Below, one piece after another: positions 1 through 64,000 of a stretch of DNA of 64,000 bases. The DNA lies in assembly GCA_937952395.1 (NCBI GenBank), contig CALFYV010000090.1:97408-161407 (forward strand), in the 5' to 3' direction. A program made the position numbers and the translations under genes. The notes under the pieces are model-generated. The model worked only from the letters and a program-made list of their open reading frames with translations. It was not told the DNA's origin and did not search any database. The stretch is from an uncultured Bacteriovoracaceae bacterium. Lineage in GTDB: Bacteria; Bdellovibrionota; Bacteriovoracia; Bacteriovoracales; Bacteriovoracaceae. Positions within the stretch are counted from its first letter, which is position 1. Each line of letters opens with the position of its first letter.

Positions 1-1239
1 TATTTCAGTCAACAATGGATGTTGTAATTCTGGGTTTGTTTTTAACAATCTATTATGTTCTTTATGAATTGCTTCTTTAAAAACTGTATCAAAAGATGTA
101 TTTACTTCTTTTTCTTCGTATTTAACTTTCATTGTCCTTAATTTCTTTTTAAAAGATTTCATCCATTTTCTTCTTTTTAACTCGCTTATGTTGATATATT
201 GAGCACCATCTTTTATTTCAATTAATGGTTTAGCTGTATTCCAAAAAGGTATTGGACAAGCTATAGGAGTTGGTGCCACACTTCCTGTTCCCCAATCGCA
301 CCAACATTGTCGTTCATACAAATAAGGAACCTTTATCATATCCGGTGCTCCATTACATGGAAATCCATAATAAGGAGGATCACCACAAACACCAGGTGAT
401 ATAGAATAATCAATGGTATAAGCAAAATACCAACTGCATCCTAGGAAGCTTACTACTGTCCACCAAGTGGTAGTACATGGTTCAGCAAACATAACTTCTG
501 ATGCTGGACAAAACTCTGTCCAATCACAAAAATAAGATGTAACTAATAATTGTGATGGAGTCATGCATAGACACGGACTTCTAGGTGAATCTGGACTGGC
601 GCAAAAATCATCAAGACAATCATCAACATCTGCATATGTCCCACATGAAGATGATTCAAAAACAGGGCATGGAGCACCAGCACTGCACCCAGGAGCAGCA
701 CAACAACAACCACCAGGATCATTTAAACATTCACAAATGTCTCTTTTATCCTCTCGACAACAATTTGTGTTAAATGTTTGTGCTGTTTCTATTTCTCCTT
801 GATCTTGCCAAAAACAACTTCCAAATCCTGAATATTCTAAAATATAAGCGCCATTAGCAAAATCACAAGACTCATTGTCTGCACATTGTCCAGAACAGTG
901 AACTCCTCCTGGGAGCAGCACGGGTTCGCAGGGATCGGGAGTTGGTTTTAATGGGCCACAAACTCCATCACTCCAAGGAATGCACCCATATTCCGCAATT
1001 GGACAAGGATCATCAGGGTCTCCTCCTGTTGCTTTCCAACAATCATCACAATGACGATTGTCATTATAAGTCATTCCACCCACAGCCAAAAAAAGACATT
1101 GAGGAGCACACCCACAGCATTCTTCAAACACTTCATTACACTCACATCCAGTGGATGAATCTTCATAACACCATATGCAATCATCACATGTGTAACATTT
1201 GCAATCACAACATTCTCCGAAACAAGAGGTGTCTACCAT
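1..1239 (-). CDS. Cysteine-rich protein, N-terminal 413 codons (C-terminus lies beyond the window start)
   Basis: Hand translation: ATG at 1239, and the frame stays open to base 1 (no tta/cta/tca triplet at positions 1 mod 3). It is absent from the ORF track because no stop lies in the window. It begins MVDTSCFGECCDCKCYTCDDCIWCYEDSSTGCEC. By my count there are about 47 Cys in the first ~335 aa, followed by a Lys-rich tail. Confidence 0.6.
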   Translation of the reverse strand, partial: MVDTSCFGECCDCKCYTCDDCIWCYEDSSTGCECNEVFEECCGCAPQCLFLAVGGMTYNDNRHCDDCWKATGGDPDDPCPIAEYGCIPWSDGVCGPLKPTPDPCEPVLLPGGVHCSGQCADNESCDFANGAYILEYSGFGSCFWQDQGEIETAQTFNTNCCREDKRDICECLNDPGGCCCAAPGCSAGAPCPVFESSSCGTYADVDDCLDDFCASPDSPRSPCLCMTPSQLLVTSYFCDWTEFCPASEVMFAEPCTTTWWTVVSFLGCSWYFAYTIDYSISPGVCGDPPYYGFPCNGAPDMIKVPYLYERQCWCDWGTGSVAPTPIACPIPFWNTAKPLIEIKDGAQYINISELKRRKWMKSFKKKLRTMKVKYEEKEVNTSFDTVFKEAIHKEHNRLLKTNPELQHPLLTEI

Positions 1240-1302
1240 GAAATTCCTATGGACAAAAAAAGAAAAATAACCTATATTTAGATAGTAAAATATGGGTTAA
1301 AT

Positions 1303-2739
1303 ATGTACTGTAAAATAAAAACACAAAACTGTTATTCTTGGCTTTACACTGATAACGACAAGCTTAAAACCGACTTGTGGAAAGCTCTAAGAGTCCCAGA
1401 GCTTAATTATCAACATAGCCGCCTTTACAAACAAAGGCTGTGGGATGGCTACACAGATTACTTTAAAAAAGGCACCGGAAGATTTCTTACTGGTCTTTTG
1501 CCGGAAGTATTCTCTGCCCTTAAATATTGGAATATTGATTATGAAATTATTGACGAAAGAAATAAAGTAGATTTTCTTTACAAAGAAATAAAACCAGATT
1601 TTCTAAAACAATGGGCAAATAAAGACAATAATTTTGACCTATATGATTATCAAGTAGATATTGTGAATCAAGTTATAAAACACCATAGAGGCATTGTGTC
1701 TGCTGCCACCGGGGCCGGAAAAACTGAAATAATGATTTCTATTCTTAAAGCCTTACCTCCAAATACTCCAACATTAATTTTAGCCAACAAAAAAAGTCTT
1801 GTAAATGAAAACTATTTAAGGCTTCAAGAATGGGGATTTGAGAAATTTGGCAGATTATATGACAAATATGTTGAACCCAATGTATTTACTTGTGCAACCG
1901 TCCAATCATTACATAAAATTGAAAAACTTTTACCTCATGTGCGATGTCTAATTGTCGATGAAATTCATGATATGATGAGTAAAGTTCCAAAGAAGTATTA
2001 TAATAAACTCAAAAATGCTTCAGTAAGAGTTGCTGTGTCTGCTACATGGGAAAAGTTTGGCGGAAGGGATAAAAGTCAAAGATATGCAGTCAAAGGTTAT
2101 TTCGGCCCTGTATTTAAAACTAATTGTGACGTAGCTGAAAAAGGTGTAGTTAAAACTAAAAAACTACAAGAAAGAGGAACTTTATCTAAAAGTAAATGTA
2201 CTTTTTATCCAATTAATGAACCAGAACTTCCTTACGACATTTATCTGGACGCTGTAACTAACGGCATCGCCAATAATTGGCATTTTCATGAAATTGTACA
2301 AAAAATAACCAAAAAATGCACAGGAAGAACATTGATTTTAGTAGAGAGAATTGCTCATGGTGATGCACTGCAAAGTCTCATGCCAGATGTTTTCTGGATT
2401 GCTGGAAAAGATGACATCGAGACTCGTAGAGAAATTATTGAAAAATTACAAAAATCATCTAAAAAAGATGTAGTTGCCATGGCTTCTCAGGGAATTTTTA
2501 ACGCTGGGATTAATGTTCATCTTCATAATCTCATTAATGCTGCTGGCGGGCAGGCTGAACATATTATTATTCAAAGAATGGGACGAGGATTAAGAACAGC
2601 CAAAGATAAAGATGTTCTCAATTACTACGATTTTATCTTTAATATTAACGACTATTTATTGAAACATTCTAAAAAGAGAATTCGTATTCTCAAAAAAGAA
2701 GGACATGAAGTCATCATTAAAGATAAATTGGATTTATGA
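1303..2739 (+). CDS. SF2 DEAD/DEAH-family helicase
   Basis: Walker A AATGAGKTE, DEAH-type box VDEIHD, SAT motif, motif VI QRMGRGLR. Confidence 0.8.
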   Translation: MYCKIKTQNCYSWLYTDNDKLKTDLWKALRVPELNYQHSRLYKQRLWDGYTDYFKKGTGRFLTGLLPEVFSALKYWNIDYEIIDERNKVDFLYKEIKPDFLKQWANKDNNFDLYDYQVDIVNQVIKHHRGIVSAATGAGKTEIMISILKALPPNTPTLILANKKSLVNENYLRLQEWGFEKFGRLYDKYVEPNVFTCATVQSLHKIEKLLPHVRCLIVDEIHDMMSKVPKKYYNKLKNASVRVAVSATWEKFGGRDKSQRYAVKGYFGPVFKTNCDVAEKGVVKTKKLQERGTLSKSKCTFYPINEPELPYDIYLDAVTNGIANNWHFHEIVQKITKKCTGRTLILVERIAHGDALQSLMPDVFWIAGKDDIETRREIIEKLQKSSKKDVVAMASQGIFNAGINVHLHNLINAAGGQAEHIIIQRMGRGLRTAKDKDVLNYYDFIFNINDYLLKHSKKRIRILKKEGHEVIIKDKLDL

Positions 2740-3629
2740 AAGATAAAATTAAAATAATTAAAGAGGATTTTGTTGAATGGAATATCAACCCCTCAATGAA
2801 ATGTTTAAAAATAAATGATAGAATTTATGATAAAAATATCATAGTCTCTCCCTGTGCTGCTGAACATTGGATTAGCACTGATTTATTTAAATTTAGATTA
2901 TATTGCCAAAAAAAACAAATACACGTTACTGGTGTTTGTCCTATTAATCAAATACCACTATTCAGTCTTTTCTCAGATGATATAGCCATCGTCGAAGACA
3001 ATCCCTCTTGGTATGAATACAAACACGCTACCACCAATGGTAGTTCTGTAAAAAAGATATCTGACGATCATGTCGATATAGAAAACGGTAACTTTAGAAC
3101 TGTCTTCTCTTCGGAAATATCAGACGATGAGGTAATAGAAAACTATAAACAAAAAACAGTTTGTATTTTAAAATCTGCTTATGATCTTTTTAGAAAAATC
3201 AAACACGAACTTTCTTCTGGAATAATTGTTATAGAATGTAAACAAGAATTCAAATATGCATTAAAGAGATGTTTGTCCAATGAAGATTTGCCGATTTCTG
3301 GGTTTGATTATTCTTTCCAAAAAGACTTGCTCGATAAAGTAGGCAAAGAAAACTACATGTCAACTCAAATATTGGCATCTAATTTTCTTAATTGGCAATA
3401 TATTTGTTATGGTGGGGCATCTAATCTTATGTGTGTGCTACCTGTCAAATATCTCGTCTTAAGAGACCCAACTCTTAACAACAGTGTAATTAAGATCGTT
3501 CAAGGATTTATGAAAGCCAAAGGATATGAAAAAATTCCATTTTTTAACGGTATCACCAATCCAGGAAAGTTGATTGGTGATTTCAAAATCCTAAAAAATT
3601 GGGATAGGCCAGAAATTATAGAATGTTAA
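2736..3629 (+). CDS. Hypothetical protein
   Basis: Long ORF, ATGA-coupled to the upstream helicase. No motif recognised. Confidence 0.6.
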   Translation: MKDKIKIIKEDFVEWNINPSMKCLKINDRIYDKNIIVSPCAAEHWISTDLFKFRLYCQKKQIHVTGVCPINQIPLFSLFSDDIAIVEDNPSWYEYKHATTNGSSVKKISDDHVDIENGNFRTVFSSEISDDEVIENYKQKTVCILKSAYDLFRKIKHELSSGIIVIECKQEFKYALKRCLSNEDLPISGFDYSFQKDLLDKVGKENYMSTQILASNFLNWQYICYGGASNLMCVLPVKYLVLRDPTLNNSVIKIVQGFMKAKGYEKIPFFNGITNPGKLIGDFKILKNWDRPEIIEC

Positions 3630-4279
3630 TCGCCTTCCCATTGATCTTTAGGTTTGGGCGACCAAGTTTTATCCACAAGTCGTTTCCAATATTCTTCTGA
3701 ACTTTCTCCCGGCTTGGGCACATTTTTTCGTTTAGGTTGATTTAACTTAGGAAGATCATCATGATATTGTTTTGCTGCTAATTTCTTCCAATAGTCTGGT
3801 GCTTGTTTTGCATCAAAATTATGACTATGTGTAAATTGATACGGACCAGTTAGATCAAAATAATTGATAGCATATCTTAACAAATCATCAATATTTTTAA
3901 ATACAGATGTTCCAACCAAATCCTTCTTTCTTCTTCTTCTTTCGGGAGAGGCATCTTTATTGAAAAAATTAAGACTAGGGGCATCCCAACTTTCAATTAC
4001 TTCGTCTGGTATTTGGACATATGCGTAACCATTCCACCATCGTTCATGGTAAGAACCGCCTTCCCCTTCGTCTATAAAATAAACTTTAAGTCCTTCTAAA
4101 TACGGCTCGTGTTGATGTGTAATATTAATTTCAATTAAAGGAGATATTCTTGGATCACGAGCAGGAACCTCATCGCCTCCACCCCAACCATAAGAGCCAG
4201 AAGAATCTCCACGGATTTCAAGAAGTTTAAATGCAGAAGAATATTCGTTCTCCACAAATTGACGAAAACTCAAATTCAT
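3626..4279 (-). CDS. Hypothetical protein with N-terminal FRQFVE leader
   Basis: 217-aa ORF coupled to its upstream gene. N-terminus is MNLSFRQFVENE (leader family, see findings). Confidence 0.6.
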   Translation of the reverse strand: MNLSFRQFVENEYSSAFKLLEIRGDSSGSYGWGGGDEVPARDPRISPLIEINITHQHEPYLEGLKVYFIDEGEGGSYHERWWNGYAYVQIPDEVIESWDAPSLNFFNKDASPERRRRKKDLVGTSVFKNIDDLLRYAINYFDLTGPYQFTHSHNFDAKQAPDYWKKLAAKQYHDDLPKLNQPKRKNVPKPGESSEEYWKRLVDKTWSPKPKDQWEGD

Positions 4280-5055
4280 CGTCCTCCAGCATCTAAAATA
4301 TCTTTAGTTTTTAAATTATGTTGCCACCTTGCCATCATTTTCTTAATGGAATCTAATGGAACACCATGAGTATTTTTGTCGGTCAAATATTGTGCAAAAT
4401 CATCTAATTTTTGACGATTTACATATTTATCTCCAAAAAGTTCTCTGTGTGCTTTCCAATGTGGTGAAGTCGGTTCTTGAACACGAATTTCATATCCTGC
4501 CTCTTTAGCATAACGAGCATAAGCGGCAGGCTCGCCAGCGGTGGTATTGGTATTATCTACAATTAAAGGGGTGACTCCTTGATCGACCGCCAATTTGAAC
4601 CGAGTTAAATTATCACCATGTGCTTTTCTTAATTTAGAACCATGCCAATTTGTTCTATATTCAACTGATTCTAATACATCCACCATTTGCTGTGCAATGT
4701 GTAAGGCTTCGTGATACTTGTTTTTATCGGACAATTCTTTGAATTGTAAAAAGATATCTTGATTATCAGCTTTAGGACGACTCCATTTAGCACCATACCA
4801 CATCTCTTTAATTTCTTCACATAATTGCCAAGCGTCATCTAAAGACAAAGAATCTATATTTTTTGATTTCAATTTATTGGCAATTGGATGGAATAGAGAA
4901 TCTGTAGAGAAAACGTGACCTTCAGCATTGCCACCATATTGTTGTAAAAGCTCACGAGTTGTGTAACTTTTACCTGTTCCTGGCAGTCCTCTCATGATAA
5001 ACACAATTTTTTTGTTCATTTCTTGTGTTTCCATATATGTACTAAATTTTTTCAT
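4276..5055 (-). CDS. P-loop kinase (AAA_33 / polynucleotide-kinase-like) with N-terminal leader
   Basis: Walker A GLPGTGKS and an IVDNTNT motif typical of PNK-like kinases. A 12-aa extension (MKKFSTYMETQE) precedes a second Met. Confidence 0.65.
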   Translation of the reverse strand: MKKFSTYMETQEMNKKIVFIMRGLPGTGKSYTTRELLQQYGGNAEGHVFSTDSLFHPIANKLKSKNIDSLSLDDAWQLCEEIKEMWYGAKWSRPKADNQDIFLQFKELSDKNKYHEALHIAQQMVDVLESVEYRTNWHGSKLRKAHGDNLTRFKLAVDQGVTPLIVDNTNTTAGEPAAYARYAKEAGYEIRVQEPTSPHWKAHRELFGDKYVNRQKLDDFAQYLTDKNTHGVPLDSIKKMMARWQHNLKTKDILDAGGR

Positions 5056-5363
5056 GTTTCATTACTAATCGAAGCTAAAGGTGGTTCTTGAAGTTGTGAA
5101 TCACTATCTGCTAGTAAATCAATTAGATCATGCACGGTGCCAGTTCGGTTTTTAATGGTTTGAATAGTCATGTCATCTGATGTTGATATCAAACCACGAT
5201 GAATCAAATCTGTCAATACGTCGTGTCCAATTGAGCTTAAAGATAGCGATAAAACAGCTTGATCATCATCGAGATTAAGCTTGTCTTTCAAGAAATTGAG
5301 AATGGTCCCTTTAATACCTTCTCGTTTGGCTTCTATGTTTTCTAACCATAATTTGAAATTCAT
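5052..5363 (-). CDS. Hypothetical protein with N-terminal FKLWLE leader
   Basis: 103-aa ORF. N-terminus is MNFKLWLENIEAK. Confidence 0.55.
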   Translation of the reverse strand: MNFKLWLENIEAKREGIKGTILNFLKDKLNLDDDQAVLSLSLSSIGHDVLTDLIHRGLISTSDDMTIQTIKNRTGTVHDLIDLLADSDSQLQEPPLASISNET

Positions 5364-5392
5364 AATAAATTATTTATGATTAGACACCAAAA

Positions 5393-6250
5393 TTACGCTA
5401 CGCCAAAAGAGTGTAAAAACAAAGATTGTCTTACTGGGACGCTATTTTTTACCTGTTTCCAATAACATGCTCGGGGATCAGAGTCTACTGTCGCTGGTAA
5501 TTCTGGGCCTCTGGGGAGGGGATGTAATATAATGGCGTCTTCTTTTAAAAGATTTGGGTTTAAAGGCTCAACAGAAGTGTTACAAACTGTTTCTGTTCTG
5601 CGTTCTAATTGAACTCTAGTCATATAGACAACATCAGCCTGACTTAAATCCGGGTTCTCACTTAAATCATACTCTGAAACTGGAATGTTGTAAATTTGTG
5701 CCATTTTTTTCAAAGAATTGATCGTTCGGGCATACTTTAAATCACCTACAATTGCTAAATTCAAACCATCCAAAGTCTTTTTTTCTTTCCAAATGGTATA
5801 AAAGTCAATAACAGCCTGACTTGGGTGTTCTCCGCTGCCATCGCCGGCATTTATAATTGGACAAGATGCTACCTCAGCAGCTTTTAAAGCCGAATCATTC
5901 TCTGGATGACGGAAGACTATCACATCTACTATTTCAGATACTGCTCTAACTGTATCAAGGTAGTTTTCTCCTTTTTTACAAGAAGAATTATCAAAAGCAT
6001 TTTCTACACTAACGACATGACCGCCAAGTTTAGAAAAGGCTGTTTCAAAAGAAAGTCTGGTCCTTGTGGACGGCTCATAAAAAAGACTAGCCATTGTATG
6101 GCCATACATTATGTCATTTTGTTCAACAAAAAATTGATCTTTGCCCGGAGGAAATAACTTCCAGTCATTTTTTTGTAAATTCCAAGCAGAAATAAAGATA
6201 TTATCTAATTGAATTTTAGAGAACTGATCGATAGAAATTATATTTTTCAT
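5393..6250 (-). CDS. pyrB: Aspartate carbamoyltransferase catalytic chain
   Basis: STRTR carbamoyl-phosphate motif, HPSQ and HPLPR motifs. Start moved to the internal ATG at 6250 (MKNIISIDQF), because the track's longer start runs into the divergent gene. Confidence 0.85.
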   Translation of the reverse strand: MKNIISIDQFSKIQLDNIFISAWNLQKNDWKLFPPGKDQFFVEQNDIMYGHTMASLFYEPSTRTRLSFETAFSKLGGHVVSVENAFDNSSCKKGENYLDTVRAVSEIVDVIVFRHPENDSALKAAEVASCPIINAGDGSGEHPSQAVIDFYTIWKEKKTLDGLNLAIVGDLKYARTINSLKKMAQIYNIPVSEYDLSENPDLSQADVVYMTRVQLERRTETVCNTSVEPLNPNLLKEDAIILHPLPRGPELPATVDSDPRACYWKQVKNSVPVRQSLFLHSFGVA

Positions 6251-6297
6251 AGTGATAAATAATAATACAACTTGATTCGAAAAGCAATACATAAAAT

Positions 6298-7095
6298 ATG
6301 AGTTACAAAACATTCAAAGAATGGTTGATTTCTGAGGGTAAGGATATCTTTGGTTTTGAACGACATCGCCAAGAAGAGGAAATTGATCGTCAAAAAAGAT
6401 TAAGCTCCCTTAAACAGCTTAACAGTGAACTTTTAATAAAAGAACTATGGCGGCCAGTTGGCTTAAAAAGACCTTCTTCTAATTTCAGTGATGAAATTAC
6501 TTGGGGACAAGTCAATTTAGGAGAAGCTATTCGTCTAGATATCAGCCCTTTTGGTTCACTTAAAATTATAACCAGAAGGATTGTAAATGATTTAGAAGGA
6601 AATAAAACTTGGATTTGTAAAGACGCAATACCATTGCCAGATGGACATTATGATGGAGAAGAAACTGTTTTAGCAATGGAGGTTTTTGATAAAGTAAATG
6701 AAATTAATAAAAGCCCCATCGATTCTCCAAAAAAAGACTATAATCTAGAACATTTAGCTTTAAAATTAGCAGGTAAAATAAAATTAGAGCGACCCGTAAA
6801 GATCATGATTTTTGATAGAATAAAAAAATTAAATGAAAATCATTATATCGTGGCTATGAACTTCAGCGGGCATGGATTAGAAGCACCAACACAAAGACGA
6901 ATGGAACAATTCCATATACATCTATTTTTCGACCCAAGTCGAGGATTGGTAAGAAGTTACGGCACAGGAATTGAATCGCCAACAAAGGTTCATAAATGGG
7001 AAGCACAAGTATCTGAATTTGACGAACACTTTGCTCCAACTCAATCAACAGAAGAAATCATTACCAATTTACTGAACATTCTTCGAACTTATTGA
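6298..7095 (+). CDS. Hypothetical protein with N-terminal FKEWL leader
   Basis: 265-aa ORF. N-terminus is MSYKTFKEWLISE. Confidence 0.6.
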   Translation: MSYKTFKEWLISEGKDIFGFERHRQEEEIDRQKRLSSLKQLNSELLIKELWRPVGLKRPSSNFSDEITWGQVNLGEAIRLDISPFGSLKIITRRIVNDLEGNKTWICKDAIPLPDGHYDGEETVLAMEVFDKVNEINKSPIDSPKKDYNLEHLALKLAGKIKLERPVKIMIFDRIKKLNENHYIVAMNFSGHGLEAPTQRRMEQFHIHLFFDPSRGLVRSYGTGIESPTKVHKWEAQVSEFDEHFAPTQSTEEIITNLLNILRTY

Positions 7096-7772
7096 TCCCA
7101 AGGGAACATTTCAACAAAAATATCTTGAATTTCGGATGTGATTTGTTTTTGATAGAATTCAATGTCTACCGAAAATGAATTTTCAATATCATTGAAATGA
7201 TTTTTAATTAATGGAGATAAAGCTAGGTAGAATGGGCTTACCTTGCTAAATGCAACCCATTTTATAATATCCTTATTTCTAATTATTTTTTCTACTTCTT
7301 TTTTGCCATAATCCTCACTGAAATTAGCAATATAAAAATTTCTAGTTCTTTTTAATTCATTTATTGCAGATTCTTGTGTGGTCTGAATGTCTACAGAGGG
7401 ATTTAGAACTTCGTATTTTCTGTCAAACTTCCTTTTCCAGATTTTCCATCTTCTCCAAGCTTTATCACCAACTAAGCATCCTGGTTCTATTAGAGCGTGG
7501 ACGGTTCCATCTGATATTAACCTCAAGCTTTGAATTTGAGCTAAAATATAAAGTCGATATTGACTATCGGGAATTAGACCTTGGGTTTCTCGGGCGAGTT
7601 TATAACAATATTTGAAGATTAACGATTTACGTGGATCGCCTTTTGGAAGTCTATTTTTATGGTAGTCAGGGAGTTCCTGATCCATTATTTCTTGCCAAAG
7701 AAGACAAAGTTTATATGCTTTGGCTTCTATTTCAGTCATTTCGTATTTTAAAATGGCTTCTAAATCTATCAT
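7089..7772 (-). CDS. Hypothetical protein
   Basis: 227-aa ORF. No motif recognised. Confidence 0.6.
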   Translation of the reverse strand: MIDLEAILKYEMTEIEAKAYKLCLLWQEIMDQELPDYHKNRLPKGDPRKSLIFKYCYKLARETQGLIPDSQYRLYILAQIQSLRLISDGTVHALIEPGCLVGDKAWRRWKIWKRKFDRKYEVLNPSVDIQTTQESAINELKRTRNFYIANFSEDYGKKEVEKIIRNKDIIKWVAFSKVSPFYLALSPLIKNHFNDIENSFSVDIEFYQKQITSEIQDIFVEMFPWDQ

Positions 7773-7894
7773 TTTTTGAAAAGTTCTTTCGCCATTTTAA
7801 AAACAAGAAAAACCAAAAACAAGAAATTAACCACATTTAAACCTAAAAGACTTAGCAAAACAATTTGATCAAGTATTTCTTTTGACAAAGGCAT
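7769..7894 (-). CDS. 41-aa single-pass membrane peptide (below the ORF-track cutoff)
   Basis: Hand translation gives MPLSKEILDQIVLLSLLGLNVVNFLFLVFLVFKMAKELFKK. AGGAG lies 5 nt upstream, and the stop overlaps the next gene's ATG (ATGA). Confidence 0.45.
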   Translation of the reverse strand: MPLSKEILDQIVLLSLLGLNVVNFLFLVFLVFKMAKELFKK

Positions 7895-7902
7895 AAAAAC
7901 TC

Positions 7903-8211
7903 CTATCTTAGTTTAAGCATGTTTATAGCATCATTTAATGTTTTTGCCAAGCTAGTTGTTCCTTCTTTGACAAACAAATCGAAATCATCTTTTGTATTAA
8001 GTTTAAAATCATTTTCATTACAAAATTTTTCAACTTTTTCATATAAACCTGGGGATTGTAAACAACAAGCCCAATGAGTGATTTCACCATTTTTTCTAAT
8101 TGGAAATGGACATATATTATAATGAAATCCTCCTGGTCCTTTATCATTCCAGAGTTTTCTTACGTCTTCCAGAACTTTATCTGCACAAATTACAGCATAG
8201 TAATTATTCAT
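7903..8211 (-). CDS. Hypothetical protein
   Basis: 102-aa ORF coupled to 8204-8539. Confidence 0.5.
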   Translation of the reverse strand: MNNYYAVICADKVLEDVRKLWNDKGPGGFHYNICPFPIRKNGEITHWACCLQSPGLYEKVEKFCNENDFKLNTKDDFDLFVKEGTTSLAKTLNDAINMLKLR

Positions 8212-8539
8212 TGGTCAAACCTTTAACCTCTAAAACAAATTTAGAGGTTTCATAATAATTTAAATTGAAATGTTTCGATAATTTTAAAAAATCTCCCTTC
8301 GGGCCGACCGTTAACGAGTTTTTCAACATGAAAATTTCAATTTTCTTAAAAAAAAGAGTGTCGGAATAGAATTCTCCGTAGCAGTATCGATTTTGATCTA
8401 CCTCTAATCTTAATGGTGACAGAGTTCGCCATCCAACTAACTTATCTTTAGTCCAAAGTTCTTTAATCCTATCATAATTTTCTTCTTTACAAGCAAGAAA
8501 AATATAACATGGTTTATTTTCAAATCGTTTAACTGTCAT
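8204..8539 (-). CDS. Hypothetical protein
   Basis: 111-aa ORF. Loosely resembles the downstream neighbour (the ELW..K segment). Confidence 0.5.
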   Translation of the reverse strand: MTVKRFENKPCYIFLACKEENYDRIKELWTKDKLVGWRTLSPLRLEVDQNRYCYGEFYSDTLFFKKIEIFMLKNSLTVGPKGDFLKLSKHFNLNYYETSKFVLEVKGLTNE

Positions 8540-9052
8540 TTTTATATTTATTGGTCTTGTTTTTCATTTTTAAATCACTATACTATTCTCAACTTTCGAT
8601 AACAGCGCTTACTTGACTAACGTAGAGAACGTATTTAACCGTCGTCTTTTGAACTTGATCGAAGACGAAGGGAAAAGACAGCGAATTGATTGTTTCTCGA
8701 AAGAGTTTTGTTCCCAGGCTCCGGGCTAGATAGTTGATTCTAGCATTGACTAGCGTTAAATATGCGTCGGTAGTCAATTTACGCCCCGAGGGATTTACGT
8801 CCTGGTTTGACGCCACTGGAATACGAATACACAAAAAATCAATCATGTACGAGGCCGTCACGCTGCCCTGAACCTCTAGGGGGTGAAAACTCTTTTTTTC
8901 CGCTTATCTATAATCTTATTGTACCATATTAAAAGTATTCCAGGTACAAGAGGAAAGGGGCGAAGTATATATTAATATAAGTACAATAGGACTTAATAGT
9001 ACTTATTGGCAAATTTTGTGCCAAACTTCTAAATATCAAGGAGGATAATTCT

Positions 9053-9262
9053 ATGTTTTGGTTTTGGGTAGTTTCAATTTTAATTGGCTTGGGTTGTTTA
9101 GGACGTTGGGGATATCTTCAATACAAGCAAAAACAAGAACAAGAAAAAGGTTTTGTCGTTATTGCTGCTTCTTTATTTTTGCTTTGGTTGTGTCCTGGTA
9201 TTGGATTTGTAGTTTTGGGAATAGTGATAGGTTTATTTTTGCTCTTTTCGCTATTGTTTTAA
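9053..9262 (+). CDS. Small two-TM membrane protein
   Basis: AAGGAGG lies upstream. Two hydrophobic helices flank a KQKQEQEK loop. Confidence 0.55.
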   Translation: MFWFWVVSILIGLGCLGRWGYLQYKQKQEQEKGFVVIAASLFLLWLCPGIGFVVLGIVIGLFLLFSLLF

Positions 9263-9288
9263 GTTTTACTTTCTGATATTATTCCTGC

Positions 9289-10575
9289 ATGAATGATGCT
9301 TTTTACGAAGCGCTTCATGAAATCAAAGGCCAGGATTTATTTCTATGTTGTGATCCTGGTATTGTTGACTTTCGTGGCAAGCAGGCTCTAAATCTATTTA
9401 TTTATTCAAAAGACACACGCCTGAAAATCCCTTTAGGCAGTGATTTGAAATCTATTAAAGAGCTTTTGGGTTCTTTGAAGTTTTTAGATGATGATAATCT
9501 TATTTTAATTGCTTGGGACTTAAAGTCTTTGCTCACGTTTGTACGAGGTAAAGTTGGAAATGATTTTCTAATTGGCAAAAAAATATTTGATTTAAACATG
9601 TTGGAATCTTATTGTGGTGAGAAGAATCCTTGTCCAACAAATTTTCTTGAAGCTAAAAAGCGATTAGTTTCATTAACTAAGCATATTAATTGGGAAAAAG
9701 CTTATCAGGCATATCAAAGTGTTTATCTTCCTTTGATTTTAAATATTCCTAAAATTGAAACATATGGTTTAGCACACAAACAGAAAAAAATAAAAGTTTA
9801 TCCACATTATGAAATAGATGGCCAAATTAATGGCCGTATGAAATGCTCCAATATATCTAGCAATTCTTATAATCCTCACACAATGGCTGAGATTGAAAGA
9901 AACAATCTAAGATGTCCAGGGTTTGATTATAATTTCTTATATTTTGATTTTAAACACATGGAAGTCAATATGCTTCAATGGTTATCAAAAGATGAAGAAA
10001 TGAAGAAAATATTGCTTTCTGGAAAAGATTTTTATGAAAGTGTGTGGGAACTTCTAACGGCAGCACCATGCAACAAAGAGAGACGAGGGCTTTGTAAGTT
10101 ATTTTTCCTACCTGTTTTTTATGGGTTGGGTGCTGAGTCTTTATCGAAAAAGTTAAATTGGCCTGTTGAATCTTGTCGGGGACTAATTAAGAAAATACAA
10201 ATATATTTTCATACTGCTTGGAGTTGGATAAAATCTTATCAACTAGGCAAAGATGGCTCAGTATATGATCATTTTGGTCGTCGTCGAATATTTGACAATG
10301 TTTACAAGGTTAGAAATTTTGTAGTGCAATCGCCTGCCTCATTAGTTTGTTTACACAAATTAGTATTATTGATTTCAAAATTGGATATTGCCGACGTTTG
10401 CATGCATATTCATGACGGTTATGTAATTTCATGTAAAAATGAATTTATACCCAAGGCTTATAAAACTGCTAAGGAAATATTGGAGTCTGAAAATGAGTTG
10501 TATTCAGGCTTGAAATTAAATGTAGATTGTAGAAGAGGAATAAGTTTAAACGAATTGGTTAGTTACAACCTTTAG
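9289..10575 (+). CDS. Minimal family-A (Pol I-like) DNA polymerase, polymerase domain only
   Basis: Motif A DFKHMEVNML, motif B RRGLCKLFFLPVFYGLG, motif C MHIHDGYV. Only 428 aa, and no 5'-3' exonuclease domain is evident. Confidence 0.75.
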   Translation: MNDAFYEALHEIKGQDLFLCCDPGIVDFRGKQALNLFIYSKDTRLKIPLGSDLKSIKELLGSLKFLDDDNLILIAWDLKSLLTFVRGKVGNDFLIGKKIFDLNMLESYCGEKNPCPTNFLEAKKRLVSLTKHINWEKAYQAYQSVYLPLILNIPKIETYGLAHKQKKIKVYPHYEIDGQINGRMKCSNISSNSYNPHTMAEIERNNLRCPGFDYNFLYFDFKHMEVNMLQWLSKDEEMKKILLSGKDFYESVWELLTAAPCNKERRGLCKLFFLPVFYGLGAESLSKKLNWPVESCRGLIKKIQIYFHTAWSWIKSYQLGKDGSVYDHFGRRRIFDNVYKVRNFVVQSPASLVCLHKLVLLISKLDIADVCMHIHDGYVISCKNEFIPKAYKTAKEILESENELYSGLKLNVDCRRGISLNELVSYNL

Positions 10576-10588
10576 AAAGAGAGGTAAT

Positions 10589-11146
10589 TTGGAAAATAAT
10601 TATATTTGTAAGACATGGAAAATTACGGATGAAGAATATCAAAAGATGGATAAAAAATGGGGTTTGCTTTGTGAATACCAAAGTTGGCAGCTTTATAACA
10701 AAAACTCCAGAGGCAATCATACGGAGGATCAAACAGACATATCACAAGATATACGTATTGCCTTAATGAAAGCTGGCTCTTATTATAAACGTCAGGTTTA
10801 TATTGAAAAATGTTTAGAGTTATGTGAAGAATATATTGAAGATGAATTCTTATATGAATTATTTGATAGTTTAAGAACATTATGGGAAAATAAAACAAGA
10901 CATGGTGCCAATAAGCAAAAGTTTGGACCATATCAAGAGAAGCTTTTAGATCGTTTGGTTAGAAAAACAGTTCCCAAAGAATTGCGACCAAAGAAAAAAG
11001 CTGAATTAAAAATGGATTCAAAGTTTACAACTTATTGTAAAAGCATTACTTGGAATCAGGTTAAAGCAATGGGTAAGAAAATTACTCGTGAAAAGGCAAT
11101 ACGAGTAGGACAATGCTCTTTATCTGAATGTGATTATTTAATATGA
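10589..11146 (+). CDS. Possible sigma-factor-like protein (region-2-like segment)
   Basis: DISQDIRIALMKAG resembles sigma70 region 2.1/2.2 (DLxQEGxIGLMKA). TTG start in the track. Weak call. Confidence 0.4.
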   Translation: MENNYICKTWKITDEEYQKMDKKWGLLCEYQSWQLYNKNSRGNHTEDQTDISQDIRIALMKAGSYYKRQVYIEKCLELCEEYIEDEFLYELFDSLRTLWENKTRHGANKQKFGPYQEKLLDRLVRKTVPKELRPKKKAELKMDSKFTTYCKSITWNQVKAMGKKITREKAIRVGQCSLSECDYLI

Positions 11147-11153
11147 GATTATT

Positions 11154-11657
11154 ATGCAAGAATATGTTATAGTATATGCAGATGCCGTTGAACGGGTTAA
11201 TTTTGATATTCTAATTATAGAGAAGCAAAAACCAGATTGGCAAAAAAATCGTTGGAATCTTCCAGGCGGAAAAATAGAATTGGGTGAAAGTCCTATAGAA
11301 GCAGCCGAACGTGAATTGAAAGAAGAAGCTGGTGATATTAAAGCTTTTTTTTCTTCCGAGGTTATAGGAACGATTAATGGTTCTTGGGGTAAGGTTTATT
11401 GTGTTAAAGTAGGAGTTTATCAAAAAAAGCCTTTATCTCCTGGAGAAAATGAAATTGAAAATATCTTTTGGAAAGATTGGCACGACATAAAAGATGATCC
11501 TAGACTTCTTCCTAATTTAAAAGTTATCATTCCTTTGGCTCGAATGGGAGTAAAAGGTTGGAATTTTTATGATGAAGGGCCTTCTTGGGGAAAAGAATGG
11601 CATTCTTTTGATGTTGAAGTAAAAAATGGTTGGCCAATTGAAAATAATAATGAATAG
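11154..11657 (+). CDS. NUDIX hydrolase
   Basis: Nudix box GGKIELGESPIEAAERELKEEAG. Confidence 0.85.
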   Translation: MQEYVIVYADAVERVNFDILIIEKQKPDWQKNRWNLPGGKIELGESPIEAAERELKEEAGDIKAFFSSEVIGTINGSWGKVYCVKVGVYQKKPLSPGENEIENIFWKDWHDIKDDPRLLPNLKVIIPLARMGVKGWNFYDEGPSWGKEWHSFDVEVKNGWPIENNNE

Positions 11658-11681
11658 TTATTGATTAGAAATTGAGAAGAT

Positions 11682-13250
11682 ATGACATTGGATGAACTAA
11701 CTTTAGAAGAACAAAAGTTGCTAGAAAAGCTCCCAGACCCAGATGCCGAGACACAAGGGCAATATAGTTGGGATGAAGAACTACAAAGAGAAGTAATGGG
11801 GCTTTTGTTGAATGACAAATATTTTGTCACTCAAAGTCAAGGCTTGGTCAAACCTTCTTATTTCACTAATGAATGTCATAAAATAACTTCTGGAATTATC
11901 TTTAATTATTTCGAGAAATATAAAAACCTTCCTAATAAAACACAGTTAGTCTATGAATTAAAAGAAAAGCTTAAAAATAGAGAACCCAAACATACTGTTT
12001 ACTATTTATCTGAATTAAATACTGTTTGTGATTACTATGTTCCTGGAATTGAACATAGGGATTATTATTTAGATAAAATTACAAATTTTGCCAAGGGAAT
12101 GGCAATGAAATCAGCTTTCAATGAATCTTTGAAAGAGTTTCAAAAAGCCCCAGAAGCAGAAGAGACCTGGGTAAAGATAGAAGGTTTATTACGAGACGCA
12201 ATGAATGTGGATCGTAATTTTGATATGGGATTGGATTATTTTAGGGAATTTGAGGATCGGTATCAAAGACAGGCTGAAAAGAAACAGGCTGATGAAGTAT
12301 TTGTTACTGGATTTCCTGCTATAGATGAATCTCTTTCTAATGGTGGATTAGCTCGTGGGGAAATAGGTTCGGTTGTTGGTATAAGTGGTTCTGGTAAAAG
12401 TATCATGTTGGTGAACATTGCTGTCGCCAATATTCATCGAGATAAAAAAGTTTTATATATTTCTCTAGAAATTGATGCTGATAAATGTGCCGAAAGATTT
12501 GATGCACAATTTGCCAATCCTAATCCTTTCGGAGAAGAATCTAATCAAGTTACCATTAAAAACCTGAGCGATAATAAAGAAACTCTTTTTAATGCGTTGA
12601 GAGAATATGTTTCTGATAAAGACGATGAAAGATTGTTGGTTATCAGACAATTTCCTGCTGGTCAATTAGACTTATCTACTTTGAGAGCTTATTTTTCCCA
12701 ACTAAAATTACTTGGTTTTCTACCAGATGTGGTTATTATAGATTATGTGGGAGAAATGAAAGATTATCCTGGTATGCCTACCTGGGAAAGCCGTCAGAAA
12801 ATAGTTAGAGATTTAAGAGGATTCGCTGTAGAAGAACAGGTTGTCGTTTTTACCGCTATGCAACCTGATTCTAGAAGTCGAGAAGCAATTAATTCTGGCG
12901 GTATTATTGATGATGAAAATTTGGCGGAATCTAAAGGGCAAGTCAGGCCGTTGGATGCTTTGTGGTCTATCAATCAATTAAAAACAGAACGAGAATGTAA
13001 TCTTGCTAGATTATTTGTAATTAAACATCGTGATGGTAAAAGTAGATTTGATGTTCATGTTGAATTTGATTATAATACATTAAAAATGCGACAAATATCT
13101 GAAAATAAATATGTTAAAATACACAAAGAATATCAAAACAAAAAAGAAGAAACAGTAACAGCAGCCCTCAAAGAAACAGAAGAACAAAAAGTTAACAGAA
13201 TAGTCGGCGGCAATAAATTTCAAGATGATGTTGGCTATTTAAATGATTAA
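11682..13250 (+). CDS. DnaB-family replicative helicase
   Basis: DnaB-like N-terminal domain plus a RecA-like core with Walker A GISGSGKS and Walker B VVIIDY. Confidence 0.85.
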   Translation: MTLDELTLEEQKLLEKLPDPDAETQGQYSWDEELQREVMGLLLNDKYFVTQSQGLVKPSYFTNECHKITSGIIFNYFEKYKNLPNKTQLVYELKEKLKNREPKHTVYYLSELNTVCDYYVPGIEHRDYYLDKITNFAKGMAMKSAFNESLKEFQKAPEAEETWVKIEGLLRDAMNVDRNFDMGLDYFREFEDRYQRQAEKKQADEVFVTGFPAIDESLSNGGLARGEIGSVVGISGSGKSIMLVNIAVANIHRDKKVLYISLEIDADKCAERFDAQFANPNPFGEESNQVTIKNLSDNKETLFNALREYVSDKDDERLLVIRQFPAGQLDLSTLRAYFSQLKLLGFLPDVVIIDYVGEMKDYPGMPTWESRQKIVRDLRGFAVEEQVVVFTAMQPDSRSREAINSGGIIDDENLAESKGQVRPLDALWSINQLKTERECNLARLFVIKHRDGKSRFDVHVEFDYNTLKMRQISENKYVKIHKEYQNKKEETVTAALKETEEQKVNRIVGGNKFQDDVGYLND

Positions 13251-13258
13251 GGAAAAAT

Positions 13259-13744
13259 ATGAATCCAACTGATAATATTAGAACTATTGATTTAGGTGAT
13301 GAAGAAGTTATTCTTGATCCTAAGAAATTTCAATTCAACGATAGTACATTGAATAAATTTATGGAAGGACTTAGTTTGTGGTATGATTACTATTCTTCCA
13401 AAACAGCCAAGGCTGAAGAATTGATGTTGACTGCCGAGGAGAAGCATCAAGAGCTATATCTAGAAAAGTTTTTAGAAGGCAAGCAAGAGGGTTTGTCGGA
13501 CAAAGGAGCAGATGCTTTTGCTCGCACTGATGCTGCAATAAAAGCAAAACAATCAGAAGTGACAAAATACAAATCAGCAGTAAAACATCTTAAAGAATAT
13601 TTGAAGTCTTTTGACAAAGCTCATTCAATGGCACAAAATCGTGGTTATATGATTCGTAAAGAGATGGAAAAATTGAATTCAGACATTTATCATTCTCGTG
13701 GCGATTTCAACATTGATGATATCATAGGCAAAGGCAATGACTGA
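13259..13744 (+). CDS. Hypothetical protein
   Basis: 161-aa ORF directly after the helicase. No motif recognised. Confidence 0.55.
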   Translation: MNPTDNIRTIDLGDEEVILDPKKFQFNDSTLNKFMEGLSLWYDYYSSKTAKAEELMLTAEEKHQELYLEKFLEGKQEGLSDKGADAFARTDAAIKAKQSEVTKYKSAVKHLKEYLKSFDKAHSMAQNRGYMIRKEMEKLNSDIYHSRGDFNIDDIIGKGND

Positions 13745-14303
13745 TGTATCTGGTTTAAATTATGTTTCTAATTTTTTAACGAATCAAGAATGTGAATCTT
13801 TGCTTCATTACATTGATTCAATGCCATGGATGACAGATTTAAAACGACGGGTTCAGCATTATGGATATCGTTATGACTATAAATTAAGAGCAGTAGATTA
13901 TTCGATGTATTTGGGAGAATTGCCCTTTTTCATCTCAGATATTGCTGATAAACTAATTAGTCGGAACTTAGTTTCTGAAAGACCGGATCAAGCAATTGTT
14001 AATGAATATCTGCCGGGTCAAGGAATTTCGGCCCATATAGATTGTGAACCTTGTTTTAAAGATACAATTGTCACGATTAGTTTAGGCTGGCCTTATGAAA
14101 TGGAGTTCTTTACATTTAAAAATGATGAGAAAAACATAAAATATATTCAATTAGAAGTTGGAAGTGCTTTAGTTATAAGTGGCGAAGCAAGATATGAACG
14201 GTTTCATCAAATACGGGGTCGCAAAAAAGATCATAGCATCCCTCGTCAAAGGCGAGTATCTTTGACATTTAGAAATGTGATATTGGAGAATACCAATGAT
14301 TAA
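13737..14303 (+). CDS. 2OG-Fe(II) oxygenase, AlkB-like
   Basis: HYGYRYDY, NEYLPGQGISAHID (HxD iron ligands), RVSLTFR. Confidence 0.75.
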   Translation: MTDVSGLNYVSNFLTNQECESLLHYIDSMPWMTDLKRRVQHYGYRYDYKLRAVDYSMYLGELPFFISDIADKLISRNLVSERPDQAIVNEYLPGQGISAHIDCEPCFKDTIVTISLGWPYEMEFFTFKNDEKNIKYIQLEVGSALVISGEARYERFHQIRGRKKDHSIPRQRRVSLTFRNVILENTND

Positions 14304-14673
14304 GGCTGAAGAACTTCGCAAGAAAACTAAAGAATGTCAATTGAAAAGAGTTCAAAATGAATATGAATTTCCAACTATTCGATCTCATAATGAACAAAAA
14401 CAAGTTAGAGATCATTTAAATAGAAGAAGAAATTTAATTCCTGAAGAGATTAAAAGATTTGAGCGTGTTTTATTAGAACACGTAGAAAAAGGAAATAGTT
14501 GTCGTTTTTCTTTAGGATCAGATATCCATAGTAATTGGGAAAACGATCCTGTTCATTTAGCTCTTGTAAAATATTGTGAAGATGCTGGATTAAAATATAA
14601 AGTCTATAATTATAAAGAGCCTGTTGGATTTCATCAGGAAATGTATCGTCATTGTTTGGTAGTAACATGGTAA
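14296..14673 (+). CDS. Hypothetical protein
   Basis: 125-aa ORF coupled on both sides. Confidence 0.55.
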   Translation: MIKAEELRKKTKECQLKRVQNEYEFPTIRSHNEQKQVRDHLNRRRNLIPEEIKRFERVLLEHVEKGNSCRFSLGSDIHSNWENDPVHLALVKYCEDAGLKYKVYNYKEPVGFHQEMYRHCLVVTW

Positions 14674-15227
14674 ATCCTTCTAAAATAACAAATTTTAAAC
14701 TTAGTAAACCTCGCTTAGAAGAACGAATTCTTTTTTGGATATGTGCAGCCGGGAAAAACGCAATATCCTCAGCAAAAGGTTTAGATCGTTTTTTAACGAT
14801 AATCAATGGACATGACAATCCTTTTCAAGCAATTCGTGTTGTTGGTTTAAAAAAGCTTCCTAAATTATTGAAAAGCTGTGGAATTGGATGTTATAACAAC
14901 AAGGCTGCTGCTTTTTGGTCGTTGGCTAATTCCGATATAAATTTGAGGACTTGTTCTGCACAAGATTTAGAAACGATAAAAGGGATTGGCAGGAAGACTT
15001 CACGTTGTTTTATAATGCATAGTCGCAAAAATGCACGCCATGCTGGGCTTGATGTACATATTTTAAGTTTTTTACGAGACAGTGGCTATGATGCACCTAA
15101 AATAACGCCTTCTAGCGAAAAAGAATATTTAAGATTAGAAAATATATTTTTAAAATTAGCAGATAAATCAAACTTGCCAGTAGCAGAATTTGATTTGTTA
15201 ATTTGGCGTGAATACTCAGGTAGATAA
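14667..15227 (+). CDS. HhH-GPD superfamily DNA glycosylase-like protein
   Basis: Helix-hairpin-helix motif LETIKGIGRKTSRCF followed by GLDVHI (Asp). ATG at 14667 overlaps the upstream stop (ATGGTAA). Confidence 0.7.
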   Translation: MVNPSKITNFKLSKPRLEERILFWICAAGKNAISSAKGLDRFLTIINGHDNPFQAIRVVGLKKLPKLLKSCGIGCYNNKAAAFWSLANSDINLRTCSAQDLETIKGIGRKTSRCFIMHSRKNARHAGLDVHILSFLRDSGYDAPKITPSSEKEYLRLENIFLKLADKSNLPVAEFDLLIWREYSGR

Positions 15228-15239
15228 GAAAGGTTGATT

Positions 15240-15521
15240 ATGAGCAATTATAAAAATGAATATTTAGATAATTTTTTTGAACTTATGAGAAAAGAAAGAG
15301 AATATGCTGCCCAATGGGGAGATGATTTTGATGCAAAAAATACTCCTAATGATTGGGTAGCTTATGTGACTAGATATTTAGGACAAACGGTCACGATGCC
15401 TTGGGATGCCAAAAAATTCAAAGAACAAATGGTAAAAACCGCTACGCTTTGTGCATCAGCAGTTGAGTGGTGCGACAGAACTAATGGTGATATGGCAAAG
15501 AGACATTATGATAAGGATTAA
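15240..15521 (+). CDS. Hypothetical protein
   Basis: ORF beginning MSNYKNEYL, with ATG at 15240 after GAAAGG. Confidence 0.55.
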   Translation: MSNYKNEYLDNFFELMRKEREYAAQWGDDFDAKNTPNDWVAYVTRYLGQTVTMPWDAKKFKEQMVKTATLCASAVEWCDRTNGDMAKRHYDKD

Positions 15522-15522
15522 T

Positions 15523-15696
15523 ATGTTTAGTCTAGATGTTAAATTTGAGAACAATAATATTACATTAATTTAAAAAAACAATGAAGGCAATAAAACAGAA
15601 ATATCTTTTGAAAGAGAATATTCGCATTATTTAAGAGACTCATTGATAGAAATTGTTAAGAAAATTGATTTCTATAATGACTCTCGGTTTCACTAA
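15523..15696 (+). pseudogene. Small ORF interrupted by an in-frame TAA
   Basis: ATG at 15523 gives MFSLDVKFENNNITLI, then TAA (15571-15573). The same frame continues protein-like for 40 codons (KNNEGNKTEISFEREYSHYLRDSLIEIVKKIDFYNDSRFH) with no internal start. Confidence 0.3.
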
Positions 15697-15724
15697 CTAT
15701 TATATACATTTTATAGGAGGAAAT

Positions 15725-16045
15725 ATGGCTAATTATTGGTTAAGTAAAAACAAAATTGTCAACACCCCAGAGGCAACAGAGAATTTGTATGAAATTTTTT
15801 GGGCTGCTGCTAGTGGCAACAACGGAGCAATTGAAATTGGATGGCCTGTAGAAGAGTCCGCAGACCCAGTTTATATGAGTGTTTCATATGATGTGTGGTA
15901 TGAAGAACTTTGTAAGTATGCTGGAACTTATGGATGGGAAGAGTATGTTAGAAGTGATAAGGAAGCTTGGAGATTGTCTTATGAAGACAACATGACTCCA
16001 GAAGAAGCTTTTCTTGAAGATGCTTCTTATTGGGAAGAAGGTTAA
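15725..16045 (+). CDS. Hypothetical protein, MxNYWL family
   Basis: AGGAGG upstream. N-terminus is MANYWLSKNK. Confidence 0.6.
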   Translation: MANYWLSKNKIVNTPEATENLYEIFWAAASGNNGAIEIGWPVEESADPVYMSVSYDVWYEELCKYAGTYGWEEYVRSDKEAWRLSYEDNMTPEEAFLEDASYWEEG

Positions 16046-16046
16046 A

Positions 16047-16250
16047 ATGAGTAATTATTGGCTTGACAAAATTAATAAAGATTTCTGGATTCCGGTTAAA
16101 CCAAGCTCGCCTGCATCGGTTCGAGTTTATGCCCAAAATCTAGGAGAGATCGATGATTTAGTTGACTTTAAAAACAAACTATATACACCATTCAAATTCC
16201 CAGATAAATTATATACGCCGAATCCAACAAGTAAAAATAATTATAAATAA
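16047..16250 (+). CDS. Hypothetical protein, MSNYWL family
   Basis: N-terminus is MSNYWLDKINK. ATG lies 1 nt after the upstream stop. Confidence 0.55.
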   Translation: MSNYWLDKINKDFWIPVKPSSPASVRVYAQNLGEIDDLVDFKNKLYTPFKFPDKLYTPNPTSKNNYK

Positions 16251-16456
16251 ATTGTTGCATATAACAATTTGTGTTATAAAAAATATATATACTTTGTCCA
16301 TGAATGTGGTCTCATTTAGATGAAAATAGCTTTAACGATATGTGTGCTAGCTCGTTATCGCTACATCTGAAAAGAATGGATTTGCACTCAAATCTGATGA
16401 TGCTTTGCGTCAAGGTTTAAATGAAATTCACAGGCAAAAACACGCCGACATGGATA

Positions 16457-16497
16457 AAAGGGATTTTAAAGGTTGTTCTTTTAAAATCCCTTTTTTT
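16457..16497 (+). terminator. Rho-independent terminator
   Basis: 14-bp perfect stem (AAAGGGATTTTAAA / TTTAAAATCCCTTT), 9-nt loop, then a T-run. Confidence 0.7.
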
Positions 16498-16518
16498 ATG
16501 CGCAAACTATTATAATAT

Positions 16519-17136
16519 ATGGAGCTAAAAGAACTAAAAGAAAGATTAGATTTGGACTTAGAAAGAAGTCTAGTTAGTCCTTCTGTGCTTTTAGATGATT
16601 TGAGTGTAATTGATGAGCGTGATCGGAAATTAAGTCAATATGTCGATCCACTATATGTTCCTGTATATTATCATCTAGGCAAGTATTTAAAACCAAATAA
16701 TTTACTAGAGTTTGGCCTTGGTCTAGGTCTTTTCAGCACTTGTTTTATGAAAAGTTGCAAAACAGTTGAAAACTTCCTTGGATTTCAGGAAAAAACTGAT
16801 AAGTATTATTCTGATAAATTTGCTTTGCGAAACATTAAAAAAGTTCTAAATGGCAATATAAGTTTATATTATGGACAACCAGCAGATAAGAAGTTTTTTG
16901 AGGCTGTTTCAAAACGTAAATGGAATGTTGCTATTTTGCACGAAGAAAAAGATTATGATGAACATATGTTCGAATTAGATATTTCTTGGCAACATTTAGA
17001 CGAAGATGGATATTTAATTATAGATCATATTAGTTCGAAAAACACATCAACAGCATTTGAAAATTTTTGTAAAATAGAAAATAGAAAACCAATATTTATT
17101 GAAACAAGATACAAATTAGGCATTGCAAAGAAATAA
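16519..17136 (+). CDS. Possible class I SAM-dependent methyltransferase
   Basis: LLEFGLGLGLFS resembles SAM-binding motif I. Otherwise unassigned. Confidence 0.45.
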   Translation: MELKELKERLDLDLERSLVSPSVLLDDLSVIDERDRKLSQYVDPLYVPVYYHLGKYLKPNNLLEFGLGLGLFSTCFMKSCKTVENFLGFQEKTDKYYSDKFALRNIKKVLNGNISLYYGQPADKKFFEAVSKRKWNVAILHEEKDYDEHMFELDISWQHLDEDGYLIIDHISSKNTSTAFENFCKIENRKPIFIETRYKLGIAKK

Positions 17137-17145
17137 GGAGTTATC

Positions 17146-17892
17146 ATGGGTTTTGAAGTAGTGTTTCACTACCACGAAGAAGTAGAAAAGGGAGAATATA
17201 ACTACGAGGAAACTAAAACCAAGACTAGTAAAGTAGGGTCTCCTTATGAAGAAGTTTCATTAGAGGTTTTGGCTGGTCGCATTATGGCACAATTGGCCCG
17301 TCGCAATATTTTGGTTGTAGATGTTGAGATATACGAATTTACTAAAAAGAAATTGAATTATCGTGAAGCCGATGATGGTGTTGTAATTAAAAACAAGAAA
17401 TTTAAGTTTGATGATGGGCCGGTAGTAGTAGAAGCAGCCGAAGATGCTGAGGAAAATGCCGAAACTCAGCTTCAGAAACTACTGGCAAATCCAGCAATCC
17501 AGGCAGCCTTAAATTCTTCTGGTGTTAAACCTCACAATACACCCGCCGCCGTGTCGCCGTCGCCGCCTCCTCCTCCTTCAACAGGTGTTAAAAAGGCTTT
17601 GCGGCAAGAGATATTCGATCCAGACCCAGTTCTTTTGAAAGATGCTAAGAAAAGAGGATTGGCTTTTACTGTAGGTAAGAAATATCCAATCTATTCAGAA
17701 AAAATTGGTCCTGTTGGCATGGTATATGAAGTTAAAGACGATAATGGGCATAATTGTCGATTAGCCGATAAGTTTTTTCTACCCCCTACAGCAGGGCTGA
17801 CGGGCTTTGAAGAACCTGTGCAAGAAAGTCAGGCCGAAGGCCAATTGAATTGGAATGGAGTTGTTGAAGACAATATCCCAAATTTAAGATAA
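17146..17892 (+). CDS. Hypothetical protein with Pro-rich linker
   Basis: 248-aa ORF with AAGGAG upstream. Contains SPSPPPPPS. Confidence 0.6.
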   Translation: MGFEVVFHYHEEVEKGEYNYEETKTKTSKVGSPYEEVSLEVLAGRIMAQLARRNILVVDVEIYEFTKKKLNYREADDGVVIKNKKFKFDDGPVVVEAAEDAEENAETQLQKLLANPAIQAALNSSGVKPHNTPAAVSPSPPPPPSTGVKKALRQEIFDPDPVLLKDAKKRGLAFTVGKKYPIYSEKIGPVGMVYEVKDDNGHNCRLADKFFLPPTAGLTGFEEPVQESQAEGQLNWNGVVEDNIPNLR

Positions 17893-17901
17893 GGAAATAT
17901 T

Positions 17902-18345
17902 ATGGCAAAAAAGAAACTAAAAGAGAAAAAGGCAAAAGCCAAAGAAAGAGCAACAGCAAAGCAAAAACATAAGAAAAAACTGTTTGCTATGAGAAAAAAG
18001 AGATCGGAAAGGGCTCAGGCGAAATTGGAACACAAGCATCGGAACAAACTATCGCCTATTTGTAAAAAAACCGATTTAGAAAAAACTGAAGAAAATATAA
18101 ACCATAATTTGGAAATTCTTCAAGCATTAGAACAAGAATATTTAGACTCGATGAAAAAGCGAGAAAATTTACAAGAAGAATTAGAAGCAGAAGGATATTC
18201 TAGCATTGAAGAAAAAATGGAGGCTATCAAGCAAAAATCTGCTGAGATGGTTGCCAAGCTTCAAGAAGATGTAGAAAATGAGAAAGTTTCTAAAGAAATT
18301 GCCGATGAAATAATGCCGCTTGAAGAAAAATCTTCAAAAAAATGA
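17902..18345 (+). CDS. Highly charged coiled-coil-like protein
   Basis: 147 aa, rich in K/E heptad-like sequence. Confidence 0.55.
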   Translation: MAKKKLKEKKAKAKERATAKQKHKKKLFAMRKKRSERAQAKLEHKHRNKLSPICKKTDLEKTEENINHNLEILQALEQEYLDSMKKRENLQEELEAEGYSSIEEKMEAIKQKSAEMVAKLQEDVENEKVSKEIADEIMPLEEKSSKK

Positions 18346-18362
18346 AAATCCATTAAAGTCTA

Positions 18363-18391
18363 TTGACCTTTGATACGATATACATTATAGA
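18363..18391 (+). promoter_or_regulatory. Sigma70-like promoter candidate
   Basis: TTGACC, 17-nt spacer, TATAGA. Preceded by AGTCTAT, which is shared with the promoter at 51420. Confidence 0.45.
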
Positions 18392-18425
18392 ACGTAGATA
18401 ACTTTTTTAACTGGAGTAACGTATT

Positions 18426-19379
18426 ATGAGTTTGGATATTCAAGGATTAATGGAAGACGCTGAGCGTCTGAGTAAGGAAAATAATTCAAGTGACTTTCTA
18501 GAGAACTTTGTTAAATTTCCTTCTGATGGCGGTGTTGTGGTTGTGAGATTGCTCGGGCCTGCTAGCCCTGGAATGTTTGACAACAAAACAAACCCCTTCT
18601 ATCAAAGCACTCGTATTCACCGAGTCAATGGAAAAAGCCTTCATTGTTTGAAGACTTTAAATAACAACAAATGGGAAGGAGATTGTCCTATTTGTCTTTA
18701 TTACAATTGGCTTTGGAAAGAAAGCGAGACAAAAGACCCTGCCGAGGCCGAAAAGCTGCAAAATCAGGCGAGAGCAATTAAGCCTATTGAGCGTTATTAC
18801 TTTAATTGTATTGTCCGCAAAGAAGTCGATGAAAAGACAAATGAAGTCCGTGAAAATGTGGGGCCAAAGATTTTAAGTATCGGCAAGACACTTCTAAAGA
18901 AAATTATCACCGGAATTGTTGGTGATAAAGAAATGGAAGAGCCTGCTTTGGGCGATGTCACCGATTTTAAAACTGGACGGGACTTCAAGATTATCAAGAC
19001 TATCCGTCAATCTCATGGAAGATCATTCCCAAATTATGATCAATCGAAGTTCTTAGAGCCAAGCCCGGTTGATCCTGATTTAGCCAAGAAGTGTATGGAG
19101 AATCTTCATAATCTAGTTACGCTTCGTCATCCACCTGAGACTGAAGAAGCTAAATTAGAATTGAAGAAGCATTTGGGTTTGATCCCCGATACAGAGGGAA
19201 CATCGTTTGATCCTACTGAGTTTCAAACAGATACCAGCACAAGTGTGAGTGTTGAAAAAGATGTTCCATCTGAAAAAACCGAAGCTCCTGTTTCGGAGTC
19301 TAAGGTTGAATCTTCAACTGCTGTTGAGGAGCTTGAAGATGATGATGATTTCATCAACAAGTTGCGTGAGATAGGTTAA
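18426..19379 (+). CDS. gp32-like single-stranded DNA-binding protein
   Basis: Cys/His cluster (HCLKT...CPICLYYNW) and an acidic C-terminal tail (EELEDDDDF), the same layout as T4 gp32. Confidence 0.65.
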   Translation: MSLDIQGLMEDAERLSKENNSSDFLENFVKFPSDGGVVVVRLLGPASPGMFDNKTNPFYQSTRIHRVNGKSLHCLKTLNNNKWEGDCPICLYYNWLWKESETKDPAEAEKLQNQARAIKPIERYYFNCIVRKEVDEKTNEVRENVGPKILSIGKTLLKKIITGIVGDKEMEEPALGDVTDFKTGRDFKIIKTIRQSHGRSFPNYDQSKFLEPSPVDPDLAKKCMENLHNLVTLRHPPETEEAKLELKKHLGLIPDTEGTSFDPTEFQTDTSTSVSVEKDVPSEKTEAPVSESKVESSTAVEELEDDDDFINKLREIG

Positions 19380-19397
19380 TCTTGATTTCAATAAAAG

Positions 19398-19434
19398 AAT
19401 CTCATATGGCCTTGTGCTATATGAGATTTTTTTA
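19398..19434 (+). terminator. Rho-independent terminator
   Basis: 10-bp stem (AATCTCATAT / ATATGAGATT) followed by a T-run. Confidence 0.65.
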
Positions 19435-19466
19435 TATACTTTTGACATAACAAAAAGGAAAATATA

Positions 19467-20654
19467 ATGGCAAAGAGCAAACAAAAGAGTTTATTGGATG
19501 ATATTCAAAAAGAAACAGGTGGTCAGAGTTTAAAATTGGCAGGAGAGGTTCCTTATTACATTAATACAGGAAACCTAAGTTTAAATTATATTTGTTCGGG
19601 CAAATTTATCACAGGAGGCATCCCAGGGGGAAGAATTACTGAGTGTTATGGCCCACCAGCCTCAGCTAAATCTTTATGGGGTTATTCTTGTTTAGGTAGT
19701 GTTCAAAGAATTGGCGGTATTGGTGTTTTACTAGATTGCGAACGTGCATCGGGTGCTGAATTCGCAAGCACTGCTGGTCACGTTAATTGTGATGAATTAA
19801 TTGTTTATGAACCTAATTGTTATGAGCATTTAGAAGCCAAAGTGAAAGTTGCTACTAAAGCTATTCGTAAACATTATGGGCTTGATAAGCCAATTCTTTT
19901 TGTTTTGGATTCAATTGGCGTGGTGTCATGTGAAAGAGAATGGAAGGAACTTGATCTTCCTGAAAATCCCACAGCTACAGACATTAAAAATGCTGGTGGA
20001 AACCAAAGGCCGGGCGAGCGAGCCAAAGCAGCGGGTGATTTTTTGCGAAAGATAAATCCGTTTTTGAATGAGCAAAATGCTACGATGTTTGTTATAAATC
20101 AGACTCGAAATGCCATTGGCGTAATGTTCGGCAGCCCAGAAATTCCTGCTGGCGGCGGCGAGGCTTTGAAGTTTTATGCGTCTTGTCGTTTGAGAACTTC
20201 TGTTGGAAAATACATTGAGACAAAAGGTGGCTTACCACTGGGCATCAATTTAAATTTTGCAAACAAGAAAAGCAGAAGCTTCATTCCAGGGTTGAAAACT
20301 ACTGGAGTACAGTTGTTTTTCCAAGAAGGTGTAAATCCTTTGGGAGGACTTTTATCCATTTTATTACAATCAGGACGTATTGAATTGTCTGGTCGTGGCC
20401 GTTATAAAGTCCTTGAGCCTTGGGCTGATGGTAAAGAATATGTGTTCACTTCTAGCCAAGCCAGAAATGATGTTCCTTTGGACCTGTTGTTGGAAACGCC
20501 AAAAGTTGTTGATGCGAAAAACCAAGAAGAGGTTTTAGAATGGCTAAAACCCTACGAGGGGGCCATTAAATTGGCAACTGGTGATGATTTGGTTGAAAAA
20601 CAAGCAGACGAAGACCCCGAGTTCATCAGCGAATTAAAATCTGAAGAAGAATAG
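19467..20654 (+). CDS. RecA-family recombinase
   Basis: Variant Walker A (GPPASAKS), and VINQTRNAIGVMFGSPEIPAGGGEALKFYASCRL, which matches the RecA L2 region. Confidence 0.85.
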   Translation: MAKSKQKSLLDDIQKETGGQSLKLAGEVPYYINTGNLSLNYICSGKFITGGIPGGRITECYGPPASAKSLWGYSCLGSVQRIGGIGVLLDCERASGAEFASTAGHVNCDELIVYEPNCYEHLEAKVKVATKAIRKHYGLDKPILFVLDSIGVVSCEREWKELDLPENPTATDIKNAGGNQRPGERAKAAGDFLRKINPFLNEQNATMFVINQTRNAIGVMFGSPEIPAGGGEALKFYASCRLRTSVGKYIETKGGLPLGINLNFANKKSRSFIPGLKTTGVQLFFQEGVNPLGGLLSILLQSGRIELSGRGRYKVLEPWADGKEYVFTSSQARNDVPLDLLLETPKVVDAKNQEEVLEWLKPYEGAIKLATGDDLVEKQADEDPEFISELKSEEE

Positions 20655-20678
20655 TCGTTTTTCAAAGTTGAAAAATGG

Positions 20679-20927
20679 TTAATTGCGGTTGCGTTTTCTG
20701 GGCTTTTTTCGTTCAATGAGTTCAAACTTTGCCCGCTTGCATGATTGTTCTGTTGTTACAGCCTCGGCCAGCGAGGTTAGATCAAGAATTTCTCCGTCCT
20801 GGAGTTTTACTGTAGAGATTTCACAATTAAAGCTATTTGCGAATTCTAGCAATTTGCTATAATTCCTTTTGGGAGTGAAGAACTTTTTCTTATCAGGTGT
20901 TTCTAGCATTAGGCATTCTTTTTTCAT
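20679..20927 (-). CDS. Hypothetical protein
   Basis: 82-aa ORF, convergent with the recombinase. Confidence 0.5.
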   Translation of the reverse strand: MKKECLMLETPDKKKFFTPKRNYSKLLEFANSFNCEISTVKLQDGEILDLTSLAEAVTTEQSCKRAKFELIERKKPRKRNRN

Positions 20928-20980
20928 AATTGCTCCTTTTTAGTTCAACATTTATTATACACAATTTGAGGCAAAAAAAC

Positions 20981-22048
20981 ATGGATTCTGCTAAAATTTT
21001 ATCATTTAGTTATGATCGACGGTTTGGGGTTGAAATGGAGATGAATGCCTTTGATCTCCGGGATTTTAAAACCCATCCGTTGAACAATAAAAACCATGAA
21101 ATGCCTGAAGGTATTTTAGAAGTAGCCAATCATATTCATACAATGACTGGTAATAATGTCGAGGTTAAAGGGTGGCATTCTACCCACAACAATAAAAATT
21201 GGGTTATAAAACCAGATAGTAGTTGTGGTATGGAATTGTGTTCTCCTGTTTCTAAAGGTTGGCCCGGTCTTAAAAATATTTGTCAAGTAGCCGAATCTTT
21301 ACGTTCATTAAGATGCTTGTCTATCGACGACAGATGCAGCTTGCATTTACATGTAGATGTTGCTGATTGCGACCGTAAACAAATTGCTAACATTTTAACC
21401 TATTGGGTTAAATGTGAGAGTGTGTTTTTGGACTCCGTGCCAAACTATCGTAAAAGAAATCAGTTTTGTCAATGTATTGGCATGACTGATTTATTCGATG
21501 TGAACACTCCTTGGAATTCTGATCAAATTATTAGAGCCCTTGGTAATAATAAGTATTATACAGCCAATTGTTATCATTATTTTAAGAAAAGTGACTCAGG
21601 TAGAGCATCAATAGAATTTAGAATTATTGAAAACTATGGTTGTGTTGATCCTTATTTAATCAAAAACTGGATTCGTTTAATTGTTCACTTTGTGGAGTGT
21701 GCAAGAAAAGCTAGCATTCCTTCAGAATATATGCCACATGATCCTTGGTCTGGTTTCTGTTGGCTAGACCCAGAAGATGTAATGAGGTTTCTTGGATTTT
21801 TAGACAACAATCCTTTGTCTAAAGGTATGGAACAAACCAGAAATTGGTTTCTTGCTAGATTGTATAATAACATTTCCAGTAAAGAACGAGTAGAATTGCC
21901 AGGTTTGTGGTCAGAAACAGCCAGAAAAATTGCTAGAGAGCAGTTGTTTGGCATGATGAATGTATTGGGATTAGATAAAAATAATATTCAGGGTTTCTTA
22001 AAACCTGCAAATCGTGAATTGCTTTATTCTAATGAATATAAAAATTGA
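20981..22048 (+). CDS. Amidoligase-family (COOH-NH2 ligase) enzyme
   Basis: FGVEMEM, GMELCSPV, SLHLHVD and SIEFR segments match my recollection of the Amidoligase_2 pattern. Start set to the ATG at 20981. Confidence 0.65.
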   Translation: MDSAKILSFSYDRRFGVEMEMNAFDLRDFKTHPLNNKNHEMPEGILEVANHIHTMTGNNVEVKGWHSTHNNKNWVIKPDSSCGMELCSPVSKGWPGLKNICQVAESLRSLRCLSIDDRCSLHLHVDVADCDRKQIANILTYWVKCESVFLDSVPNYRKRNQFCQCIGMTDLFDVNTPWNSDQIIRALGNNKYYTANCYHYFKKSDSGRASIEFRIIENYGCVDPYLIKNWIRLIVHFVECARKASIPSEYMPHDPWSGFCWLDPEDVMRFLGFLDNNPLSKGMEQTRNWFLARLYNNISSKERVELPGLWSETARKIAREQLFGMMNVLGLDKNNIQGFLKPANRELLYSNEYKN

Positions 22049-22071
22049 TATATCGCTAGAATATATAATAT

Positions 22072-22530
22072 ATGAACAAGAAAATACCCTTAGAGCAACT
22101 AGTCGATGAAATGAAGATGATAGGAGATATGTTGACGCCATATAATTGGCCTCAAAATGATCCTATATTGGAAAATGATATTTCAGTTTTAAAAACTAGA
22201 AGTATAGACATCGATGGGTACTCTGTTCTTATTCACTTCAGCAGATCAGACTATGGAAGTCATTTCGTAGAAACCTTACAAGTTTTTGGCGATAAAGCTT
22301 CTTTTCTTCCATTTTGTTTAGTAGCAAAACTAGGCCAGAAATTTCTTGGTGGCCACAATCTTTATTTGGTTGAAATTATTCGAGACAATCGTAAAATTTA
22401 TTGTTGGACTGTTACTTTGGATAAAACGGGCAAGCCCATTAAACCACCTATTCCATTACAAACAACTGATTGTGAATATGATGGTTTAAGATACAATTAC
22501 ATGTATCCTTCGCAAGTAAATTTTCACTAA
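22072..22530 (+). CDS. Hypothetical protein
   Basis: 152-aa ORF. Confidence 0.55.
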   Translation: MNKKIPLEQLVDEMKMIGDMLTPYNWPQNDPILENDISVLKTRSIDIDGYSVLIHFSRSDYGSHFVETLQVFGDKASFLPFCLVAKLGQKFLGGHNLYLVEIIRDNRKIYCWTVTLDKTGKPIKPPIPLQTTDCEYDGLRYNYMYPSQVNFH

Positions 22531-22622
22531 TTTATTATACTGCTTTAATAGCATTTATCTTCAATTTTGTGTGTTATTTAAAAATATATAACATAACACA
22601 TCACCCTAATATTGGAGGGTCT

Positions 22623-22919
22623 ATGTCCCGCAAAGATAAGATACAACATTTGTTAATCTCGCACCTTTTGGAAGAGGGTTCAATTCAATTAAATCTCCCA
22701 GATGGAATGGAAATTGAATTGGGAATTTTAAAGGAAGATAAGTATGGCGATCTCGTAAAAACTAATGATTATGCCTGGATTATTGCCACACAAAGGGACA
22801 GAGAAGTTTCCATGGATTCTTATAATTTAGGCTTGAAATTCAATGATGAAAATGGTAAGATTATCGTCGAAGATGAAATTGAAATCAATGAAGGTATAAG
22901 ATCATTTAGTGTTATTTAA
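22623..22919 (+). CDS. Hypothetical protein
   Basis: GGAGGG lies upstream of the ATG at 22623 (MSRKDKIQHL). Confidence 0.5.
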   Translation: MSRKDKIQHLLISHLLEEGSIQLNLPDGMEIELGILKEDKYGDLVKTNDYAWIIATQRDREVSMDSYNLGLKFNDENGKIIVEDEIEINEGIRSFSVI

Positions 22920-23168
22920 TTCTGATGATTTTATAAATTGAAGCTGTCCGGATAAATCAAGGTATGCTTCAATTGTTATAAAGGTTTTCTTTGAATTTTG
23001 GAATTCAAACCATATTAAGAACTTGTCTTTTAAAGGTTCAAATCTAGAAACTGTAAGGTTGTTAGCTGTTTCGCTATAAAGTTTAACGAAGCGGAGTAGT
23101 TGTTTTATATCTAATATCTCAGCCCAATGGGCTACGAGAAGTTTCTCTAATTTTTCTTTATGTATCAT
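22902..23168 (-). CDS. Hypothetical protein
   Basis: Internal-start version (MIHKEKLEKLL) of the track ORF. The longer version would overlap the + strand gene. Confidence 0.4.
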   Translation of the reverse strand: MIHKEKLEKLLVAHWAEILDIKQLLRFVKLYSETANNLTVSRFEPLKDKFLIWFEFQNSKKTFITIEAYLDLSGQLQFIKSSELNNTK

Positions 23169-23178
23169 GAGGTGTATT

Positions 23179-23439
23179 ATGAAAAATGCCGATACTATGT
23201 TACAAGAGTATGTTAATCGTTTAAACGATGATGAATTAAAATTTCTTTTTGATAGATACTCGCAGCTTTTATGCGGAGACAGAGCAGAAATTTCAAACTT
23301 TTTATCTAAAAATAAAGAGATTGATCGCTGGTTGGGAACTGCCTCTGGTTCATTTGAATTTTTCAATATGGTTGATGAAATCGGTGAAATTGTAAAAGAA
23401 GTTCATGGTGTTCGTTTCAAAACTTTGGAGACTAAGTAA
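23179..23439 (+). CDS. Hypothetical protein
   Basis: ORF beginning MKNADTMLQEYV. Alternative ATG at 23167. Followed directly by the helicase. Confidence 0.5.
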   Translation: MKNADTMLQEYVNRLNDDELKFLFDRYSQLLCGDRAEISNFLSKNKEIDRWLGTASGSFEFFNMVDEIGEIVKEVHGVRFKTLETK

Positions 23440-23442
23440 AAT

Positions 23443-25473
23443 ATGTCATCGGTTATAAGATTGTCAGACCAACATGAGGTGGTCAAAACATCTAAATATC
23501 CTAAGTATGCTAAATTTCCTTTCGAATATTTCAATCCGGTTCAAAGCCGTATATTTGAAATATACGATCAGGAATGTAATATAATCATTTCAGCAGCGAC
23601 TTCGGCTGGTAAGACGGTAATGTCTGAAATGGTTGCTGCCCATCAATTGAGGAAGAATGGGGGTAAGATGATTTACCTTGCCCCCATGCGAGCTTTGGCT
23701 AAAGAAAAATATGATGATTGGACCGATCCATCTCATCATTTTTCTGATCTGAACATCGCCATCTGCACAGGCGATTATCGTTTAACCCCTCAAAGAAAGA
23801 AAGAACTAGAAGCTGCAAACATTATCATCTTAACTACAGAAATGGTAAATAGCCGGTGTAGAAATTATAAATCTGAACAAAATGATTGGCTCATCAAAGA
23901 TACTAAACTATGTATTTGTGACGAGGGTCATCTCCTCACTGTCCCAGGCCGAGGTGATCATGCTGAAGTGGGCATGATGAATCTCGCTACTCAAAACAAA
24001 AATATCAGATTTGTTGTTCTTTCTGCTACGATGCCTAATGTAGAAGAAATAGCAGAATGGGTTGGCGATGTTTTAACTAAAAAGAAAACATATTTAGTTG
24101 AATCTTCTTATCGTCCTTGTCCTTTGGGTGTGCATTATGAAATGTATGAAGATGTGGGTTTATATGAGCAACAGGAGCGTGAAAAAGTCAATGCTGCTGT
24201 CGATATTATCCACGACTATCCAGAGGATAAATTTTTACTTTTTGTTCACACAAAAAGAACGGGCGATCTTTTGAAAAAAGAGTTGAAAAATCTGGGTTTT
24301 ATAGCTGAGTTTCATAATGCTGACTTAGACAAATCTAAAAGAACTTCTTTAGAAAATAGGTTTAAAAAAGGTGATTTGAAATATTTAATTGCTACTAGTA
24401 CGGTGGCCTGGGGTTGCAACACTCCGGCCCGCCGAGTGGTAATTTTAGGCGTGCATAGAGGATTATCTGAAGTAGCGAATTATGATATTTTTCAGGAAGT
24501 AGGTCGATCAGGCCGTCCAGGCTATGATCCTCGTGGTGACGCTTACATTTTACTGCCCAAAAGTCAATTTGATAAGTATTATAATCAACTTAAAAAATCT
24601 GAATCTATTGAATCAAGATTGCTAGATAATGTAGGTGAACATTATAAAACCCTTGCTTTTCACTTGGTTAGTGAAATTCATCATGGAGGAATTAGGAATA
24701 GAAAAGATGTGTTGAGTTGGTATGAGAAAACACTCGCACACTTTCAAGCTAAAGGCTTAGATGATGATATTATTGATTCTACAATAGATTTGCTATTGCA
24801 GAGAGGTGCTATAAAAGAGGAAAATGGAACTTACAAAGCAACGACTGTTGGCGTTGTTTCGAGTATGTTTTACTATTCTCCTTTTGACGTAGCAGATTTA
24901 AGACGAAATTTCACCAATCTATTTAACAGAGGTAAAGAAGATGATGAATTACATTTGTCGATGGCTTTGGGAGATATCGATAGTCTTCGTATGGGAATTG
25001 TTAGTAAAGCCGAACGTGCAGAAATTGGGCCATTTTATTCTCGTGTACGTAGAGAGTATGGCCAAAATAATTTTTACGAAGCTGCTATCAAGGGTGGTTT
25101 TTGCTACTATTGCTCGTTAAATGGTAAAAATCCTGGGAATGTAGCCTCTACAGCCCGAACGCTTCAATGGGATTTTCCAAGGTTGGTTCAAGTATTACAT
25201 GCCTTGGATTCCATTGGATGTAAATGGGACAGAAAAGACTTTTTTGAAACTTTAGAGGCTCGTGTTTCTTATGGTGTTGAACCACATTTATTGCCATTTG
25301 TAAAATTACCAGGGATTGGAAAAGTACGAGCCGAAAGATTGTGGAGCGTTGGCATTAAAAGCTTACAAGCAATAGTAGCCGATCCAGATAGAGTGCGGAC
25401 AGTTTTGAATATGAAGTCTGAAAAAATAATGGAAATTGTCGAGGCTGCAAAGGGGCAGATATTATTGGGGTGA
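23443..25473 (+). CDS. Ski2/Hel308-like SF2 helicase
   Basis: SAATSAGKT, DEGH, SAT, VAWGCNTPA and GRSGRPG motifs. C-terminal HhH-like segment (LPGIGKVRAERL). Confidence 0.8.
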   Translation: MSSVIRLSDQHEVVKTSKYPKYAKFPFEYFNPVQSRIFEIYDQECNIIISAATSAGKTVMSEMVAAHQLRKNGGKMIYLAPMRALAKEKYDDWTDPSHHFSDLNIAICTGDYRLTPQRKKELEAANIIILTTEMVNSRCRNYKSEQNDWLIKDTKLCICDEGHLLTVPGRGDHAEVGMMNLATQNKNIRFVVLSATMPNVEEIAEWVGDVLTKKKTYLVESSYRPCPLGVHYEMYEDVGLYEQQEREKVNAAVDIIHDYPEDKFLLFVHTKRTGDLLKKELKNLGFIAEFHNADLDKSKRTSLENRFKKGDLKYLIATSTVAWGCNTPARRVVILGVHRGLSEVANYDIFQEVGRSGRPGYDPRGDAYILLPKSQFDKYYNQLKKSESIESRLLDNVGEHYKTLAFHLVSEIHHGGIRNRKDVLSWYEKTLAHFQAKGLDDDIIDSTIDLLLQRGAIKEENGTYKATTVGVVSSMFYYSPFDVADLRRNFTNLFNRGKEDDELHLSMALGDIDSLRMGIVSKAERAEIGPFYSRVRREYGQNNFYEAAIKGGFCYYCSLNGKNPGNVASTARTLQWDFPRLVQVLHALDSIGCKWDRKDFFETLEARVSYGVEPHLLPFVKLPGIGKVRAERLWSVGIKSLQAIVADPDRVRTVLNMKSEKIMEIVEAAKGQILLG

Positions 25474-25476
25474 TAT

Positions 25477-25707
25477 ATGAGTGATCGAAAACGAGTGATA
25501 TACAGAATACAATGGGTCAATAAAACCTGGAGATTGCAGGAAAACAGTCAAGACTTGCAGTTTTTTAATACAAAAGCAGGTGCTGTTTCATTCGGAAGAA
25601 CAAGAGCCAAGAGCAATAAACCTTCGCAGTTAGTTGTGCATAAAAGAGATGGTAAAATTCAAATAGAATATACTTATGGCAATGATCCTGAGAGATATAA
25701 AGGTTAA
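25477..25707 (+). CDS. Small protein, DUF2188-like
   Basis: 76 aa. FNTKAGAVSFGR...HKRDGKIQ resembles DUF2188 from memory. Weak call. Confidence 0.45.
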   Translation: MSDRKRVIYRIQWVNKTWRLQENSQDLQFFNTKAGAVSFGRTRAKSNKPSQLVVHKRDGKIQIEYTYGNDPERYKG

Positions 25708-25982
25708 TCATTAGGTTCTTTCCCAAAAAATCCAATAGGATATTCTACTTTAACTACCCCTTCTTTACATTTTTCGCCGGTTTCTGGGTCTTCTACCCAC
25801 CACTTAACTTCTTTTATTTCTTCTGCAATATCTTCTTGTTCGAAGATACAATAATCCTCTGGATCGGTCGGCGGATTAATTCTTTCTCCATTATGTAAAA
25901 CTACAACTCTACAATATTTTTCTTCCATATTGTAAAGTCGGCAGTTTTTACATTTTCTTTCAATTGGTTTCTTTTTTGCCAT
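25704..25982 (-). CDS. Hypothetical Cys-containing small protein
   Basis: 92-aa ORF with a CKNC...YC motif. Confidence 0.5.
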   Translation of the reverse strand: MAKKKPIERKCKNCRLYNMEEKYCRVVVLHNGERINPPTDPEDYCIFEQEDIAEEIKEVKWWVEDPETGEKCKEGVVKVEYPIGFFGKEPND

Positions 25983-26044
25983 AATGTCTATTTACTTATT
26001 TGTATGATTGTTTTATTATACCTAAAAGTAATTAGGAGTCCAAT

Positions 26045-26671
26045 ATGAAAGTAGTATGTTTATGCGGTCAATTACAAAATGGAAAAACAAAAGCCGCCGC
26101 ACACTTATCTGAGGTTTTTAATTGGCCAAAAGTATCTTTTGCTAAAAAAGTAAAGGAAATTTATTGTAATACTTTTGGCGTAGACTTGGATTTTGTTGAA
26201 AAGTGGAAAGTAATTAAAGAACCACCGCCGGGGTTTTTATTGCCGGTTAGGCAAAGTCTTCAATTTATTGGCGATGGTTTTCGTCAAATTGACCCTGATG
26301 TGTGGGTTCGGAATTGTTTTAAAGATAATAAGCCTCCTATGTTCATTGATGATGGTCGATATTTTAGTGAATTATTTAAGACATCTAAAGAAGGTGGTTT
26401 AAACGTCTTGGCTTGGCGTCCAGGATGGGAAAATGACGATCCCAACGGATCAGAAGCAGAAATAAGACCAGTGGTTGATTATTTTAATAGTTTAGGAGAT
26501 TTTGAAGGTGACACTAGTGAATTAAGTTTTCCTGCAACTAGTTTATCTAATTTACCCAAAGGCGTCCCTTATGTTCATTATTTCTTGAAAAATAATGGAA
26601 CCTTAGATGAGTTATATGAAAAAATTGATAGAGAATTAGTTCCTTTTATTCGGAAAAAATTTGATGAATGA
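26045..26671 (+). CDS. P-loop NTPase, possible dNMP kinase
   Basis: N-terminal CGQLQNGKT P-loop. The size and layout resemble phage deoxynucleotide monophosphate kinases. Confidence 0.45.
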   Translation: MKVVCLCGQLQNGKTKAAAHLSEVFNWPKVSFAKKVKEIYCNTFGVDLDFVEKWKVIKEPPPGFLLPVRQSLQFIGDGFRQIDPDVWVRNCFKDNKPPMFIDDGRYFSELFKTSKEGGLNVLAWRPGWENDDPNGSEAEIRPVVDYFNSLGDFEGDTSELSFPATSLSNLPKGVPYVHYFLKNNGTLDELYEKIDRELVPFIRKKFDE

Positions 26672-27095
26672 AAATCGAGTTTTTGTTCCCAAAAGTTGGG
26701 GATATGAGGATTGGATTGTCAACAGCCCATTATATTGTGGGAAACTGCTTTTTATAAAAAAAGAAAAACACACTAGTCTCCATTATCATAAATTAAAGAC
26801 TGAAACGCTTTATTTACACTCTGGCAGATTATGTGTTACTTACTATGATAACCCTCAATTTGATAGGGATTTTTTGTTTTGGGATCAATATTTGTTTCCT
26901 TGGGGCGAAAATCCTCCACGACAATATTTTGGATTAATTCAAATAATTATGGAACCTGGAGATTCTTTCCATGTGCCACAAGGTAGACGGCATACGTTGT
27001 TTGGTTTGCTAGATTGTCATTTATTTGAATTTTCCACTGAACATTTCGATGAAGACTCTTATAGAGTTTTGAAAGGGGTAACTACAAGTGTCTAA
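26661..27095 (+). CDS. Cupin-fold protein
   Basis: WGYEDWIV...HTSLHYHKLKTETLYL...GDSFHVPQGRRH matches the cupin two-motif pattern. Confidence 0.6.
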   Translation: MMNENRVFVPKSWGYEDWIVNSPLYCGKLLFIKKEKHTSLHYHKLKTETLYLHSGRLCVTYYDNPQFDRDFLFWDQYLFPWGENPPRQYFGLIQIIMEPGDSFHVPQGRRHTLFGLLDCHLFEFSTEHFDEDSYRVLKGVTTSV

Positions 27096-27264
27096 CTATT
27101 GGTTAAAAAAAGAAGAAAAATTTGAAAGAAAATTTCATTTTACATTGGATAAAATTAGAGAGCAAAGATTTGACTTGACAGCCCGATGTATGGCCTCAAT
27201 TGAAACACATCATTATCAGATGACATCTGCAAAGATGTTGCGTGAAATATTAAAAAGTATATAG
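27088..27264 (+). CDS. 58-aa protein, SNYWL family (below the ORF-track cutoff, GTG start)
   Basis: Hand translation gives VSNYWLKKEEKFERKFHF...LREILKSI. Overlaps the upstream stop. Confidence 0.45.
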   Translation: MSNYWLKKEEKFERKFHFTLDKIREQRFDLTARCMASIETHHYQMTSAKMLREILKSI

Positions 27265-27276
27265 GGAACCTGAAAT

Positions 27277-27807
27277 ATGCTTGAAAACGATCAAGAATAC
27301 TTAAAACATGCTTATATTGTAGCTGCTGTTGCGTCTACCGATCCTTCGACACAAAATGGAGCTATTTTAGTTAACCCCAATACAGGTCAAATAGTTGCTG
27401 ATGGTGCCAACCATTTCCCAGAAGGTGTTGAAGAAAAATCAGAAAGATGGGAAAGACCAATAAAATACAGTTACGTAGAACATGCAGAACGAAATTGTAT
27501 TTTCACGGCAGCTAGAAACGGTGTGGCTACTGAGGGATTAGTAATGTATTGTTGCTGGGCCGCTTGTGCGGATTGCTCTAGAGCAATAATTCAAGCAAGG
27601 ATATCAGAAGTTGTAACTCATTATAATCCAAACCCTCCTAGTGGAGAAAGGTTTGGTATGCCAGTCCATCCTCAATGGAAAGAATCTATTGAAGTTGCTC
27701 TAGGGATGATGAAAGAGGCTGGTGTAAAAATCCGTTGGATTGAGGATAAATTGTATCTTGATGAAGAACTGCAAATTCGGTTTAATGGAACTTTGGTAAC
27801 GCCATAA
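27277..27807 (+). CDS. dCMP deaminase
   Basis: Zinc motifs HAERN and the CWAACADC pattern. Confidence 0.85.
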   Translation: MLENDQEYLKHAYIVAAVASTDPSTQNGAILVNPNTGQIVADGANHFPEGVEEKSERWERPIKYSYVEHAERNCIFTAARNGVATEGLVMYCCWAACADCSRAIIQARISEVVTHYNPNPPSGERFGMPVHPQWKESIEVALGMMKEAGVKIRWIEDKLYLDEELQIRFNGTLVTP

Positions 27808-27816
27808 GGAATGCTA

Positions 27817-28092
27817 ATGTCTAATTATTGGTTGAGAGACCCTGAGCATAATTTATTGTTAAAAAAAGATTGGGAAATGGAGTTTTCTAAACTTCATAAT
27901 GATTTTTATGCATTTGTGATAGATTCTTTGTTTGAACATGAGAAGGATTTTGTAGAGAAAGCAATTACTTTCTTAGAGGAAAAAACAGGAAATTCTGCTT
28001 GGTACACTTATAGTTGGCGGCGTGAGAAAAACTCCCCAAGAACTCAGCAATTTAAGTTTGGGGCTAATTTATTAGATAAAGAATGGGGCTAA
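27817..28092 (+). CDS. Hypothetical protein, MSNYWL family, C-terminus truncated by a 25-nt duplication
   Basis: AAGGA lies 6 nt upstream of the ATG at 27817. N-terminus is MSNYWLRDPE. The stop lies inside the second repeat copy. Confidence 0.55.
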   Translation: MSNYWLRDPEHNLLLKKDWEMEFSKLHNDFYAFVIDSLFEHEKDFVEKAITFLEEKTGNSAWYTYSWRREKNSPRTQQFKFGANLLDKEWG

Positions 28093-28158
28093 TTTATTAG
28101 ATAAAGAAATAGTGTTTACGATTCAAAACAAAGATAGTGTTTATTATTTAAAACAAAG
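28060..28158. repeat. Two adjacent pairs of 25-nt tandem direct repeats
   Basis: 28060-28084 and 28085-28109 (GGGGCTAATTTATTAGATAAAGAA) share 24 identical nt, and only the 25th base differs (T/A). 28109-28133 and 28134-28158 (ATAGTGTTTA..ATT.AAAACAAAG) match at 22 of 25 nt. Confidence 0.85.
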
Positions 28159-28170
28159 AGAGATATAAAG

Positions 28171-28467
28171 ATGTCTAATCATTGGTTGAAGCAAAAAGAA
28201 GTTTCTCTTAGTCAAATTGCTAATGTTTTTAGTGATTATAAAAACAAAACCACAGCAGGTTCTGTAGAACAGTATCGTGCTATTCTTGAAACGAAATTAC
28301 AATTGTATCTCCAATCTTTGGTGGCTTCTAATCAAATTAAACGTTTTCATTTCTGCACTACTGCCTGCAAAGGAGGCATAATTTTTGATATAGTAATAAA
28401 CAATAATTATAAAGATATTTTATCATCATATGTTTGGGATCATGATTTTGATAAAGAGGAGTATTAA
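28171..28467 (+). CDS. Hypothetical protein, MSNHWL variant of the family
   Basis: N-terminus is MSNHWLKQKE. Confidence 0.55.
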   Translation: MSNHWLKQKEVSLSQIANVFSDYKNKTTAGSVEQYRAILETKLQLYLQSLVASNQIKRFHFCTTACKGGIIFDIVINNNYKDILSSYVWDHDFDKEEY

Positions 28468-29069
28468 TGCCATACATTGCTAAAGAAGATCGTAAGAAAT
28501 ATATTTTTGTCATTGAAAACACAGTGGATTTAATTTGTAGCGAAAAAGACAAACACGCCCAGTTGGAGACATTGGCGTTTTTTGTCGATCATTTGCGTCA
28601 AAAGCTTGATCATGGTTATCCTTCTTTTAAAATTGATTTTTTAGACCCAAATCAAAAAGAACAGCTTTTGGAAAATATCAATCATTTTATTTCGTTGTTT
28701 CCTGAAAACGATCTTTTTAAATTGGCCGGGGAACTTAATTACATATTATCCAGTGTAATTTGGGGTGTTTTAGGTGATTCTTTAAGTGCCGAACCGGCAC
28801 GGTATGGTTATCGAACTTTTATAAAAGGTATTTTGTGGACTATTTACCACGGCATTAATGGTGCCGCCTCTGATAGATTGGTGATAGTTTTAAGAGGTGT
28901 ATTTACAGATGTAATTGATGAAATGTACCGTAGGAAGACTTCTGTTTACGAGAATGAGAAAATCGCTCAGAATGGGGATATTTGGCCATTAAAAGAGATT
29001 GCTTGGAAAGAGGAAGTTCCAATTGATGTAATTAGAGGCGAGGAATTTAAAGAGGAACAGGAATCATAA
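28467..29069 (+). CDS. Hypothetical protein
   Basis: 200-aa ORF coupled upstream (TAATG). Confidence 0.6.
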   Translation: MPYIAKEDRKKYIFVIENTVDLICSEKDKHAQLETLAFFVDHLRQKLDHGYPSFKIDFLDPNQKEQLLENINHFISLFPENDLFKLAGELNYILSSVIWGVLGDSLSAEPARYGYRTFIKGILWTIYHGINGAASDRLVIVLRGVFTDVIDEMYRRKTSVYENEKIAQNGDIWPLKEIAWKEEVPIDVIRGEEFKEEQES

Positions 29070-29261
29070 GTGAAAGAAGTTTATATTGTTTTAGATAACA
29101 GTAAAATTAAAGCTGTGTTTTCTACACAAAATAAAGCTGAAGTTTATGTGTCTAATTTAAGTCTTTTAGAAGATTTAGATTCTTTGGTTGTTGAAAAGTG
29201 GGAAGTAGATTCGGCTAACAAACAGTTGACTAGTTGGATTATGTCGGCTTCAAAAAAATGA
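29070..29261 (+). CDS. Small protein, paralogous to the N-terminus of 30052-30591
   Basis: GTG start. EVYIVLDNSKIKAVFSTQNKAEVYV...EKWEVD aligns with KIYIVTNG..IKAVFTDKEKAYKYL...EEWEAD. Confidence 0.5.
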   Translation: MKEVYIVLDNSKIKAVFSTQNKAEVYVSNLSLLEDLDSLVVEKWEVDSANKQLTSWIMSASKK

Positions 29262-29506
29262 CTTATCATATTAATGAAATACCTCGTGGTGAATTTGGAG
29301 AGCTTTCTAAAATTCAGGAAGAAGTTTTAGAGGCTATTGATAGTGAAAAACAAAATAATCGCATTATGCTGTTGGTGGAATTATCAGACATAATTGGTGC
29401 CGTTAGTGGATATTTAGAAAAACATTATCCTAATTTTAAAATTGATGATTTAATTACAATGGCCGAAGCTACGCATAGAGCTTTTGCCTCTGGAACCAGG
29501 AAATGA
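29258..29506 (+). CDS. MazG-like nucleotide pyrophosphohydrolase (small all-alpha type)
   Basis: EFGELSKIQEEVLEA...LVELSDIIGA resembles the MazG EExxE/ExxD helices. ATGA-coupled at 29258. Confidence 0.5.
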   Translation: MTYHINEIPRGEFGELSKIQEEVLEAIDSEKQNNRIMLLVELSDIIGAVSGYLEKHYPNFKIDDLITMAEATHRAFASGTRK

Positions 29507-30048
29507 ATATTAATTATAGCTTTATTTCAAAGGCTATTTTGTGTTATGAATCTTTAGGCTTTAAATATGTTGAAGTTCCTTGGCTTGTTTCTAATGATGC
29601 CTTAGATGTTACTCGTCCTCCCGAAGCTCGTTCTTTTGAAACTTTTGCTGGAAATTTAGTTGCCTCTGGCGAGCAGTCTTTCATAGAAATTCGTGATCGA
29701 TTAAAAGTTGGAGGTAAGTATCAATGTGTTACGCCTTGTTTTCGAGATGAGAAATATGATAAATACCACAAGCAGCGGTTTCTCAAAAACGAATTAATTT
29801 GGGTAATATCGCCTGACGATTGTGTAGAAACAAAAACAAAGCAATGTTTAGATTGTGCTAGTTTTGTGTTTTTACAATGTATGGATTATAAATTCAAAAT
29901 CGAAGTAGTGGACACGGATATAGGAAAAGATTTATATATCAATGGTATTGAAGTAGGATCATATGGATATCGATGTTATGATGGATTTCACTGGATATAC
30001 GGGACAGGACTTGCAGAACCAAGATTTAGCCAAGCATTAGAAGGATAG
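29503..30048 (+). CDS. Mini class II aminoacyl-tRNA-synthetase-like catalytic core
   Basis: Motif-2-like TPCFRDE and motif-3-like YGTGLAEPRF in only 181 aa. No anticodon-binding domain. Confidence 0.55.
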   Translation: MNINYSFISKAILCYESLGFKYVEVPWLVSNDALDVTRPPEARSFETFAGNLVASGEQSFIEIRDRLKVGGKYQCVTPCFRDEKYDKYHKQRFLKNELIWVISPDDCVETKTKQCLDCASFVFLQCMDYKFKIEVVDTDIGKDLYINGIEVGSYGYRCYDGFHWIYGTGLAEPRFSQALEG

Positions 30049-30051
30049 AAA

Positions 30052-30591
30052 ATGAAAATTTATATTGTTACCAATGGCACATACTCGGATTATAGTATTA
30101 AAGCTGTTTTTACTGATAAAGAAAAAGCATATAAGTACTTAGAAGATGTTAAATTAGTGCATGGAGACGACAATGCTCAGGTCGAGGAATGGGAAGCAGA
30201 TCAAGAGACAGAAAAAATTCCGAGACAATATTGGATTTCCATTATTTACCTACCCACAGGAGAAATTACAGAACAAGATACTAGTGGTCGTTATTGTTTT
30301 GCTAAACCCAATGATAGAGTGGTAGAATCAACGTGGAAAGCTACCTTTAATGGTAATGGAGATTTTAATGATATTAAAGAATGGATGGGCACTATTCGTT
30401 CTGAAGACTACTGGCCCAATACTGTTAAAGTTCAATCATTGGTTTCACAAGAACATGCGAATAAACTAGCGGCAGAAGCACGACAAAATTGGCTTCGTTA
30501 TTTAGATTCTATAGGAATGACAATGAAGCCTACTGGAAAAAGTTGGCCAGAGTACCATTATGTTTCTTCAGAGGGTGAATCTAAAAATTGA
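30052..30591 (+). CDS. Hypothetical protein (N-terminal domain paralogous to 29070-29261)
   Basis: 179-aa ORF with its own ATG 3 nt after the upstream TAG. Confidence 0.6.
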   Translation: MKIYIVTNGTYSDYSIKAVFTDKEKAYKYLEDVKLVHGDDNAQVEEWEADQETEKIPRQYWISIIYLPTGEITEQDTSGRYCFAKPNDRVVESTWKATFNGNGDFNDIKEWMGTIRSEDYWPNTVKVQSLVSQEHANKLAAEARQNWLRYLDSIGMTMKPTGKSWPEYHYVSSEGESKN

Positions 30592-31232
30592 TTTTTGACT
30601 TTTTTCTTTAGTTTTTGAATCACTTGTTCAGTAGCCACAACAAATTCCCATCCCCTAGCTTCGCAAGCCTGTTTCGCTGAAAACCATTTGTTTTGATTTT
30701 TTTCTAACAGAGTTTGATTAGCAGGCTTGACTTCCCAAACTTCTTTGTGGCCGTCGATAAAAGCTATAAATACATCGGGAGTGTATTGATGACATTGGCC
30801 TTCGTGGATATAGGGGATTTGAAACGGCTCAGCCTCATAAGCCAAGACTTCATGCCATGAGTCAAAGCATTCATAGACAGTCTTCTCGTATCCAGAGCGA
30901 TAGTAGAAATTCTTTTCCATTTTTGTGGAATGATGCCAGCCCTCACGAAATTTAGGTTTTCTTTTCTTTATTTTTCCTTTAGGTGTTACATCTCTCCATA
31001 CGGTAGCTTTTAACATACCTTTTTGTGGAAGTTTTTCTGTTGGGTGCTTCACCTTGAAATGTGATCTAACGTCCCTTACAGGGGCTTTACATCGTTCTAG
31101 TGGACACAAAACATAATCTGTGCCTTCTTCGTGAGTTTCAACAATATGAGAGACAAATTCTTCAAATGATTCAAATTGTCTTGCACATACGAAACATTGG
31201 AATTTTCTTATATTCTTAGGTGTGTTAAACAT
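30558..31232 (-). CDS. C2H2 zinc finger fused to a TnsA-like / restriction-fold endonuclease domain
   Basis: FQCFVCARQFESFEEFVSHIVETH is a C2H2 finger. The C-terminal YRSGYE..LAYEAEPFQIPY..YTPDVFIAF..EVWEVKP matches the TnsA_N-type E..D..EVK pattern. Confidence 0.6.
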   Translation of the reverse strand: MFNTPKNIRKFQCFVCARQFESFEEFVSHIVETHEEGTDYVLCPLERCKAPVRDVRSHFKVKHPTEKLPQKGMLKATVWRDVTPKGKIKKRKPKFREGWHHSTKMEKNFYYRSGYEKTVYECFDSWHEVLAYEAEPFQIPYIHEGQCHQYTPDVFIAFIDGHKEVWEVKPANQTLLEKNQNKWFSAKQACEARGWEFVVATEQVIQKLKKKVKNQFLDSPSEET

Positions 31233-31587
31233 TTTTAAATAGAATTTTATCTACTTCCTCTTTATCAACCATTTTTAGATCATCTAAGTCTTTTTTATAA
31301 AATAATTTTTTGGGTGGTTCTTCGTAATCATCAGACAAGGCTCTACTTAAATTTAGTGCTAAAAAAGCGGCTTCGTCAGCCCAGCCTTCATCTGCATCTT
31401 CATCTGGGTTTTTTAATTTTGCAAAAACCAGTCTGCTTTCCTCTGGACAACCAAAATAATCGTCATCTTTTTTGAAAAACAAAACTAGATTTCCGTCTGC
31501 TAAAGCTTTGATTTTTTCCAATTTCAAATGTTCATCCCAGACATCCATTAGATGTCGAAAAGACGAAAATGCTGGTGATTTAGTCAT
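31225..31587 (-). CDS. Acidic hypothetical protein
   Basis: 120-aa ORF coupled to the downstream gene. Confidence 0.5.
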   Translation of the reverse strand: MTKSPAFSSFRHLMDVWDEHLKLEKIKALADGNLVLFFKKDDDYFGCPEESRLVFAKLKNPDEDADEGWADEAAFLALNLSRALSDDYEEPPKKLFYKKDLDDLKMVDKEEVDKILFKNV

Positions 31588-31621
31588 AATTAAATCCTCT
31601 TGCTAATAGTATATACTGTGT

Positions 31622-32056
31622 ATGGAACCATTATATTTTAAGCTTTTTTTAGAACTTGAAGAACGTCAGCCTAATTACCTAGATGCTCTCAAAGATGAAT
31701 TGGGCATAAATCCTGAGGCTTTAGAAAAAAGTCCGGGCTGGGTTGCCAATTTGAGTCTTGGCAAGTTTTCTTATAATGGAATGCTTTACAAAATTGAGAA
31801 TTTGGTTTATAAAAATGGCAACATTAGTGGAGCGATGGTTAAACCGATGAATGTAGGAGGCATCAATACTTTGAAGTCTTATATAAGCAAAGGTGATCAA
31901 CAAATAAAACTGCCGAACAACAAACTGCCTAATAGGCCGTTTTTTGTTCGTTTGGAAGATTTAAATAAAATCTTGACACAAGGTATGTCGCCCGGCATGG
32001 GAGGTGTTGGAGGCGGTGAAATGAATACAATGTTGCCAGGATCGGTGCCACTATGA
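31622..32056 (+). CDS. Hypothetical protein with N-terminal YFKLFLE leader
   Basis: N-terminus is MEPLYFKLFLELEE. Gly/Met-rich C-terminus. Confidence 0.55.
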   Translation: MEPLYFKLFLELEERQPNYLDALKDELGINPEALEKSPGWVANLSLGKFSYNGMLYKIENLVYKNGNISGAMVKPMNVGGINTLKSYISKGDQQIKLPNNKLPNRPFFVRLEDLNKILTQGMSPGMGGVGGGEMNTMLPGSVPL

Positions 32057-32217
32057 TATTAGATTTTAAAAATTGGTTAATGCAAGAAACTGGAACATCT
32101 ACAGCATGTGTGGCTCATTTTGCTCGTCCTGTTATGGGCATTGTCAGAAGAAATGCAGCACAATTAGAACCAATTGGATTTGAAAAGAAGCGAAAAAAGA
32201 AAAAGAAGAAAAAATAG
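32054..32217 (+). CDS. 54-aa basic protein with FKNWL leader (below the ORF-track cutoff)
   Basis: Hand translation gives MILDFKNWLMQETGTSTACVAHFARPVMGIVRRNAAQLEPIGFEKKRKKKKKKK. ATGA-coupled. Confidence 0.45.
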
Positions 32218-32219
32218 TA

Positions 32220-32247
32220 TTGATCTTTTTGGTTTGAATACTATAAT
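32220..32247 (+). promoter_or_regulatory. Sigma70-like promoter candidate
   Basis: TTGATC, 16-nt spacer, TATAAT. Confidence 0.5.
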
Positions 32248-32390
32248 GACTTCAGTATTGAATGTTATATATTATTTTAAATTTTTAAAAACTTGACGCC
32301 TTCGTGTCAGCGGCTGGGGACGCCGAAGTTTGAGTAATTTCAAGATGAGTTCCTCATTAATTAAATAGGATAAATTATATTTTAAGGAAA

Positions 32391-32429
32391 AAATTAGCCC
32401 ATCTCACTTTGAATGAGATGGGCTAATTT
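32391..32429. terminator. Strong hairpin (terminator-like, A/T-flanked, possibly bidirectional)
   Basis: 16-bp perfect stem (AAATTAGCCCATCTCA / TGAGATGGGCTAATTT) with a 7-nt loop. Confidence 0.55.
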
Positions 32430-32436
32430 ATGTACT

Positions 32437-33207
32437 ATGCAAAAAATTGTTTGTAATGATTGTATTAAAGAGATGTCCACTATGTCTGAAAAGTCAGTGG
32501 ATGTAGTAATCACTTCACCACCATACAATTTGTCTATATCCTATAATGAATATAAAGATAATCTTCCACTCGAAGAGTATTTAAATTGGACGAAAGAAGT
32601 TTTTATCAATATAAAAAGAGTTTTAAAAGATGATGGTTCCTTTTTTCTAAATGTTGGTGGAACTTGCAAAGAACCTTGGCGAGCCTATCAAGTAGGCCAT
32701 GTAGCCGCTCAGGAGTTTGTTTTACAAAACGATATTGCTTGGATTAAATCCATTTCTATTGGAAATGATTTAAGTTATGGTCATTTCAAGCCAATAAATA
32801 GCGAACGATTCATTAATCAACAATATGAACATATATTTCATTTTACTAAAACAGGAAATGTAAAAGTGGATAAATTAGCTGTCGGCGTCGCCTATACAGA
32901 CAAAAGTAATATAAACAGATGGAAGGGTAAAAAAATAGATCGAAGATGTAGAGGTAACACTTGGTTTATCCCTTATGAAACCACACAGAAGAAGAAAAAA
33001 CATCCTGCTGGATTTCCTGCCAAGCTCCCAGAGCAGTGCATTCGCCTACACGGCTTGCGATCTGATTTAGTTGTTCTTGATCCATTTTTAGGTGCAGGTA
33101 GCACTTTGGTTGCTTGTCAAAAATTGAATGTTCAAGGAATTGGAATTGAGTTAGATAAAGATTATTGTCAAATGTCTCAAGAAATGCTGGAAAATGATAT
33201 TGTTTAG
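32437..33207 (+). CDS. Beta-class N6-adenine / N4-cytosine DNA methyltransferase
   Basis: Motif IV DVVITSPPY precedes motif I VLDPFLGAGST. Start set to the ATG at 32437, after the hairpin. Confidence 0.85.
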   Translation: MQKIVCNDCIKEMSTMSEKSVDVVITSPPYNLSISYNEYKDNLPLEEYLNWTKEVFINIKRVLKDDGSFFLNVGGTCKEPWRAYQVGHVAAQEFVLQNDIAWIKSISIGNDLSYGHFKPINSERFINQQYEHIFHFTKTGNVKVDKLAVGVAYTDKSNINRWKGKKIDRRCRGNTWFIPYETTQKKKKHPAGFPAKLPEQCIRLHGLRSDLVVLDPFLGAGSTLVACQKLNVQGIGIELDKDYCQMSQEMLENDIV

Positions 33208-33249
33208 TTAAGAGGTGATGCATATACTATCAAACATAAGGAGCTTCTT

Positions 33250-33798
33250 ATGTTAAATGAAAGTGAGCGCAAGCCGTATTTTTATAAACCATATTATAAA
33301 AATGTTACTTTTCAAGTTTGCAGATTGGATGAGGAGTTATTAAAAGAACAATTGCTTGATTGGGCACAAGATGGCCGTGCTCAATCAAAAATGACCGAAA
33401 TATATGCTCAAGATATTTTGTTTAAAATTGGTGGGAATCCTGCTTATTTTATCAAAAATAAAAAAGAAACCAAATATATTGATGGATTTTTGAAAATCTG
33501 TGATAAAAAATATCCAACATCTTTAAGATGTCTGACTAGTAAAATTCTTTATCATAAATCTGCCTTGCAAGGTGCTAAACGAAAATGTACCGCTGACGGT
33601 CTCATGCATTCGTTGAAGAAAGCTGATTTTACCATTGTGTGTGATATTCGCCCATACGGACAGTGGACTTATTGGGTAGTTGAAAATGAAATGTTGATAA
33701 CTCAGGTTAACCGTGGACTTTTAAATCGTAATGGACACACAAGGAAGGCGTTTAAAACATTTTTACAAAATAATGGTTATATTACGGAGGCAGCTTAA
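33250..33798 (+). CDS. Hypothetical protein
   Basis: AAGGAG lies 6 nt upstream. 182 aa. Confidence 0.6.
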   Translation: MLNESERKPYFYKPYYKNVTFQVCRLDEELLKEQLLDWAQDGRAQSKMTEIYAQDILFKIGGNPAYFIKNKKETKYIDGFLKICDKKYPTSLRCLTSKILYHKSALQGAKRKCTADGLMHSLKKADFTIVCDIRPYGQWTYWVVENEMLITQVNRGLLNRNGHTRKAFKTFLQNNGYITEAA

Positions 33799-34724
33799 TG
33801 TATGTTTTAGAAGCTTATGACAATTGCCTAAAACAAATTCTTAAGCATGGTGTTTTAAAGAAAAATAGAACAGGTGTTGATACTATTGCCATATTTGGCA
33901 TGCAATCAAGATATCGAATAGATACACATTTTCCAGTGCTTACAGGTCGTAAAGTTTGGCCAAAAGCAATTTTTGCTGAACTTCTTTGGTTCCTTTCTGG
34001 ATCGACGTGTAACAAAGACTTACAAGAATTAGGCTCTAATATTTGGACTCCATGGGTCGATGCTGAGTTTGAAAAAAAGCATGGATATGCCGAGGGGTGC
34101 TTTGGCCCAGTATATGGGTTTCAATTAAGACACTTTGGTGGATTTTATGGAAACGGCTTAGGTGGTCAACCTAACACTCAAGATAAATTAACTACTATTT
34201 CTAAGTGGCCACACTTTGGCAGAATTGTTCGTGAAAACAGGTATGGCAAAGATGGCTTTGATCAATTGGCATATATGGTTGAGCGACTTAAGAATAAGCC
34301 GAATTGTCGTCGCAATTTATTTTCTTTGTGGAATCCCAAAGAATTAAGTGCAATGCGGTTGCCACCTTGTCACTATACATTTCAAGTTTTTACACATGAA
34401 AATAAATTGAGTGGCATGTTAACGCAAAGATCGTGCGATTTCCCCGTAGGCATTCCTGCAAATATTCAGTTTTATTCCGCTTTAATTTATATGTTAGCTC
34501 AACAGTGTGGATATGAACCATATGAATTTGTTCACACAACAGCAGATTCTCATATTTATGTGGATCAAACAGAAGCGGTTGAAGAATATTTGTCTCGTGA
34601 AAAACCAGCGTCGCCCAAATTAGAATTAAATAAAGCAAAAGATATTTATTCTTATCAGCTTAGTGATTTTAAATTAGTTAATTATAATCCTCTTTCCAAA
34701 ATAGAAATTCCGGTGGCTGTATGA
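33798..34724 (+). CDS. thyA: Thymidylate synthase (ThyA type) with an internal insertion
   Basis: NRTGVDT, ELLWFLSG, LPPCH (catalytic Cys), QRSCDFPVGIPANI (Asn, so dUMP-specific), DSHIY. Carries roughly 40 extra residues (GGFYGNGLGGQPN...RENRYGKDG) relative to E. coli ThyA. Confidence 0.9.
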   Translation: MYVLEAYDNCLKQILKHGVLKKNRTGVDTIAIFGMQSRYRIDTHFPVLTGRKVWPKAIFAELLWFLSGSTCNKDLQELGSNIWTPWVDAEFEKKHGYAEGCFGPVYGFQLRHFGGFYGNGLGGQPNTQDKLTTISKWPHFGRIVRENRYGKDGFDQLAYMVERLKNKPNCRRNLFSLWNPKELSAMRLPPCHYTFQVFTHENKLSGMLTQRSCDFPVGIPANIQFYSALIYMLAQQCGYEPYEFVHTTADSHIYVDQTEAVEEYLSREKPASPKLELNKAKDIYSYQLSDFKLVNYNPLSKIEIPVAV

Positions 34725-35065
34725 TTTCTTTACTTTTATGTTTGATGTTAATGGCTCCTGATGCACCTGCTAAGCCAAAATATAAGGCTGGCGACATTCT
34801 TGTTTTAGTTAAAGATGGGGATGTAGAGAATTATTTTGCCATGGTGATAGGAGAACCAAATGGTGAGTATAAAAAAGATTTGGGTTTTCAGTATGAATAT
34901 TTGAGAGCAGGTAGATTGGACGTTGGTTTAATATGGGAGACAACGATAGAACAGTTTATGAAAGATAATGATTCTATTTATTTCCCTTATAGGGGGAATA
35001 AATCTTGGAAAGTTCTTAAGAAAGAACAATTAGACCATACGAGAAAGTTAATGGGTATCAAATGA
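34721..35065 (+). CDS. Hypothetical protein
   Basis: 114-aa ORF coupled between thyA and the DHFR gene. Confidence 0.55.
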   Translation: MISLLLCLMLMAPDAPAKPKYKAGDILVLVKDGDVENYFAMVIGEPNGEYKKDLGFQYEYLRAGRLDVGLIWETTIEQFMKDNDSIYFPYRGNKSWKVLKKEQLDHTRKLMGIK

Positions 35066-35553
35066 ACACGCTGATTGTTGCATGGGACGATAACCGTCTT
35101 ATTGGAAGCGAAAACAAAATTCCTTGGAAAGTTAAGGAGGATTTGAAACAATTTAGGATTAGAACTGCCGATCACGCAATGGTTATGGGCAGAAAGACCT
35201 GGGAATCCCTTGGCAGTAAACCTTTAATTAGAAGAGAGCATGTTGTAGTTTCTAAAACACTTGATTGGCGAGCCATGCCAGATCATTCGGTTGCCCATGC
35301 GAATCTTGTAGAGGCAATAGAAATTGCTCGACTAGCCGTAGAAGACCAGAAGGAAGTGTTTATTATAGGTGGTGCTCAAATTTACAAGGAAGCCATGGAA
35401 AAAGATTTAGTAGACAAAATGATTGTCTCACATATACATGGCAGCCATGAAGGTGATGTTTATTTTCCTGAATTTGATGAGAGTAGGTGGGAAGTTAGTT
35501 TGTTGTCCAAACATGAGGAATTTGATTTATACGAATATAAGAGGAAATTATGA
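35062..35553 (+). CDS. folA: Dihydrofolate reductase
   Basis: IGSENKIPWKVKEDLKQFR, VMGRKTWESLG, IIGGAQIY. Confidence 0.85.
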   Translation: MNTLIVAWDDNRLIGSENKIPWKVKEDLKQFRIRTADHAMVMGRKTWESLGSKPLIRREHVVVSKTLDWRAMPDHSVAHANLVEAIEIARLAVEDQKEVFIIGGAQIYKEAMEKDLVDKMIVSHIHGSHEGDVYFPEFDESRWEVSLLSKHEEFDLYEYKRKL

Positions 35554-35849
35554 ACAAATGGTTGAAAACAGAGTTGTTGCCAACGGTTCAATTTGCTGAC
35601 GACGGCGAGTTGCTTAACAATTTAGATGAGTTGTTCAAGGACATCCCATATAGTTCGAATAACACTAGGTATAAATTAGTGTTTCTGCCTAAAGAGCATG
35701 CCTTTTTTGATATAGAAGATATTTCACATGAAGCTCGTGTTTATTGGGGATTAGTTAAGTTAGTTCAGCTTGGTTGCGAAACGTATTTATGCAATACTCG
35801 CCAATCTAATTTTGAAAAATTAAAAGGCCGTGCGATGTTAGTTAAGTAA
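35550..35849 (+). CDS. Hypothetical protein
   Basis: 99-aa coupled ORF. Confidence 0.5.
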   Translation: MNKWLKTELLPTVQFADDGELLNNLDELFKDIPYSSNNTRYKLVFLPKEHAFFDIEDISHEARVYWGLVKLVQLGCETYLCNTRQSNFEKLKGRAMLVK

Positions 35850-35884
35850 GGGAAAGAACGATATATTTTTTATTGAGGTAATAT

Positions 35885-36406
35885 ATGAAATATTTAGCAT
35901 ACTTAGCAGGGCCAATCACAGGATGTTCTTTTGATGAGTGTGTTGATTGGCGAGAGTATATGATTAAAAAACTTCCGTCCGAAATTGTAGGTTTAAGCCC
36001 TATGCGAGGAAAAACCTATCTGGAAGATGTAGAAAAAATAGCTGATTCTTACGACCACAGTGCAGGTCAAGGATTTGGTGTTATAAAACAAACTAGTGTA
36101 TCTCATCTCAGTCATGTAATGTCTTGTATGAGAGGTATTACTACAAGAGATTTTAACGATTGCCGTCGTTCTGATGTTATTGTTGTTAATCTTTTGGGAG
36201 CAGAAAAAGTTTCCATAGGCACAGTCATGGAAATTGCTTGGGCAAAAGCTTTCAATATTCCTTTGGTTTTGATTATGGAAGAAAAGGGCAACGTCCATGA
36301 GCATGCTATGGTCAATGAATGCACTGGGTTCAGAGTAAAAACTTGTGATGAGGCAATTGACGTTGCAACAATGTTGTTGTTGCCTTATCCTCATAAAGAA
36401 ATATAA
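35885..36406 (+). CDS. Nucleoside 2-deoxyribosyltransferase family protein
   Basis: N-terminal YLAGPI, and GTVMEIAWAK (catalytic Glu context). Confidence 0.7.
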   Translation: MKYLAYLAGPITGCSFDECVDWREYMIKKLPSEIVGLSPMRGKTYLEDVEKIADSYDHSAGQGFGVIKQTSVSHLSHVMSCMRGITTRDFNDCRRSDVIVVNLLGAEKVSIGTVMEIAWAKAFNIPLVLIMEEKGNVHEHAMVNECTGFRVKTCDEAIDVATMLLLPYPHKEI

Positions 36407-36415
36407 AGGTATAAT

Positions 36416-37024
36416 ATGAAGTATTTATCGATAGATTTAGAGACAGCAGGTCTCGACCCAAAAAGTTGCCAAATATTAGAATTTGGTGCCGTGTTAGATG
36501 ATACAAATTGGTGGACTGGGGAAAAGAGAGTGGCGGTTGATTCTTTGCCTTATTTCCATGCTTATATTGTTTCTGAAGATGGCATGTATCATGGTCAACC
36601 ATATGCATTATGGTTAAATGCAGAGATTTTTAAAAAAATATCAAATGCTTCAAAAGAAGCAGTAAAAGGTAATTTATTTTTATATCCCAAAAGACTAGGA
36701 TTAGCTTTTAAAAATTGGTTGCGTGATGATCACGGTATAACTGGCAAAATAAATGTAGCTGGAAAGAATTTTGCAAGTTTTGATCAAAAATTCTTGGAAG
36801 AGCTTCCTGATTGGAGTGTAGAGTTTGCTAGCAGAGTCCTAGACCCAGCGGCATACTATTTTGATCCATCTAAAGATGAACGGCTTCCAGATACTAAAAC
36901 ATGTTTAGAACGTGCTGGGATAAATCATCCTGTAGCCCACACAGCAATAGAAGACGCAAAAGATGTAATTCGCTTAATTAGAGTAGCATTGAAATATGGC
37001 AAGCGTGAAAGATTTGAAGTTTAA
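36416..37024 (+). CDS. DEDDh 3'-5' exonuclease
   Basis: Exo I LSIDLETAGLD, Exo II NFASFDQKFL, Exo III HTAIEDAKD. Confidence 0.75.
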   Translation: MKYLSIDLETAGLDPKSCQILEFGAVLDDTNWWTGEKRVAVDSLPYFHAYIVSEDGMYHGQPYALWLNAEIFKKISNASKEAVKGNLFLYPKRLGLAFKNWLRDDHGITGKINVAGKNFASFDQKFLEELPDWSVEFASRVLDPAAYYFDPSKDERLPDTKTCLERAGINHPVAHTAIEDAKDVIRLIRVALKYGKRERFEV

Positions 37025-37355
37025 AATAGATGAATTGAATAAACAACGAACAACTTTGGATGAAGAGTTAAGAACTCTTTATCAAGAATTAGATAAGCAT
37101 TTATTATCTGAAGTAGAGTCTCTAGGTATTTTTAATGCTCCGTGGGAGGCTTTTGAAGATCATATAAGTTATTCCGAAAAAGGTCAGAGATTTTATCTTC
37201 GAGATAGAAGTTTGATTGATCAATGTGGGAAACTATTTAAAAAATACAATAAAATAAAAGGCAATGGATATACTCGTGGCATTTTAGATTTACCAGCGGG
37301 CGGTGGCGTGTTAACAGAAAATAAAGCCAAATTACTCAGTGGAGAAATTGTATGA
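36996..37355 (+). CDS. Hypothetical protein
   Basis: 119-aa ORF with a 29-nt overlap with the exonuclease gene. Confidence 0.5.
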   Translation: MASVKDLKFKIDELNKQRTTLDEELRTLYQELDKHLLSEVESLGIFNAPWEAFEDHISYSEKGQRFYLRDRSLIDQCGKLFKKYNKIKGNGYTRGILDLPAGGGVLTENKAKLLSGEIV

Positions 37356-38440
37356 GAATTTTAAATGAAGTTAAATTAGATTTTGACGATGTATTAATTG
37401 TCCCTAAGAGATCAGAAGCTCCCAGTCGTAAAAGCGTAGATTTAACTAGAAAATATACTTTCTTAAATTCTAAAGTTACTTGGGAAGGCTTTCCCGTCCT
37501 TGCAGCAAATATGGATACCACAGGTTCTTTTGCAATGGTTGATGCTTTGGCAAAAGAAGGTGCTATGACTTGTTTGCATAAACATTATTCTATCCCTGAA
37601 TTGGAAAGTTTTCTGTCTGTGGACAGTAATGTAAATCATACCTTTTACACACTTGGAATTAAGGAAGAAGATTTTGAGAAGTTAAAAGCGGTTGTTAAAC
37701 TAGTTCCTGGTCTTAAGTATATCACTATTGATGTCGCAAATGGTTATACAAGGTATTTTGTAGATAAAGTTAAACAAGTTAGAGATTTGCTCCCCAATGC
37801 AGTAATTCTAGCTGGAAATGTAGCTACTCCTGAAATGGTTCAAGAACTATTGTTATCCGGTGGGGCCGATATTGTAAAAGTTGGAATTGGTAGTGGTTCA
37901 GTATGTACTACTCGGGTAAAAACAGGCATTGGATATCCACAATTTTCTGCGGTTGTTGAATGTGCTGATGTTGCTCATGGGCTAAGGGGACATATTTGCT
38001 CAGATGGTGGTTGTAAACAACCGCAAGATGTGGTAAAAGCCTTTGCAGGCGGTGCTGACTTTGTAATGTTGGGCGGCATGTTAGCTGGTGCTGATGAATG
38101 TGAGGGCGAGTGGGAGATGGGAAATGATGTTAATTGGGACGGAAAACACCCAACGGTTACAGCTAATATTGTAAAAAAGAAGCTGAAGTTTTATGGAATG
38201 TCCAGTCGTGAAGCTATGAACAAGTATTCCGGTGGGCAAGCAAACTATAAAGCCTCAGAAGGCAAGTGTGTCACCATTCCGTATAAAGGCACAGCAACTG
38301 AAATTATAAGGGATATTAAAGGTGGAATTAGAAGTGCTTGCACAATGGTGGGAACAGAAAAATTCAAAGATTTAAGTAAATGTAGCACTTTTATAAGAGT
38401 AAACAGAACACACAATACCGTTTATGGGAATCAGGTATGA
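37352..38440 (+). CDS. guaC: GMP reductase
   Basis: The N-terminus aligns with E. coli GuaC from memory (DVLIVPKRS...ANMDTTGSF...LHKHYS). Catalytic loop GIGSGSVCTTR. Confidence 0.85.
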   Translation: MRILNEVKLDFDDVLIVPKRSEAPSRKSVDLTRKYTFLNSKVTWEGFPVLAANMDTTGSFAMVDALAKEGAMTCLHKHYSIPELESFLSVDSNVNHTFYTLGIKEEDFEKLKAVVKLVPGLKYITIDVANGYTRYFVDKVKQVRDLLPNAVILAGNVATPEMVQELLLSGGADIVKVGIGSGSVCTTRVKTGIGYPQFSAVVECADVAHGLRGHICSDGGCKQPQDVVKAFAGGADFVMLGGMLAGADECEGEWEMGNDVNWDGKHPTVTANIVKKKLKFYGMSSREAMNKYSGGQANYKASEGKCVTIPYKGTATEIIRDIKGGIRSACTMVGTEKFKDLSKCSTFIRVNRTHNTVYGNQV

Positions 38441-38595
38441 TTTGTTGTTTATGTGGCGAAGAAGTAGATGATCCTATAATCGAAGAGCCTTTCTTGGCAA
38501 CTTGTCTTAATGCTCACAAAGAGTGTTGGGAAAAATATAAAATATGGTATAATGAGTACACTAAAAAAATTCCTGGAGTTAAACAGGAAAAATAA
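38437..38595 (+). CDS. Possible 52-aa Cys-rich peptide (below the ORF-track cutoff)
   Basis: ATGA-coupled to guaC. Sequence is MICCLCGEEVDDPIIEEPFLATCLNAHKECWEKY... It overlaps the likely hldE start by 44 nt, so this call is uncertain. Confidence 0.3.
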   Translation: MICCLCGEEVDDPIIEEPFLATCLNAHKECWEKYKIWYNEYTKKIPGVKQEK

Positions 38596-39925
38596 AAAAA
38601 ATATAGCTGTCGTTGGTGATACGTTAATCGACGAATATTATTTTATAGATTCTAATCGTATAAGTCCGGAATTCCCAATTCCGGTGTTTCTCTCCCTTAC
38701 CAGCACTCCAGATATTGTGCGTCCAGGTGGTGCTGGAAATGTTGCCTATCAATTTAAACACTTTAATGTCAATGCTATTCTTTATGGGTTTGCCGACCGT
38801 TATTTTGAAAATCTCGCCCAAGAGCACGGATTAAATATTCAATATATGAATATCAAGGGTTTAGCCTGTCCTATTAAACGTCGTTTTTATTACCAAGACT
38901 TTCCTCTTTGTCGATGGGATGTTGAAGCAAAAAATTATAATATTGATCCGATAGAGCTAAGATGTGGAGAACAAAAATATATTTATGGTAAATGTCGTGA
39001 AGACATTAAAATTCTGTCCGATTATAATAAAGGATTTTTTGGTGAGGATGTTTCTTATTGGCTAAAAGGAACCACTATAGTTGATCCTAAAAAAGGACCA
39101 GCAAGCAAGTGGAAGGGTTGCACTATTTTTAAGCCCAATTTTAAAGAAGCTGAGGAATTAACCGGAACCACAGATGTTGATGAACAATTAAAGATTTTGC
39201 TTAGTGAAACAGATGCTAAATTTGTTGTTATTACTAATGCTGGTGATAGTGTTTTTGTTGGCACAAAGCCGGGTGGCTTTACTTATGTGGGGACACAAGA
39301 AGTAAAGGTCATAAGCAATATTGGTGCGGGAGATTGTTTTGCTGCGATGTTAGCTTTAGCTTATTCTCATGGAATGTCTATAAGCGAATGTGTTGAAGTG
39401 GCTTATGAAGCCGGCTCAGTTTATGTTCAAAAAAGATATAATGAGCCAATTACACCTTATGAGTTATTGTTACATGATGACCCCGTAGCAGCTAAACTGG
39501 TAGACCCAGAAGAATTAGTTGAGCGTGATTTTACATTATGTTTTACTAATGGATGTTTTGATATTTTACATGAAGCTCATGTGGATTTATTAAAGTATGC
39601 AAAATCCACAGCAGATAAGTTGGTTGTTGCTTTAAATACGGATGAAAGTGTGTCACGTTTAAAAGGGGCTGGACGCCCTGTAAATGCCTTAGAAAGCAGA
39701 ATGAAAATGCTTTCTATTCTCGAATTTGTAGATTTTATTGTGTCTTTTGATGAAGATACGCCCTCAAAATTAATCGAATTAATACAGCCTGATATTCTCT
39801 GTAAAGGAGGTGATTACACACCAGAAGAAATAGTAGGGCATAATTTGGTTAAAGACGTACGGATATTTCCGTACGTCGAGGGCAAATCTACATCTGAATT
39901 AATAAAGCAAATTAAAAATAGTTAA
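38552..39925 (+). CDS. hldE: Bifunctional D-beta-D-heptose 7-phosphate kinase / heptose 1-phosphate adenylyltransferase
   Basis: PfkB-type kinase half (VVGDTLIDEY...ISPEFPIPV, GAGDCF) plus a cytidylyltransferase half (TNGCFDILHEAHV). Start at 38552 aligns with the E. coli HldE N-terminus. Confidence 0.85.
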   Translation: MSTLKKFLELNRKNKKNIAVVGDTLIDEYYFIDSNRISPEFPIPVFLSLTSTPDIVRPGGAGNVAYQFKHFNVNAILYGFADRYFENLAQEHGLNIQYMNIKGLACPIKRRFYYQDFPLCRWDVEAKNYNIDPIELRCGEQKYIYGKCREDIKILSDYNKGFFGEDVSYWLKGTTIVDPKKGPASKWKGCTIFKPNFKEAEELTGTTDVDEQLKILLSETDAKFVVITNAGDSVFVGTKPGGFTYVGTQEVKVISNIGAGDCFAAMLALAYSHGMSISECVEVAYEAGSVYVQKRYNEPITPYELLLHDDPVAAKLVDPEELVERDFTLCFTNGCFDILHEAHVDLLKYAKSTADKLVVALNTDESVSRLKGAGRPVNALESRMKMLSILEFVDFIVSFDEDTPSKLIELIQPDILCKGGDYTPEEIVGHNLVKDVRIFPYVEGKSTSELIKQIKNS

Positions 39926-40105
39926 TTATTTGCACACAGGACAATCTTTACAGCCGTCACAAGTGCAGTTTCCATCTTCACAATGGCAGTCTGGGCCGCA
40001 AGTACATCTTGGGCAACAAGAATTGTCTACTGGCTGACATTTGTCACAACAACCAGCAAAAGCCAAACAACCAACGATTGCTAATAGTGATAAAATTGAT
40101 TTCAT
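39926..40105 (-). CDS. 59-aa cysteine-rich lipoprotein-like peptide (below the ORF-track cutoff)
   Basis: AGGAG lies 7 nt upstream. Sequence is MKSILSLLAIVGCLAFAGCCDKCQPVDNSCCPRCTCGPDCHCEDGNCTCDGCKDCPVCK: a signal peptide with a lipobox-like FAGC, and 15 Cys in total. Confidence 0.55.
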   Translation of the reverse strand: MKSILSLLAIVGCLAFAGCCDKCQPVDNSCCPRCTCGPDCHCEDGNCTCDGCKDCPVCK

Positions 40106-40137
40106 AATATTCTCCTAAATGACTATTTTATATAGTC

Positions 40138-40413
40138 ATGGGAAAGAGGCTTTCAAGAAAACAGTTAAAAAAAAGAACATCAAAGAAGTGTTATTTTTGT
40201 GATTGTGATGAATATGAGCTTTTAGATGTTCATCGTATTGTGCCGGGTGAAGAGGGCGGCAAATACAATGATTTCAACACTTTGGTCTGTTGTGCCTTAT
40301 GCCACCGAAAAATTCACTCTAACAAGATTCAAATCTTAGGCAAATATTATTCCACTGCTGGTCGATATATTTTATATTATATAAATGAAGAGGGCAAAGA
40401 AATGTGGGAATAG
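40138..40413 (+). CDS. HNH endonuclease
   Basis: CYFCDC...DVHRIVPGEEGG...NTLVCCALCHRKIH. Confidence 0.8.
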   Translation: MGKRLSRKQLKKRTSKKCYFCDCDEYELLDVHRIVPGEEGGKYNDFNTLVCCALCHRKIHSNKIQILGKYYSTAGRYILYYINEEGKEMWE

Positions 40414-40429
40414 CAATATATAAATTACT

Positions 40430-40696
40430 ATGGACACATTAAACTTTAAATCTTGGCTTGAAAATATTGATGCTGAAAAAGCCGTAGCTGCTGACCCCAC
40501 TTTATCTGCGGCAGCCAAAGGTGCTGAAATGGCAGCTAGAACTGCTGTTGAAAAAGGCCAAGACCCTGTGAAAGCGGCTCAAATGGCTGTATTAGACGCT
40601 GGCGTGCCTTCTAACAAGCTTGGACAAGTGTTGCCTAGGGCCACCACGTTGAATAAAATGAAAGCTAAAATGAAGTCCAAGATGAAGAAAAAATGA
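40430..40696 (+). CDS. Small protein with FKSWLE leader and basic tail
   Basis: Begins MDTLNFKSWLENID and ends KMKAKMKSKMKKK. Confidence 0.55.
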   Translation: MDTLNFKSWLENIDAEKAVAADPTLSAAAKGAEMAARTAVEKGQDPVKAAQMAVLDAGVPSNKLGQVLPRATTLNKMKAKMKSKMKKK

Positions 40697-40938
40697 TAGA
40701 GTTACACTTCAAACAGTTTTTAGAAACATTAACAGGCCGAGCCGCCCAGAAAATTTGGAAGCCAGAAACTCCAGTAATTAAAGACAATCCTAAACTTAGT
40801 AGGGCAGATCAAAAAAAGCGGCTTAAGGGTGTTCATTTGAATCAGGGATTTAGACCTCAATTTCCTGCTCCTTTTAAAGGTCTTACTGCTGATAAATTTG
40901 GGATTAAAGTCCGAAAAATTCCTAATCCTAAGAAATAA
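40693..40938 (+). CDS. Small basic protein with FKQFLE leader
   Basis: Begins MIELHFKQFLETL. Lys/Arg/Pro-rich. Confidence 0.5.
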   Translation: MIELHFKQFLETLTGRAAQKIWKPETPVIKDNPKLSRADQKKRLKGVHLNQGFRPQFPAPFKGLTADKFGIKVRKIPNPKK

Positions 40939-41138
40939 TGTTTTATACTCTTTATAACAAAAAATTAGATCAATATCTTGTACATCCTCAAATCGGACTT
41001 TGGTATACTAAAGACTATCAAGAAGCCAAATCTATGTTGCAAAGCTGCAAAGAATATGTTAATTCTTTTGATTTAGATGATTATGAAAAAGAATTTGTTA
41101 TTGTAAATGCCGAAACGGGCGAAGAAATATGTCAATAA
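40938..41138 (+). CDS. Hypothetical protein
   Basis: 66-aa coupled ORF. Confidence 0.45.
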   Translation: MFYTLYNKKLDQYLVHPQIGLWYTKDYQEAKSMLQSCKEYVNSFDLDDYEKEFVIVNAETGEEICQ

Positions 41139-41632
41139 TTTCTCCTACTGGAAAAAATTTAGATATTGTCATTTCTTGTGATTTCCTTCCACATCACAAT
41201 TGGATGTCTTTTGCTTCTTGGTATTCTATTTATAAAAACCTACCAGATGCTAAAGTTAGAATATTGTGTAAAAGAACACAATTTGTTAGTGATTTCTTTA
41301 AATGGACGTTTAAATGTAAAGTTCCTTTTATTCAATATACTGATCATTATGTATTTCGTGAAAATGAGTTAAAAATCACACCAGATGTTATGGCCATTGA
41401 TATTTATGATAAAGATGCACTTGGGCCTATTGATGTGCGTTTGGAAGAAAAAAGTACTTTTATCACTTATTTACATGGATGTGGTAATTTTGTGTTAACG
41501 GAATGGATAGATACTTTTAGAAATCCGTTTGGCATGACGGGGAGATTTTTCTCCAACAATTTAACTGTCAACGAATATAGAGTGTTAAAATTATGGGAGA
41601 AATGTCATAAGATTTATAATGCCACCATTTAG
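41129..41632 (+). CDS. Hypothetical protein
   Basis: 167-aa ORF. Confidence 0.55.
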   Translation: MSIISPTGKNLDIVISCDFLPHHNWMSFASWYSIYKNLPDAKVRILCKRTQFVSDFFKWTFKCKVPFIQYTDHYVFRENELKITPDVMAIDIYDKDALGPIDVRLEEKSTFITYLHGCGNFVLTEWIDTFRNPFGMTGRFFSNNLTVNEYRVLKLWEKCHKIYNATI

Positions 41633-41640
41633 GAGATATT

Positions 41641-41946
41641 ATGAGATACAGAGAATTTGAGGATGATGAAAATTATGATGGCTACGAAGGATTTCTTCCA
41701 AATGATTTTGAAGGAGAAGAAGTAGAATTCGGCAGTATTGAAGAATTAAGCCATGAATTGAGACAAGCAGATTTGTATTTTTCACAAGTCAATTTGAATC
41801 GCAAAATTCTCCTAGATAGCATTAAAATGTTGAAATCTTCATGGTTTTGGAAATTTACCAAACATCAAACTAAGTTAAAGAGAATAGCTGAAACCTATAA
41901 GGCATTTTCTAGCTTGGTCTCTGAGCCAGAAGATGAAGAGGAGTAA
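41641..41946 (+). CDS. Acidic hypothetical protein
   Basis: 101-aa ORF with AGGAG upstream. Confidence 0.55.
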   Translation: MRYREFEDDENYDGYEGFLPNDFEGEEVEFGSIEELSHELRQADLYFSQVNLNRKILLDSIKMLKSSWFWKFTKHQTKLKRIAETYKAFSSLVSEPEDEEE

Positions 41947-41948
41947 AA

Positions 41949-42287
41949 TTGCCAATTTATGAATTCCAATGCAAAGATTGTGATTTGATCTATGAAGAAC
42001 TAGTTTCCTTTGATAAAACCGGGAAATACAAGGGCGTTGTTTGTCCGAAGTGTGAATCGAAGAAAAAGTTCAAGCTAGTGAGTAATTCAAATTTCGCTTT
42101 TTCAAATCCTGAAGGCACAGACCGTTGGAATTCCGATAGCCAAGGACATGATTATCGGTTCAAATACAATCTGCCCAATGCTAAAGAAGAACGAAAAATG
42201 GCTGAAAAAACTTCGAAGGTTGGGAAAAAGCCATATAGAGATATTGACGACATTTCGCACGGTCGATATTTTGGTGAAGTTAAATGA
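41949..42287 (+). CDS. FmdB-family zinc-ribbon protein
   Basis: MPIYEFQCKDC...CPKC signature. TTG start. Confidence 0.6.
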   Translation: MPIYEFQCKDCDLIYEELVSFDKTGKYKGVVCPKCESKKKFKLVSNSNFAFSNPEGTDRWNSDSQGHDYRFKYNLPNAKEERKMAEKTSKVGKKPYRDIDDISHGRYFGEVK

Positions 42288-42359
42288 TTTTTCGTTCTTG
42301 AATTCCAAATTTCTGTTTTTTGACATTGCTTTAAATTTGTCCTTCCGATAAGCTCACGA

Positions 42360-44486
42360 ATGCTGAGCAAACCTCCCAGGCAAAGGAATAAAATAATGCA
42401 AGAAGTGACCAAAGAGCTTAATTGGCTATCCGAACAGTTTGATGCTTCTGAGTTTAAGACTCTTCATGAAGAGATGTCTTTCTCTGACTATGTAGATTCT
42501 GTTATCAGAAACCCCAAGCTGGCTCGTTCTGCCTATCAGCGTATCTATGATATGATCATGGATGAGGGGACCACTACCTTTAAGCGTTATCGTAAGACTT
42601 ATACAAATTATAAATTCTTCGATGACGTTGATGTGCCAATTTTCGGATTAGAAGATACGTTGAATGAGTTGGTTCGTTTTATTCGTGGTGCCGCTGGCGG
42701 GTATGGCACTGAGAAGAGAATTCTTTTACTTCACGGTCCTGTTGGTTCTGCTAAATCAACAATCTGTCGCCTGTTGAAGAGAAAGATGGAAAATTATAGT
42801 CGCACGGATGCTGGGGCTTGGTATACCTACAAATGGGTTAATCTTCCCATTGGGCAAGAAGATGGAATTTATACTCATACTTATGATGAGTGCCCAATGC
42901 ACGACGATCCTTTGAAGTTAATTCCTATGAATATTCGTAGGAAACTCTTCACTCGCCTTAACGAAATTCATATGGAGCAAACTCCGGAGAAAGATCGTCA
43001 GGCTCAATATACTCTCAAGTCTGAAGGTGAACTAAATCCTCGCTGCAAGAAATTCATGCAGGAATTGCTGTTGAAGTATGACGGCGATTGGAAGAAGGTT
43101 GTAGAAAACCACATCACTGTGGTTCGTAAAGTTTATTCCGAAGCGGATCGCATTGGAATTGCAACTTTTCAGCCCAAGGATGAGAAAAACCAGGATGCCA
43201 CTGAGCTTACTGGCGATATTGATTACAGCAAGCTTCCTCACTTCGGGGCCGACTCTGATCCCCGTGCTTTCAACTTTGATGGTGAATTCTGTGTGGGCAA
43301 TCGTGGCCTAACCGAATTCATCGAAATGTTGAAGCTCAGCAAAGAATTTCTTTATGATTTGCTGGGTGCCTCTCAAGAACGTTCGATCAAGCCGAAAAAG
43401 TTTGCTCAAATTTCGGTAGACGAAGTTCTCATTGGTCACACCAACGGCCCAGAGTATGAGAAACTTAAGAATGACCAGACGATGGAAGCATTGAGGGACC
43501 GCACGGTGAAAATCGATGTTCCTTATTTGCTACGCTGGTCAGACGAAATTCGTGTCCTATCTCAGGATTATGGACAAGATAAGGTGCGTCAACATATTGC
43601 CCCACACACAATTGAAATCGCTGCCCTGTGGGCAGTGTTGACCCGTCTTAAAAATGATAAAGACAATAAATTGTCTTTGGTCGAGAAGGCCAAGCTTTAT
43701 GATGGCAAATATCTCCCAGGATATACTGAAGATACCGTAAAAGAATTACGGGACAAATATCCTGGAGAGGGCATGGACGCTGGTGTCTCGGCTCGTTATG
43801 TGCAAGATAAAATTTCAAATTGCCTTTCTTCGCACTATGATTACATTAACCCCTTTATGGTCTTGAACGAGATTCGTGACGGACTGAAACATTCTTCGTT
43901 GATTACCAACGAAGAAGATAAGGGCAAGTATGTTGAGTGTGTGGATGCGGTAATGAAGGAATTAGATCAAATTCTGAAGACCGAAGTGCAAAAGGCTTTA
44001 GTAGGTGACGAAGATGCCATCAACCGTCTTTGCACTAATTATATTGATAATGTTATCGCATTCATCAATGATTCTAAGGTCATCAATCCTTACACTCAGA
44101 AAGAGCAAGAGCCGGATGAACGCCTAATGCGTTCCATTGAAGAAAAGATTGATATTCCTGAGGTGGGCGTCGATGACTTCCGCCGCAGCATCGCAGCCTT
44201 CATTGGAACCTTGGCCCAAAAAGGTGAGAAGTTCAAGTGGGACAGTAATGTCGAACTAAAAGACGCCTTACAGGCTAAATTGTTCGAGGATACCAAGGAC
44301 CACATTAAACTTTCGGCCCTAAGCACCTCCGGTGCCAGTGTAGTTGAGCCAGACTTGCAAGAAAAAATCGATGCAATTAAGCAGCGTTTGATCAAGCAAT
44401 ATGGCTATAATTCGAAGTCTGCTGAAGATGTTCTAAACTACGTGGGCTCGATTTTCGCCCGAGGTGATGTGGCTGATGATGATTAA
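42360..44486 (+). CDS. prkA: PrkA/YeaG-family AAA+ serine protein kinase
   Basis: LLLHGPVGSAKST P-loop. The length and the conserved blocks (GLTEFIEMLK, HTNGPEYE) fit PrkA. Alternative start at 42396 (MQEV), preceded by AAGGAA. Confidence 0.88.
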   Translation: MLSKPPRQRNKIMQEVTKELNWLSEQFDASEFKTLHEEMSFSDYVDSVIRNPKLARSAYQRIYDMIMDEGTTTFKRYRKTYTNYKFFDDVDVPIFGLEDTLNELVRFIRGAAGGYGTEKRILLLHGPVGSAKSTICRLLKRKMENYSRTDAGAWYTYKWVNLPIGQEDGIYTHTYDECPMHDDPLKLIPMNIRRKLFTRLNEIHMEQTPEKDRQAQYTLKSEGELNPRCKKFMQELLLKYDGDWKKVVENHITVVRKVYSEADRIGIATFQPKDEKNQDATELTGDIDYSKLPHFGADSDPRAFNFDGEFCVGNRGLTEFIEMLKLSKEFLYDLLGASQERSIKPKKFAQISVDEVLIGHTNGPEYEKLKNDQTMEALRDRTVKIDVPYLLRWSDEIRVLSQDYGQDKVRQHIAPHTIEIAALWAVLTRLKNDKDNKLSLVEKAKLYDGKYLPGYTEDTVKELRDKYPGEGMDAGVSARYVQDKISNCLSSHYDYINPFMVLNEIRDGLKHSSLITNEEDKGKYVECVDAVMKELDQILKTEVQKALVGDEDAINRLCTNYIDNVIAFINDSKVINPYTQKEQEPDERLMRSIEEKIDIPEVGVDDFRRSIAAFIGTLAQKGEKFKWDSNVELKDALQAKLFEDTKDHIKLSALSTSGASVVEPDLQEKIDAIKQRLIKQYGYNSKSAEDVLNYVGSIFARGDVADDD

Positions 44487-44518
44487 TTAAATATCTAAAT
44501 TTGCCTGAAAAATAGAGC

Positions 44519-44578
44519 AAACCGCCATATATAACATTGTCGAGAAACACTTTCGGCAGTGGAAATATATGGCGGTTT
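44519..44578 (+). terminator. Long inverted repeat / terminator-like hairpin after prkA
   Basis: 14-bp perfect arms (AAACCGCCATATAT / ATATATGGCGGTTT), 32-nt loop, followed by GTTTTTGG. Confidence 0.55.
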
Positions 44579-44596
44579 GTTTTTGGTAGTGGTAAA

Positions 44597-46195
44597 ATGA
44601 AAATATGCAGCAAGTGTAAATTAGAACTTCCTTTTGATTCATTTTCAAAGCACAGTCGATCTAAAGATGGTCTTTACTATTGTTGTAAGATTTGTAAGGC
44701 AAAGGAAGATCGAGAATATCGAGCAAGGCATCGAGACAAAATTAAAAAGAAGAAACATTTGTATTATGAGCAAAATAAAGATCATATAAAGTGTAAAACA
44801 GTAAGATATCAGAAACACAATCCTGATAAGGTTAAAGCTTATTCTAAAACAGCAAGAGAAAATCTAAAAATAGAAATATTTAATCATTATTGCAATTGCA
44901 ATATTGAATGTAAAAATTGTGGGCAAAATCAATTGCATTTATTGACAGTTGATCATGTTAACGGTGGTGGTTCCCAACATAAGAGAAGGATCAAAAATCT
45001 TTATTCTTGGATTAAACGAAATAATTTTCCAGAAGGCTTTCAGGTTCTTTGTTGGAATTGTCAATTTAGAAAAAAGAATGAAGAGGCCAAGCCTGAAAAC
45101 CCACAGCCCAATCAAATAAAACAAGCAGAGTATGTTAAAAACATTAAAAAAGAAGTTTTATCACACTATGGAACAACATGCTCCTGCGGAGAATCAGATG
45201 ATGTAGTTTTAACCTTAGATCATATAAATGACAACGGAGCAGAGCATAGAAAAAAATTAGGTCGCAGAGGTTTTAATTTTTATCTTTGGTTGAGAAAAAA
45301 CAACTTTCCAAATGATCCGCCATTGCAAGTATTATGTGCTAATTGCCAATATGATAAGCACAATTTAAAACCTCGTTTATTTAACAGCGAAACACACCTC
45401 CCAGAACACAAAGTACATTTAGAAATTGCTTCTTGGTTAGATTCATTTGGTTTAAAGCTTGAAGATAAAACAATTGAGTATTGTGACTTTTTTTGGCACA
45501 CACAAGTTCCTGAAAGGTATCATTATAATAAATACAAAGAATATTTAGAAAACAATGTTCAATTGATCACTATTTTTGAAGATGAATGGAATGATAGACG
45601 TTCGCAATGTGAGTCTCATATTCTTTCTTTGTTTGGGATAAAAGAAAGAACCGTCTTTGCTAGAAAGTGTTCAATAGTTGATTTAAACAAAGTTGAATTT
45701 AACAAGTTTTGCGATGCTTATCATATTCAAGGTTCTAATAGACTGGGTTTAATTTTTTATGGACTGGAATTTAAAGGCGAGTTGTTGGGGGTTATGTCGC
45801 TGGGACGGCACCACCGACAGGTTAAAACTTTAGTATTAGATCGTTTGTGTTTTAAACGAGGCGTGCAAATTCCAGGTGGCGCAAGCAAGCTTTTTAGCAG
45901 ATGTATAGAATGGGCAAAAATAAATAATTATTCTGATATAATTAGCTTTTCTGATAATAGGTGGAGTTTAGGAGGGGTTTATAAAGCTTTAAATTTTCAA
46001 TTAGACAAAGAACTCCCACCAGACTATAGCTATGTAGATTTAAAAAATGGCGGGAAAAGATTATCCAAACAATCTCAGAAAAAGAAAAACACAAATTGTC
46101 CTTCTGGAATGACCGAAAAGGAATGGGCTTTAGAGCGAGGTTTGGTCCGAATTTGGGATTGTGGTAAAAAGAGATGGGTGTATAATATTCATTGA
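44597..46195 (+). CDS. Double-HNH homing-endonuclease-like protein
   Basis: Two HNH modules (TVDHVNGGGSQH...VLCWNCQ and TLDHINDNGAEH...VLCANCQ) after Cys-rich N-terminal repeats. The C-terminal ARKC...YHIQG...GGASKLF domain resembles those fused to freestanding phage endonucleases. Confidence 0.65.
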   Translation: MKICSKCKLELPFDSFSKHSRSKDGLYYCCKICKAKEDREYRARHRDKIKKKKHLYYEQNKDHIKCKTVRYQKHNPDKVKAYSKTARENLKIEIFNHYCNCNIECKNCGQNQLHLLTVDHVNGGGSQHKRRIKNLYSWIKRNNFPEGFQVLCWNCQFRKKNEEAKPENPQPNQIKQAEYVKNIKKEVLSHYGTTCSCGESDDVVLTLDHINDNGAEHRKKLGRRGFNFYLWLRKNNFPNDPPLQVLCANCQYDKHNLKPRLFNSETHLPEHKVHLEIASWLDSFGLKLEDKTIEYCDFFWHTQVPERYHYNKYKEYLENNVQLITIFEDEWNDRRSQCESHILSLFGIKERTVFARKCSIVDLNKVEFNKFCDAYHIQGSNRLGLIFYGLEFKGELLGVMSLGRHHRQVKTLVLDRLCFKRGVQIPGGASKLFSRCIEWAKINNYSDIISFSDNRWSLGGVYKALNFQLDKELPPDYSYVDLKNGGKRLSKQSQKKKNTNCPSGMTEKEWALERGLVRIWDCGKKRWVYNIH

Positions 46196-46211
46196 ATATA
46201 AAGGAGATATT

Positions 46212-46490
46212 ATGTATCCAAAAATTGTAACAAGAGAAGAATTTAATGAGGCTGTCGAAGCACTGTGGACAGAAATTGAATATCAAAATAATTTAGCTCG
46301 TCGTACATCTGATGAAGCCAAGGACGTTCCCGGTTTTGTGGTTTTAGGAAACCGCTATATTAGAAAAATAGAAGATGACTGGGCTGATCAACCGGGTCCA
46401 GTAGTGGAAGATGCCTTGCATGGATTGCGAAAAGTGGCTACCATATTTCTTCGTGGAATGGTTTATTGCGGCGTGAGACCTAGACAGTAA
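46212..46490 (+). CDS. Hypothetical protein
   Basis: AAGGAG lies upstream of the ATG at 46212. 92 aa. Confidence 0.55.
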   Translation: MYPKIVTREEFNEAVEALWTEIEYQNNLARRTSDEAKDVPGFVVLGNRYIRKIEDDWADQPGPVVEDALHGLRKVATIFLRGMVYCGVRPRQ

Positions 46491-46514
46491 ACTCACCCTT
46501 AAAAAGAGAAAAAA

Positions 46515-47783
46515 ATGCCCCGCAGAATTGAAGAAGATCGTCGTGATTTCCGTGACAGGTATTCAGGACGAATTCGTAGTTCGCTTAAAAAATTCATCAA
46601 CAATGGGCGTATTTTTAGAACACGCCCAAATGGCGGTCATGTTCCTATTACAATTCCTAGGATGGATATTCCTCATATTGTTCATGGCAACAATAAAGAT
46701 GGAGTGGGCCGTGGTGGCGGGGAAGATGGAGATATAATCCAAAAAGGCCCTGAGAAAGGCAAAGGTAAAGGCAATAAAGGTGGCGATGGCACTCAAGAGG
46801 GAGTTGAAATCGCTTTGAATTTGGAAGATGTTTTGCAATTTCTACAACAAGAATTGCAACTTCCAAATCTAAAACCCAAACCAAATGAAGTGCTTGAAGA
46901 AGAAGAAATTAAATATACAAGCATTTCTTTGACAGGCCCTGAATCGTTACGTCATAATCGCCGCACCATGTTGCAAGCGTTAAAACGACAAGCGGCTGCC
47001 GGAAATCTTGATAAATTACATTGGATTCCCGGTTTTTCTCAGCCTGTGAAAATGATAACGCCAATCAACACAGATCGTCGTTATCGCCAATATCGTGTTA
47101 TTCAAAAACCTTCTAGTAATGCAGTAATATTCTTTGCTAGAGATGGTTCTGCTTCGATGGATGAATATAAATGCGATATTGTATCTGATATGTCGTGGTG
47201 GATTGACATTTGGATTAGACGGTTCTATGAGCGAGTTGAACGTTGTTATATTTGGCATGATACTTATGCTCAAGAATGTGATGAAAACAAATTTTATACA
47301 TACCGCTATGGTGGTGGTACTAAATGTTCATCAGCATTCAAATTAATTGCCAAACAGTTTGAAAACAGATTTCCGCCCAACAAATGGAATATTTATGTTT
47401 TCTATTTTACTGATGGTGAAAACTGGAATGAAGATAACAACCAATTAATTAAAACTTTACACGAGAAATTCCCTCCAGAGGTTGTTAATTTAGTTGGAAT
47501 TACCCAGGTAATGGCATATGGCTATGAAAACAGTCTTCGTCAACTTGTAATAAACGAGATGGCGGAAGGATCGTTAAAAGGGGCTAACAATATAAAAACT
47601 ACGGCGGTTGGCCCTGAAATGGCTGGTCCTTCTAATAATCAAAGTGTGACTAATTACAATCCTTGGGGCTGGGGACCAGGCCAATTGACCTCAGATGAGC
47701 GAGATGCTCAAATTAAAAGAGCAATTACTGATATTTTAGGAACTAATCAGTCTAAAAAAGCACGAGCACCAGAAGGTATTTAA
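46515..47783 (+). CDS. yeaH: YeaH/YhbH (DUF444) vWA-like protein
   Basis: N-terminal RRIEEDRRDFRD...KF, and a MIDAS-like ARDGSASMD. Typical partner of PrkA. Confidence 0.82.
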   Translation: MPRRIEEDRRDFRDRYSGRIRSSLKKFINNGRIFRTRPNGGHVPITIPRMDIPHIVHGNNKDGVGRGGGEDGDIIQKGPEKGKGKGNKGGDGTQEGVEIALNLEDVLQFLQQELQLPNLKPKPNEVLEEEEIKYTSISLTGPESLRHNRRTMLQALKRQAAAGNLDKLHWIPGFSQPVKMITPINTDRRYRQYRVIQKPSSNAVIFFARDGSASMDEYKCDIVSDMSWWIDIWIRRFYERVERCYIWHDTYAQECDENKFYTYRYGGGTKCSSAFKLIAKQFENRFPPNKWNIYVFYFTDGENWNEDNNQLIKTLHEKFPPEVVNLVGITQVMAYGYENSLRQLVINEMAEGSLKGANNIKTTAVGPEMAGPSNNQSVTNYNPWGWGPGQLTSDERDAQIKRAITDILGTNQSKKARAPEGI

Positions 47784-49382
47784 ATGTCAAATGATTTTCT
47801 GCATGGCAGTTCTTTGTTGCTAGGCGACAATACCGTTCCCGGCGTGCAAATTCCGGAAGAACTTAAGAAGTTAATTCCTGATATTTTCAAAGCCTGTAAG
47901 GATTTCGGTTTGGATTTTTATCCGACTGTTGTTCAAATGTTGGCTTATGATGAAATTAGTGAAATTGCTTCTTATGGTGGTTTTCCGGTTCGTTATCCCC
48001 ATTGGAAATGGGGTATGGAATATGAGGAATTGCAGAAGGGTTATATGTACGGAATGCACCGTATATATGAATTAGTTATCAATACTAATCCATGCTACAT
48101 TTATTGTTTAGATTCCAATGCTCTTGTAGATAATGTTACTGTTATTGCTCATGCTTTAGGACACAATGATTTCTTTAAGAATAATATTTTCTTCTCCCCT
48201 ACCAGTCAAAATATGATGAACCAATTGGCCAATCACGGCACAAGGGTTCGTAAATACATGGCTCGCTGGGGAAGGAGTAGAGTTACAGATTTCATTGATC
48301 ACTGTTTAAGAATTGAAACCCTTATTGATTTCAGCACAGCATGGGAAAAGAGAAAGGTAAAGCAAGTCACGATCAAAGATAGTAGAAAATATCGTCATCC
48401 AAGACGGTTGGAAACAGATCGTGATTACATGGAACCTTACATCAACACTGAAGAGTGGAAAAACAAACAAAAACAAAAAATTGAAAGAAAAGATGCTTTT
48501 GATGAATTAGAGATTTTCAATAATCCCACCAAGAATATTATGGGATTTTTGCGTGATCATGCTCCGCTCAAAGCGTGGCAGTCAGATGTTTTGTCTATGT
48601 TATATCAAGAGGCTTTGTATTTTGCACCTCAAAGATTGACAAAAATGGCCAATGAAGGCTGGGCCAGTTTTGTTGATTACAACATTATGTGCAAATATGC
48701 TCTGTGCGGATTAGGTCAAAAAACTCCTGATTCTGGAATTATTCAATATTCCAAACACAAGATGGGTGTTTTAGGCGGCAAACATTCGACTAATCCATAT
48801 AAATTAGGTTTTTGTTTATTCCAAGATATTGAAGAGCGTTGGAATAAGGGCCGTTTTGGTACAGAATATGAAGAGTGTGATGATTTAGAGAAGAAGAGAA
48901 AATGGGATACAAATGTTGGGTTGGGACAAGAAAAGGTTTTTGAAGTTCGCAAGCATTATAATGATTTAACGATGCTGGCTGAATTCTTTACTCCTGAATT
49001 TTGCAATAAATATGAGTTTTTTAACTGGAAACGCCATCCAAATGGTGATATCATGTTAGAGAATCGCAATTTCAGGGAAATTAAAACTAAATTACTCCGC
49101 AAATATGCGAATGGCGGCCTGCCAGAGATTTTCTTAGTTGATCCAAATCATCGTGGTAAAAGATATATGCTTCTCCAACATCGTTGGGAGGGTCAAACAT
49201 TACTTCCAAAATATGTAGAAGCTGTAATGCAATCATTGTATTTCTTCTGGAACAATGATGTGTATCTTGCCACTAAAGACAAGGATGGAAATGAGATTGT
49301 TTGGGCTGCCTATGGTGTCGAAGATGGGCTTGTAGAATGCATGACACGGGAAAAATACGAAGAGTCAATGAAACGAAAATGA
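47784..49382 (+). CDS. spoVR: SpoVR/YcgB-family protein
   Basis: IAHALGHNDFFKNN and the length (532 aa) fit SpoVR. The start directly abuts the yeaH stop. Confidence 0.88.
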   Translation: MSNDFLHGSSLLLGDNTVPGVQIPEELKKLIPDIFKACKDFGLDFYPTVVQMLAYDEISEIASYGGFPVRYPHWKWGMEYEELQKGYMYGMHRIYELVINTNPCYIYCLDSNALVDNVTVIAHALGHNDFFKNNIFFSPTSQNMMNQLANHGTRVRKYMARWGRSRVTDFIDHCLRIETLIDFSTAWEKRKVKQVTIKDSRKYRHPRRLETDRDYMEPYINTEEWKNKQKQKIERKDAFDELEIFNNPTKNIMGFLRDHAPLKAWQSDVLSMLYQEALYFAPQRLTKMANEGWASFVDYNIMCKYALCGLGQKTPDSGIIQYSKHKMGVLGGKHSTNPYKLGFCLFQDIEERWNKGRFGTEYEECDDLEKKRKWDTNVGLGQEKVFEVRKHYNDLTMLAEFFTPEFCNKYEFFNWKRHPNGDIMLENRNFREIKTKLLRKYANGGLPEIFLVDPNHRGKRYMLLQHRWEGQTLLPKYVEAVMQSLYFFWNNDVYLATKDKDGNEIVWAAYGVEDGLVECMTREKYEESMKRK

Positions 49383-49702
49383 GTCGCATTTCCGACCACC
49401 TTTTAAATATTACCTTAGATGGCCAATCAGTCCCAGTTTTGGAGTTTTTCAAACTGGACAATGATGGGTATGTTGAGGTTGTTGCGCCCAAGGAGGATGA
49501 AATACCAAGAATAGATATTTATTTATTGGTAAAAGAGTCCCGTATCTATGTCTGGGCTCAAAATGATGAGCAATTAGAAAAAATTAAAGATAGAATTTAT
49601 AGTAAATTTAGCCCGTACACTAATAAGGAGTTTCATTTAATAGAAACTCAAACTACAAAATATGGCAAAATAAGGGAATTTACCTGTAGAATATTAAATT
49701 AA
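49379..49702 (+). CDS. Hypothetical protein
   Basis: ATGA-coupled to spoVR (MSRISDHLL). Confidence 0.5.
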   Translation: MSRISDHLLNITLDGQSVPVLEFFKLDNDGYVEVVAPKEDEIPRIDIYLLVKESRIYVWAQNDEQLEKIKDRIYSKFSPYTNKEFHLIETQTTKYGKIREFTCRILN

Positions 49703-49812
49703 GATTAAATATTTGAAATATAAGAATTTACGTCTTTTTTTAATTGGTATTTAGATTTATAATATCTTCCTAAGTTCTACTATAGTTTGGTAGAATTTTT
49801 AGGGAGATATAA

Positions 49813-50505
49813 ATGCCCACAAAGAAAAAGACGGAGTTAGATCAATTAATAAATGATATTCATTGTCACCATATAAATTATCACACCCGAGATATTTATC
49901 TTCATAGTTCTGGCTATGAGGATGGAGATTCTGAGAGGGGTGTGGAATTTAAAATGGCGACAACTTTTGTAAAGAATTTACATATTTTATTAAACCAAAA
50001 TGCAACTCTGCCCATTCTGGTGCATATGCATAGCATTGGTGGTGTTTGGAATGATGGAATGGCGATGTTCAATGCTATTCGATATTCTACGGCACCAATA
50101 ACTATTTTAGCTTATGCACAAGCCAGTTCTATGACAGGCATTTTGCTGCAAGCCGCCGACAGGCGAATTGTTACTCCTGACTGTGAATTTATGTTACATC
50201 ACGGTTCAGTGTCATTGGAGGACAATTCAATAGCTGTTAGATCGGCAGTGGAAACTAATGAAAGATATTGCCGTCGAATGTTAGAAATATTTGCAAGACG
50301 AGCAAAAAATGCTCAATTCTTTAAGGAAAGAAAATATAGTGAAAGTAAAATTAAAAGCTATATCGACCGAAAAATTAAAGACAAAAGTGACTGGTATTTA
50401 GATGCTGAGGAGGCATTGTACTATGGTTTTGTTGATGAAATACTTGACAAACAAATAGATTTCGATCAGTTGCGAACTGTAACTAAATATAAAGGTAAAA
50501 TATGA
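49813..50505 (+). CDS. ClpP-family serine protease
   Basis: AQASSMTG (Ser) and MLHHGS (His) align with ClpP QAASMG / MIHQP. Confidence 0.72.
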   Translation: MPTKKKTELDQLINDIHCHHINYHTRDIYLHSSGYEDGDSERGVEFKMATTFVKNLHILLNQNATLPILVHMHSIGGVWNDGMAMFNAIRYSTAPITILAYAQASSMTGILLQAADRRIVTPDCEFMLHHGSVSLEDNSIAVRSAVETNERYCRRMLEIFARRAKNAQFFKERKYSESKIKSYIDRKIKDKSDWYLDAEEALYYGFVDEILDKQIDFDQLRTVTKYKGKI

Positions 50506-51197
50506 CAATTGATAATCTACACCATGAACATTTTCATAAACGACTGAATACTTCTGATAATTATACAAATGCTTTAATGCAACTTTTAAAAAAGAAAAAA
50601 CATTTTAAAAGTTTCAGAAAAGCCACTAGAGAAGAAGACTTAGCAGGGATTGATTGGTGGGTTGTTTTTCCTGATGAAGATGAGGAATCTCCTATTCAAT
50701 TTAAACTAAGAGATAAAATGAAAGATATGCCATTAGTTAGATATCAGCCGTTTAGAGGAACCGATGATGAAACTACGGTGGAAGGTCGAGATTGGCGTGG
50801 ATTACATGACAATGCTTCTAAATACTATTATGTGGCCATTAGAAATGGCACTGGATTTTGTCAAGCATATCGAATTACATCTAAGAAATTAAAAAAAATA
50901 GCTCGGAAGCTTGATAAAGAATGGAGTCAATCTGAAAAAGCTTTTGAAACCTTTCCGGTAGGATTTTTTGATTCAAAGCGAGTTCAAATGTGGTTGAAGA
51001 AAGGCATTTGGAACAAGTGTGTTTTCCGCACAGATGATGGAGAAATTTGGTGGAAGAAAAATAGAAATGAAGGGTTTCCCAAGTTTAACATGTATATTCC
51101 CTATGACTACAAAGAATGGGAATGTAATTTTGATAGTAAAGATAGTGAATTTATAAAAAACAAAGTAAGCGAGGCTGATGCCTTAAGGAGTTCGTAA
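50502..51197 (+). CDS. Hypothetical protein
   Basis: 231-aa coupled ORF. Confidence 0.55.
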   Translation: MTIDNLHHEHFHKRLNTSDNYTNALMQLLKKKKHFKSFRKATREEDLAGIDWWVVFPDEDEESPIQFKLRDKMKDMPLVRYQPFRGTDDETTVEGRDWRGLHDNASKYYYVAIRNGTGFCQAYRITSKKLKKIARKLDKEWSQSEKAFETFPVGFFDSKRVQMWLKKGIWNKCVFRTDDGEIWWKKNRNEGFPKFNMYIPYDYKEWECNFDSKDSEFIKNKVSEADALRSS

Positions 51198-51415
51198 TGT
51201 CCGATGTAGAGTTATTTTTGACAGATGAGTTTGTTTCTTTTGCAAAAAAAATTTCTGAAGTTTTAGATAAAAAGAAAGCTAAAGAAGCTGAGATGAAGCA
51301 GCTTTATAGTCAATTTAAAGATGATCTAAAAGAATTAGAAGCCGAGGCTGCCGTACTTTATCAGGAATGGGAAAATTTTAAAGCTGGCAGATCGTCTGGT
51401 GAAGTTTCAGAATAG
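51197..51415 (+). CDS. Hypothetical coiled-coil protein
   Basis: 72-aa ORF. Confidence 0.5.
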   Translation: MSDVELFLTDEFVSFAKKISEVLDKKKAKEAEMKQLYSQFKDDLKELEAEAAVLYQEWENFKAGRSSGEVSE

Positions 51416-51419
51416 TCTA

Positions 51420-51448
51420 TTGACATTTATTAGCAGTTAAGTTAAATA
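51420..51448 (+). promoter_or_regulatory. Sigma70-like promoter candidate
   Basis: TTGACA, 17-nt spacer, TAAATA. Preceded by AGTCTAT as at 18357. The ATG at 51455 sits about 7 nt after the -10, which would make the transcript leaderless. Confidence 0.45.
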
Positions 51449-51454
51449 TAATTC

Positions 51455-52885
51455 ATGGTTGACATTATTTCAAAAAATGGAGGTAAAAAGGTGGAGATTG
51501 TCGGTTTCGAACATCTCCACCTTTAGCTACACACAGATTTTAGTTTACTAGATGGCTATGCCATGGTGGAGGAACATGCTAAAAGAGCAACTGAAATTAA
51601 TCAAAGATTTCTGTGTGTAACTGATCATGGTGCTATGGGCGCCATACCTCGTCAAATTCGTGCTTGTGAAGAAAATAAAATAAGCCCTATTTTCGGCTGC
51701 GAGCTATACATAAATCCCATACAACCCGAATTCAACACTGAAACCGAGCGACTTCAATTCATTAAAAATATCGATCCTGATATTAAAGCTCAGTTTCGTA
51801 AATCATATCATCTTTTAGCTATAGCTTATAATAATACTGGCTATAGCAATCTTGTTAAGCTTTCTTCATGGGGTTGGACCAAGGGCTTTTATTATCGTCC
51901 TCGGGTTAATCATGAGCAGTTGATGAAATATAAAGAAGGAATTGTTTTTTCATCATGTTGTTATAACGGAGAAATTGGACAAGCTTTTGATAAAGGTGGC
52001 GAAGAAGCTGGCGAGGCGATGTTGGTGAAATATATGAAAATGTTTCACCCACATTTTTATCTTGAGTTTATATTGTTGGATTTTGATAAACAAAAGCCTT
52101 ATAACGCATTTATCATGAAAATGCATGATAAATATGGAATCCCTCTCATCATTAGTCAGGACTGCCATTATACTTATAAAGATGATAGTCACATGCAGAG
52201 TTTGATGTTAATGGTTCAAACTGGCAAGACCATCCAAGATATTCAAAAAGCAAAAGAAGCAGATGAAACCGCCGACTTTTTTGAATTACAGGATAAAAAT
52301 CTTTGGATGAAGTCTGAAGAAGAAATAGATGAAAAGTGGGAATCTGATTATCAACATATTGTTGATTATGAGTTGTTAAAAGAAGCTAAAAGAAATACTG
52401 TTAGAATTTGTGAGTTAGCTCAAGGTGTTGAATTAGACAGATCAATGAAATTGCCTCGTTTTGACGATGCCAACGATAAATTAAAAGAATATACTATGCA
52501 AGGCTTCGCTCAGCGTGGATTGCCAAAAAATAAAGAGTATCATAATCGGATTTTGGAAGAATTATCACTGATTATTCAAAAAGACTTCTCGTCTTATTTC
52601 CTCATACAGAAAATGATGACAGATGAGGCTAGACGAAAGTGTCCAGAATTGTTAGGATGGGGGGACGGGTCTGAAGCTTGCGGTCCAGGTCGAGGTAGTG
52701 TTGGCGGAAGTTTGGTTGCTTATTGTTTAGGCATTACTGATGTTGATCCTATAAAACACGATTTGTTGTTTTCTAGATTTTTAAGTCCAGCCCGTGGCGG
52801 TAAATCAGTTAAGTTAAAGTTTGCCTCTGACCCTATTTCTCAAATAGAACAAGTTGTAAACGCAACAGAGGAATGTCCTTTTTAA
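51455..52885 (+). CDS. dnaE: DnaE (Pol III alpha) N-terminal piece: PHP domain and pre-catalytic palm, with an in-frame TAG at 51524-51526
   Basis: The track ORF starts at 51563, but the same frame upstream reads MVDIISKNGGKKVEIVGFEHLHL-TAG-LHTDFSLLDGYA, which is the first PHP motif. Downstream come GPGRGSVGGSLVAYCLGITDVDP and LLFSRFLSPARGG. The ORF ends about 30 aa later, before the PDxDxDF catalytic motif. Confidence 0.7.
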
Positions 52886-53391
52886 TGATAAAGAAGATTA
52901 AAGTTACGTCTAAATCGCAGGCTAAGGCATTTATTTCTGATGTTCCTTGGGCTGCGATTAGTATTACCACATATAAGGATGACTGGCCGAAATTAAATGG
53001 AACCAAACGGTTAGGTTTATTACAGCTTTGGTTTGCAGATGTGGAATTGGAATACTATTCACTGGCAGATGAAATTTTGTTTAAGCCTGAGCATGCTAAA
53101 CAAATTTATGATTTTGTGAAATCTATGCATGAAAAAAATGATGTTGAATTACTTTTGGTGCATTGTGAGGCTGGTTATTCAAGATCACCTGCTATTGCCT
53201 GTGTATTAGAACAGGCTTTTCTTGGTTTGGAGTCTAAGCTATTTCCGGCAAAATATTTTAATTCTTTTGAAGGCGGTTATTTGAAATATGAACCAAATAA
53301 ACTGGTTCATAAAATAATGATCCAAGAAGGTATACGTTTGGGTCATTTGAAATATTCAGATGAGTTTCAACCATTTGTGACTCCAGAATGA
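52873..53391 (+). CDS. Cys-based (PTP/dual-specificity-type) phosphatase
   Basis: HCEAGYSRS matches the HCx5R(S/T) signature. Confidence 0.7.
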   Translation: MSFLMIKKIKVTSKSQAKAFISDVPWAAISITTYKDDWPKLNGTKRLGLLQLWFADVELEYYSLADEILFKPEHAKQIYDFVKSMHEKNDVELLLVHCEAGYSRSPAIACVLEQAFLGLESKLFPAKYFNSFEGGYLKYEPNKLVHKIMIQEGIRLGHLKYSDEFQPFVTPE

Positions 53392-53558
53392 AATGGCGAA
53401 AAAGATATGCTTGGGCTCTTAGATTGCAACTAGCATTTGTTTTGTTGCCATTAATATTTGCTTTTACTTATCCTCAACTGCTGTTTGCTTGTTGGGCAGC
53501 AGCATTAGTGTTTGTATTATGCGGTGTGTTTTTTCATTTCTTCTCAATATATGCCTAA
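53388..53558 (+). CDS. 56-aa two-TM membrane peptide (below the ORF-track cutoff)
   Basis: ATGA-coupled. Sequence is MKWRKRYAWALRLQLAFVLLPLIFAFTYPQLLFACWAAALVFVLCGVFFHFFSIYA. Confidence 0.4.
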   Translation: MKWRKRYAWALRLQLAFVLLPLIFAFTYPQLLFACWAAALVFVLCGVFFHFFSIYA

Positions 53559-54578
53559 TTAATTCAAGCCCATTTTAGACATAGAGTTCATTAAATTGCT
53601 AGGCTTTCTAGTTGGTTTGGCGAATTTAGATGGTGGACCCATTTCCATATCAGAATCTTCGTCTTCTATTTCATCACCCATCTCATCATCCATGTCGCCA
53701 CTTAGGTCGTCATCGCCTTCATCGTCGAAGTCCATGTCATCATCATCCATGTCATCGCCTTCGTCATTAAATTCTTCATCGCCCATCTCATCATCCATGT
53801 CCATTTCTTCATCTCCCATTTCGCCATCCATGTCCTCTGGAGATTCTTCGTCTTCCTCAGGTTCCATTTTTAATCCCATTGGAGGACCAACAGCTTCTTT
53901 TAGGGCACGAGCAAATCTGCGAGATCGTCTTTCACCATCTTCATTTTCTTCTTCGAATAAATTGGTGAGTTCACTATAAGCTTCTGGATATTCTAAAGCA
54001 GCTTTGAATACTTCGCCTAGAATATTTGCTCTTTTTAATTCGTGCATGAGTTGTTCAACAACTTTTGGACTTTTCTTGCTTAACGCAGCAACGTATCTAA
54101 TTGCTTCTGAAGGATGTGGATGAAACGCTCCTGGCTTAGTTGCGTTAACCATCGGCAAATCTTCTGTTAATTCGATTGTGCCACATTCTTTAACCATGAA
54201 TTCAGCGAATTCTTTGGTAGACATGTTTTTTGTTTTATTAAAGAACTGCTCAGTTTTTGGCAATCCTTTTGGCCATTCATCTTTAATTTCAGTGCCGAGC
54301 GATGTTAATTTAGAATTGCCGCCTTTTGTGTCAGGCGTATACTCTAAATTCTTATCTCCCATATCTGCAAAACCACCAGTTTCAGCTTTTTTTGCGGAAG
54401 CATTTTTATTTGCAGCTTTGTAGGGATTTAAATCGCCTTGGCCTTCGCCTTTTGTTGGTTTTTTAGGGTCTGGACCTTCATAATCGGCAACCAATTTAAC
54501 TTTTGGGTTTCCAGCAAGACCAGTGGCGTTTACGCCGTCTTTTCTTTCTTCGACGTAATTTGTGAATTTTTTAAACAT
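53559..54578 (-). CDS. Protein with FTNYVE leader and an extremely acidic C-terminal region
   Basis: N-terminus is MFKKFTNYVEER. The C-terminal ~100 aa are dominated by D/E/M/G (EEMDMDDEMGDEEFNDEGDDMDDDDMDFDDEGDDD). Confidence 0.65.
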   Translation of the reverse strand: MFKKFTNYVEERKDGVNATGLAGNPKVKLVADYEGPDPKKPTKGEGQGDLNPYKAANKNASAKKAETGGFADMGDKNLEYTPDTKGGNSKLTSLGTEIKDEWPKGLPKTEQFFNKTKNMSTKEFAEFMVKECGTIELTEDLPMVNATKPGAFHPHPSEAIRYVAALSKKSPKVVEQLMHELKRANILGEVFKAALEYPEAYSELTNLFEEENEDGERRSRRFARALKEAVGPPMGLKMEPEEDEESPEDMDGEMGDEEMDMDDEMGDEEFNDEGDDMDDDDMDFDDEGDDDLSGDMDDEMGDEIEDEDSDMEMGPPSKFAKPTRKPSNLMNSMSKMGLN

Positions 54579-54590
54579 GTTTCTCCAAAA

Positions 54591-54761
54591 TTATTTCATA
54601 AGTAGAGCTAGCACAATATAAACTACTAAGCCTGGAACAAAGCCAGTACTTAATGTGACTATGGCATATAACACTCGTATTAAAAGCGAATCAACTCCTA
54701 GTGTGTCAGCGATTCCCGAACATACACCAAGAAGCACTTTATCTTCTGTATTTTTCTTCAT
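54591..54761 (-). CDS. PspC-domain membrane protein
   Basis: Internal start MKKNTEDKVLLGVCSGIADTLGVDSLLIRVLYAIV matches the PspC domain. AAGGA upstream. Confidence 0.6.
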   Translation of the reverse strand: MKKNTEDKVLLGVCSGIADTLGVDSLLIRVLYAIVTLSTGFVPGLVVYIVLALLMK

Positions 54762-54873
54762 TGTAAATCCTTTTGTTATGGCATTTCGCCACAAATTTTG
54801 AAGGCTAGTATATTTAGGGGTAAGCCTCCAAAATTTATTGAGTAGGATTCTACATAATTTTGGCGAATGCGAC

Positions 54874-54901
54874 TTTACAAATCGCCTTTTGTGTGTATAA
54901 T
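54874..54901 (+). promoter_or_regulatory. Sigma70-like promoter upstream of the tmRNA
   Basis: TTTACA, 16-nt spacer, TATAAT. Lies about 150 nt upstream of the mature tmRNA 5' end. Confidence 0.5.
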
Positions 54902-55054
54902 GAAAGAGCACGACGGGGCTATTATCCTGCCCCAGAGCGCCCTATTCTTTTTAAGAAGGTGTCGCCTGGATTGTCGGGATTATTTGGGCTGCCATCGTGT
55001 CTCTCGGTATGGTTTAGACTGATGGACCCAGCCGAGTTGAAAAATCAGTCTCAC

Positions 55055-55403
55055 GGGGTCGTTAGGTTTCGATTCGCAATGAGGTTGAATGTGTGGCATG
55101 CAGTGGTTGATCGAACGGCCACTTTAAAAATCGATCAAGCCTTAACCGGCAATACTTACGCTCAGGCTGCTTAATCAGCCAAGGGTTTTGGGAAGCTAAG
55201 TTAGCTGCGTCCTTAAATCCTAACGAAATGCTAACTGGCTTTAACCCTTGCAGATACAGGTTGAAGTGAGATAAAATGATTCTGCTGGCTCTAAATAACT
55301 TTTGCTATTTGCAGTTTTTAGAGTAAGATTTAGCAAAAAGATAAGCATGTAGAGGCCGCTCGACTAGTTGTAGAAGATGGGGGTTCGATTCCCCCCGACT
55401 CCA
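55055..55403 (+). ncRNA. ssrA: tmRNA (one-piece), CCA not encoded
   Basis: - The 5' GGGGTCG pairs with the 3' CGACTCC, including the G3:U wobble, and is followed by discriminator A.
- T-arm is GGGGG-TTCGATT-CCCCC.
- The conserved TAAGCATGTAG block is present.
- The 5' GGTTTCGATTCGC resembles E. coli GGAUUCGACGGG.
- The tag frame ends ...GGC AAT ACT TAC GCT CAG GCT GCT TAA (GNTYAQAA) at 55174. Confidence 0.88.
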
Positions 55404-55406
55404 CTT

Positions 55407-55459
55407 AACTCATTTACTTCCGTAAATGAGTTCCGTCACCGGCCCTTCGGGGCTCGGTG
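55407..55459 (+). other. Two stable hairpins immediately 3' of the tmRNA
   Basis: AACTCATTTA / TAAATGAGTT (10 bp) and CACCGGCCC-TTCG-GGGCT(C)GGTG (UUCG tetraloop). Confidence 0.6.
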
Positions 55460-55510
55460 TCGTTGTTATAGTTTCCTATGGACCTGACCGGCAATCCGGC
55501 CACGCCCAAA

Positions 55511-55547
55511 ATACCCTGTGGCTTAAATGTCATAGGGTATTTTTTTT
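55511..55547 (+). terminator. Rho-independent terminator
   Basis: ATACCCT...AGGGTAT stem followed by T7. Confidence 0.65.
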
Positions 55548-55587
55548 GACAATTGATTTATTTCAAAAATTGGGTATAATCATTGAT

Positions 55588-56418
55588 ATGAGTAGAGATA
55601 TTTTTAGGTCATATTATCGAGATGTAATTAAACCGCTTGAATCAAGCAATCCTGAAATCATTGGCTATACAGGCAAACACCCTATACTTTATAAAAAAAT
55701 AGGGAATGGTCCTCATCATGTTTTGATTTCAGGAGGCGTACACGGCGAAGAAATTGCAGGATGTGCTGCTGCGGTTGATATAATTGAAAATTTATTCACG
55801 GTTCCAGGGGGCCATTTTACTATTCATGTATATCCATGTATGAATCCGTACGGATATGAATATAATATACGTGAGAATGCTGAAGGTATTGATTTGAATC
55901 GAGGGTTCAAGGAAACACTTAAAGGCCGTGAAGTTGAAATTTTTGCTGAACATGTTAAAAAATTAAATTACAAATATATTTTTACCATGGATTTTCATGA
56001 AGGTTCTCCCAATACTATATGGAAAGTATTAGATAACAATAAAAAAATTAAATGTTCTTATTCTTTAGAAGACAATCCTCATGGTGCGTGGCTTTATGAA
56101 TCTTGTAAGGTTTTGTCTCATCGCATGGGCGATAAAATGTTGCAAGCATTGCGAAACGAAGGTCTAGAAGTAACTTCTAAAGATATTGTTTATGATGATA
56201 TTTGTGATAATGGTTGGATCAAATATCCCGAAGCAATGAAAAGTGAAGAATATGCTGAGGGGAATTCTTTTGATGCATGGCTTTGGGCTCATTATACTTC
56301 TCAAGCGTTTACATCCGAAACGGATATGTCTTGGCCGCTCGAAGATAGAATTAAAGCACATCATTTGATGCTTATGGCTGCGCTCGAAGCCACAAGAACA
56401 AGGTTGGATAATGTCTAA
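55588..56418 (+). CDS. Zinc carboxypeptidase-like (M14 / AstE-AspA family) protein
   Basis: GGVHGEEIAG (HxxE zinc motif). Start moved to 55588 because the track's upstream 54 codons read through the hairpins. TTGATT, 16-nt spacer, TATAAT lies at 55553-55580, just upstream (possibly leaderless). Confidence 0.6.
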   Translation: MSRDIFRSYYRDVIKPLESSNPEIIGYTGKHPILYKKIGNGPHHVLISGGVHGEEIAGCAAAVDIIENLFTVPGGHFTIHVYPCMNPYGYEYNIRENAEGIDLNRGFKETLKGREVEIFAEHVKKLNYKYIFTMDFHEGSPNTIWKVLDNNKKIKCSYSLEDNPHGAWLYESCKVLSHRMGDKMLQALRNEGLEVTSKDIVYDDICDNGWIKYPEAMKSEEYAEGNSFDAWLWAHYTSQAFTSETDMSWPLEDRIKAHHLMLMAALEATRTRLDNV

Positions 56419-58330
56419 ATATAATGCTTCTCAAATTTCTGTTCTCAAGGGATTAGAGGCAGTTCGCAAAAATCCAGGTATGTATATTGGGAGCCTTTCT
56501 TCTCAAGGGCTTCACCATTTGCTATGGGAAATATTAGATAATTCCTGTGATGAGGCTATGGGAGGCTTCTGTACAGAGGTTTCAATTATAGTAGATAAAG
56601 ATGGTGAAACCATCACAGTAGAGGATAACGGGCGAGGCATCCCAGTTGATACCCACCCAATAGAAAAACGATCTGCTTTAGAAGTGGTTATGACCACACT
56701 CCATGCAGGCGGGAAATTTGAAGAAGCAGGTGGTTCTTATACATCATCGGGTGGTTTACATGGTGTTGGTGCCTCCTGTGTTAATGCTCTTTCCGATCAA
56801 ATGTATGTAGAAGTTTGTCGTGATGGCGTTGTATGGAAACAAACATACTCCGCTGGCAGAACCACAAGTAAAGTTAAAAAAGTTGGTAAATGTCGCAAAA
56901 CAAAAACAGGAACTAAAAGTTCTTGGCATCCTGATAAAAATATATTCAAAAATGTTAAAGTCGATGATAACTTGATTGTTCGTCGCATTAGAGAAATGGC
57001 ATTTTTGAATCGTGGATTAAAAATAAACTATAAAAATATTGCCACAAAATTCGAAGAGTCTTTTTGTTTTGATGGCGGAATCTCAGATTATGTTAAGTAT
57101 CTTTGTGATGGGAAAGATGAAGTTTACCCATCACAGCCTTTATTTGGTGAAGGCAAATCTTCTTTGACTTCTCGTCCTGGAGACTGTGAGGTGCAAATTG
57201 CACTTGCCTATTCGGGAGAGGACGATGAAACTATTTTATCTTTTTGTAACAACATCAACACCGGGGATGGTGGCACGCACGTTACGGGATTTAAAAATGC
57301 CTACACGAGAGTCATTAATGTATTGGCTCGTCAACATGGGTTGTTGAAAGAAAGTGCCAACAATTTAAGCGGGGATGATGTTCGTGAAGGTTTAATGGCT
57401 GTAGTATCTGTCAGGTTTGCTCGTCCTGAATTTATTTCACAAACTAAATCAAAATTAGGAACTACTGAGATAGAATCAGTGGTTAGCACAATAGCCAGTC
57501 AATTGTTGTCTGGTTATTTTGATAAAAACTCTGGTGTTTTGAAAAAGATTGTTAATCGTGCTTTGGTTGCACAACAAGCAAGGGCTGCTGCAAAGAAGCA
57601 ATCAGACTTGGTAAAAAAGAAAGGGTTCCTCGGCAAAAATAATCGAATGCCCGGAAAACTTTACGATTGCGATTCAGAGAAGCGAGATTTACGAGAGCTA
57701 TTTATTGTGGAAGGTGATTCGGCGGGTGGCTCAGGAAAGGATGGTCGTGATCCCGAAACTCAGGCAATTCTTCCAATTCGTGGTAAAATCATCAATGCTG
57801 AAAAGAATGACATATCAACCCTGTTGAAAAACAAAGAAGTTCAATCTTTAATTATTGCAATTGGCACTGGTATTAAAGATGACTTTGATTTTAAGAAATT
57901 AAGATATAACAAAGTCATAGTTATGTGTGATGCCGATGAGGATGGCAACCATATTGCCACTTTGTTGTTGACTTTCTTCTATCGCTACATGCGACCGCTC
58001 GTTGCAGATGGATATATTTATCTGGCACAGCCGCCATTGTTTTGTGTTGACAACGGAAAGAGAAAAGTATATTGTTGGTCTGAAGCTGAGATGCAATCTC
58101 AGGTCAAAAAACTTGGTAAATGTAAAGTTGTCAGGTTTAAAGGGCTAGGTGAAATGGATGCAGAACAATTGGCTGAAACTACAATGCATCCCAATGGTCG
58201 CCGTTTAATTAGATTGCAAATAGACGATCAAGGTGAAACAGAGCATATGGTGTCTGTGCTGATGGGTAGCAATGCACAGTTAAGGAAGGAACATATTGTG
58301 AACCAAGTAAACAGTGTGGTAAAAAAATGA
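56411..58330 (+). CDS. Type IIA topoisomerase ATPase/Toprim subunit (GyrB/ParE-like)
   Basis: LEAVRKNPGMYIGS, GHKL ATPase motifs, EGDSAGG, PIRGKIIN, DADEDGNHI. Confidence 0.9.
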   Translation: MSKYNASQISVLKGLEAVRKNPGMYIGSLSSQGLHHLLWEILDNSCDEAMGGFCTEVSIIVDKDGETITVEDNGRGIPVDTHPIEKRSALEVVMTTLHAGGKFEEAGGSYTSSGGLHGVGASCVNALSDQMYVEVCRDGVVWKQTYSAGRTTSKVKKVGKCRKTKTGTKSSWHPDKNIFKNVKVDDNLIVRRIREMAFLNRGLKINYKNIATKFEESFCFDGGISDYVKYLCDGKDEVYPSQPLFGEGKSSLTSRPGDCEVQIALAYSGEDDETILSFCNNINTGDGGTHVTGFKNAYTRVINVLARQHGLLKESANNLSGDDVREGLMAVVSVRFARPEFISQTKSKLGTTEIESVVSTIASQLLSGYFDKNSGVLKKIVNRALVAQQARAAAKKQSDLVKKKGFLGKNNRMPGKLYDCDSEKRDLRELFIVEGDSAGGSGKDGRDPETQAILPIRGKIINAEKNDISTLLKNKEVQSLIIAIGTGIKDDFDFKKLRYNKVIVMCDADEDGNHIATLLLTFFYRYMRPLVADGYIYLAQPPLFCVDNGKRKVYCWSEAEMQSQVKKLGKCKVVRFKGLGEMDAEQLAETTMHPNGRRLIRLQIDDQGETEHMVSVLMGSNAQLRKEHIVNQVNSVVKK

Positions 58331-58641
58331 AAATAAAAGCAGAATTAGAATCAAATGATCTAAAAGATATTAGAGAAGTGTTAACAACATGGATGGGCAT
58401 ATCCCCTTCAGATGAACAAATTCGTGACTTAATGAAATATGAAAATGATATTCTTATCGATATTGCTAATTGGGGAGCAAATGATACCCCAACTAGAGAA
58501 AAAATAATGAAAGCCGTTGGAGAACGAATCACTAAAATGCGATATCCACGCCATAAAGATTCTCAGAAATATATGGATGAATTTTGGGACATTTTTAATC
58601 AAAAAGCTGTTGCCTCTGGGATAAAGGTGGTTGTATCATGA
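58327..58641 (+). CDS. Hypothetical protein
   Basis: 104-aa coupled ORF between the topoisomerase subunits. Confidence 0.5.
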   Translation: MKIKAELESNDLKDIREVLTTWMGISPSDEQIRDLMKYENDILIDIANWGANDTPTREKIMKAVGERITKMRYPRHKDSQKYMDEFWDIFNQKAVASGIKVVVS

Positions 58642-58826
58642 TTAGGAAAAATGAAATTTATGTTGATGAGTGGGATGGAAACCTTCAAATTAGTCTAAGT
58701 GATCTTGAGAAATTAATTCCAGAGTTGAAGAACAAGTATGGAGCTAAATCATTGCTTAGCTTCGATGCGGGCTACAACAATGTATCTGTAGTAATTGTGC
58801 CATCTAAGAAAAAGATTAAAAAATGA
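58638..58826 (+). CDS. Hypothetical protein
   Basis: 62-aa coupled ORF. Confidence 0.45.
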   Translation: MIRKNEIYVDEWDGNLQISLSDLEKLIPELKNKYGAKSLLSFDAGYNNVSVVIVPSKKKIKK

Positions 58827-59047
58827 AAGATGCATTCGATAATCCATTAAGCATAAAAGATACTGTTGTTTTCATCTATAAAAATAGATTTGTTATGGGT
58901 GAGATTGTCTCGTTTATTCCGGGAGTTGTCATCAATAAAAATAAACAATCTCTAGATCAAGTTGTAGTAGAGGTTGTTCAAAAATTAAAAAATAGTTACC
59001 CACCGGATCGCATAACACTCCAAACTTCTGCTGTTATAAAAAGATGA
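58823..59047 (+). CDS. Hypothetical protein
   Basis: 74-aa coupled ORF. Confidence 0.45.
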   Translation: MKDAFDNPLSIKDTVVFIYKNRFVMGEIVSFIPGVVINKNKQSLDQVVVEVVQKLKNSYPPDRITLQTSAVIKR

Positions 59048-61410
59048 ATAAAGAAAAATTTCTTTCTGAAGAAGAATTTTCTTCTGTATTAGATTCTAGA
59101 TTTACTCGATATGCTTTTATGTCGCTGGAAGATCGTGCCCTTCCAGATGCCCGAGATGGTTTAAAACCATCACAAAGACGGGTGTTGGTGGCAATGAATG
59201 ATCTTCATTTATCCTCTACCAGTGTTACAGAGAAGTCTGCCAAGATTTGTGGCGATACATCGGGCAACTATCATCCACACGGCGAAGCCGTAGTTTATCC
59301 TACGATGTATCGACTGGCGCAGCCTTGGGTAATGAGATATCCATTACTCATAGGACAGGGTAACTTTGGAAATGTAGATGGCGATCCACCGGCTGCGATG
59401 CGATACACTGAAGCAAAGCTTTCACAAATGGGTGAAGCAATGCTTCGTGATTTGTCTGAAGATGTTGTTGCTTATGAATCAAATTATAATGAAAAAAGAA
59501 AAGAACCGACAATACTTCCGGCTTTCTTTCCAAATTTATTGGCCAATGGTTGCGAAGGCATTGCTGTTGGCTGGGCAACTAAAATGTTGCCTCACAACAT
59601 AAAAGAACTCGCAGCAATAGTAAAGAAATATATTTCCAACCCCAACACCAGAATATCAAGCTATTTGAAATTAATGCCAGGTCCGGATTTTCCTACTGGC
59701 GGGAAAATCTTAGGTCAACAAGGTGTGTTGGATTACTATACTAGTGGCCGAGGAACCATTAAGGTAGAAGGCACATATGCAATTGATAAAAAATCAATTG
59801 TAGTAACAGAACTGCCTTATCAATCTAGTCCTGATCAACTTTGCAATGAAATTAAAAATTTAGTTGAATCAGGTAAAATTGATGGTATTGTCGATTTAAA
59901 AAACCTGTCTTCCAAAAAAACAGGTATAAATGTTGTAATTCAAACTGGTAAAGGCAGTAATGTTCCTTTAATTTTGAATGGTTTGCTTAAACATACGTGT
60001 TTGAGAAAATCGATATCAGTTAATCAAACAGTTTTAATTGACGGAAAAGTTGTTCCTGAAGCTTCGCTCCCCCAGCTAATTAAAGCTTTTGTAGATCATC
60101 GTAAAGAGGTATTAGTAAACAAATATCAAGCTGAACTAAAATGTTCATTAGCTCGTGTTCACATCTTGGAAGGTTTGATTGGCATCGTTGATAAAATTGA
60201 TGCTGTAATTGAGTTGATTAGAAACAGCGATGATCCTGAGGATGCTGAGAAGAAGTTAATTTTTCGAAAGTTTGTAAAAACCTTAGAGCAAGCTAAAGCT
60301 GTGTTGTCTATTACTTTAAGACAATTAACCAAACTCGAAGGTAAAAAATTATTGGAAGAGCGTGATAAACTTAAAAAAAGAATCAAGTGGCTCAAGAAAG
60401 TAGTGGCCGACGAAAAGGAGATTCTCGCATTGATTGTACAAGAACAAAATGAAATTATCAAAGATTTTGGCGATGATCGTAAAACAGAAATGGTCGAAGA
60501 TGTAGAAGAGATTTCAGAGGAAGATTTAATCAAGGATGAAAATCTAACCATTACGCTGACTGGAAATGGTTATATTAAAGCCTTTCCTGCGGGCAAAACT
60601 CCCTCTCTAGAAGATGCATTTGTTGTTTTGAATACTAAAAGTAAAGATAGTGTTTTGTTTTTAACAAATACAGGTTTTGTATATCAAAGAATGGCTTATT
60701 TAATTCCTCAAGATTCAAGGATGAAAAAAGGCTTACATGTCAGCAGCTTGCTGGATTTGAAGGTAGATGAAAAAGTCGTTAGCATGTTCCTTTTAGAGGA
60801 AAAAAGCTTTGTATTAATTGTAACCAAAAATGGGGTTATCAAAAGAAGTGAATCACAAACATATGAAACTACTCGCACCAACGGTATAGGTGGAATTAAT
60901 TTGAATAAAGGTGATGAAGTAGTTTTTGCTGGAATAACTGATGGAAAGAAAGACATTTTCATTGTAACAAAACACGGCTATCTTGTTAGATATTCAGAAG
61001 AAATAGTTCCCGTTCAAGGCAGATTAACCAAAGGTAGTCGAGCATTAAAAATGGATTATGAAGATGATGTAGCAGCAGTTTTTACTCTTGACCCAAAAGA
61101 TATATCTGATATCCTAGTAATTACTGAGAATGGATTTGGCAAACGTAATAGTAATAAAGATTACAAATGTTCTAATAATCGCCAAATTAGAGGCTCTTCT
61201 ATAGTTAGCAAAACATCCTTGAGAAAAACTGGTGATGTTGTTGGGGCTTGTTTAATTGATAAAAATGATATTTTGATTCTTACTGATATTGGTATATTTA
61301 GGATCGGTCCAAGTAGCATTAGGCAGACAACTAGAAATGCTAACGGGCGACTTTTGGTTAAATTGGAATCTGGGCAAGTAGTCACAAAAATAGCACAAGC
61401 ATATGGTTAA
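59044..61410 (+). CDS. Type IIA topoisomerase breakage-reunion subunit (GyrA/ParC-like)
   Basis: DGLKPSQRRVL, HPHGEAVVY, AAMRYTEAKL (catalytic Tyr). C-terminal repeated beta-pinwheel-like segments. Confidence 0.9.
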   Translation: MNKEKFLSEEEFSSVLDSRFTRYAFMSLEDRALPDARDGLKPSQRRVLVAMNDLHLSSTSVTEKSAKICGDTSGNYHPHGEAVVYPTMYRLAQPWVMRYPLLIGQGNFGNVDGDPPAAMRYTEAKLSQMGEAMLRDLSEDVVAYESNYNEKRKEPTILPAFFPNLLANGCEGIAVGWATKMLPHNIKELAAIVKKYISNPNTRISSYLKLMPGPDFPTGGKILGQQGVLDYYTSGRGTIKVEGTYAIDKKSIVVTELPYQSSPDQLCNEIKNLVESGKIDGIVDLKNLSSKKTGINVVIQTGKGSNVPLILNGLLKHTCLRKSISVNQTVLIDGKVVPEASLPQLIKAFVDHRKEVLVNKYQAELKCSLARVHILEGLIGIVDKIDAVIELIRNSDDPEDAEKKLIFRKFVKTLEQAKAVLSITLRQLTKLEGKKLLEERDKLKKRIKWLKKVVADEKEILALIVQEQNEIIKDFGDDRKTEMVEDVEEISEEDLIKDENLTITLTGNGYIKAFPAGKTPSLEDAFVVLNTKSKDSVLFLTNTGFVYQRMAYLIPQDSRMKKGLHVSSLLDLKVDEKVVSMFLLEEKSFVLIVTKNGVIKRSESQTYETTRTNGIGGINLNKGDEVVFAGITDGKKDIFIVTKHGYLVRYSEEIVPVQGRLTKGSRALKMDYEDDVAAVFTLDPKDISDILVITENGFGKRNSNKDYKCSNNRQIRGSSIVSKTSLRKTGDVVGACLIDKNDILILTDIGIFRIGPSSIRQTTRNANGRLLVKLESGQVVTKIAQAYG

Positions 61411-62386
61411 TCTTGACGATTTAGAATTAAATGATATTTTGAGCCGCTCGGGTCGGCCTGCTGTTCACGTTCGCCGGCGTCGAAATGATCAAGGAGAAGT
61501 TTTGAGTAACGAGTCATCATCTCACTATCAATGGACATCTTCTGACGGGGATAAATTTTTTCCTGCTGGTCGTCCATATAACACATTGCCACCCGGTTTA
61601 TGGGAGCCTAAATATTGCCATAGTCGAGGTTATTTTTGCGAGAAACTTAAATGTAATACAAATGATCTCTTAGAGTTTCCTGAAACACATTGTGAACGTG
61701 TTGTTAAAGAAATTAGAAAATTTTGGGATCGTGAAGAACGTTTTCGTAAAAACAATCTTGTGTATAAACGTGGAATCATATTATGGGGTCCACCTGGCTC
61801 TGGTAAAAGCAGCACGATAAAACTTGTATTAAAGGATGTGTTTGAAAGAAATGGAGTTGCAATGAAGTTCGATCAACCTCCAATGTTTTTAGAGGTTGTT
61901 AGAATTTTCAGAAAAATAGAACCCAATACTCCTCTTGTTGTTTTGATGGAAGACATTGATGCAATTATTGAGGAATGGGGTGAAACAGATGTTCTTAATA
62001 TTTTAGATGGTGTCGAAGTATTAGACAAAGTTGTATATTTAGCAACAACCAATTATCCAGAAAAACTTGGCGAGAGAATCATTAATCGTCCAAGTCGATT
62101 TGATCGTAGATTCAAAATGCCACATCCTGGCAGGAAATCTCGTCGCCTTTATTTTGAACACTTGTTAAAAACAAATGAATATCAAATTGATATAGACAAG
62201 TGGGTAAAAGACACCGAGGGAATGTCAATTTCCCATCTTAAAGAGTTATTTATTGCTGTTTGTATTTTAGAAGATGATTATAAAAGCGTAATTAAAACAT
62301 TGCAAACAATGGTAGAAGAGACTGTTTCTTCTAATGAAGATGGCAATAATCTCGGTTTCGCCCAATTTAAAAACGAGGAAGATTGA
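61403..62386 (+). CDS. AAA+ ATPase
   Basis: Walker A GPPGSGKSS, Walker B VVLMEDID, TTNYPEKL, sensor/Arg-finger RPSRFDRR. Confidence 0.8.
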   Translation: MVNLDDLELNDILSRSGRPAVHVRRRRNDQGEVLSNESSSHYQWTSSDGDKFFPAGRPYNTLPPGLWEPKYCHSRGYFCEKLKCNTNDLLEFPETHCERVVKEIRKFWDREERFRKNNLVYKRGIILWGPPGSGKSSTIKLVLKDVFERNGVAMKFDQPPMFLEVVRIFRKIEPNTPLVVLMEDIDAIIEEWGETDVLNILDGVEVLDKVVYLATTNYPEKLGERIINRPSRFDRRFKMPHPGRKSRRLYFEHLLKTNEYQIDIDKWVKDTEGMSISHLKELFIAVCILEDDYKSVIKTLQTMVEETVSSNEDGNNLGFAQFKNEED

Positions 62387-62604
62387 TGAAAAGATTCTTT
62401 TATCACTACAATCGCCCGGCCTCTCAACAAAGGGGCAAACCAACTATTTCGGTGCATTATGATAATAAATGTCATTTGGTAGATGGGGTAGAGGTTAAAG
62501 TTCCAACAATTAGTCGGATCAATCCTAAGCGTTCTCCTAAATTTGTTATGATAGGAAAATGTAAAGATTTTAAAATTAAAAAAGGTGTTGCAATTATATC
62601 ATGA
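62383..62604 (+). CDS. Hypothetical protein
   Basis: 73-aa coupled ORF. Confidence 0.45.
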   Translation: MMKRFFYHYNRPASQQRGKPTISVHYDNKCHLVDGVEVKVPTISRINPKRSPKFVMIGKCKDFKIKKGVAIIS

Positions 62605-62828
62605 CTGTTGGCGAATTAATTCAAGCATTGAAACAACATGACAAAGATTTACAGGTGACTATGCCATCTGATGATGGATTTGATTTATATGAAGATATAA
62701 ATGGTGCTTATCCAATTGAATTGGATAGAAATTTCTCATATCAACTTCATAGTAAATCACAAGACAGAACGAGGAGAAGCGGTTGCACAGGACCAGGAAC
62801 TAAATGTGTGGTATTAAGAACTTGGTAA
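62601..62828 (+). CDS. Hypothetical protein
   Basis: 75-aa coupled ORF. Confidence 0.45.
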   Translation: MTVGELIQALKQHDKDLQVTMPSDDGFDLYEDINGAYPIELDRNFSYQLHSKSQDRTRRSGCTGPGTKCVVLRTW

Positions 62829-62843
62829 AATAAGAAGGATATT

Positions 62844-63326
62844 ATGCTTAAACGAATTATTTCTGGCGCTCAAAGCGGGGCAGGTTTAGCGGGATTAAAA
62901 GTTGCTAAAGATTTCGGTTTAGAGACGGGCGGTTCAATTCCTAAGGGGTGGATTACTACTGACGGACCACATCCAGAATACGCTGAATTATATAATATTG
63001 TTGAACACTATAGTCCAAAATATCCTCCACGAACGTTCAAAAATGTTCGTGATTCTGATGGCACTATTCGGCTGGCTTTTAATTTCAACTCTCCAGGTGA
63101 GATATGTACTTTGAAGGCTTTGGATCAATATTTGAAGCCTTATATGGATGTTGATTTGAATAACCCCGGTCCTGCCCAGGAAGTTGCAGATTGGATTGTT
63201 GACAACAGTATAGAAACACTCAATATTGCAGGTAATTCAGAAAAAACCTATAAAGGGACGGAAGAAGCTGTTTATAATTATTTAAAAGAGGTTTTATCTT
63301 TATTGGATTTTAAAGAAAATGATTGA
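62844..63326 (+). CDS. YpsA / SLOG-superfamily (molybdenum-carrier-like) protein
   Basis: IISGAQSGAGLAGLKVAKDFGLETGGSIPKGW matches the IxSGGQTGxD...GGWxPKG pattern, with the Asp replaced. Confidence 0.55.
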   Translation: MLKRIISGAQSGAGLAGLKVAKDFGLETGGSIPKGWITTDGPHPEYAELYNIVEHYSPKYPPRTFKNVRDSDGTIRLAFNFNSPGEICTLKALDQYLKPYMDVDLNNPGPAQEVADWIVDNSIETLNIAGNSEKTYKGTEEAVYNYLKEVLSLLDFKEND

Positions 63327-63504
63327 TTTAATTGTTGATTTTGATGAAAAATTTGGCTTTACTTTGCGGCGAAGCAATCAGGAAGATATTAGCAGTTTTA
63401 GTAAAGATGGATTTCAATTTGCTTTGAAATGTGCCAAGAAAATTGTTCGTCATTCTGGTTATGATAAAATTGTCATTACTAAAGAAGCAGCAAAAATGAT
63501 CTAG
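63319..63504 (+). CDS. Hypothetical protein
   Basis: 61-aa ORF. Confidence 0.45.
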   Translation: MIDLIVDFDEKFGFTLRRSNQEDISSFSKDGFQFALKCAKKIVRHSGYDKIVITKEAAKMI

Positions 63505-63537
63505 TTAATTTCCGATATATCAGTTAGTATATTTTTA

Positions 63538-64000
63538 ATGTTAGATGATGTAAGAAATAAAATAATCAAACTATGCCGCACAAGGCAAAAAGAGCTTGGC
63601 TTAGATGACGAAGTTCATAATAATCGTCTGCTCTTAGAAATAAAAGAAATAGACACACAAATTGCCCATGAATATTTCTACGATCTTTATGAGAAACAAG
63701 CCAAGTTTGCTTATAATGAAAATAATCTTTTAGTGGCATATCTTCTTGGTTTGACTGATGATTTTGACATCAATTCAGACCCGACATATATCCAGGGCGA
63801 CATGCCGGATATTGATTCTGACTTTAATCCCATTGTTCGTGACTATCTGAAAAATGAATGGGCTATCAAACAATTTGGCGAAGACAAAGTTTGTGCCATT
63901 GGTAATTACACAACTTTTGGCATTAAATCTTCTTTGATTGATATGGCTCGTGTCCACGGCAAAGATCGTGGAGAAATTCTTAAATTAACCACCAAATTAG
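63538..64000 (+). CDS. dnaE: DnaE (Pol III alpha) polymerase-core piece, 5' partial (continues beyond the window end)
   Basis: Hand translation from the ATG at 63538. NNLLVAYLLGLTDDFD is a degenerate copy of the SLVAYxLGITD block. Then come the catalytic-Asp motif MPDIDSDF and EDKVCAIGNYTTFGIKSSLIDMARV. Not in the ORF track because no stop lies in the window. Confidence 0.75.
   Translation, partial: MLDDVRNKIIKLCRTRQKELGLDDEVHNNRLLLEIKEIDTQIAHEYFYDLYEKQAKFAYNENNLLVAYLLGLTDDFDINSDPTYIQGDMPDIDSDFNPIVRDYLKNEWAIKQFGEDKVCAIGNYTTFGIKSSLIDMARVHGKDRGEILKLTTKL

What the first reader, a model, noticed from the sequence alone, without database searches (positions are those of the whole stretch)
51455..51565. 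In-frame TAG inside the first PHP-domain motif of dnaE
- **Upstream frame:** the ORF track starts this gene at 51563, but the same frame upstream is open from the ATG at 51455. It reads MVDIISKNGGKKVEIVGFEHLHL-TAG-LHTDFSLLDGYAMVEEH.
- **Alignment:** without gaps to the DnaE N-terminal signature (E. coli FVHLRVHSDYSMIDG), the TAG (51524-51526) falls on the variable residue between the metal-binding histidines. This is Arg in E. coli.
- **Possible origin:** CAG (Gln) is one transition away from TAG.
- **Start codons:** neither ATG has a Shine-Dalgarno sequence. The ATG at 51455 sits about 7 nt after a TTGACA-17-TAAATA promoter, which would give a leaderless start.
- **Options:** programmed amber readthrough or a suppressor tRNA encoded elsewhere; a recent nonsense mutation; or translation from 51563 giving a PHP domain without its first His pair.
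Basis: seen in the sequence. Interest (0 to 1): 0.65.

Follow-up and report, generated by a model that had tools for sequence, protein, structure and literature searches.

The report
Six-base coding gap in phage dnaE
The in-frame TAG is real, but it is half of a conserved six-base insert (TAG CTA) in a huge phage's DNA polymerase gene, which the ribosome most likely hops over, and this would be the first natural "stop-hop" on record.

Summary
The TAG at 51524-51526 is real. It is identical in three assemblies and is kept in a relative with only 74% nucleotide identity. It is not a mutated sense codon. Against 65 unique intact relatives (GFEHLHLHTDFSLLDG), the window carries a six-base insert: CAC CTT [TAG CTA] CAC. 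Skipping six bases restores the consensus exactly.

Across 168 related loci, the same PHP motif is interrupted in 46 unique sequences. The gaps are 5-9 nt, or 40-56 nt with hairpins, and three lineages carry group I introns there. Removing any short gap gives the 16-residue consensus. All five Leu-type cases read CUY-stop-CUN.

Interrupted genes remain under purifying selection. They carry a covarying 5' stem-loop, and an HNH-like endonuclease gene lies just upstream far more often than in intact genes (16/42 versus 2/65).

Best reading: programmed translational bypassing. Peptidyl-tRNA-Leu hops from CUU over UAG to CUA. The arrangement parallels T4 gene 60 and MobA. All evidence is computational, and no junction peptide has been seen. 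I found no prior report in the literature I could search.

The parts
51197..51415 (+). Conserved 72-aa upstream neighbour gene. In relatives the endonuclease gene sits between this gene and dnaE-N; in the window it is absent.
   Evidence: 41-45% identity to the homologues in L149, L041 and L052. No endonuclease homologue anywhere in the window.
51479..51484 (+). Shine-Dalgarno sequence GGAGGT, 6 nt upstream of GTG 51491.
   Evidence: Sequence. L005 has GGAGGC, then 7 nt, then ATG at the same place.
51491..51493 (+). Probable start codon GTG of dnaE-N, giving MEIVGFEHLHL...
   Evidence: Relatives start MEIVGF or MKVEIVGF. The ATG at 51455 remains a possible alternative (P0009 starts MIDIIS...).
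51491..51520 (+). 5' stem-loop GUGGAGAU..AUCUCCAC: an 8-bp stem at 51491-98 / 51513-20, plus an inner 3-bp stem. It ends directly 5' of the take-off codon.
   Evidence: Fold -23.3 kcal/mol for 51491-51580. Present in 28 of 31 unique short-gap genes, mean dG -9.9 versus -3.9 kcal/mol in 70 intact genes. 100% paired in 22 distinct sequences, with 2 covarying pairs.
51521..51523 (+). Take-off codon CUU (Leu).
   Evidence: CUY is the take-off codon in all five Leu-type gaps.
51524..51529 (+). 6-nt coding gap: UAG (51524-26) plus the landing codon CUA (51527-29).
   Evidence: It is an insertion relative to 65 unique intact relatives, and removing it restores GFEHLHLHTDFSLLDG. L005 keeps CTT TAG CTT.
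51530..52885 (+). Rest of dnaE-N: the remainder of the PHP domain, the first ~100 residues of the DNA_pol3_alpha domain, and a conserved tail ending ECPF.
   Evidence: Pfam PF02811 at 7.8e-37 and PF07733 at 8.8e-27. The hop product aligns without gaps to Taq and M. tuberculosis DnaE from the HLHxHT motif on.
63538..64000 (+). Start of the separate dnaE C-terminal gene. It carries the PDIDSDF catalytic motif and runs off the end of the window.
   Evidence: tblastn of the intact relative's DnaE and translation.

Best explanation
**What it is.** The gene is the N-terminal half of a split DnaE from a ~546-kb phage. It probably starts at GTG 51491. After codon 11 it is interrupted by a 6-nt coding gap.

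**Proposed mechanism.** With CUU (51521-23) in the ribosomal P site and UAG (51524-26) in the A site, peptidyl-tRNA-Leu unpairs. The mRNA slides 6 nt and the tRNA re-pairs with CUA (51527-29). Decoding resumes at CAC 51530. Nine nucleotides therefore specify one leucine. The product, MEIVGFEHLHLHTDFSLLDG..., has the intact HxH metal-binding motif. An 8-bp stem-loop ending right before the take-off codon may help drive the mRNA forward as it refolds behind the ribosome.

**Likely origin.** The gap belongs to a family of inserts at this motif. In relatives these come with a free-standing HNH-like endonuclease gene just upstream of dnaE-N. The insert probably breaks that enzyme's target site and so protects the gene from cleavage, as in T4 gene 60 and MobA. 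In the window the endonuclease gene is gone and only the gap remains.

**Shown:** the insertion, its conservation, purifying selection on both sides, the covarying stem, and the endonuclease association.

**Inferred:** the hop itself, its efficiency, the role of the stem, and the immunity function.
For: 1. **Insertion, not substitution.** 65 unique intact relatives read GFEHLHLH[TS]DFS.LDG with no indel here. The window has CAC CTT TAG CTA CAC.
2. **Consensus restored.** Removing the gap restores the 16-residue consensus in the window and in all 34 unique short-gap relatives. Their gaps are 5-9 nt and always start with a stop codon right after the take-off codon.
3. **Matched Leu codons.** All five Leu-type gaps have CUN on both sides of the stop. 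Two are at this site (window, L005). Three are at a second site four codons on (L014, L015, L026: CTY TAA CTN).
4. **His-type gaps.** The triplet before the resume codon is NAY in 13 of 17 distinct gap strings, against about 1/8 expected. It is a perfect CAC or CAT in L155, L149 and L093. This fits re-pairing of tRNA-His and has no protein-level rationale.
5. **Conservation.** L005 is 81% identical at protein level and 74% at nucleotide level. It differs at 176 synonymous-only versus 84 non-synonymous codons downstream, and it keeps CTT TAG CTT and 10 of 11 upstream residues. Gapped genes compared with intact sisters give, for example, 160 synonymous versus 20 non-synonymous differences.
6. 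**RNA structure.** The 5' stem-loop is specific to short-gap genes and covaries. The site-2 hops have a take-off hairpin built from synonymous codon choices that are absent from the intact sister L116.
7. **Mobile-element context.** An endonuclease gene (PHROG HNH endonuclease, 1e-14 to 1e-17) lies upstream in 16 of 42 interrupted versus 2 of 65 intact unique loci, p=3e-6. Group I introns sit in the same motif in L038, L072 and L081. Gapped genes are scattered among intact ones in the tree.
8. **TAG is an ordinary stop elsewhere in the window.** Seven of 89 ORFs end in TAG, and the one at 33205 is followed by an RBS and an ATG.
[quoted passage not shown] The 2016 review states that no natural case is known (PMC5009743).
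Against: - There is no protein, ribosome-profiling or transcript evidence; everything is comparative.
- Synthetic stop-hops are described as low-level (bioRxiv 10.1101/2024.12.09.627546), and a replicative polymerase subunit may need more than that.
[quoted passage not shown] Whether one tRNA-Leu pairs with both depends on an unknown host or phage tRNA set.
- The region around the TAG itself has no significant take-off hairpin (51510-51560: -5.2 kcal/mol, z -0.55).
- Part of the stem-loop similarity between distant genes could come from co-conversion of flanks during cassette spread rather than selection. Five of its 8 pairs never vary.
- Four His-type gap strings lack a matching landing triplet.
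- Only 64 kb of a ~546-kb genome was searched for tRNAs, so a CUA-anticodon suppressor is not excluded.
Confidence: 0.62

Rival explanations
1. Stop-codon readthrough. UAG is decoded by a near-cognate tRNA or by a phage-encoded suppressor tRNA, giving HLHL-X-L-HTDFS with two extra residues.
For: The gap is in frame, so readthrough would give a full-length protein. Huge phages often carry tRNAs, and some recode TAG (my own knowledge). Only 64 kb of about 546 kb was scanned for tRNAs.
Against: None of the 65 unique intact sequences has extra residues between the invariant histidines. The homologous 5-, 7- and 8-nt gaps, and the hairpin gaps containing stops, cannot be rescued by readthrough, yet they share the stop-after-take-off design and the 5' stem. 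TAG is used as a normal stop in this window. The matched Leu codons in 5 of 5 cases would be unexplained.
Confidence: 0.15
2. Disabled 5' end. The insert truly stops translation, and a truncated protein lacking PHP motif I is made from ATG 51563. Alternatively, the N fragment is a decaying pseudogene tolerated because a selfish endonuclease cassette spread it.
For: The ORF from 51563 is intact at 440 aa. The gene is already split. The gaps behave as selfish, mobile inserts.
Against: The upstream peptide is conserved, with variation concentrated at third codon positions, across 22 distinct sequences. No SD precedes 51563. Relatives such as L006 have no in-frame start until 45 residues later, yet keep both flanks intact. 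H22 and H24 are invariant in the family. Gaps always begin with a stop and always restore the consensus when removed, unlike random lesions. Synonymous changes far outnumber non-synonymous ones downstream.
Confidence: 0.12
3. Sequencing or assembly artefact, or a very recent mutation in one population.
For: The window is a metagenome assembly at about 11x coverage (record name).
Against: The sequence is identical in three assemblies from at least two runs. The same CTT TAG CTN occurs in a different sample, in a relative with 26% nucleotide divergence.
Confidence: 0.02
4. Removal at the RNA level, by editing or processing of the 6 nt before translation.
For: Group I introns occupy the same motif in some relatives, so RNA-level removal does occur at this site for large inserts.
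Against: No known mechanism excises 5-9 nt from bacterial or phage mRNA (my own knowledge). Rfam finds nothing here. The universal stop codon right after the take-off codon points to a ribosomal event.
Confidence: 0.04

Closest known systems
Synthetic 'stop-hops' in E. coli (Weiss, Dunn, Atkins and Gesteland 1987; reviewed in PMC5009743)
   Same: Matched codons flank a stop codon. Nine nucleotides specify one amino acid. Peptidyl-tRNA re-pairs 6 nt downstream, in frame.
   Different: Those were engineered constructs working at a low level without stimulators. This one is natural, conserved between diverged phages, lies in an essential-looking motif, and is accompanied by a conserved 5' stem-loop. 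The 2016 review says no natural occurrence is known.
Phage T4 gene 60 50-nt bypass with the MobA homing endonuclease cassette (Huang 1988; Bonocora 2011; Manning and Atkins 2022, bioRxiv 10.1101/2022.08.31.505936)
   Same: A coding gap in a phage replication gene. A stop codon directly follows the take-off codon. [quoted passage not shown] There is a 5' stem-loop. In relatives, a free-standing HNH-type endonuclease gene lies next to the gap. The distribution is patchy and looks mobile, with 'hit and run' loss of the endonuclease.
   Different: The host gene is DnaE (PHP motif I), not topoisomerase. The gap here is 6 nt, and 5-9 or 40-56 nt in relatives. The take-off codon is Leu or His, not Gly GGA. 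The nascent chain is only ~11-14 residues at take-off. There is no sequence similarity to the gene 60 cassette, and the endonuclease lies upstream of the gene. No experimental proof exists.
Streptomyces phage Hau3 terminase 10-nt UUA bypass (PMC10732093)
   Same: Short-distance bypass of a block of inserted nucleotides in a phage gene, with flanking structure proposed as a stimulator.
   Different: That case is triggered by a rare sense codon and is proposed to be regulatory. This one is triggered by a stop codon and is linked to an endonuclease cassette.
Magnusiomyces capitatus mitochondrial 'byps' (reviewed in PMC5009743)
   Same: Many short inserts are corrected during translation, and landing codons are sometimes matched at only two of three positions. 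The His-type gaps of relatives behave the same way.
   Different: That is a mitochondrial system in which an unused codon sits in the A site, with 81 sites across many genes. Here a single hot spot occurs in one phage gene.

Membership tests
Stop-hop (short in-frame translational bypass) | A stop codon flanked by matched (synonymous, same-box) codons, so that 9 nt can encode one residue | tested here: met
   CTT TAG CTA at 51521-51529. L005 has CTT TAG CTT. L014, L015 and L026 have CTY TAA CTN.
Stop-hop (short in-frame translational bypass) | The product lacks the residues of the gap, shown by a junction peptide | not testable with these tools
   Only indirect support: removing the gap restores the exact family consensus, and the result aligns without gaps to Taq and M. 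tuberculosis DnaE.
T4 gene 60-type programmed bypass | A stop (or hungry) codon immediately 3' of the take-off codon | tested here: met
   Holds in the window and in all 34 unique short-gap relatives.
T4 gene 60-type programmed bypass | A take-off stem-loop containing the take-off and stop codons | tested here: not met
   51510-51560 folds at -5.2 kcal/mol, z -0.55. Such a hairpin is present in the site-2 relatives L015 and L026 and in the long-gap relatives.
T4 gene 60-type programmed bypass | A 5' stem-loop upstream of the take-off site | tested here: met
   51491-51520, with covariation at 2 of 8 pairs.
T4 gene 60-type programmed bypass | A nascent-peptide stimulatory signal | not testable with these tools
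   The nascent chain is MEIVGFEHLHL. It is conserved, but it is also constrained as part of the enzyme.
T4 gene 60-type programmed bypass | Linkage to a free-standing homing endonuclease gene (a MobA-like cassette) | tested here: inconclusive
   Absent from the window. Present upstream in 16 of 42 interrupted versus 2 of 65 intact relatives. Nuclease activity and target are untested.
T4 gene 60-type programmed bypass | Sequence homology to the gene 60 cassette, inserted in a topoisomerase gene | tested here: not met
   The host gene is dnaE. The known family is restricted to topoisomerase genes.
Stop-codon reassignment (TAG as a sense codon, code 15) | TAG not used as a terminator, and many in-frame TAGs in genes | tested here: not met
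   Seven of 89 long ORFs end in TAG, and TAG is followed by normal gene starts. There is no tRNA in the window.
Pseudogene | Relaxed selection, with random lesions on both sides of the stop | tested here: not met
   176 synonymous versus 84 non-synonymous codon differences against L005, and no other lesion in 476 codons. Sister pairs give the same picture.

The most novel reading that the evidence does not exclude
Huge phages carry a second, independently evolved system of the gene 60 / MobA type. An HNH-like homing endonuclease targets the DNA that encodes PHP motif I of DnaE. Immunity inserts of 5-9 nt and 40-56 nt then have to be skipped by the ribosome. The window's CUU-UAG-CUA would be the first natural stop-hop. 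The family would also supply dozens of natural variants (Leu and His take-off codons, perfect and two-of-three landings, double gaps) for working out the rules of bypassing.
Probability: 0.55. Interest if true: 0.9.

Novelty: new variant of a known kind. Interest (0 to 1): 0.8.

Why it matters
- **Rarity.** Programmed bypassing is known from very few natural systems: T4 gene 60 and its topoisomerase homologues, one yeast mitochondrion, and a candidate in Streptomyces phages.
- **A natural test set.** The 2016 field review says no natural in-frame stop-hop is known. This gene family offers a minimal 6-nt case, together with a graded series of 5- to 56-nt gaps at one site. That makes the roles of codon matching, 5' structure and gap length directly testable.
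- **Evolutionary pattern.** It suggests that pairing a homing endonuclease with a bypassed immunity insert is a recurring strategy, not a T4 oddity.
- **Annotation.** Gene callers truncate these polymerase genes. The database proteins start at Met 51563 or later. Stop codons inside phage genes are also not always genetic-code changes.

Tried and rejected
- **Genome-wide TAG recoding:** rejected. ORF statistics under alternative stop sets, and inspection of the TAG-terminated ORFs, show ordinary stops.
- **Suppressor tRNA in the window:** none. ARAGORN finds only a tmRNA.
rejected by the family alignment.
- **+1 or +2 frameshift for the 7- and 8-nt gaps of relatives:** possible for some. It cannot explain the in-frame 6-nt gaps or the gaps that contain stops. 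It also gives no reason for the NAY bias of the last gap triplet.
- **Termination followed by reinitiation after the long hairpin gaps:** only some have a possible ATT. It is not a general explanation (my reading).
- **GCA-to-GCN hop across the hairpin loop in L075 and L087:** the frame fits there but fails in L162. Left open.
- **Homing endonuclease next to dnaE-N in the window:** not found by Pfam, PHROGs or tblastn.
- **More site-1 Leu-type examples:** pattern scans of IMG/VR and GTDB genomes gave only chance hits.
- **Pfam and PDB sequence searches of the endonuclease:** no significant hits. Only PHROGs recognises it.
- **Prior reports:** five literature searches found nothing on bypassing in DnaE or a PHP domain. 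The library is incomplete, so this does not prove novelty.

Full report
**1. The observation**

The window has 35.6% G+C and encodes ClpP, gyrase A and B, and a tmRNA. The closest public record is a 595-kb uncultured phage, and the window's own protein sits on a 546-kb contig.

TAG lies at 51524-51526, in frame with ORF 51563..52885. That ORF encodes a PHP domain plus the first ~100 residues of the DNA_pol3_alpha domain. The Pfam PHP match begins at profile position 1, upstream of the TAG.

The sequence is identical in three assemblies, so it is not an assembly accident.

**2. The TAG is part of an insertion, not a substitution**

A protein search found more than 1,100 relatives. Most are 450-480 aa and come from large phage contigs. 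Their N-termini read ...GFEHLHLHTDFSLLDGY.... The window reads GFEHLHL-*-L-HTDFSLLDGY, from the DNA CAC CTT TAG CTA CAC. That is two extra codons.

With the six bases removed, the protein aligns without gaps to Taq and M. tuberculosis DnaE from the HLHxHT motif onward. H22 and H24 are invariant in a 26-sequence family alignment.

**3. The start codon**

An in-frame GTG at 51491 is preceded by GGAGGT, 6 nt upstream. Relatives begin MEIVGF or MKVEIVGF. The relative L005 has GGAGGC, then 7 nt, then ATG at the same place. The statement that there is no Shine-Dalgarno sequence is therefore wrong. At the TAG the nascent chain would be only 11 residues long.

**4. Conservation**

L005 comes from a different sample. 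It is 81% identical in protein and 74% identical in DNA, and it has CAT CTT TAG CTT CAT. Downstream of the gap the two genes differ at 176 synonymous-only and 84 non-synonymous codons. Upstream, 10 of 11 residues are identical. A recent nonsense mutation or a decaying pseudogene does not fit these numbers.

**5. The site is a hot spot**

I collected 168 loci from IMG/VR, JGI metagenomes and assemblies. In each I measured the distance between the GFEHLH and LDG anchors.
- 65-67 unique sequences are intact. The count differs slightly.
- 46 unique sequences are interrupted.
- Short gaps of 5-9 nt account for 34 unique sequences.
- Every short gap begins with TAG, TGA or TAA immediately after a Leu (CTY) or His (CAY) codon.
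- Deleting any short gap yields exactly G[FY]EHLHLH[ST]D[FY]S.LDG.

Five gaps are of the Leu type, in frame and 6 nt long. They occur at two different codons of the motif:
- window: CTT TAG CTA
- L005: CTT TAG CTT
- L014: CTC TAA CTT
- L015: CTT TAA CTA
- L026: CTT TAA CTT

All five have a CUN codon on both sides of the stop.

For the His type, the last gap triplet is NAY in 13 of 17 distinct gap strings. It is a perfect CAC or CAT in three of them. That is what re-pairing of tRNA-His would favour. The residues Y, H, N and D share no protein-level property.

Other relatives carry 40-56-nt gaps with strong G+C hairpins. Some have two gaps in one motif (L131, L138, L154). Three lineages carry a group I intron at the same place, with Rfam scores of 75-102 bits.

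**6. RNA structure**

In the window, GUGGAGAU (51491-98) pairs with AUCUCCAC (51513-20), ending directly before the take-off CUU.
- The stem is present in 28 of 31 unique short-gap genes. Mean folding energy is -9.9 kcal/mol, against -3.9 kcal/mol in 70 intact genes.
- It is 100% paired in 22 distinct sequences, with two covarying pairs. L005 changes G-C to A-U at the closing pair.
- The site-2 hops (L015, L026) instead have a hairpin around the take-off site. It is made by synonymous codon choices that the 95%-identical intact sister L116 lacks.

One caveat applies. Gapped genes are scattered through the tree next to near-identical intact sisters. Some of the similarity in their 5' regions may therefore be co-converted cassette sequence rather than independently selected structure.

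**7. Link to an endonuclease**

Near-identical pairs of gapped and intact loci differ by about 1 kb just upstream of dnaE-N. That DNA encodes a 269-333-aa protein with a WH(I/V)DHIFP...NLxP...EN motif.
- PHROGs calls it an HNH endonuclease (1e-14 to 1e-17) and endonuclease VII.
- Pfam and PDB sequence searches do not recognise it.
- The gene, or a remnant of it, lies directly upstream of dnaE-N in 16 of 42 unique interrupted loci, against 2 of 65 intact ones (Fisher p = 3e-6).
- A further case turned up in L173.

This mirrors T4 gene 60 and MobA, where the bypassed insert and a homing endonuclease form one mobile cassette (Manning and Atkins 2022).

The window has no such gene. Its upstream neighbour is the conserved 72-aa gene that flanks the endonuclease in relatives. 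The window therefore looks like a 'hit and run' remnant.

**8. Are the gapped genes alive?**

Comparisons with intact sisters show far more synonymous than non-synonymous differences: 25 versus 6, 93 versus 15, 99 versus 12, 160 versus 20, and 187 versus 39.

**9. Alternatives**

TAG is an ordinary terminator elsewhere in the window, and the 64 kb contains no tRNA. Readthrough cannot be excluded for this in-frame case taken alone. However, it would put two residues inside an invariant motif. It also cannot serve the homologous out-of-frame gaps.

Starting at 51563 ignores the conserved upstream peptide. It has no SD, and in relatives such as L006 it is impossible.

**10. Comparison with the literature**

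[quoted passage not shown] The 2016 review states that no natural case is known (PMC5009743). The known homologues of gene 60 are all in topoisomerase genes. Five searches found no report of bypassing in DnaE. The library is incomplete, so novelty is provisional.

**11. Verdict**

It is a conserved 6-nt coding gap, most likely decoded by a Leu-to-Leu hop over UAG. It belongs to a previously undescribed family of endonuclease-linked gaps in the DnaE genes of huge phages.

My confidence that this is a selected recoding element, rather than an error or pseudogene, is about 0.85. My confidence that the mechanism is a hop is about 0.6. All evidence is computational.

Noticed in passing
window 51491-52885 and 63538-64000: dnaE is split into two genes about 10.6 kb apart. 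The N part ends just before the catalytic PDxDxDF motif, with a conserved tail (...GGKSxKLxF..DPI...ECPF). The C part repeats about 100 residues of the N part (LLVAYLLGLTDD...). Residues 406-433 of the intact relative hit both parts. A few relatives (P0036, P0066) carry an intein domain (PF14890) after the same point.
   Followed up: partly
window 55055-55406 (+): A phage-encoded tmRNA (Rfam RF00023, 111.5 bits; ARAGORN tag peptide GNTYAQAA*) lies between the two dnaE halves.
   Followed up: no
window 52873-62386: The DNA between the dnaE halves encodes a phosphatase-like protein (weak DSPc match), a 339-aa protein of unknown function on the minus strand, an M14-like carboxypeptidase or AstE-like protein, GyrB, GyrA and an AAA-type ATPase. 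ClpP (49813-50505) and a SpoVR-like gene (47784-49382) lie upstream.
   Followed up: no
L006 2845-2915; L075 ~1560-1620; L050, L057, L059, L087, L162, L145: Gaps of 40-47 nt with strong G+C hairpins lie after HTD or after SLL. They are followed by a purine- or A-rich tract, and some carry a stop in the hairpin loop. Lengths are 40, 41, 42, 44, 46 and 47 nt, so no single frameshift explains them. Take-off and landing triplets match at only two of three positions (GAY to AAC or GAA).
   Followed up: partly
L131, L138, L154 (about 1500-1620): Two separate gaps occur in one motif: an 8-nt His-type gap, then a 46-48-nt hairpin gap after S-L-L that begins CTC plus a stop. L138 is 99.4% identical downstream to the intact L106.
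   Followed up: partly
L038 1297-1522; L072 1225-1487; L081 1269-1496: ORF-less group I introns (RF00028, 75-102 bits) are inserted between ...HTDFS and xLDG of the same motif. L081 also has the endonuclease gene upstream.
   Followed up: partly
L026 507-1508; L149 695-1504; L052 607-1434; L173 2-685: A family of 227-333-aa proteins has repeated Cys-rich modules and a C-terminal WH(I/V)DHIFP..NLxP..EN motif. They sit directly upstream of dnaE-N. PHROGs labels them HNH endonuclease and endonuclease VII, while Pfam finds nothing. Remnants of the C-terminus persist in L014, L015, L044 and L154.
   Followed up: partly
L070 about 1500-1550: A dnaE-N gene with the endonuclease gene upstream has one T too few in the GAT TTT TCT run (gap -1). 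This is either a sequencing error in a T-run or a site that needs a frameshift.
   Followed up: no
L071, L079: These are the only two intact genes with the endonuclease gene upstream. Both have altered motif sequences (HLHCHSHYS and HLHLHSDRS), which may represent target-site escape by substitution rather than by insertion.
   Followed up: no
window 51447-51452: A perfect TATAAT lies 21 nt after TTGACA (51420-25). If it is the -10 element, transcription would start after ATG 51455, which favours GTG 51491 as the start codon.
   Followed up: no

Follow-up and report, generated by a model that had tools for sequence, protein, structure and literature searches.

A complete tmRNA gene on a 546-kb huge phage genome that also encodes SmpB

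The window analysed here is a 64-kb stretch of the metagenomic contig C90 (C90:97408-161407). It contains one tmRNA gene, flanked by a PspC-domain gene and an M14-like peptidase/gyrase operon (Table 1). ARAGORN called a tmRNA at 55055-55404 on the plus strand, with the tag GNTYAQAA and a stop, as its sole tmRNA in the 64-kb window. The Rfam tmRNA family RF00023 matched 55055-55406 along the whole model, 1-374 (111.5 bits against a gathering score of 47 bits; E 9.6e-43), and no other Rfam family reached its threshold within the 64 kb. All the other tmRNAs compared score higher, the bacterial relatives at 122-203 bits; the RNA is therefore divergent. The discriminator A at 55403 is followed by CUU where an encoded end would read CCA, so that CCA is not encoded, as had been read from the letters.

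A permuted two-piece tmRNA (RF01849-RF01851, RF04321) was considered and rejected because the order of the parts is standard, ARAGORN flags no permutation and RF00023 is the sole Rfam match. An ssrA-derived attachment-site fragment was likewise rejected, the gene being full length and no integrase being present among its neighbours. A listed open reading frame at 54860-55174 is the tag frame prolonged upstream.

Table 1 Features of the tmRNA locus and partner genes (window positions unless prefixed C90)
Feature	Position	Strand	Basis and remarks
Divergent ClpP-family peptidase	49813..50505	+	Pfam CLP_protease 79.6 bits; 4.6 kb upstream of tmRNA
Promoter-like site (TTTACA, 16 nt, TATAAT)	54874..54901	+	11/12 consensus matches; ~150 nt upstream of mature 5' end
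Mature one-piece tmRNA, G1 to discriminator A	55055..55403	+	349 nt; ARAGORN, RF00023 and sequence
Acceptor stem P1, GGGGUCG/CGACUCC	55055-55061 with 55396-55402	+	7 bp, including G3:U alanine identity pair
Helix 2 (2a-2d)	5' strands 55073-55101, pairing with 55345-55375	+	Drawn pairs; relatives
Pseudoknot 1	55102..55138 (55102-55106 with 55119-55123; 55107-55114 with 55131-55138)	+
Tag frame, GGC AAU ACU UAC GCU CAG GCU GCU UAA (GNTYAQAA and stop)	55148..55174	+	Resume codon 55148-55150
Helix 5, UAA stop in loop	55165..55180	+	Drawn pairs
Pseudoknot 2	55182..55235 (55182-55188 with 55215-55221; 55200-55205 with 55230-55235)	+
Pseudoknot 3	55243..55285 (55243-55246 with 55259-55262; 55250-55254 with 55281-55285)	+	Drawable for C90 sequence
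Pseudoknot 4	55288..55338 (55288-55295 with 55317-55324; 55300-55307 with 55331-55338)	+
UAAGCAUGUAG	55342-55352	+	Sequence
T arm GGGGG, loop UUCGAUU, CCCCC	55379..55395	+	100% paired in 7 sequences; two pairs covary
Hairpin in 3' trailer, 11 bp	55407..55432	+	4 nt past discriminator; -14.2 kcal/mol, z -4.55 vs shuffles
Intrinsic-terminator-like hairpin, 15 bp, then U run	55508..55549	+	-23.7 kcal/mol, z -5.34; 0/200 shuffles as stable
SmpB gene	C90:78488-78928	-	201 bits vs NCBIfam equivalog cut-off 130; outside window

Architecture of the tmRNA and its transcription unit

The structure was drawn with standard pairs, counting the tmRNA from window base 55055. The sequence-only reading had described a complete tmRNA and named ARAGORN and the Rfam tmRNA models as checks; both were run and both call a full-length one-piece tmRNA. 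The acceptor stem with its G3:U pair, the T arm, the UAAGCAUGUAG element and the UAA stop at 55172-55174 are each present in the sequence. All the canonical helices can be drawn, as can four pseudoknots in the region whose foldability had been made a point of doubt, and compensatory changes among relatives add to the case for a complete gene.

Across seven related tmRNAs, 70.1% of cells are paired, compared with 63.1% in column shuffles (none of 500 as high), and the value drops to 39-50% when the partners are slid. Compensatory changes occur at 38 of the 87 pairs. Pairing is complete (100%) in the acceptor stem, the T arm and helix 2d; within the acceptor stem, G3:U never varies and positions 5 and 6 covary. 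Helices 2a and 2d keep their pairing in each of the seven sequences, with compensatory changes, 2a having no tally of its own in the pair count. In pseudoknot 1, compensatory changes preserve both stems in the closest relatives (L235, G021 and L222); the second stem of pseudoknot 2 is paired at 6/6 positions in C90 and in the same three relatives, with two compensatory positions; and the first pair of helix 5 changes from G-C to C-G in L235. Both stems of pseudoknot 4 are paired at 8/8 positions in C90 and partly retained in L235 and L211. For pseudoknots 3 and 4, comparative support is poor outside the C90 sequence and its closest relative; part of the reason is the alignment, which takes no account of structure and is poor in the region of pseudoknot 3.

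The mRNA-like domain is complete, with a resume codon after pseudoknot 1, a short frame ending in AA and a stop in the loop of helix 5. Its start had been left ambiguous between GCC at 55139 and GGC at 55148. ARAGORN chooses GGC, and Rfam aligns GGC with the consensus GCA. This codon lies 9 nt past the end of pseudoknot 1 (55138), behind a single-stranded GCCUUAACC, and the block formed by GCCUUAACC and GGC is unchanged in the seven related tmRNAs. With GGC as +1, U falls at -5 and A at -4, as do U85 and A86 in E. coli tmRNA. The rejected GCC directly abuts pseudoknot 1. The tool calls, the invariant block and the spacing thus resolve the choice in favour of GGC at 55148 as the predicted resume codon.

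Judged by consensus matches to a promoter and a terminator, the tmRNA gene looks like a free-standing transcription unit. The upstream promoter-like site is the presumed start of the tmRNA precursor, on the strength of its consensus match, and the 15-bp hairpin with its U run is the presumed end of the unit. The shorter hairpin in the 3' trailer is probably an element for processing or stabilising the precursor. Because the tmRNA appears to be its own unit with a terminator-like hairpin, the start given for the listed open reading frame at 55426-56418 lies too far upstream; for the M14-like peptidase gene, the most likely start codon is the ATG at 55589, which follows a second promoter-like site.

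The phage genome and its partner genes

The assembly consists of 493 contigs and is 78% complete. With 546,147 bp, C90 is an outlier in it, the next contig measuring 44 kb and the median 3.8 kb. It carries 55 tRNA genes and, at 299-312 kb, a set of phage head genes, namely those for a T4-type major head protein (phrog_138, 2e-81), for the portal (2e-62) and for the large terminase (1e-37, with Pfam Terminase_6N/6C matching as well). The major head protein shares 77% identity with its counterpart in LR756511.1, a 595,163-bp GenBank chromosome record labelled 'uncultured phage', which is presumably a genome of the 2020 set of Al-Shayeb et al. The rest of the bin belongs to a Bacteriovoracaceae-like bacterium. 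No word of at least 18 nt is shared between C90 and the other 492 contigs, and consequently no spacer matches link C90 to the rest of the bin. The head protein, portal and terminase genes, the outlying size of the contig and the head-protein identity to a published 595-kb phage support the earlier assignment of the tmRNA to a phage, here a 546-kb huge phage with a T4-like head. Genome-wide TAG recoding was considered as a reason for the tmRNA and rejected, as TAG readthrough raises the open reading frame cover no more than TGA readthrough does; 66 long open reading frames of the phage end in TAG.

Of the two SmpB genes in the assembly, one belongs to the bacterial contig C26; the other is on C90, at a distance of 73.5 kb from the tmRNA, and their products are 42% identical. 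Solved SmpB structures can be aligned with the phage SmpB along its whole length, and the match takes in the conserved GKxxHDKR tail. Also on C90, outside the window, is a gene for a canonical ClpX, which scores 563 bits (cut-off 359) and keeps the zinc-binding domain and the GYVG, RKH and IGF loops. The ClpP-like protein of the window aligns to solved ClpP chains over residues 43-213; it scores below the NCBIfam ClpP equivalog cut-offs and also bears a likeness to ClpP-related head maturation proteases. This protein could act together with the phage ClpX in proteolysis.

A class II nucleotidyltransferase encoded on C90 outside the window has CCA-adding enzymes as its best match and falls below the equivalog cut-off. 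CCA is encoded in one of the 55 phage tRNAs and missing from the other 54, and a putative CCA-adding enzyme would fit with this and with the unencoded CCA of the tmRNA. A protein resembling release factor 1 (221 residues) lacks the N-terminal domain. RNase R was not found in the whole assembly, and alanyl-tRNA synthetase (AlaRS) was not found on C90. Charging would therefore fall to the host, and this dependence would account for the strictly conserved G3:U.

Related loci, the tag and signals of the host

A blastn search with the C90 tmRNA against 50,697 phage records gave no match, and neither did an exact search of IMG/VR with a degenerate tag-coding pattern; the tmRNA of LR756511.1 was reached only by way of the head protein and Rfam. 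SmpB relatives in IMG/VR were found with an alignment query, a single-protein query having given none. They lie on 159 contigs, with 13 of the 80 listed exceeding 200 kb. SmpB relatives of 60-77% identity occur on metagenome contigs of up to 464 kb, and one metagenome contig with an SmpB relative looks typically phage-like in gene content, most of its genes being small and lacking Pfam matches. Among eight huge SmpB-carrying records searched, three have a standard tmRNA above the cut-off (G021, G026 and G027), two a permuted one (G024 and G028) and three none.

The closest of these records, G021 (436 kb), has a tmRNA of 114.8 bits with the tag GETPAYRMAA. Its tmRNA is syntenic with that of C90, in a neighbourhood with an N-terminal piece of dnaE (66% identical) and an AAA ATPase (64%), and, like C90, G021 encodes SmpB. 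In LR756511.1, the tmRNA (122.2 bits, tag ANPEFAMAA) has SpoVR on one side and the same AAA ATPase and dnaE on the other, and ClpX is 56% identical to that of C90; SmpB was not found in this genome. The phage SmpB is therefore not indispensable, since a sister phage has a tmRNA without it, and within the clade formed by C90, G021 and LR756511.1 the tmRNA is constant and SmpB variable.

A pattern scan of metagenomes returned 120 loci with a handful of tmRNAs among them. One, on contig L235, is the closest tmRNA to that of C90, 74% identical over the full length and with the tag GNTYAIAA. Two high-GC-looking contigs, L262 and L249, have the tags GNT[DE]YALAA. A short tmRNA-like element of two relatives was also sought in the C90 phage, where the best candidate was an 81-nt tRNA-like gene, and was rejected.

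Comparison of the tag with those of candidate hosts, which the sequence-only reading had proposed as a hint at the host lineage, was carried out on 69 bacterial tags, 41 from Bdellovibrionota (the phylum of the bin) and 28 from Planctomycetota. Bdellovibrionota tags start with Gly in 19 of 41 cases and are eight residues long in 11 of 41, typical examples being GNDYALAA, GNNYAMAA and GDNYAMAA; GNTYAQAA matches the first two at six of eight positions each. Planctomycetota tags start with Ala in 26 of 28 cases. Gln at position -3 occurs in none of the 69 sampled tags, in which Leu or Met dominate. The related phage tags carry Ile (in the closest tmRNA, L235) or Met (in the syntenic sister phages) at this position, and Gln at -3 is therefore private to the C90 genome and not a conserved phage feature.

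The phage SmpB falls in a 12-member clade made up entirely of huge-phage and metagenome sequences (SH-like support 92). In this tree of a short protein, for which the bacterial rows were picked as best matches to the phage clade, that clade is sister to Planctomycetota (support 89), apart from the Bdellovibrionota SmpBs. BLAST similarity of the tmRNA to tmRNAs of Bdellovibrionota or Planctomycetota is confined to the universal 3' end. The host clues from the tag and from the SmpB tree appear to conflict: the style of the tag fits Bdellovibrionota, the phage SmpB groups beside Planctomycetota, and the hint is only weakly usable.

Proposed function and comparison with known systems

We consider it probable that the locus is a functional one-piece tmRNA (ssrA) gene of a ~546-kb huge phage with a T4-like head, serving ribosome rescue and tagging during infection. 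In this best-supported reading, ordinary trans-translation would be run with viral parts; what the analysis establishes is the gene with its structure, its conservation and its partner genes, whereas expression, charging and tagging are inferred. Transcription of the gene as a separate unit would begin at the promoter-like site at 54874 and end at the terminator at 55508-55549. The 5' end of the RNA would be trimmed by host RNase P, and its 3' end would be trimmed and then completed with CCA by a CCA-adding enzyme, possibly the phage's own. Host AlaRS would charge it with alanine through the G3:U pair, the phage SmpB would bind the charged RNA, and the complex would enter ribosomes that have reached the 3' end of a broken or stop-less mRNA and stalled there. 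Translation would switch to the tag frame from the GGC at 55148, (A)GNTYAQAA would be added, and termination at UAA would free the ribosome. The tagged fragments would pass to ClpXP-type proteases, towards which the phage contributes a canonical ClpX and, perhaps, a ClpP. The net effect would be a ribosome pool kept available in a long infection while mRNAs degrade, a gain for the phage that we infer from general knowledge of trans-translation alone.

That the gene is instead an ssrA native to the bacterium, with C90 a piece of the chromosome of the Bacteriovoracaceae-like genome, is hardly credible. It is the sole tmRNA above the cut-off in a bin that is 78% complete, and its tag style (eight residues, Gly at the start, xYAxAA) is common in the phylum of the bin; but C90 carries phage head, portal and terminase genes with 55 tRNAs, holds a second SmpB only 42% identical to that of the bin, and has no words of at least 18 nt in common with the other contigs. 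The syntenic locus in IMG/VR and GenBank huge-phage records argues against the bacterial origin and also against a chimeric contig. We regard it as very improbable, too, that the gene is a decaying relic, either a captured host ssrA or the remnant of an attachment site out of use. Fragments of ssrA are often found in temperate phages, as attachment sites; many IMG/VR contigs of ~40 kb end at smpB; and for a tmRNA the Rfam score is low. Against decay stand a full-length gene with every domain present and the tag frame intact, compensatory changes among relatives, an invariant context of the resume codon, a syntenic position kept across phages whose proteins are only 40-77% identical, and the retention of a dedicated SmpB.

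Two further readings accept a working gene and assign it a more special role. Gln at -3 could make the tag a poor substrate for host ClpXP, uncoupling rescue from host proteolysis or directing the products to the phage's own ClpX and ClpP. The absence of this residue from the 69 sampled bacterial tags and the presence of ClpX and a ClpP-like protein in the phage would agree with such a degron, as would the ClpX determinant of E. coli, reported to be the last three residues, LAA (Flynn et al. 2001). The relatives, however, have Ile or Met at -3, which marks Gln as a lineage-specific substitution, and the phage ClpX has standard GYVG, RKH and IGF loops; we find a private degron improbable, and the earlier suggestion that the tag evades or redirects host proteolysis is speculation. 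It is unlikely, if slightly easier to defend, that the main role is counter-defence, with tmRNA and SmpB clearing ribosomes stalled by RNA-cutting abortive-infection systems (mRNA interferases, anticodon nucleases) in concert with the 55 tRNAs and the CCA-adding enzyme. Ribosome-dependent mRNA cleavage yields non-stop complexes, and a near-complete tRNA set, a CCA-adding-type enzyme, tmRNA, SmpB and a release-factor-like protein are found together in this genome; the reading nevertheless overlaps with general ribosome rescue and is inseparable from it by sequence analysis. It is a similarly long shot that tmRNA, SmpB, CCA-adding enzyme, ClpX and the ClpP-like protein form a self-contained 'rescue and destroy' pathway, in which a tag with Gln at position 3 from its end would be favoured by the phage protease or escape that of the host. 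If so, the virus would have private control over the fate of truncated proteins in the infected cell.

Whichever role it plays, the locus is of interest for the co-occurrence of tmRNA, SmpB, ClpX, a ClpP-like protein and a CCA-adding-type enzyme in one genome, and for a clade of 0.44-0.6-Mb phages in which the place of the tmRNA is fixed and the tag and the presence of SmpB vary. It offers a test case for whether phage trans-translation only frees ribosomes or also steers proteolysis and, with no AlaRS found on C90, for how far it still relies on host factors.

The C90 tmRNA shares with the bacterial one-piece tmRNA (RF00023; E. coli tag ANDENYALAA) a tRNA-like domain with G3:U, helix 2 and pseudoknots 1-4, as well as the predicted resume codon, a tag ending in AA, a stop in the loop of helix 5 and a presumable dependence on SmpB. 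It differs in being encoded by a virus, in its unencoded CCA and in a short tag, eight residues long, that opens with a Gly resume codon and has Gln at -3. Permuted tmRNAs have the same function and occur on SmpB-encoding IMG/VR contigs of >290 kb (G024 and G028), whereas the C90 gene is unpermuted. LR756511.1 is, like C90, a huge phage with many tRNAs and a one-piece tmRNA in a PrkA / DUF444 / SpoVR ... AAA / dnaE neighbourhood. The two tmRNA sequences have diverged from each other past easy recognition by BLAST, and the tag of LR756511.1 is ANPEFAMAA as against GNTYAQAA in C90; C90 and G021 have SmpB, and LR756511.1 does not.

Huge phages have been described to carry tmRNAs and SmpB (Al-Shayeb et al. 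2020, Nature 578:425, PMC7162821). Like those huge-phage tmRNAs, the one on C90 sits on a phage genome of >200 kb with hallmark genes. The marine megaphage Mar_Mega_1 has a tmRNA as well (PMC9723777). The cultivated megaphage Bacillus phage G (499 kb) is described in the tmRNA passages of PMC12484599 as having one tmRNA, tRNAs, a suppressor tRNA and its own ClpX and ClpP. Its tmRNA, given there as 308 nt with the tag AKLNITNNELQVA, is unlike that of C90, and those passages on the tmRNA do not mention SmpB, which C90 has; phage G represents a different lineage, absent from the near head-protein matches of C90. Phage-encoded tmRNA together with SmpB has thus already been described, and C90 is a solid further example, which adds a well-anatomised case to the short list of viral tmRNAs.

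Short tmRNA-like elements in relatives of the phage

Two relatives of the phage, the 436-kb IMG/VR huge-phage record IMGVR_UViG_3300017388_000001 (G021) and the 595-kb uncultured phage genome LR756511.1, each carry a second tmRNA-like element of only 137–143 nt that scores above the Rfam tmRNA cut-off. Both short elements possess a 7-bp acceptor stem with the G3:U pair, the D-loop motif GGUUUCGA and a T arm, and in each of them the tRNA-like parts are separated by approximately 90 nt. In the G021 element, this insert contains a tag-like frame, GCG UAC AAC GAA AAC UCG GCG GCA ACC UAG. Neither element was called by ARAGORN. The two may represent a miniature class of tmRNA.

Features of the window, of the phage contig (C90) outside it and of two related genomes
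Feature	Coordinates	Strand	Match
Short tmRNA-like element, G021	325378-325520 (excerpt L117:1501-1643)	-	Rfam tmRNA, 55.2 bits
Short tmRNA-like element, LR756511.1	2250-2386 (excerpt L357:1501-1637)	+	Rfam tmRNA, 50.4 bits
Small PspC-domain protein	window 54591-54911	-	58.7 bits
M14/AstE-like peptidase, listed ORF	window 55426-56418	+	
Divergent ClpP-family protein	window 49813-50505	+	
Canonical ClpX	C90:504128-505381	-	563 bits
81-nt tRNA-like gene	C90:535304-535384 (excerpt L360:1304-1384)	-	Rfam tRNA, 47 bits
Amber suppressor tRNA, anticodon CUA	C90:489560-489634	-	well-formed tRNA
Release-factor-1-like protein, 221 residues	C90:521677-522342	-	187 bits, below cut-off
YpsA-type SLOG domain protein, circularly permuted	window 62844-63326	+	103 bits
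Protein with weak Mom-family match	window 44537-46195	+	25 bits, below cut-off

Clp proteins and genes flanking the tmRNA

Immediately upstream of the putative tmRNA promoter, a gene read in the opposite direction codes for a small protein with a PspC domain, which is of the envelope-stress type and unusual on a phage. On the other side, the listed peptidase ORF runs across the trailer hairpins and predicted terminator of the tmRNA; the true start of the peptidase is probably the ATG at 55589. Because this ATG lies only 9 nt downstream of a promoter-like TATAAT, the peptidase mRNA may be nearly leaderless.

The ClpX encoded by the phage retains the zinc domain and all of the GYVG, RKH and IGF loops, and is also found in G021 (61% identity) and LR756511.1 (56% identity). 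In the ClpP-family protein of the window, Ser, His and Asp apparently occupy the sites of the ClpP triad, as judged by eye from the alignment. Close to the replication genes, the SLOG protein and the protein with the weak Mom-family match hint at roles in the modification of nucleotides or DNA.

Translation-related genes and tmRNA architectures

The tRNA-like gene on the phage contig, missed by ARAGORN, has an acceptor stem with G3:U and an "anticodon" stem of 7 bp that closes a 15-nt loop, UAAGGAGUAAUAUCC, within which lies a Shine-Dalgarno-like AAGGAG. The amber suppressor tRNA could suppress the in-frame TAG in dnaE (window 51455-51565); genome-wide TAG recoding was not found in this phage. 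The release-factor-like protein matches domains 2–4 of release factor 1, without the N-terminal domain; it may act in termination or ribosome rescue as a shortened factor.

Permuted two-piece tmRNAs, of alpha- and beta-proteobacterial types, are present in two other SmpB-encoding huge phage contigs from IMG/VR, G024 (523,836 bp) and G028 (296,594 bp). Thus, tmRNAs of differing architectures have been acquired by huge phages.
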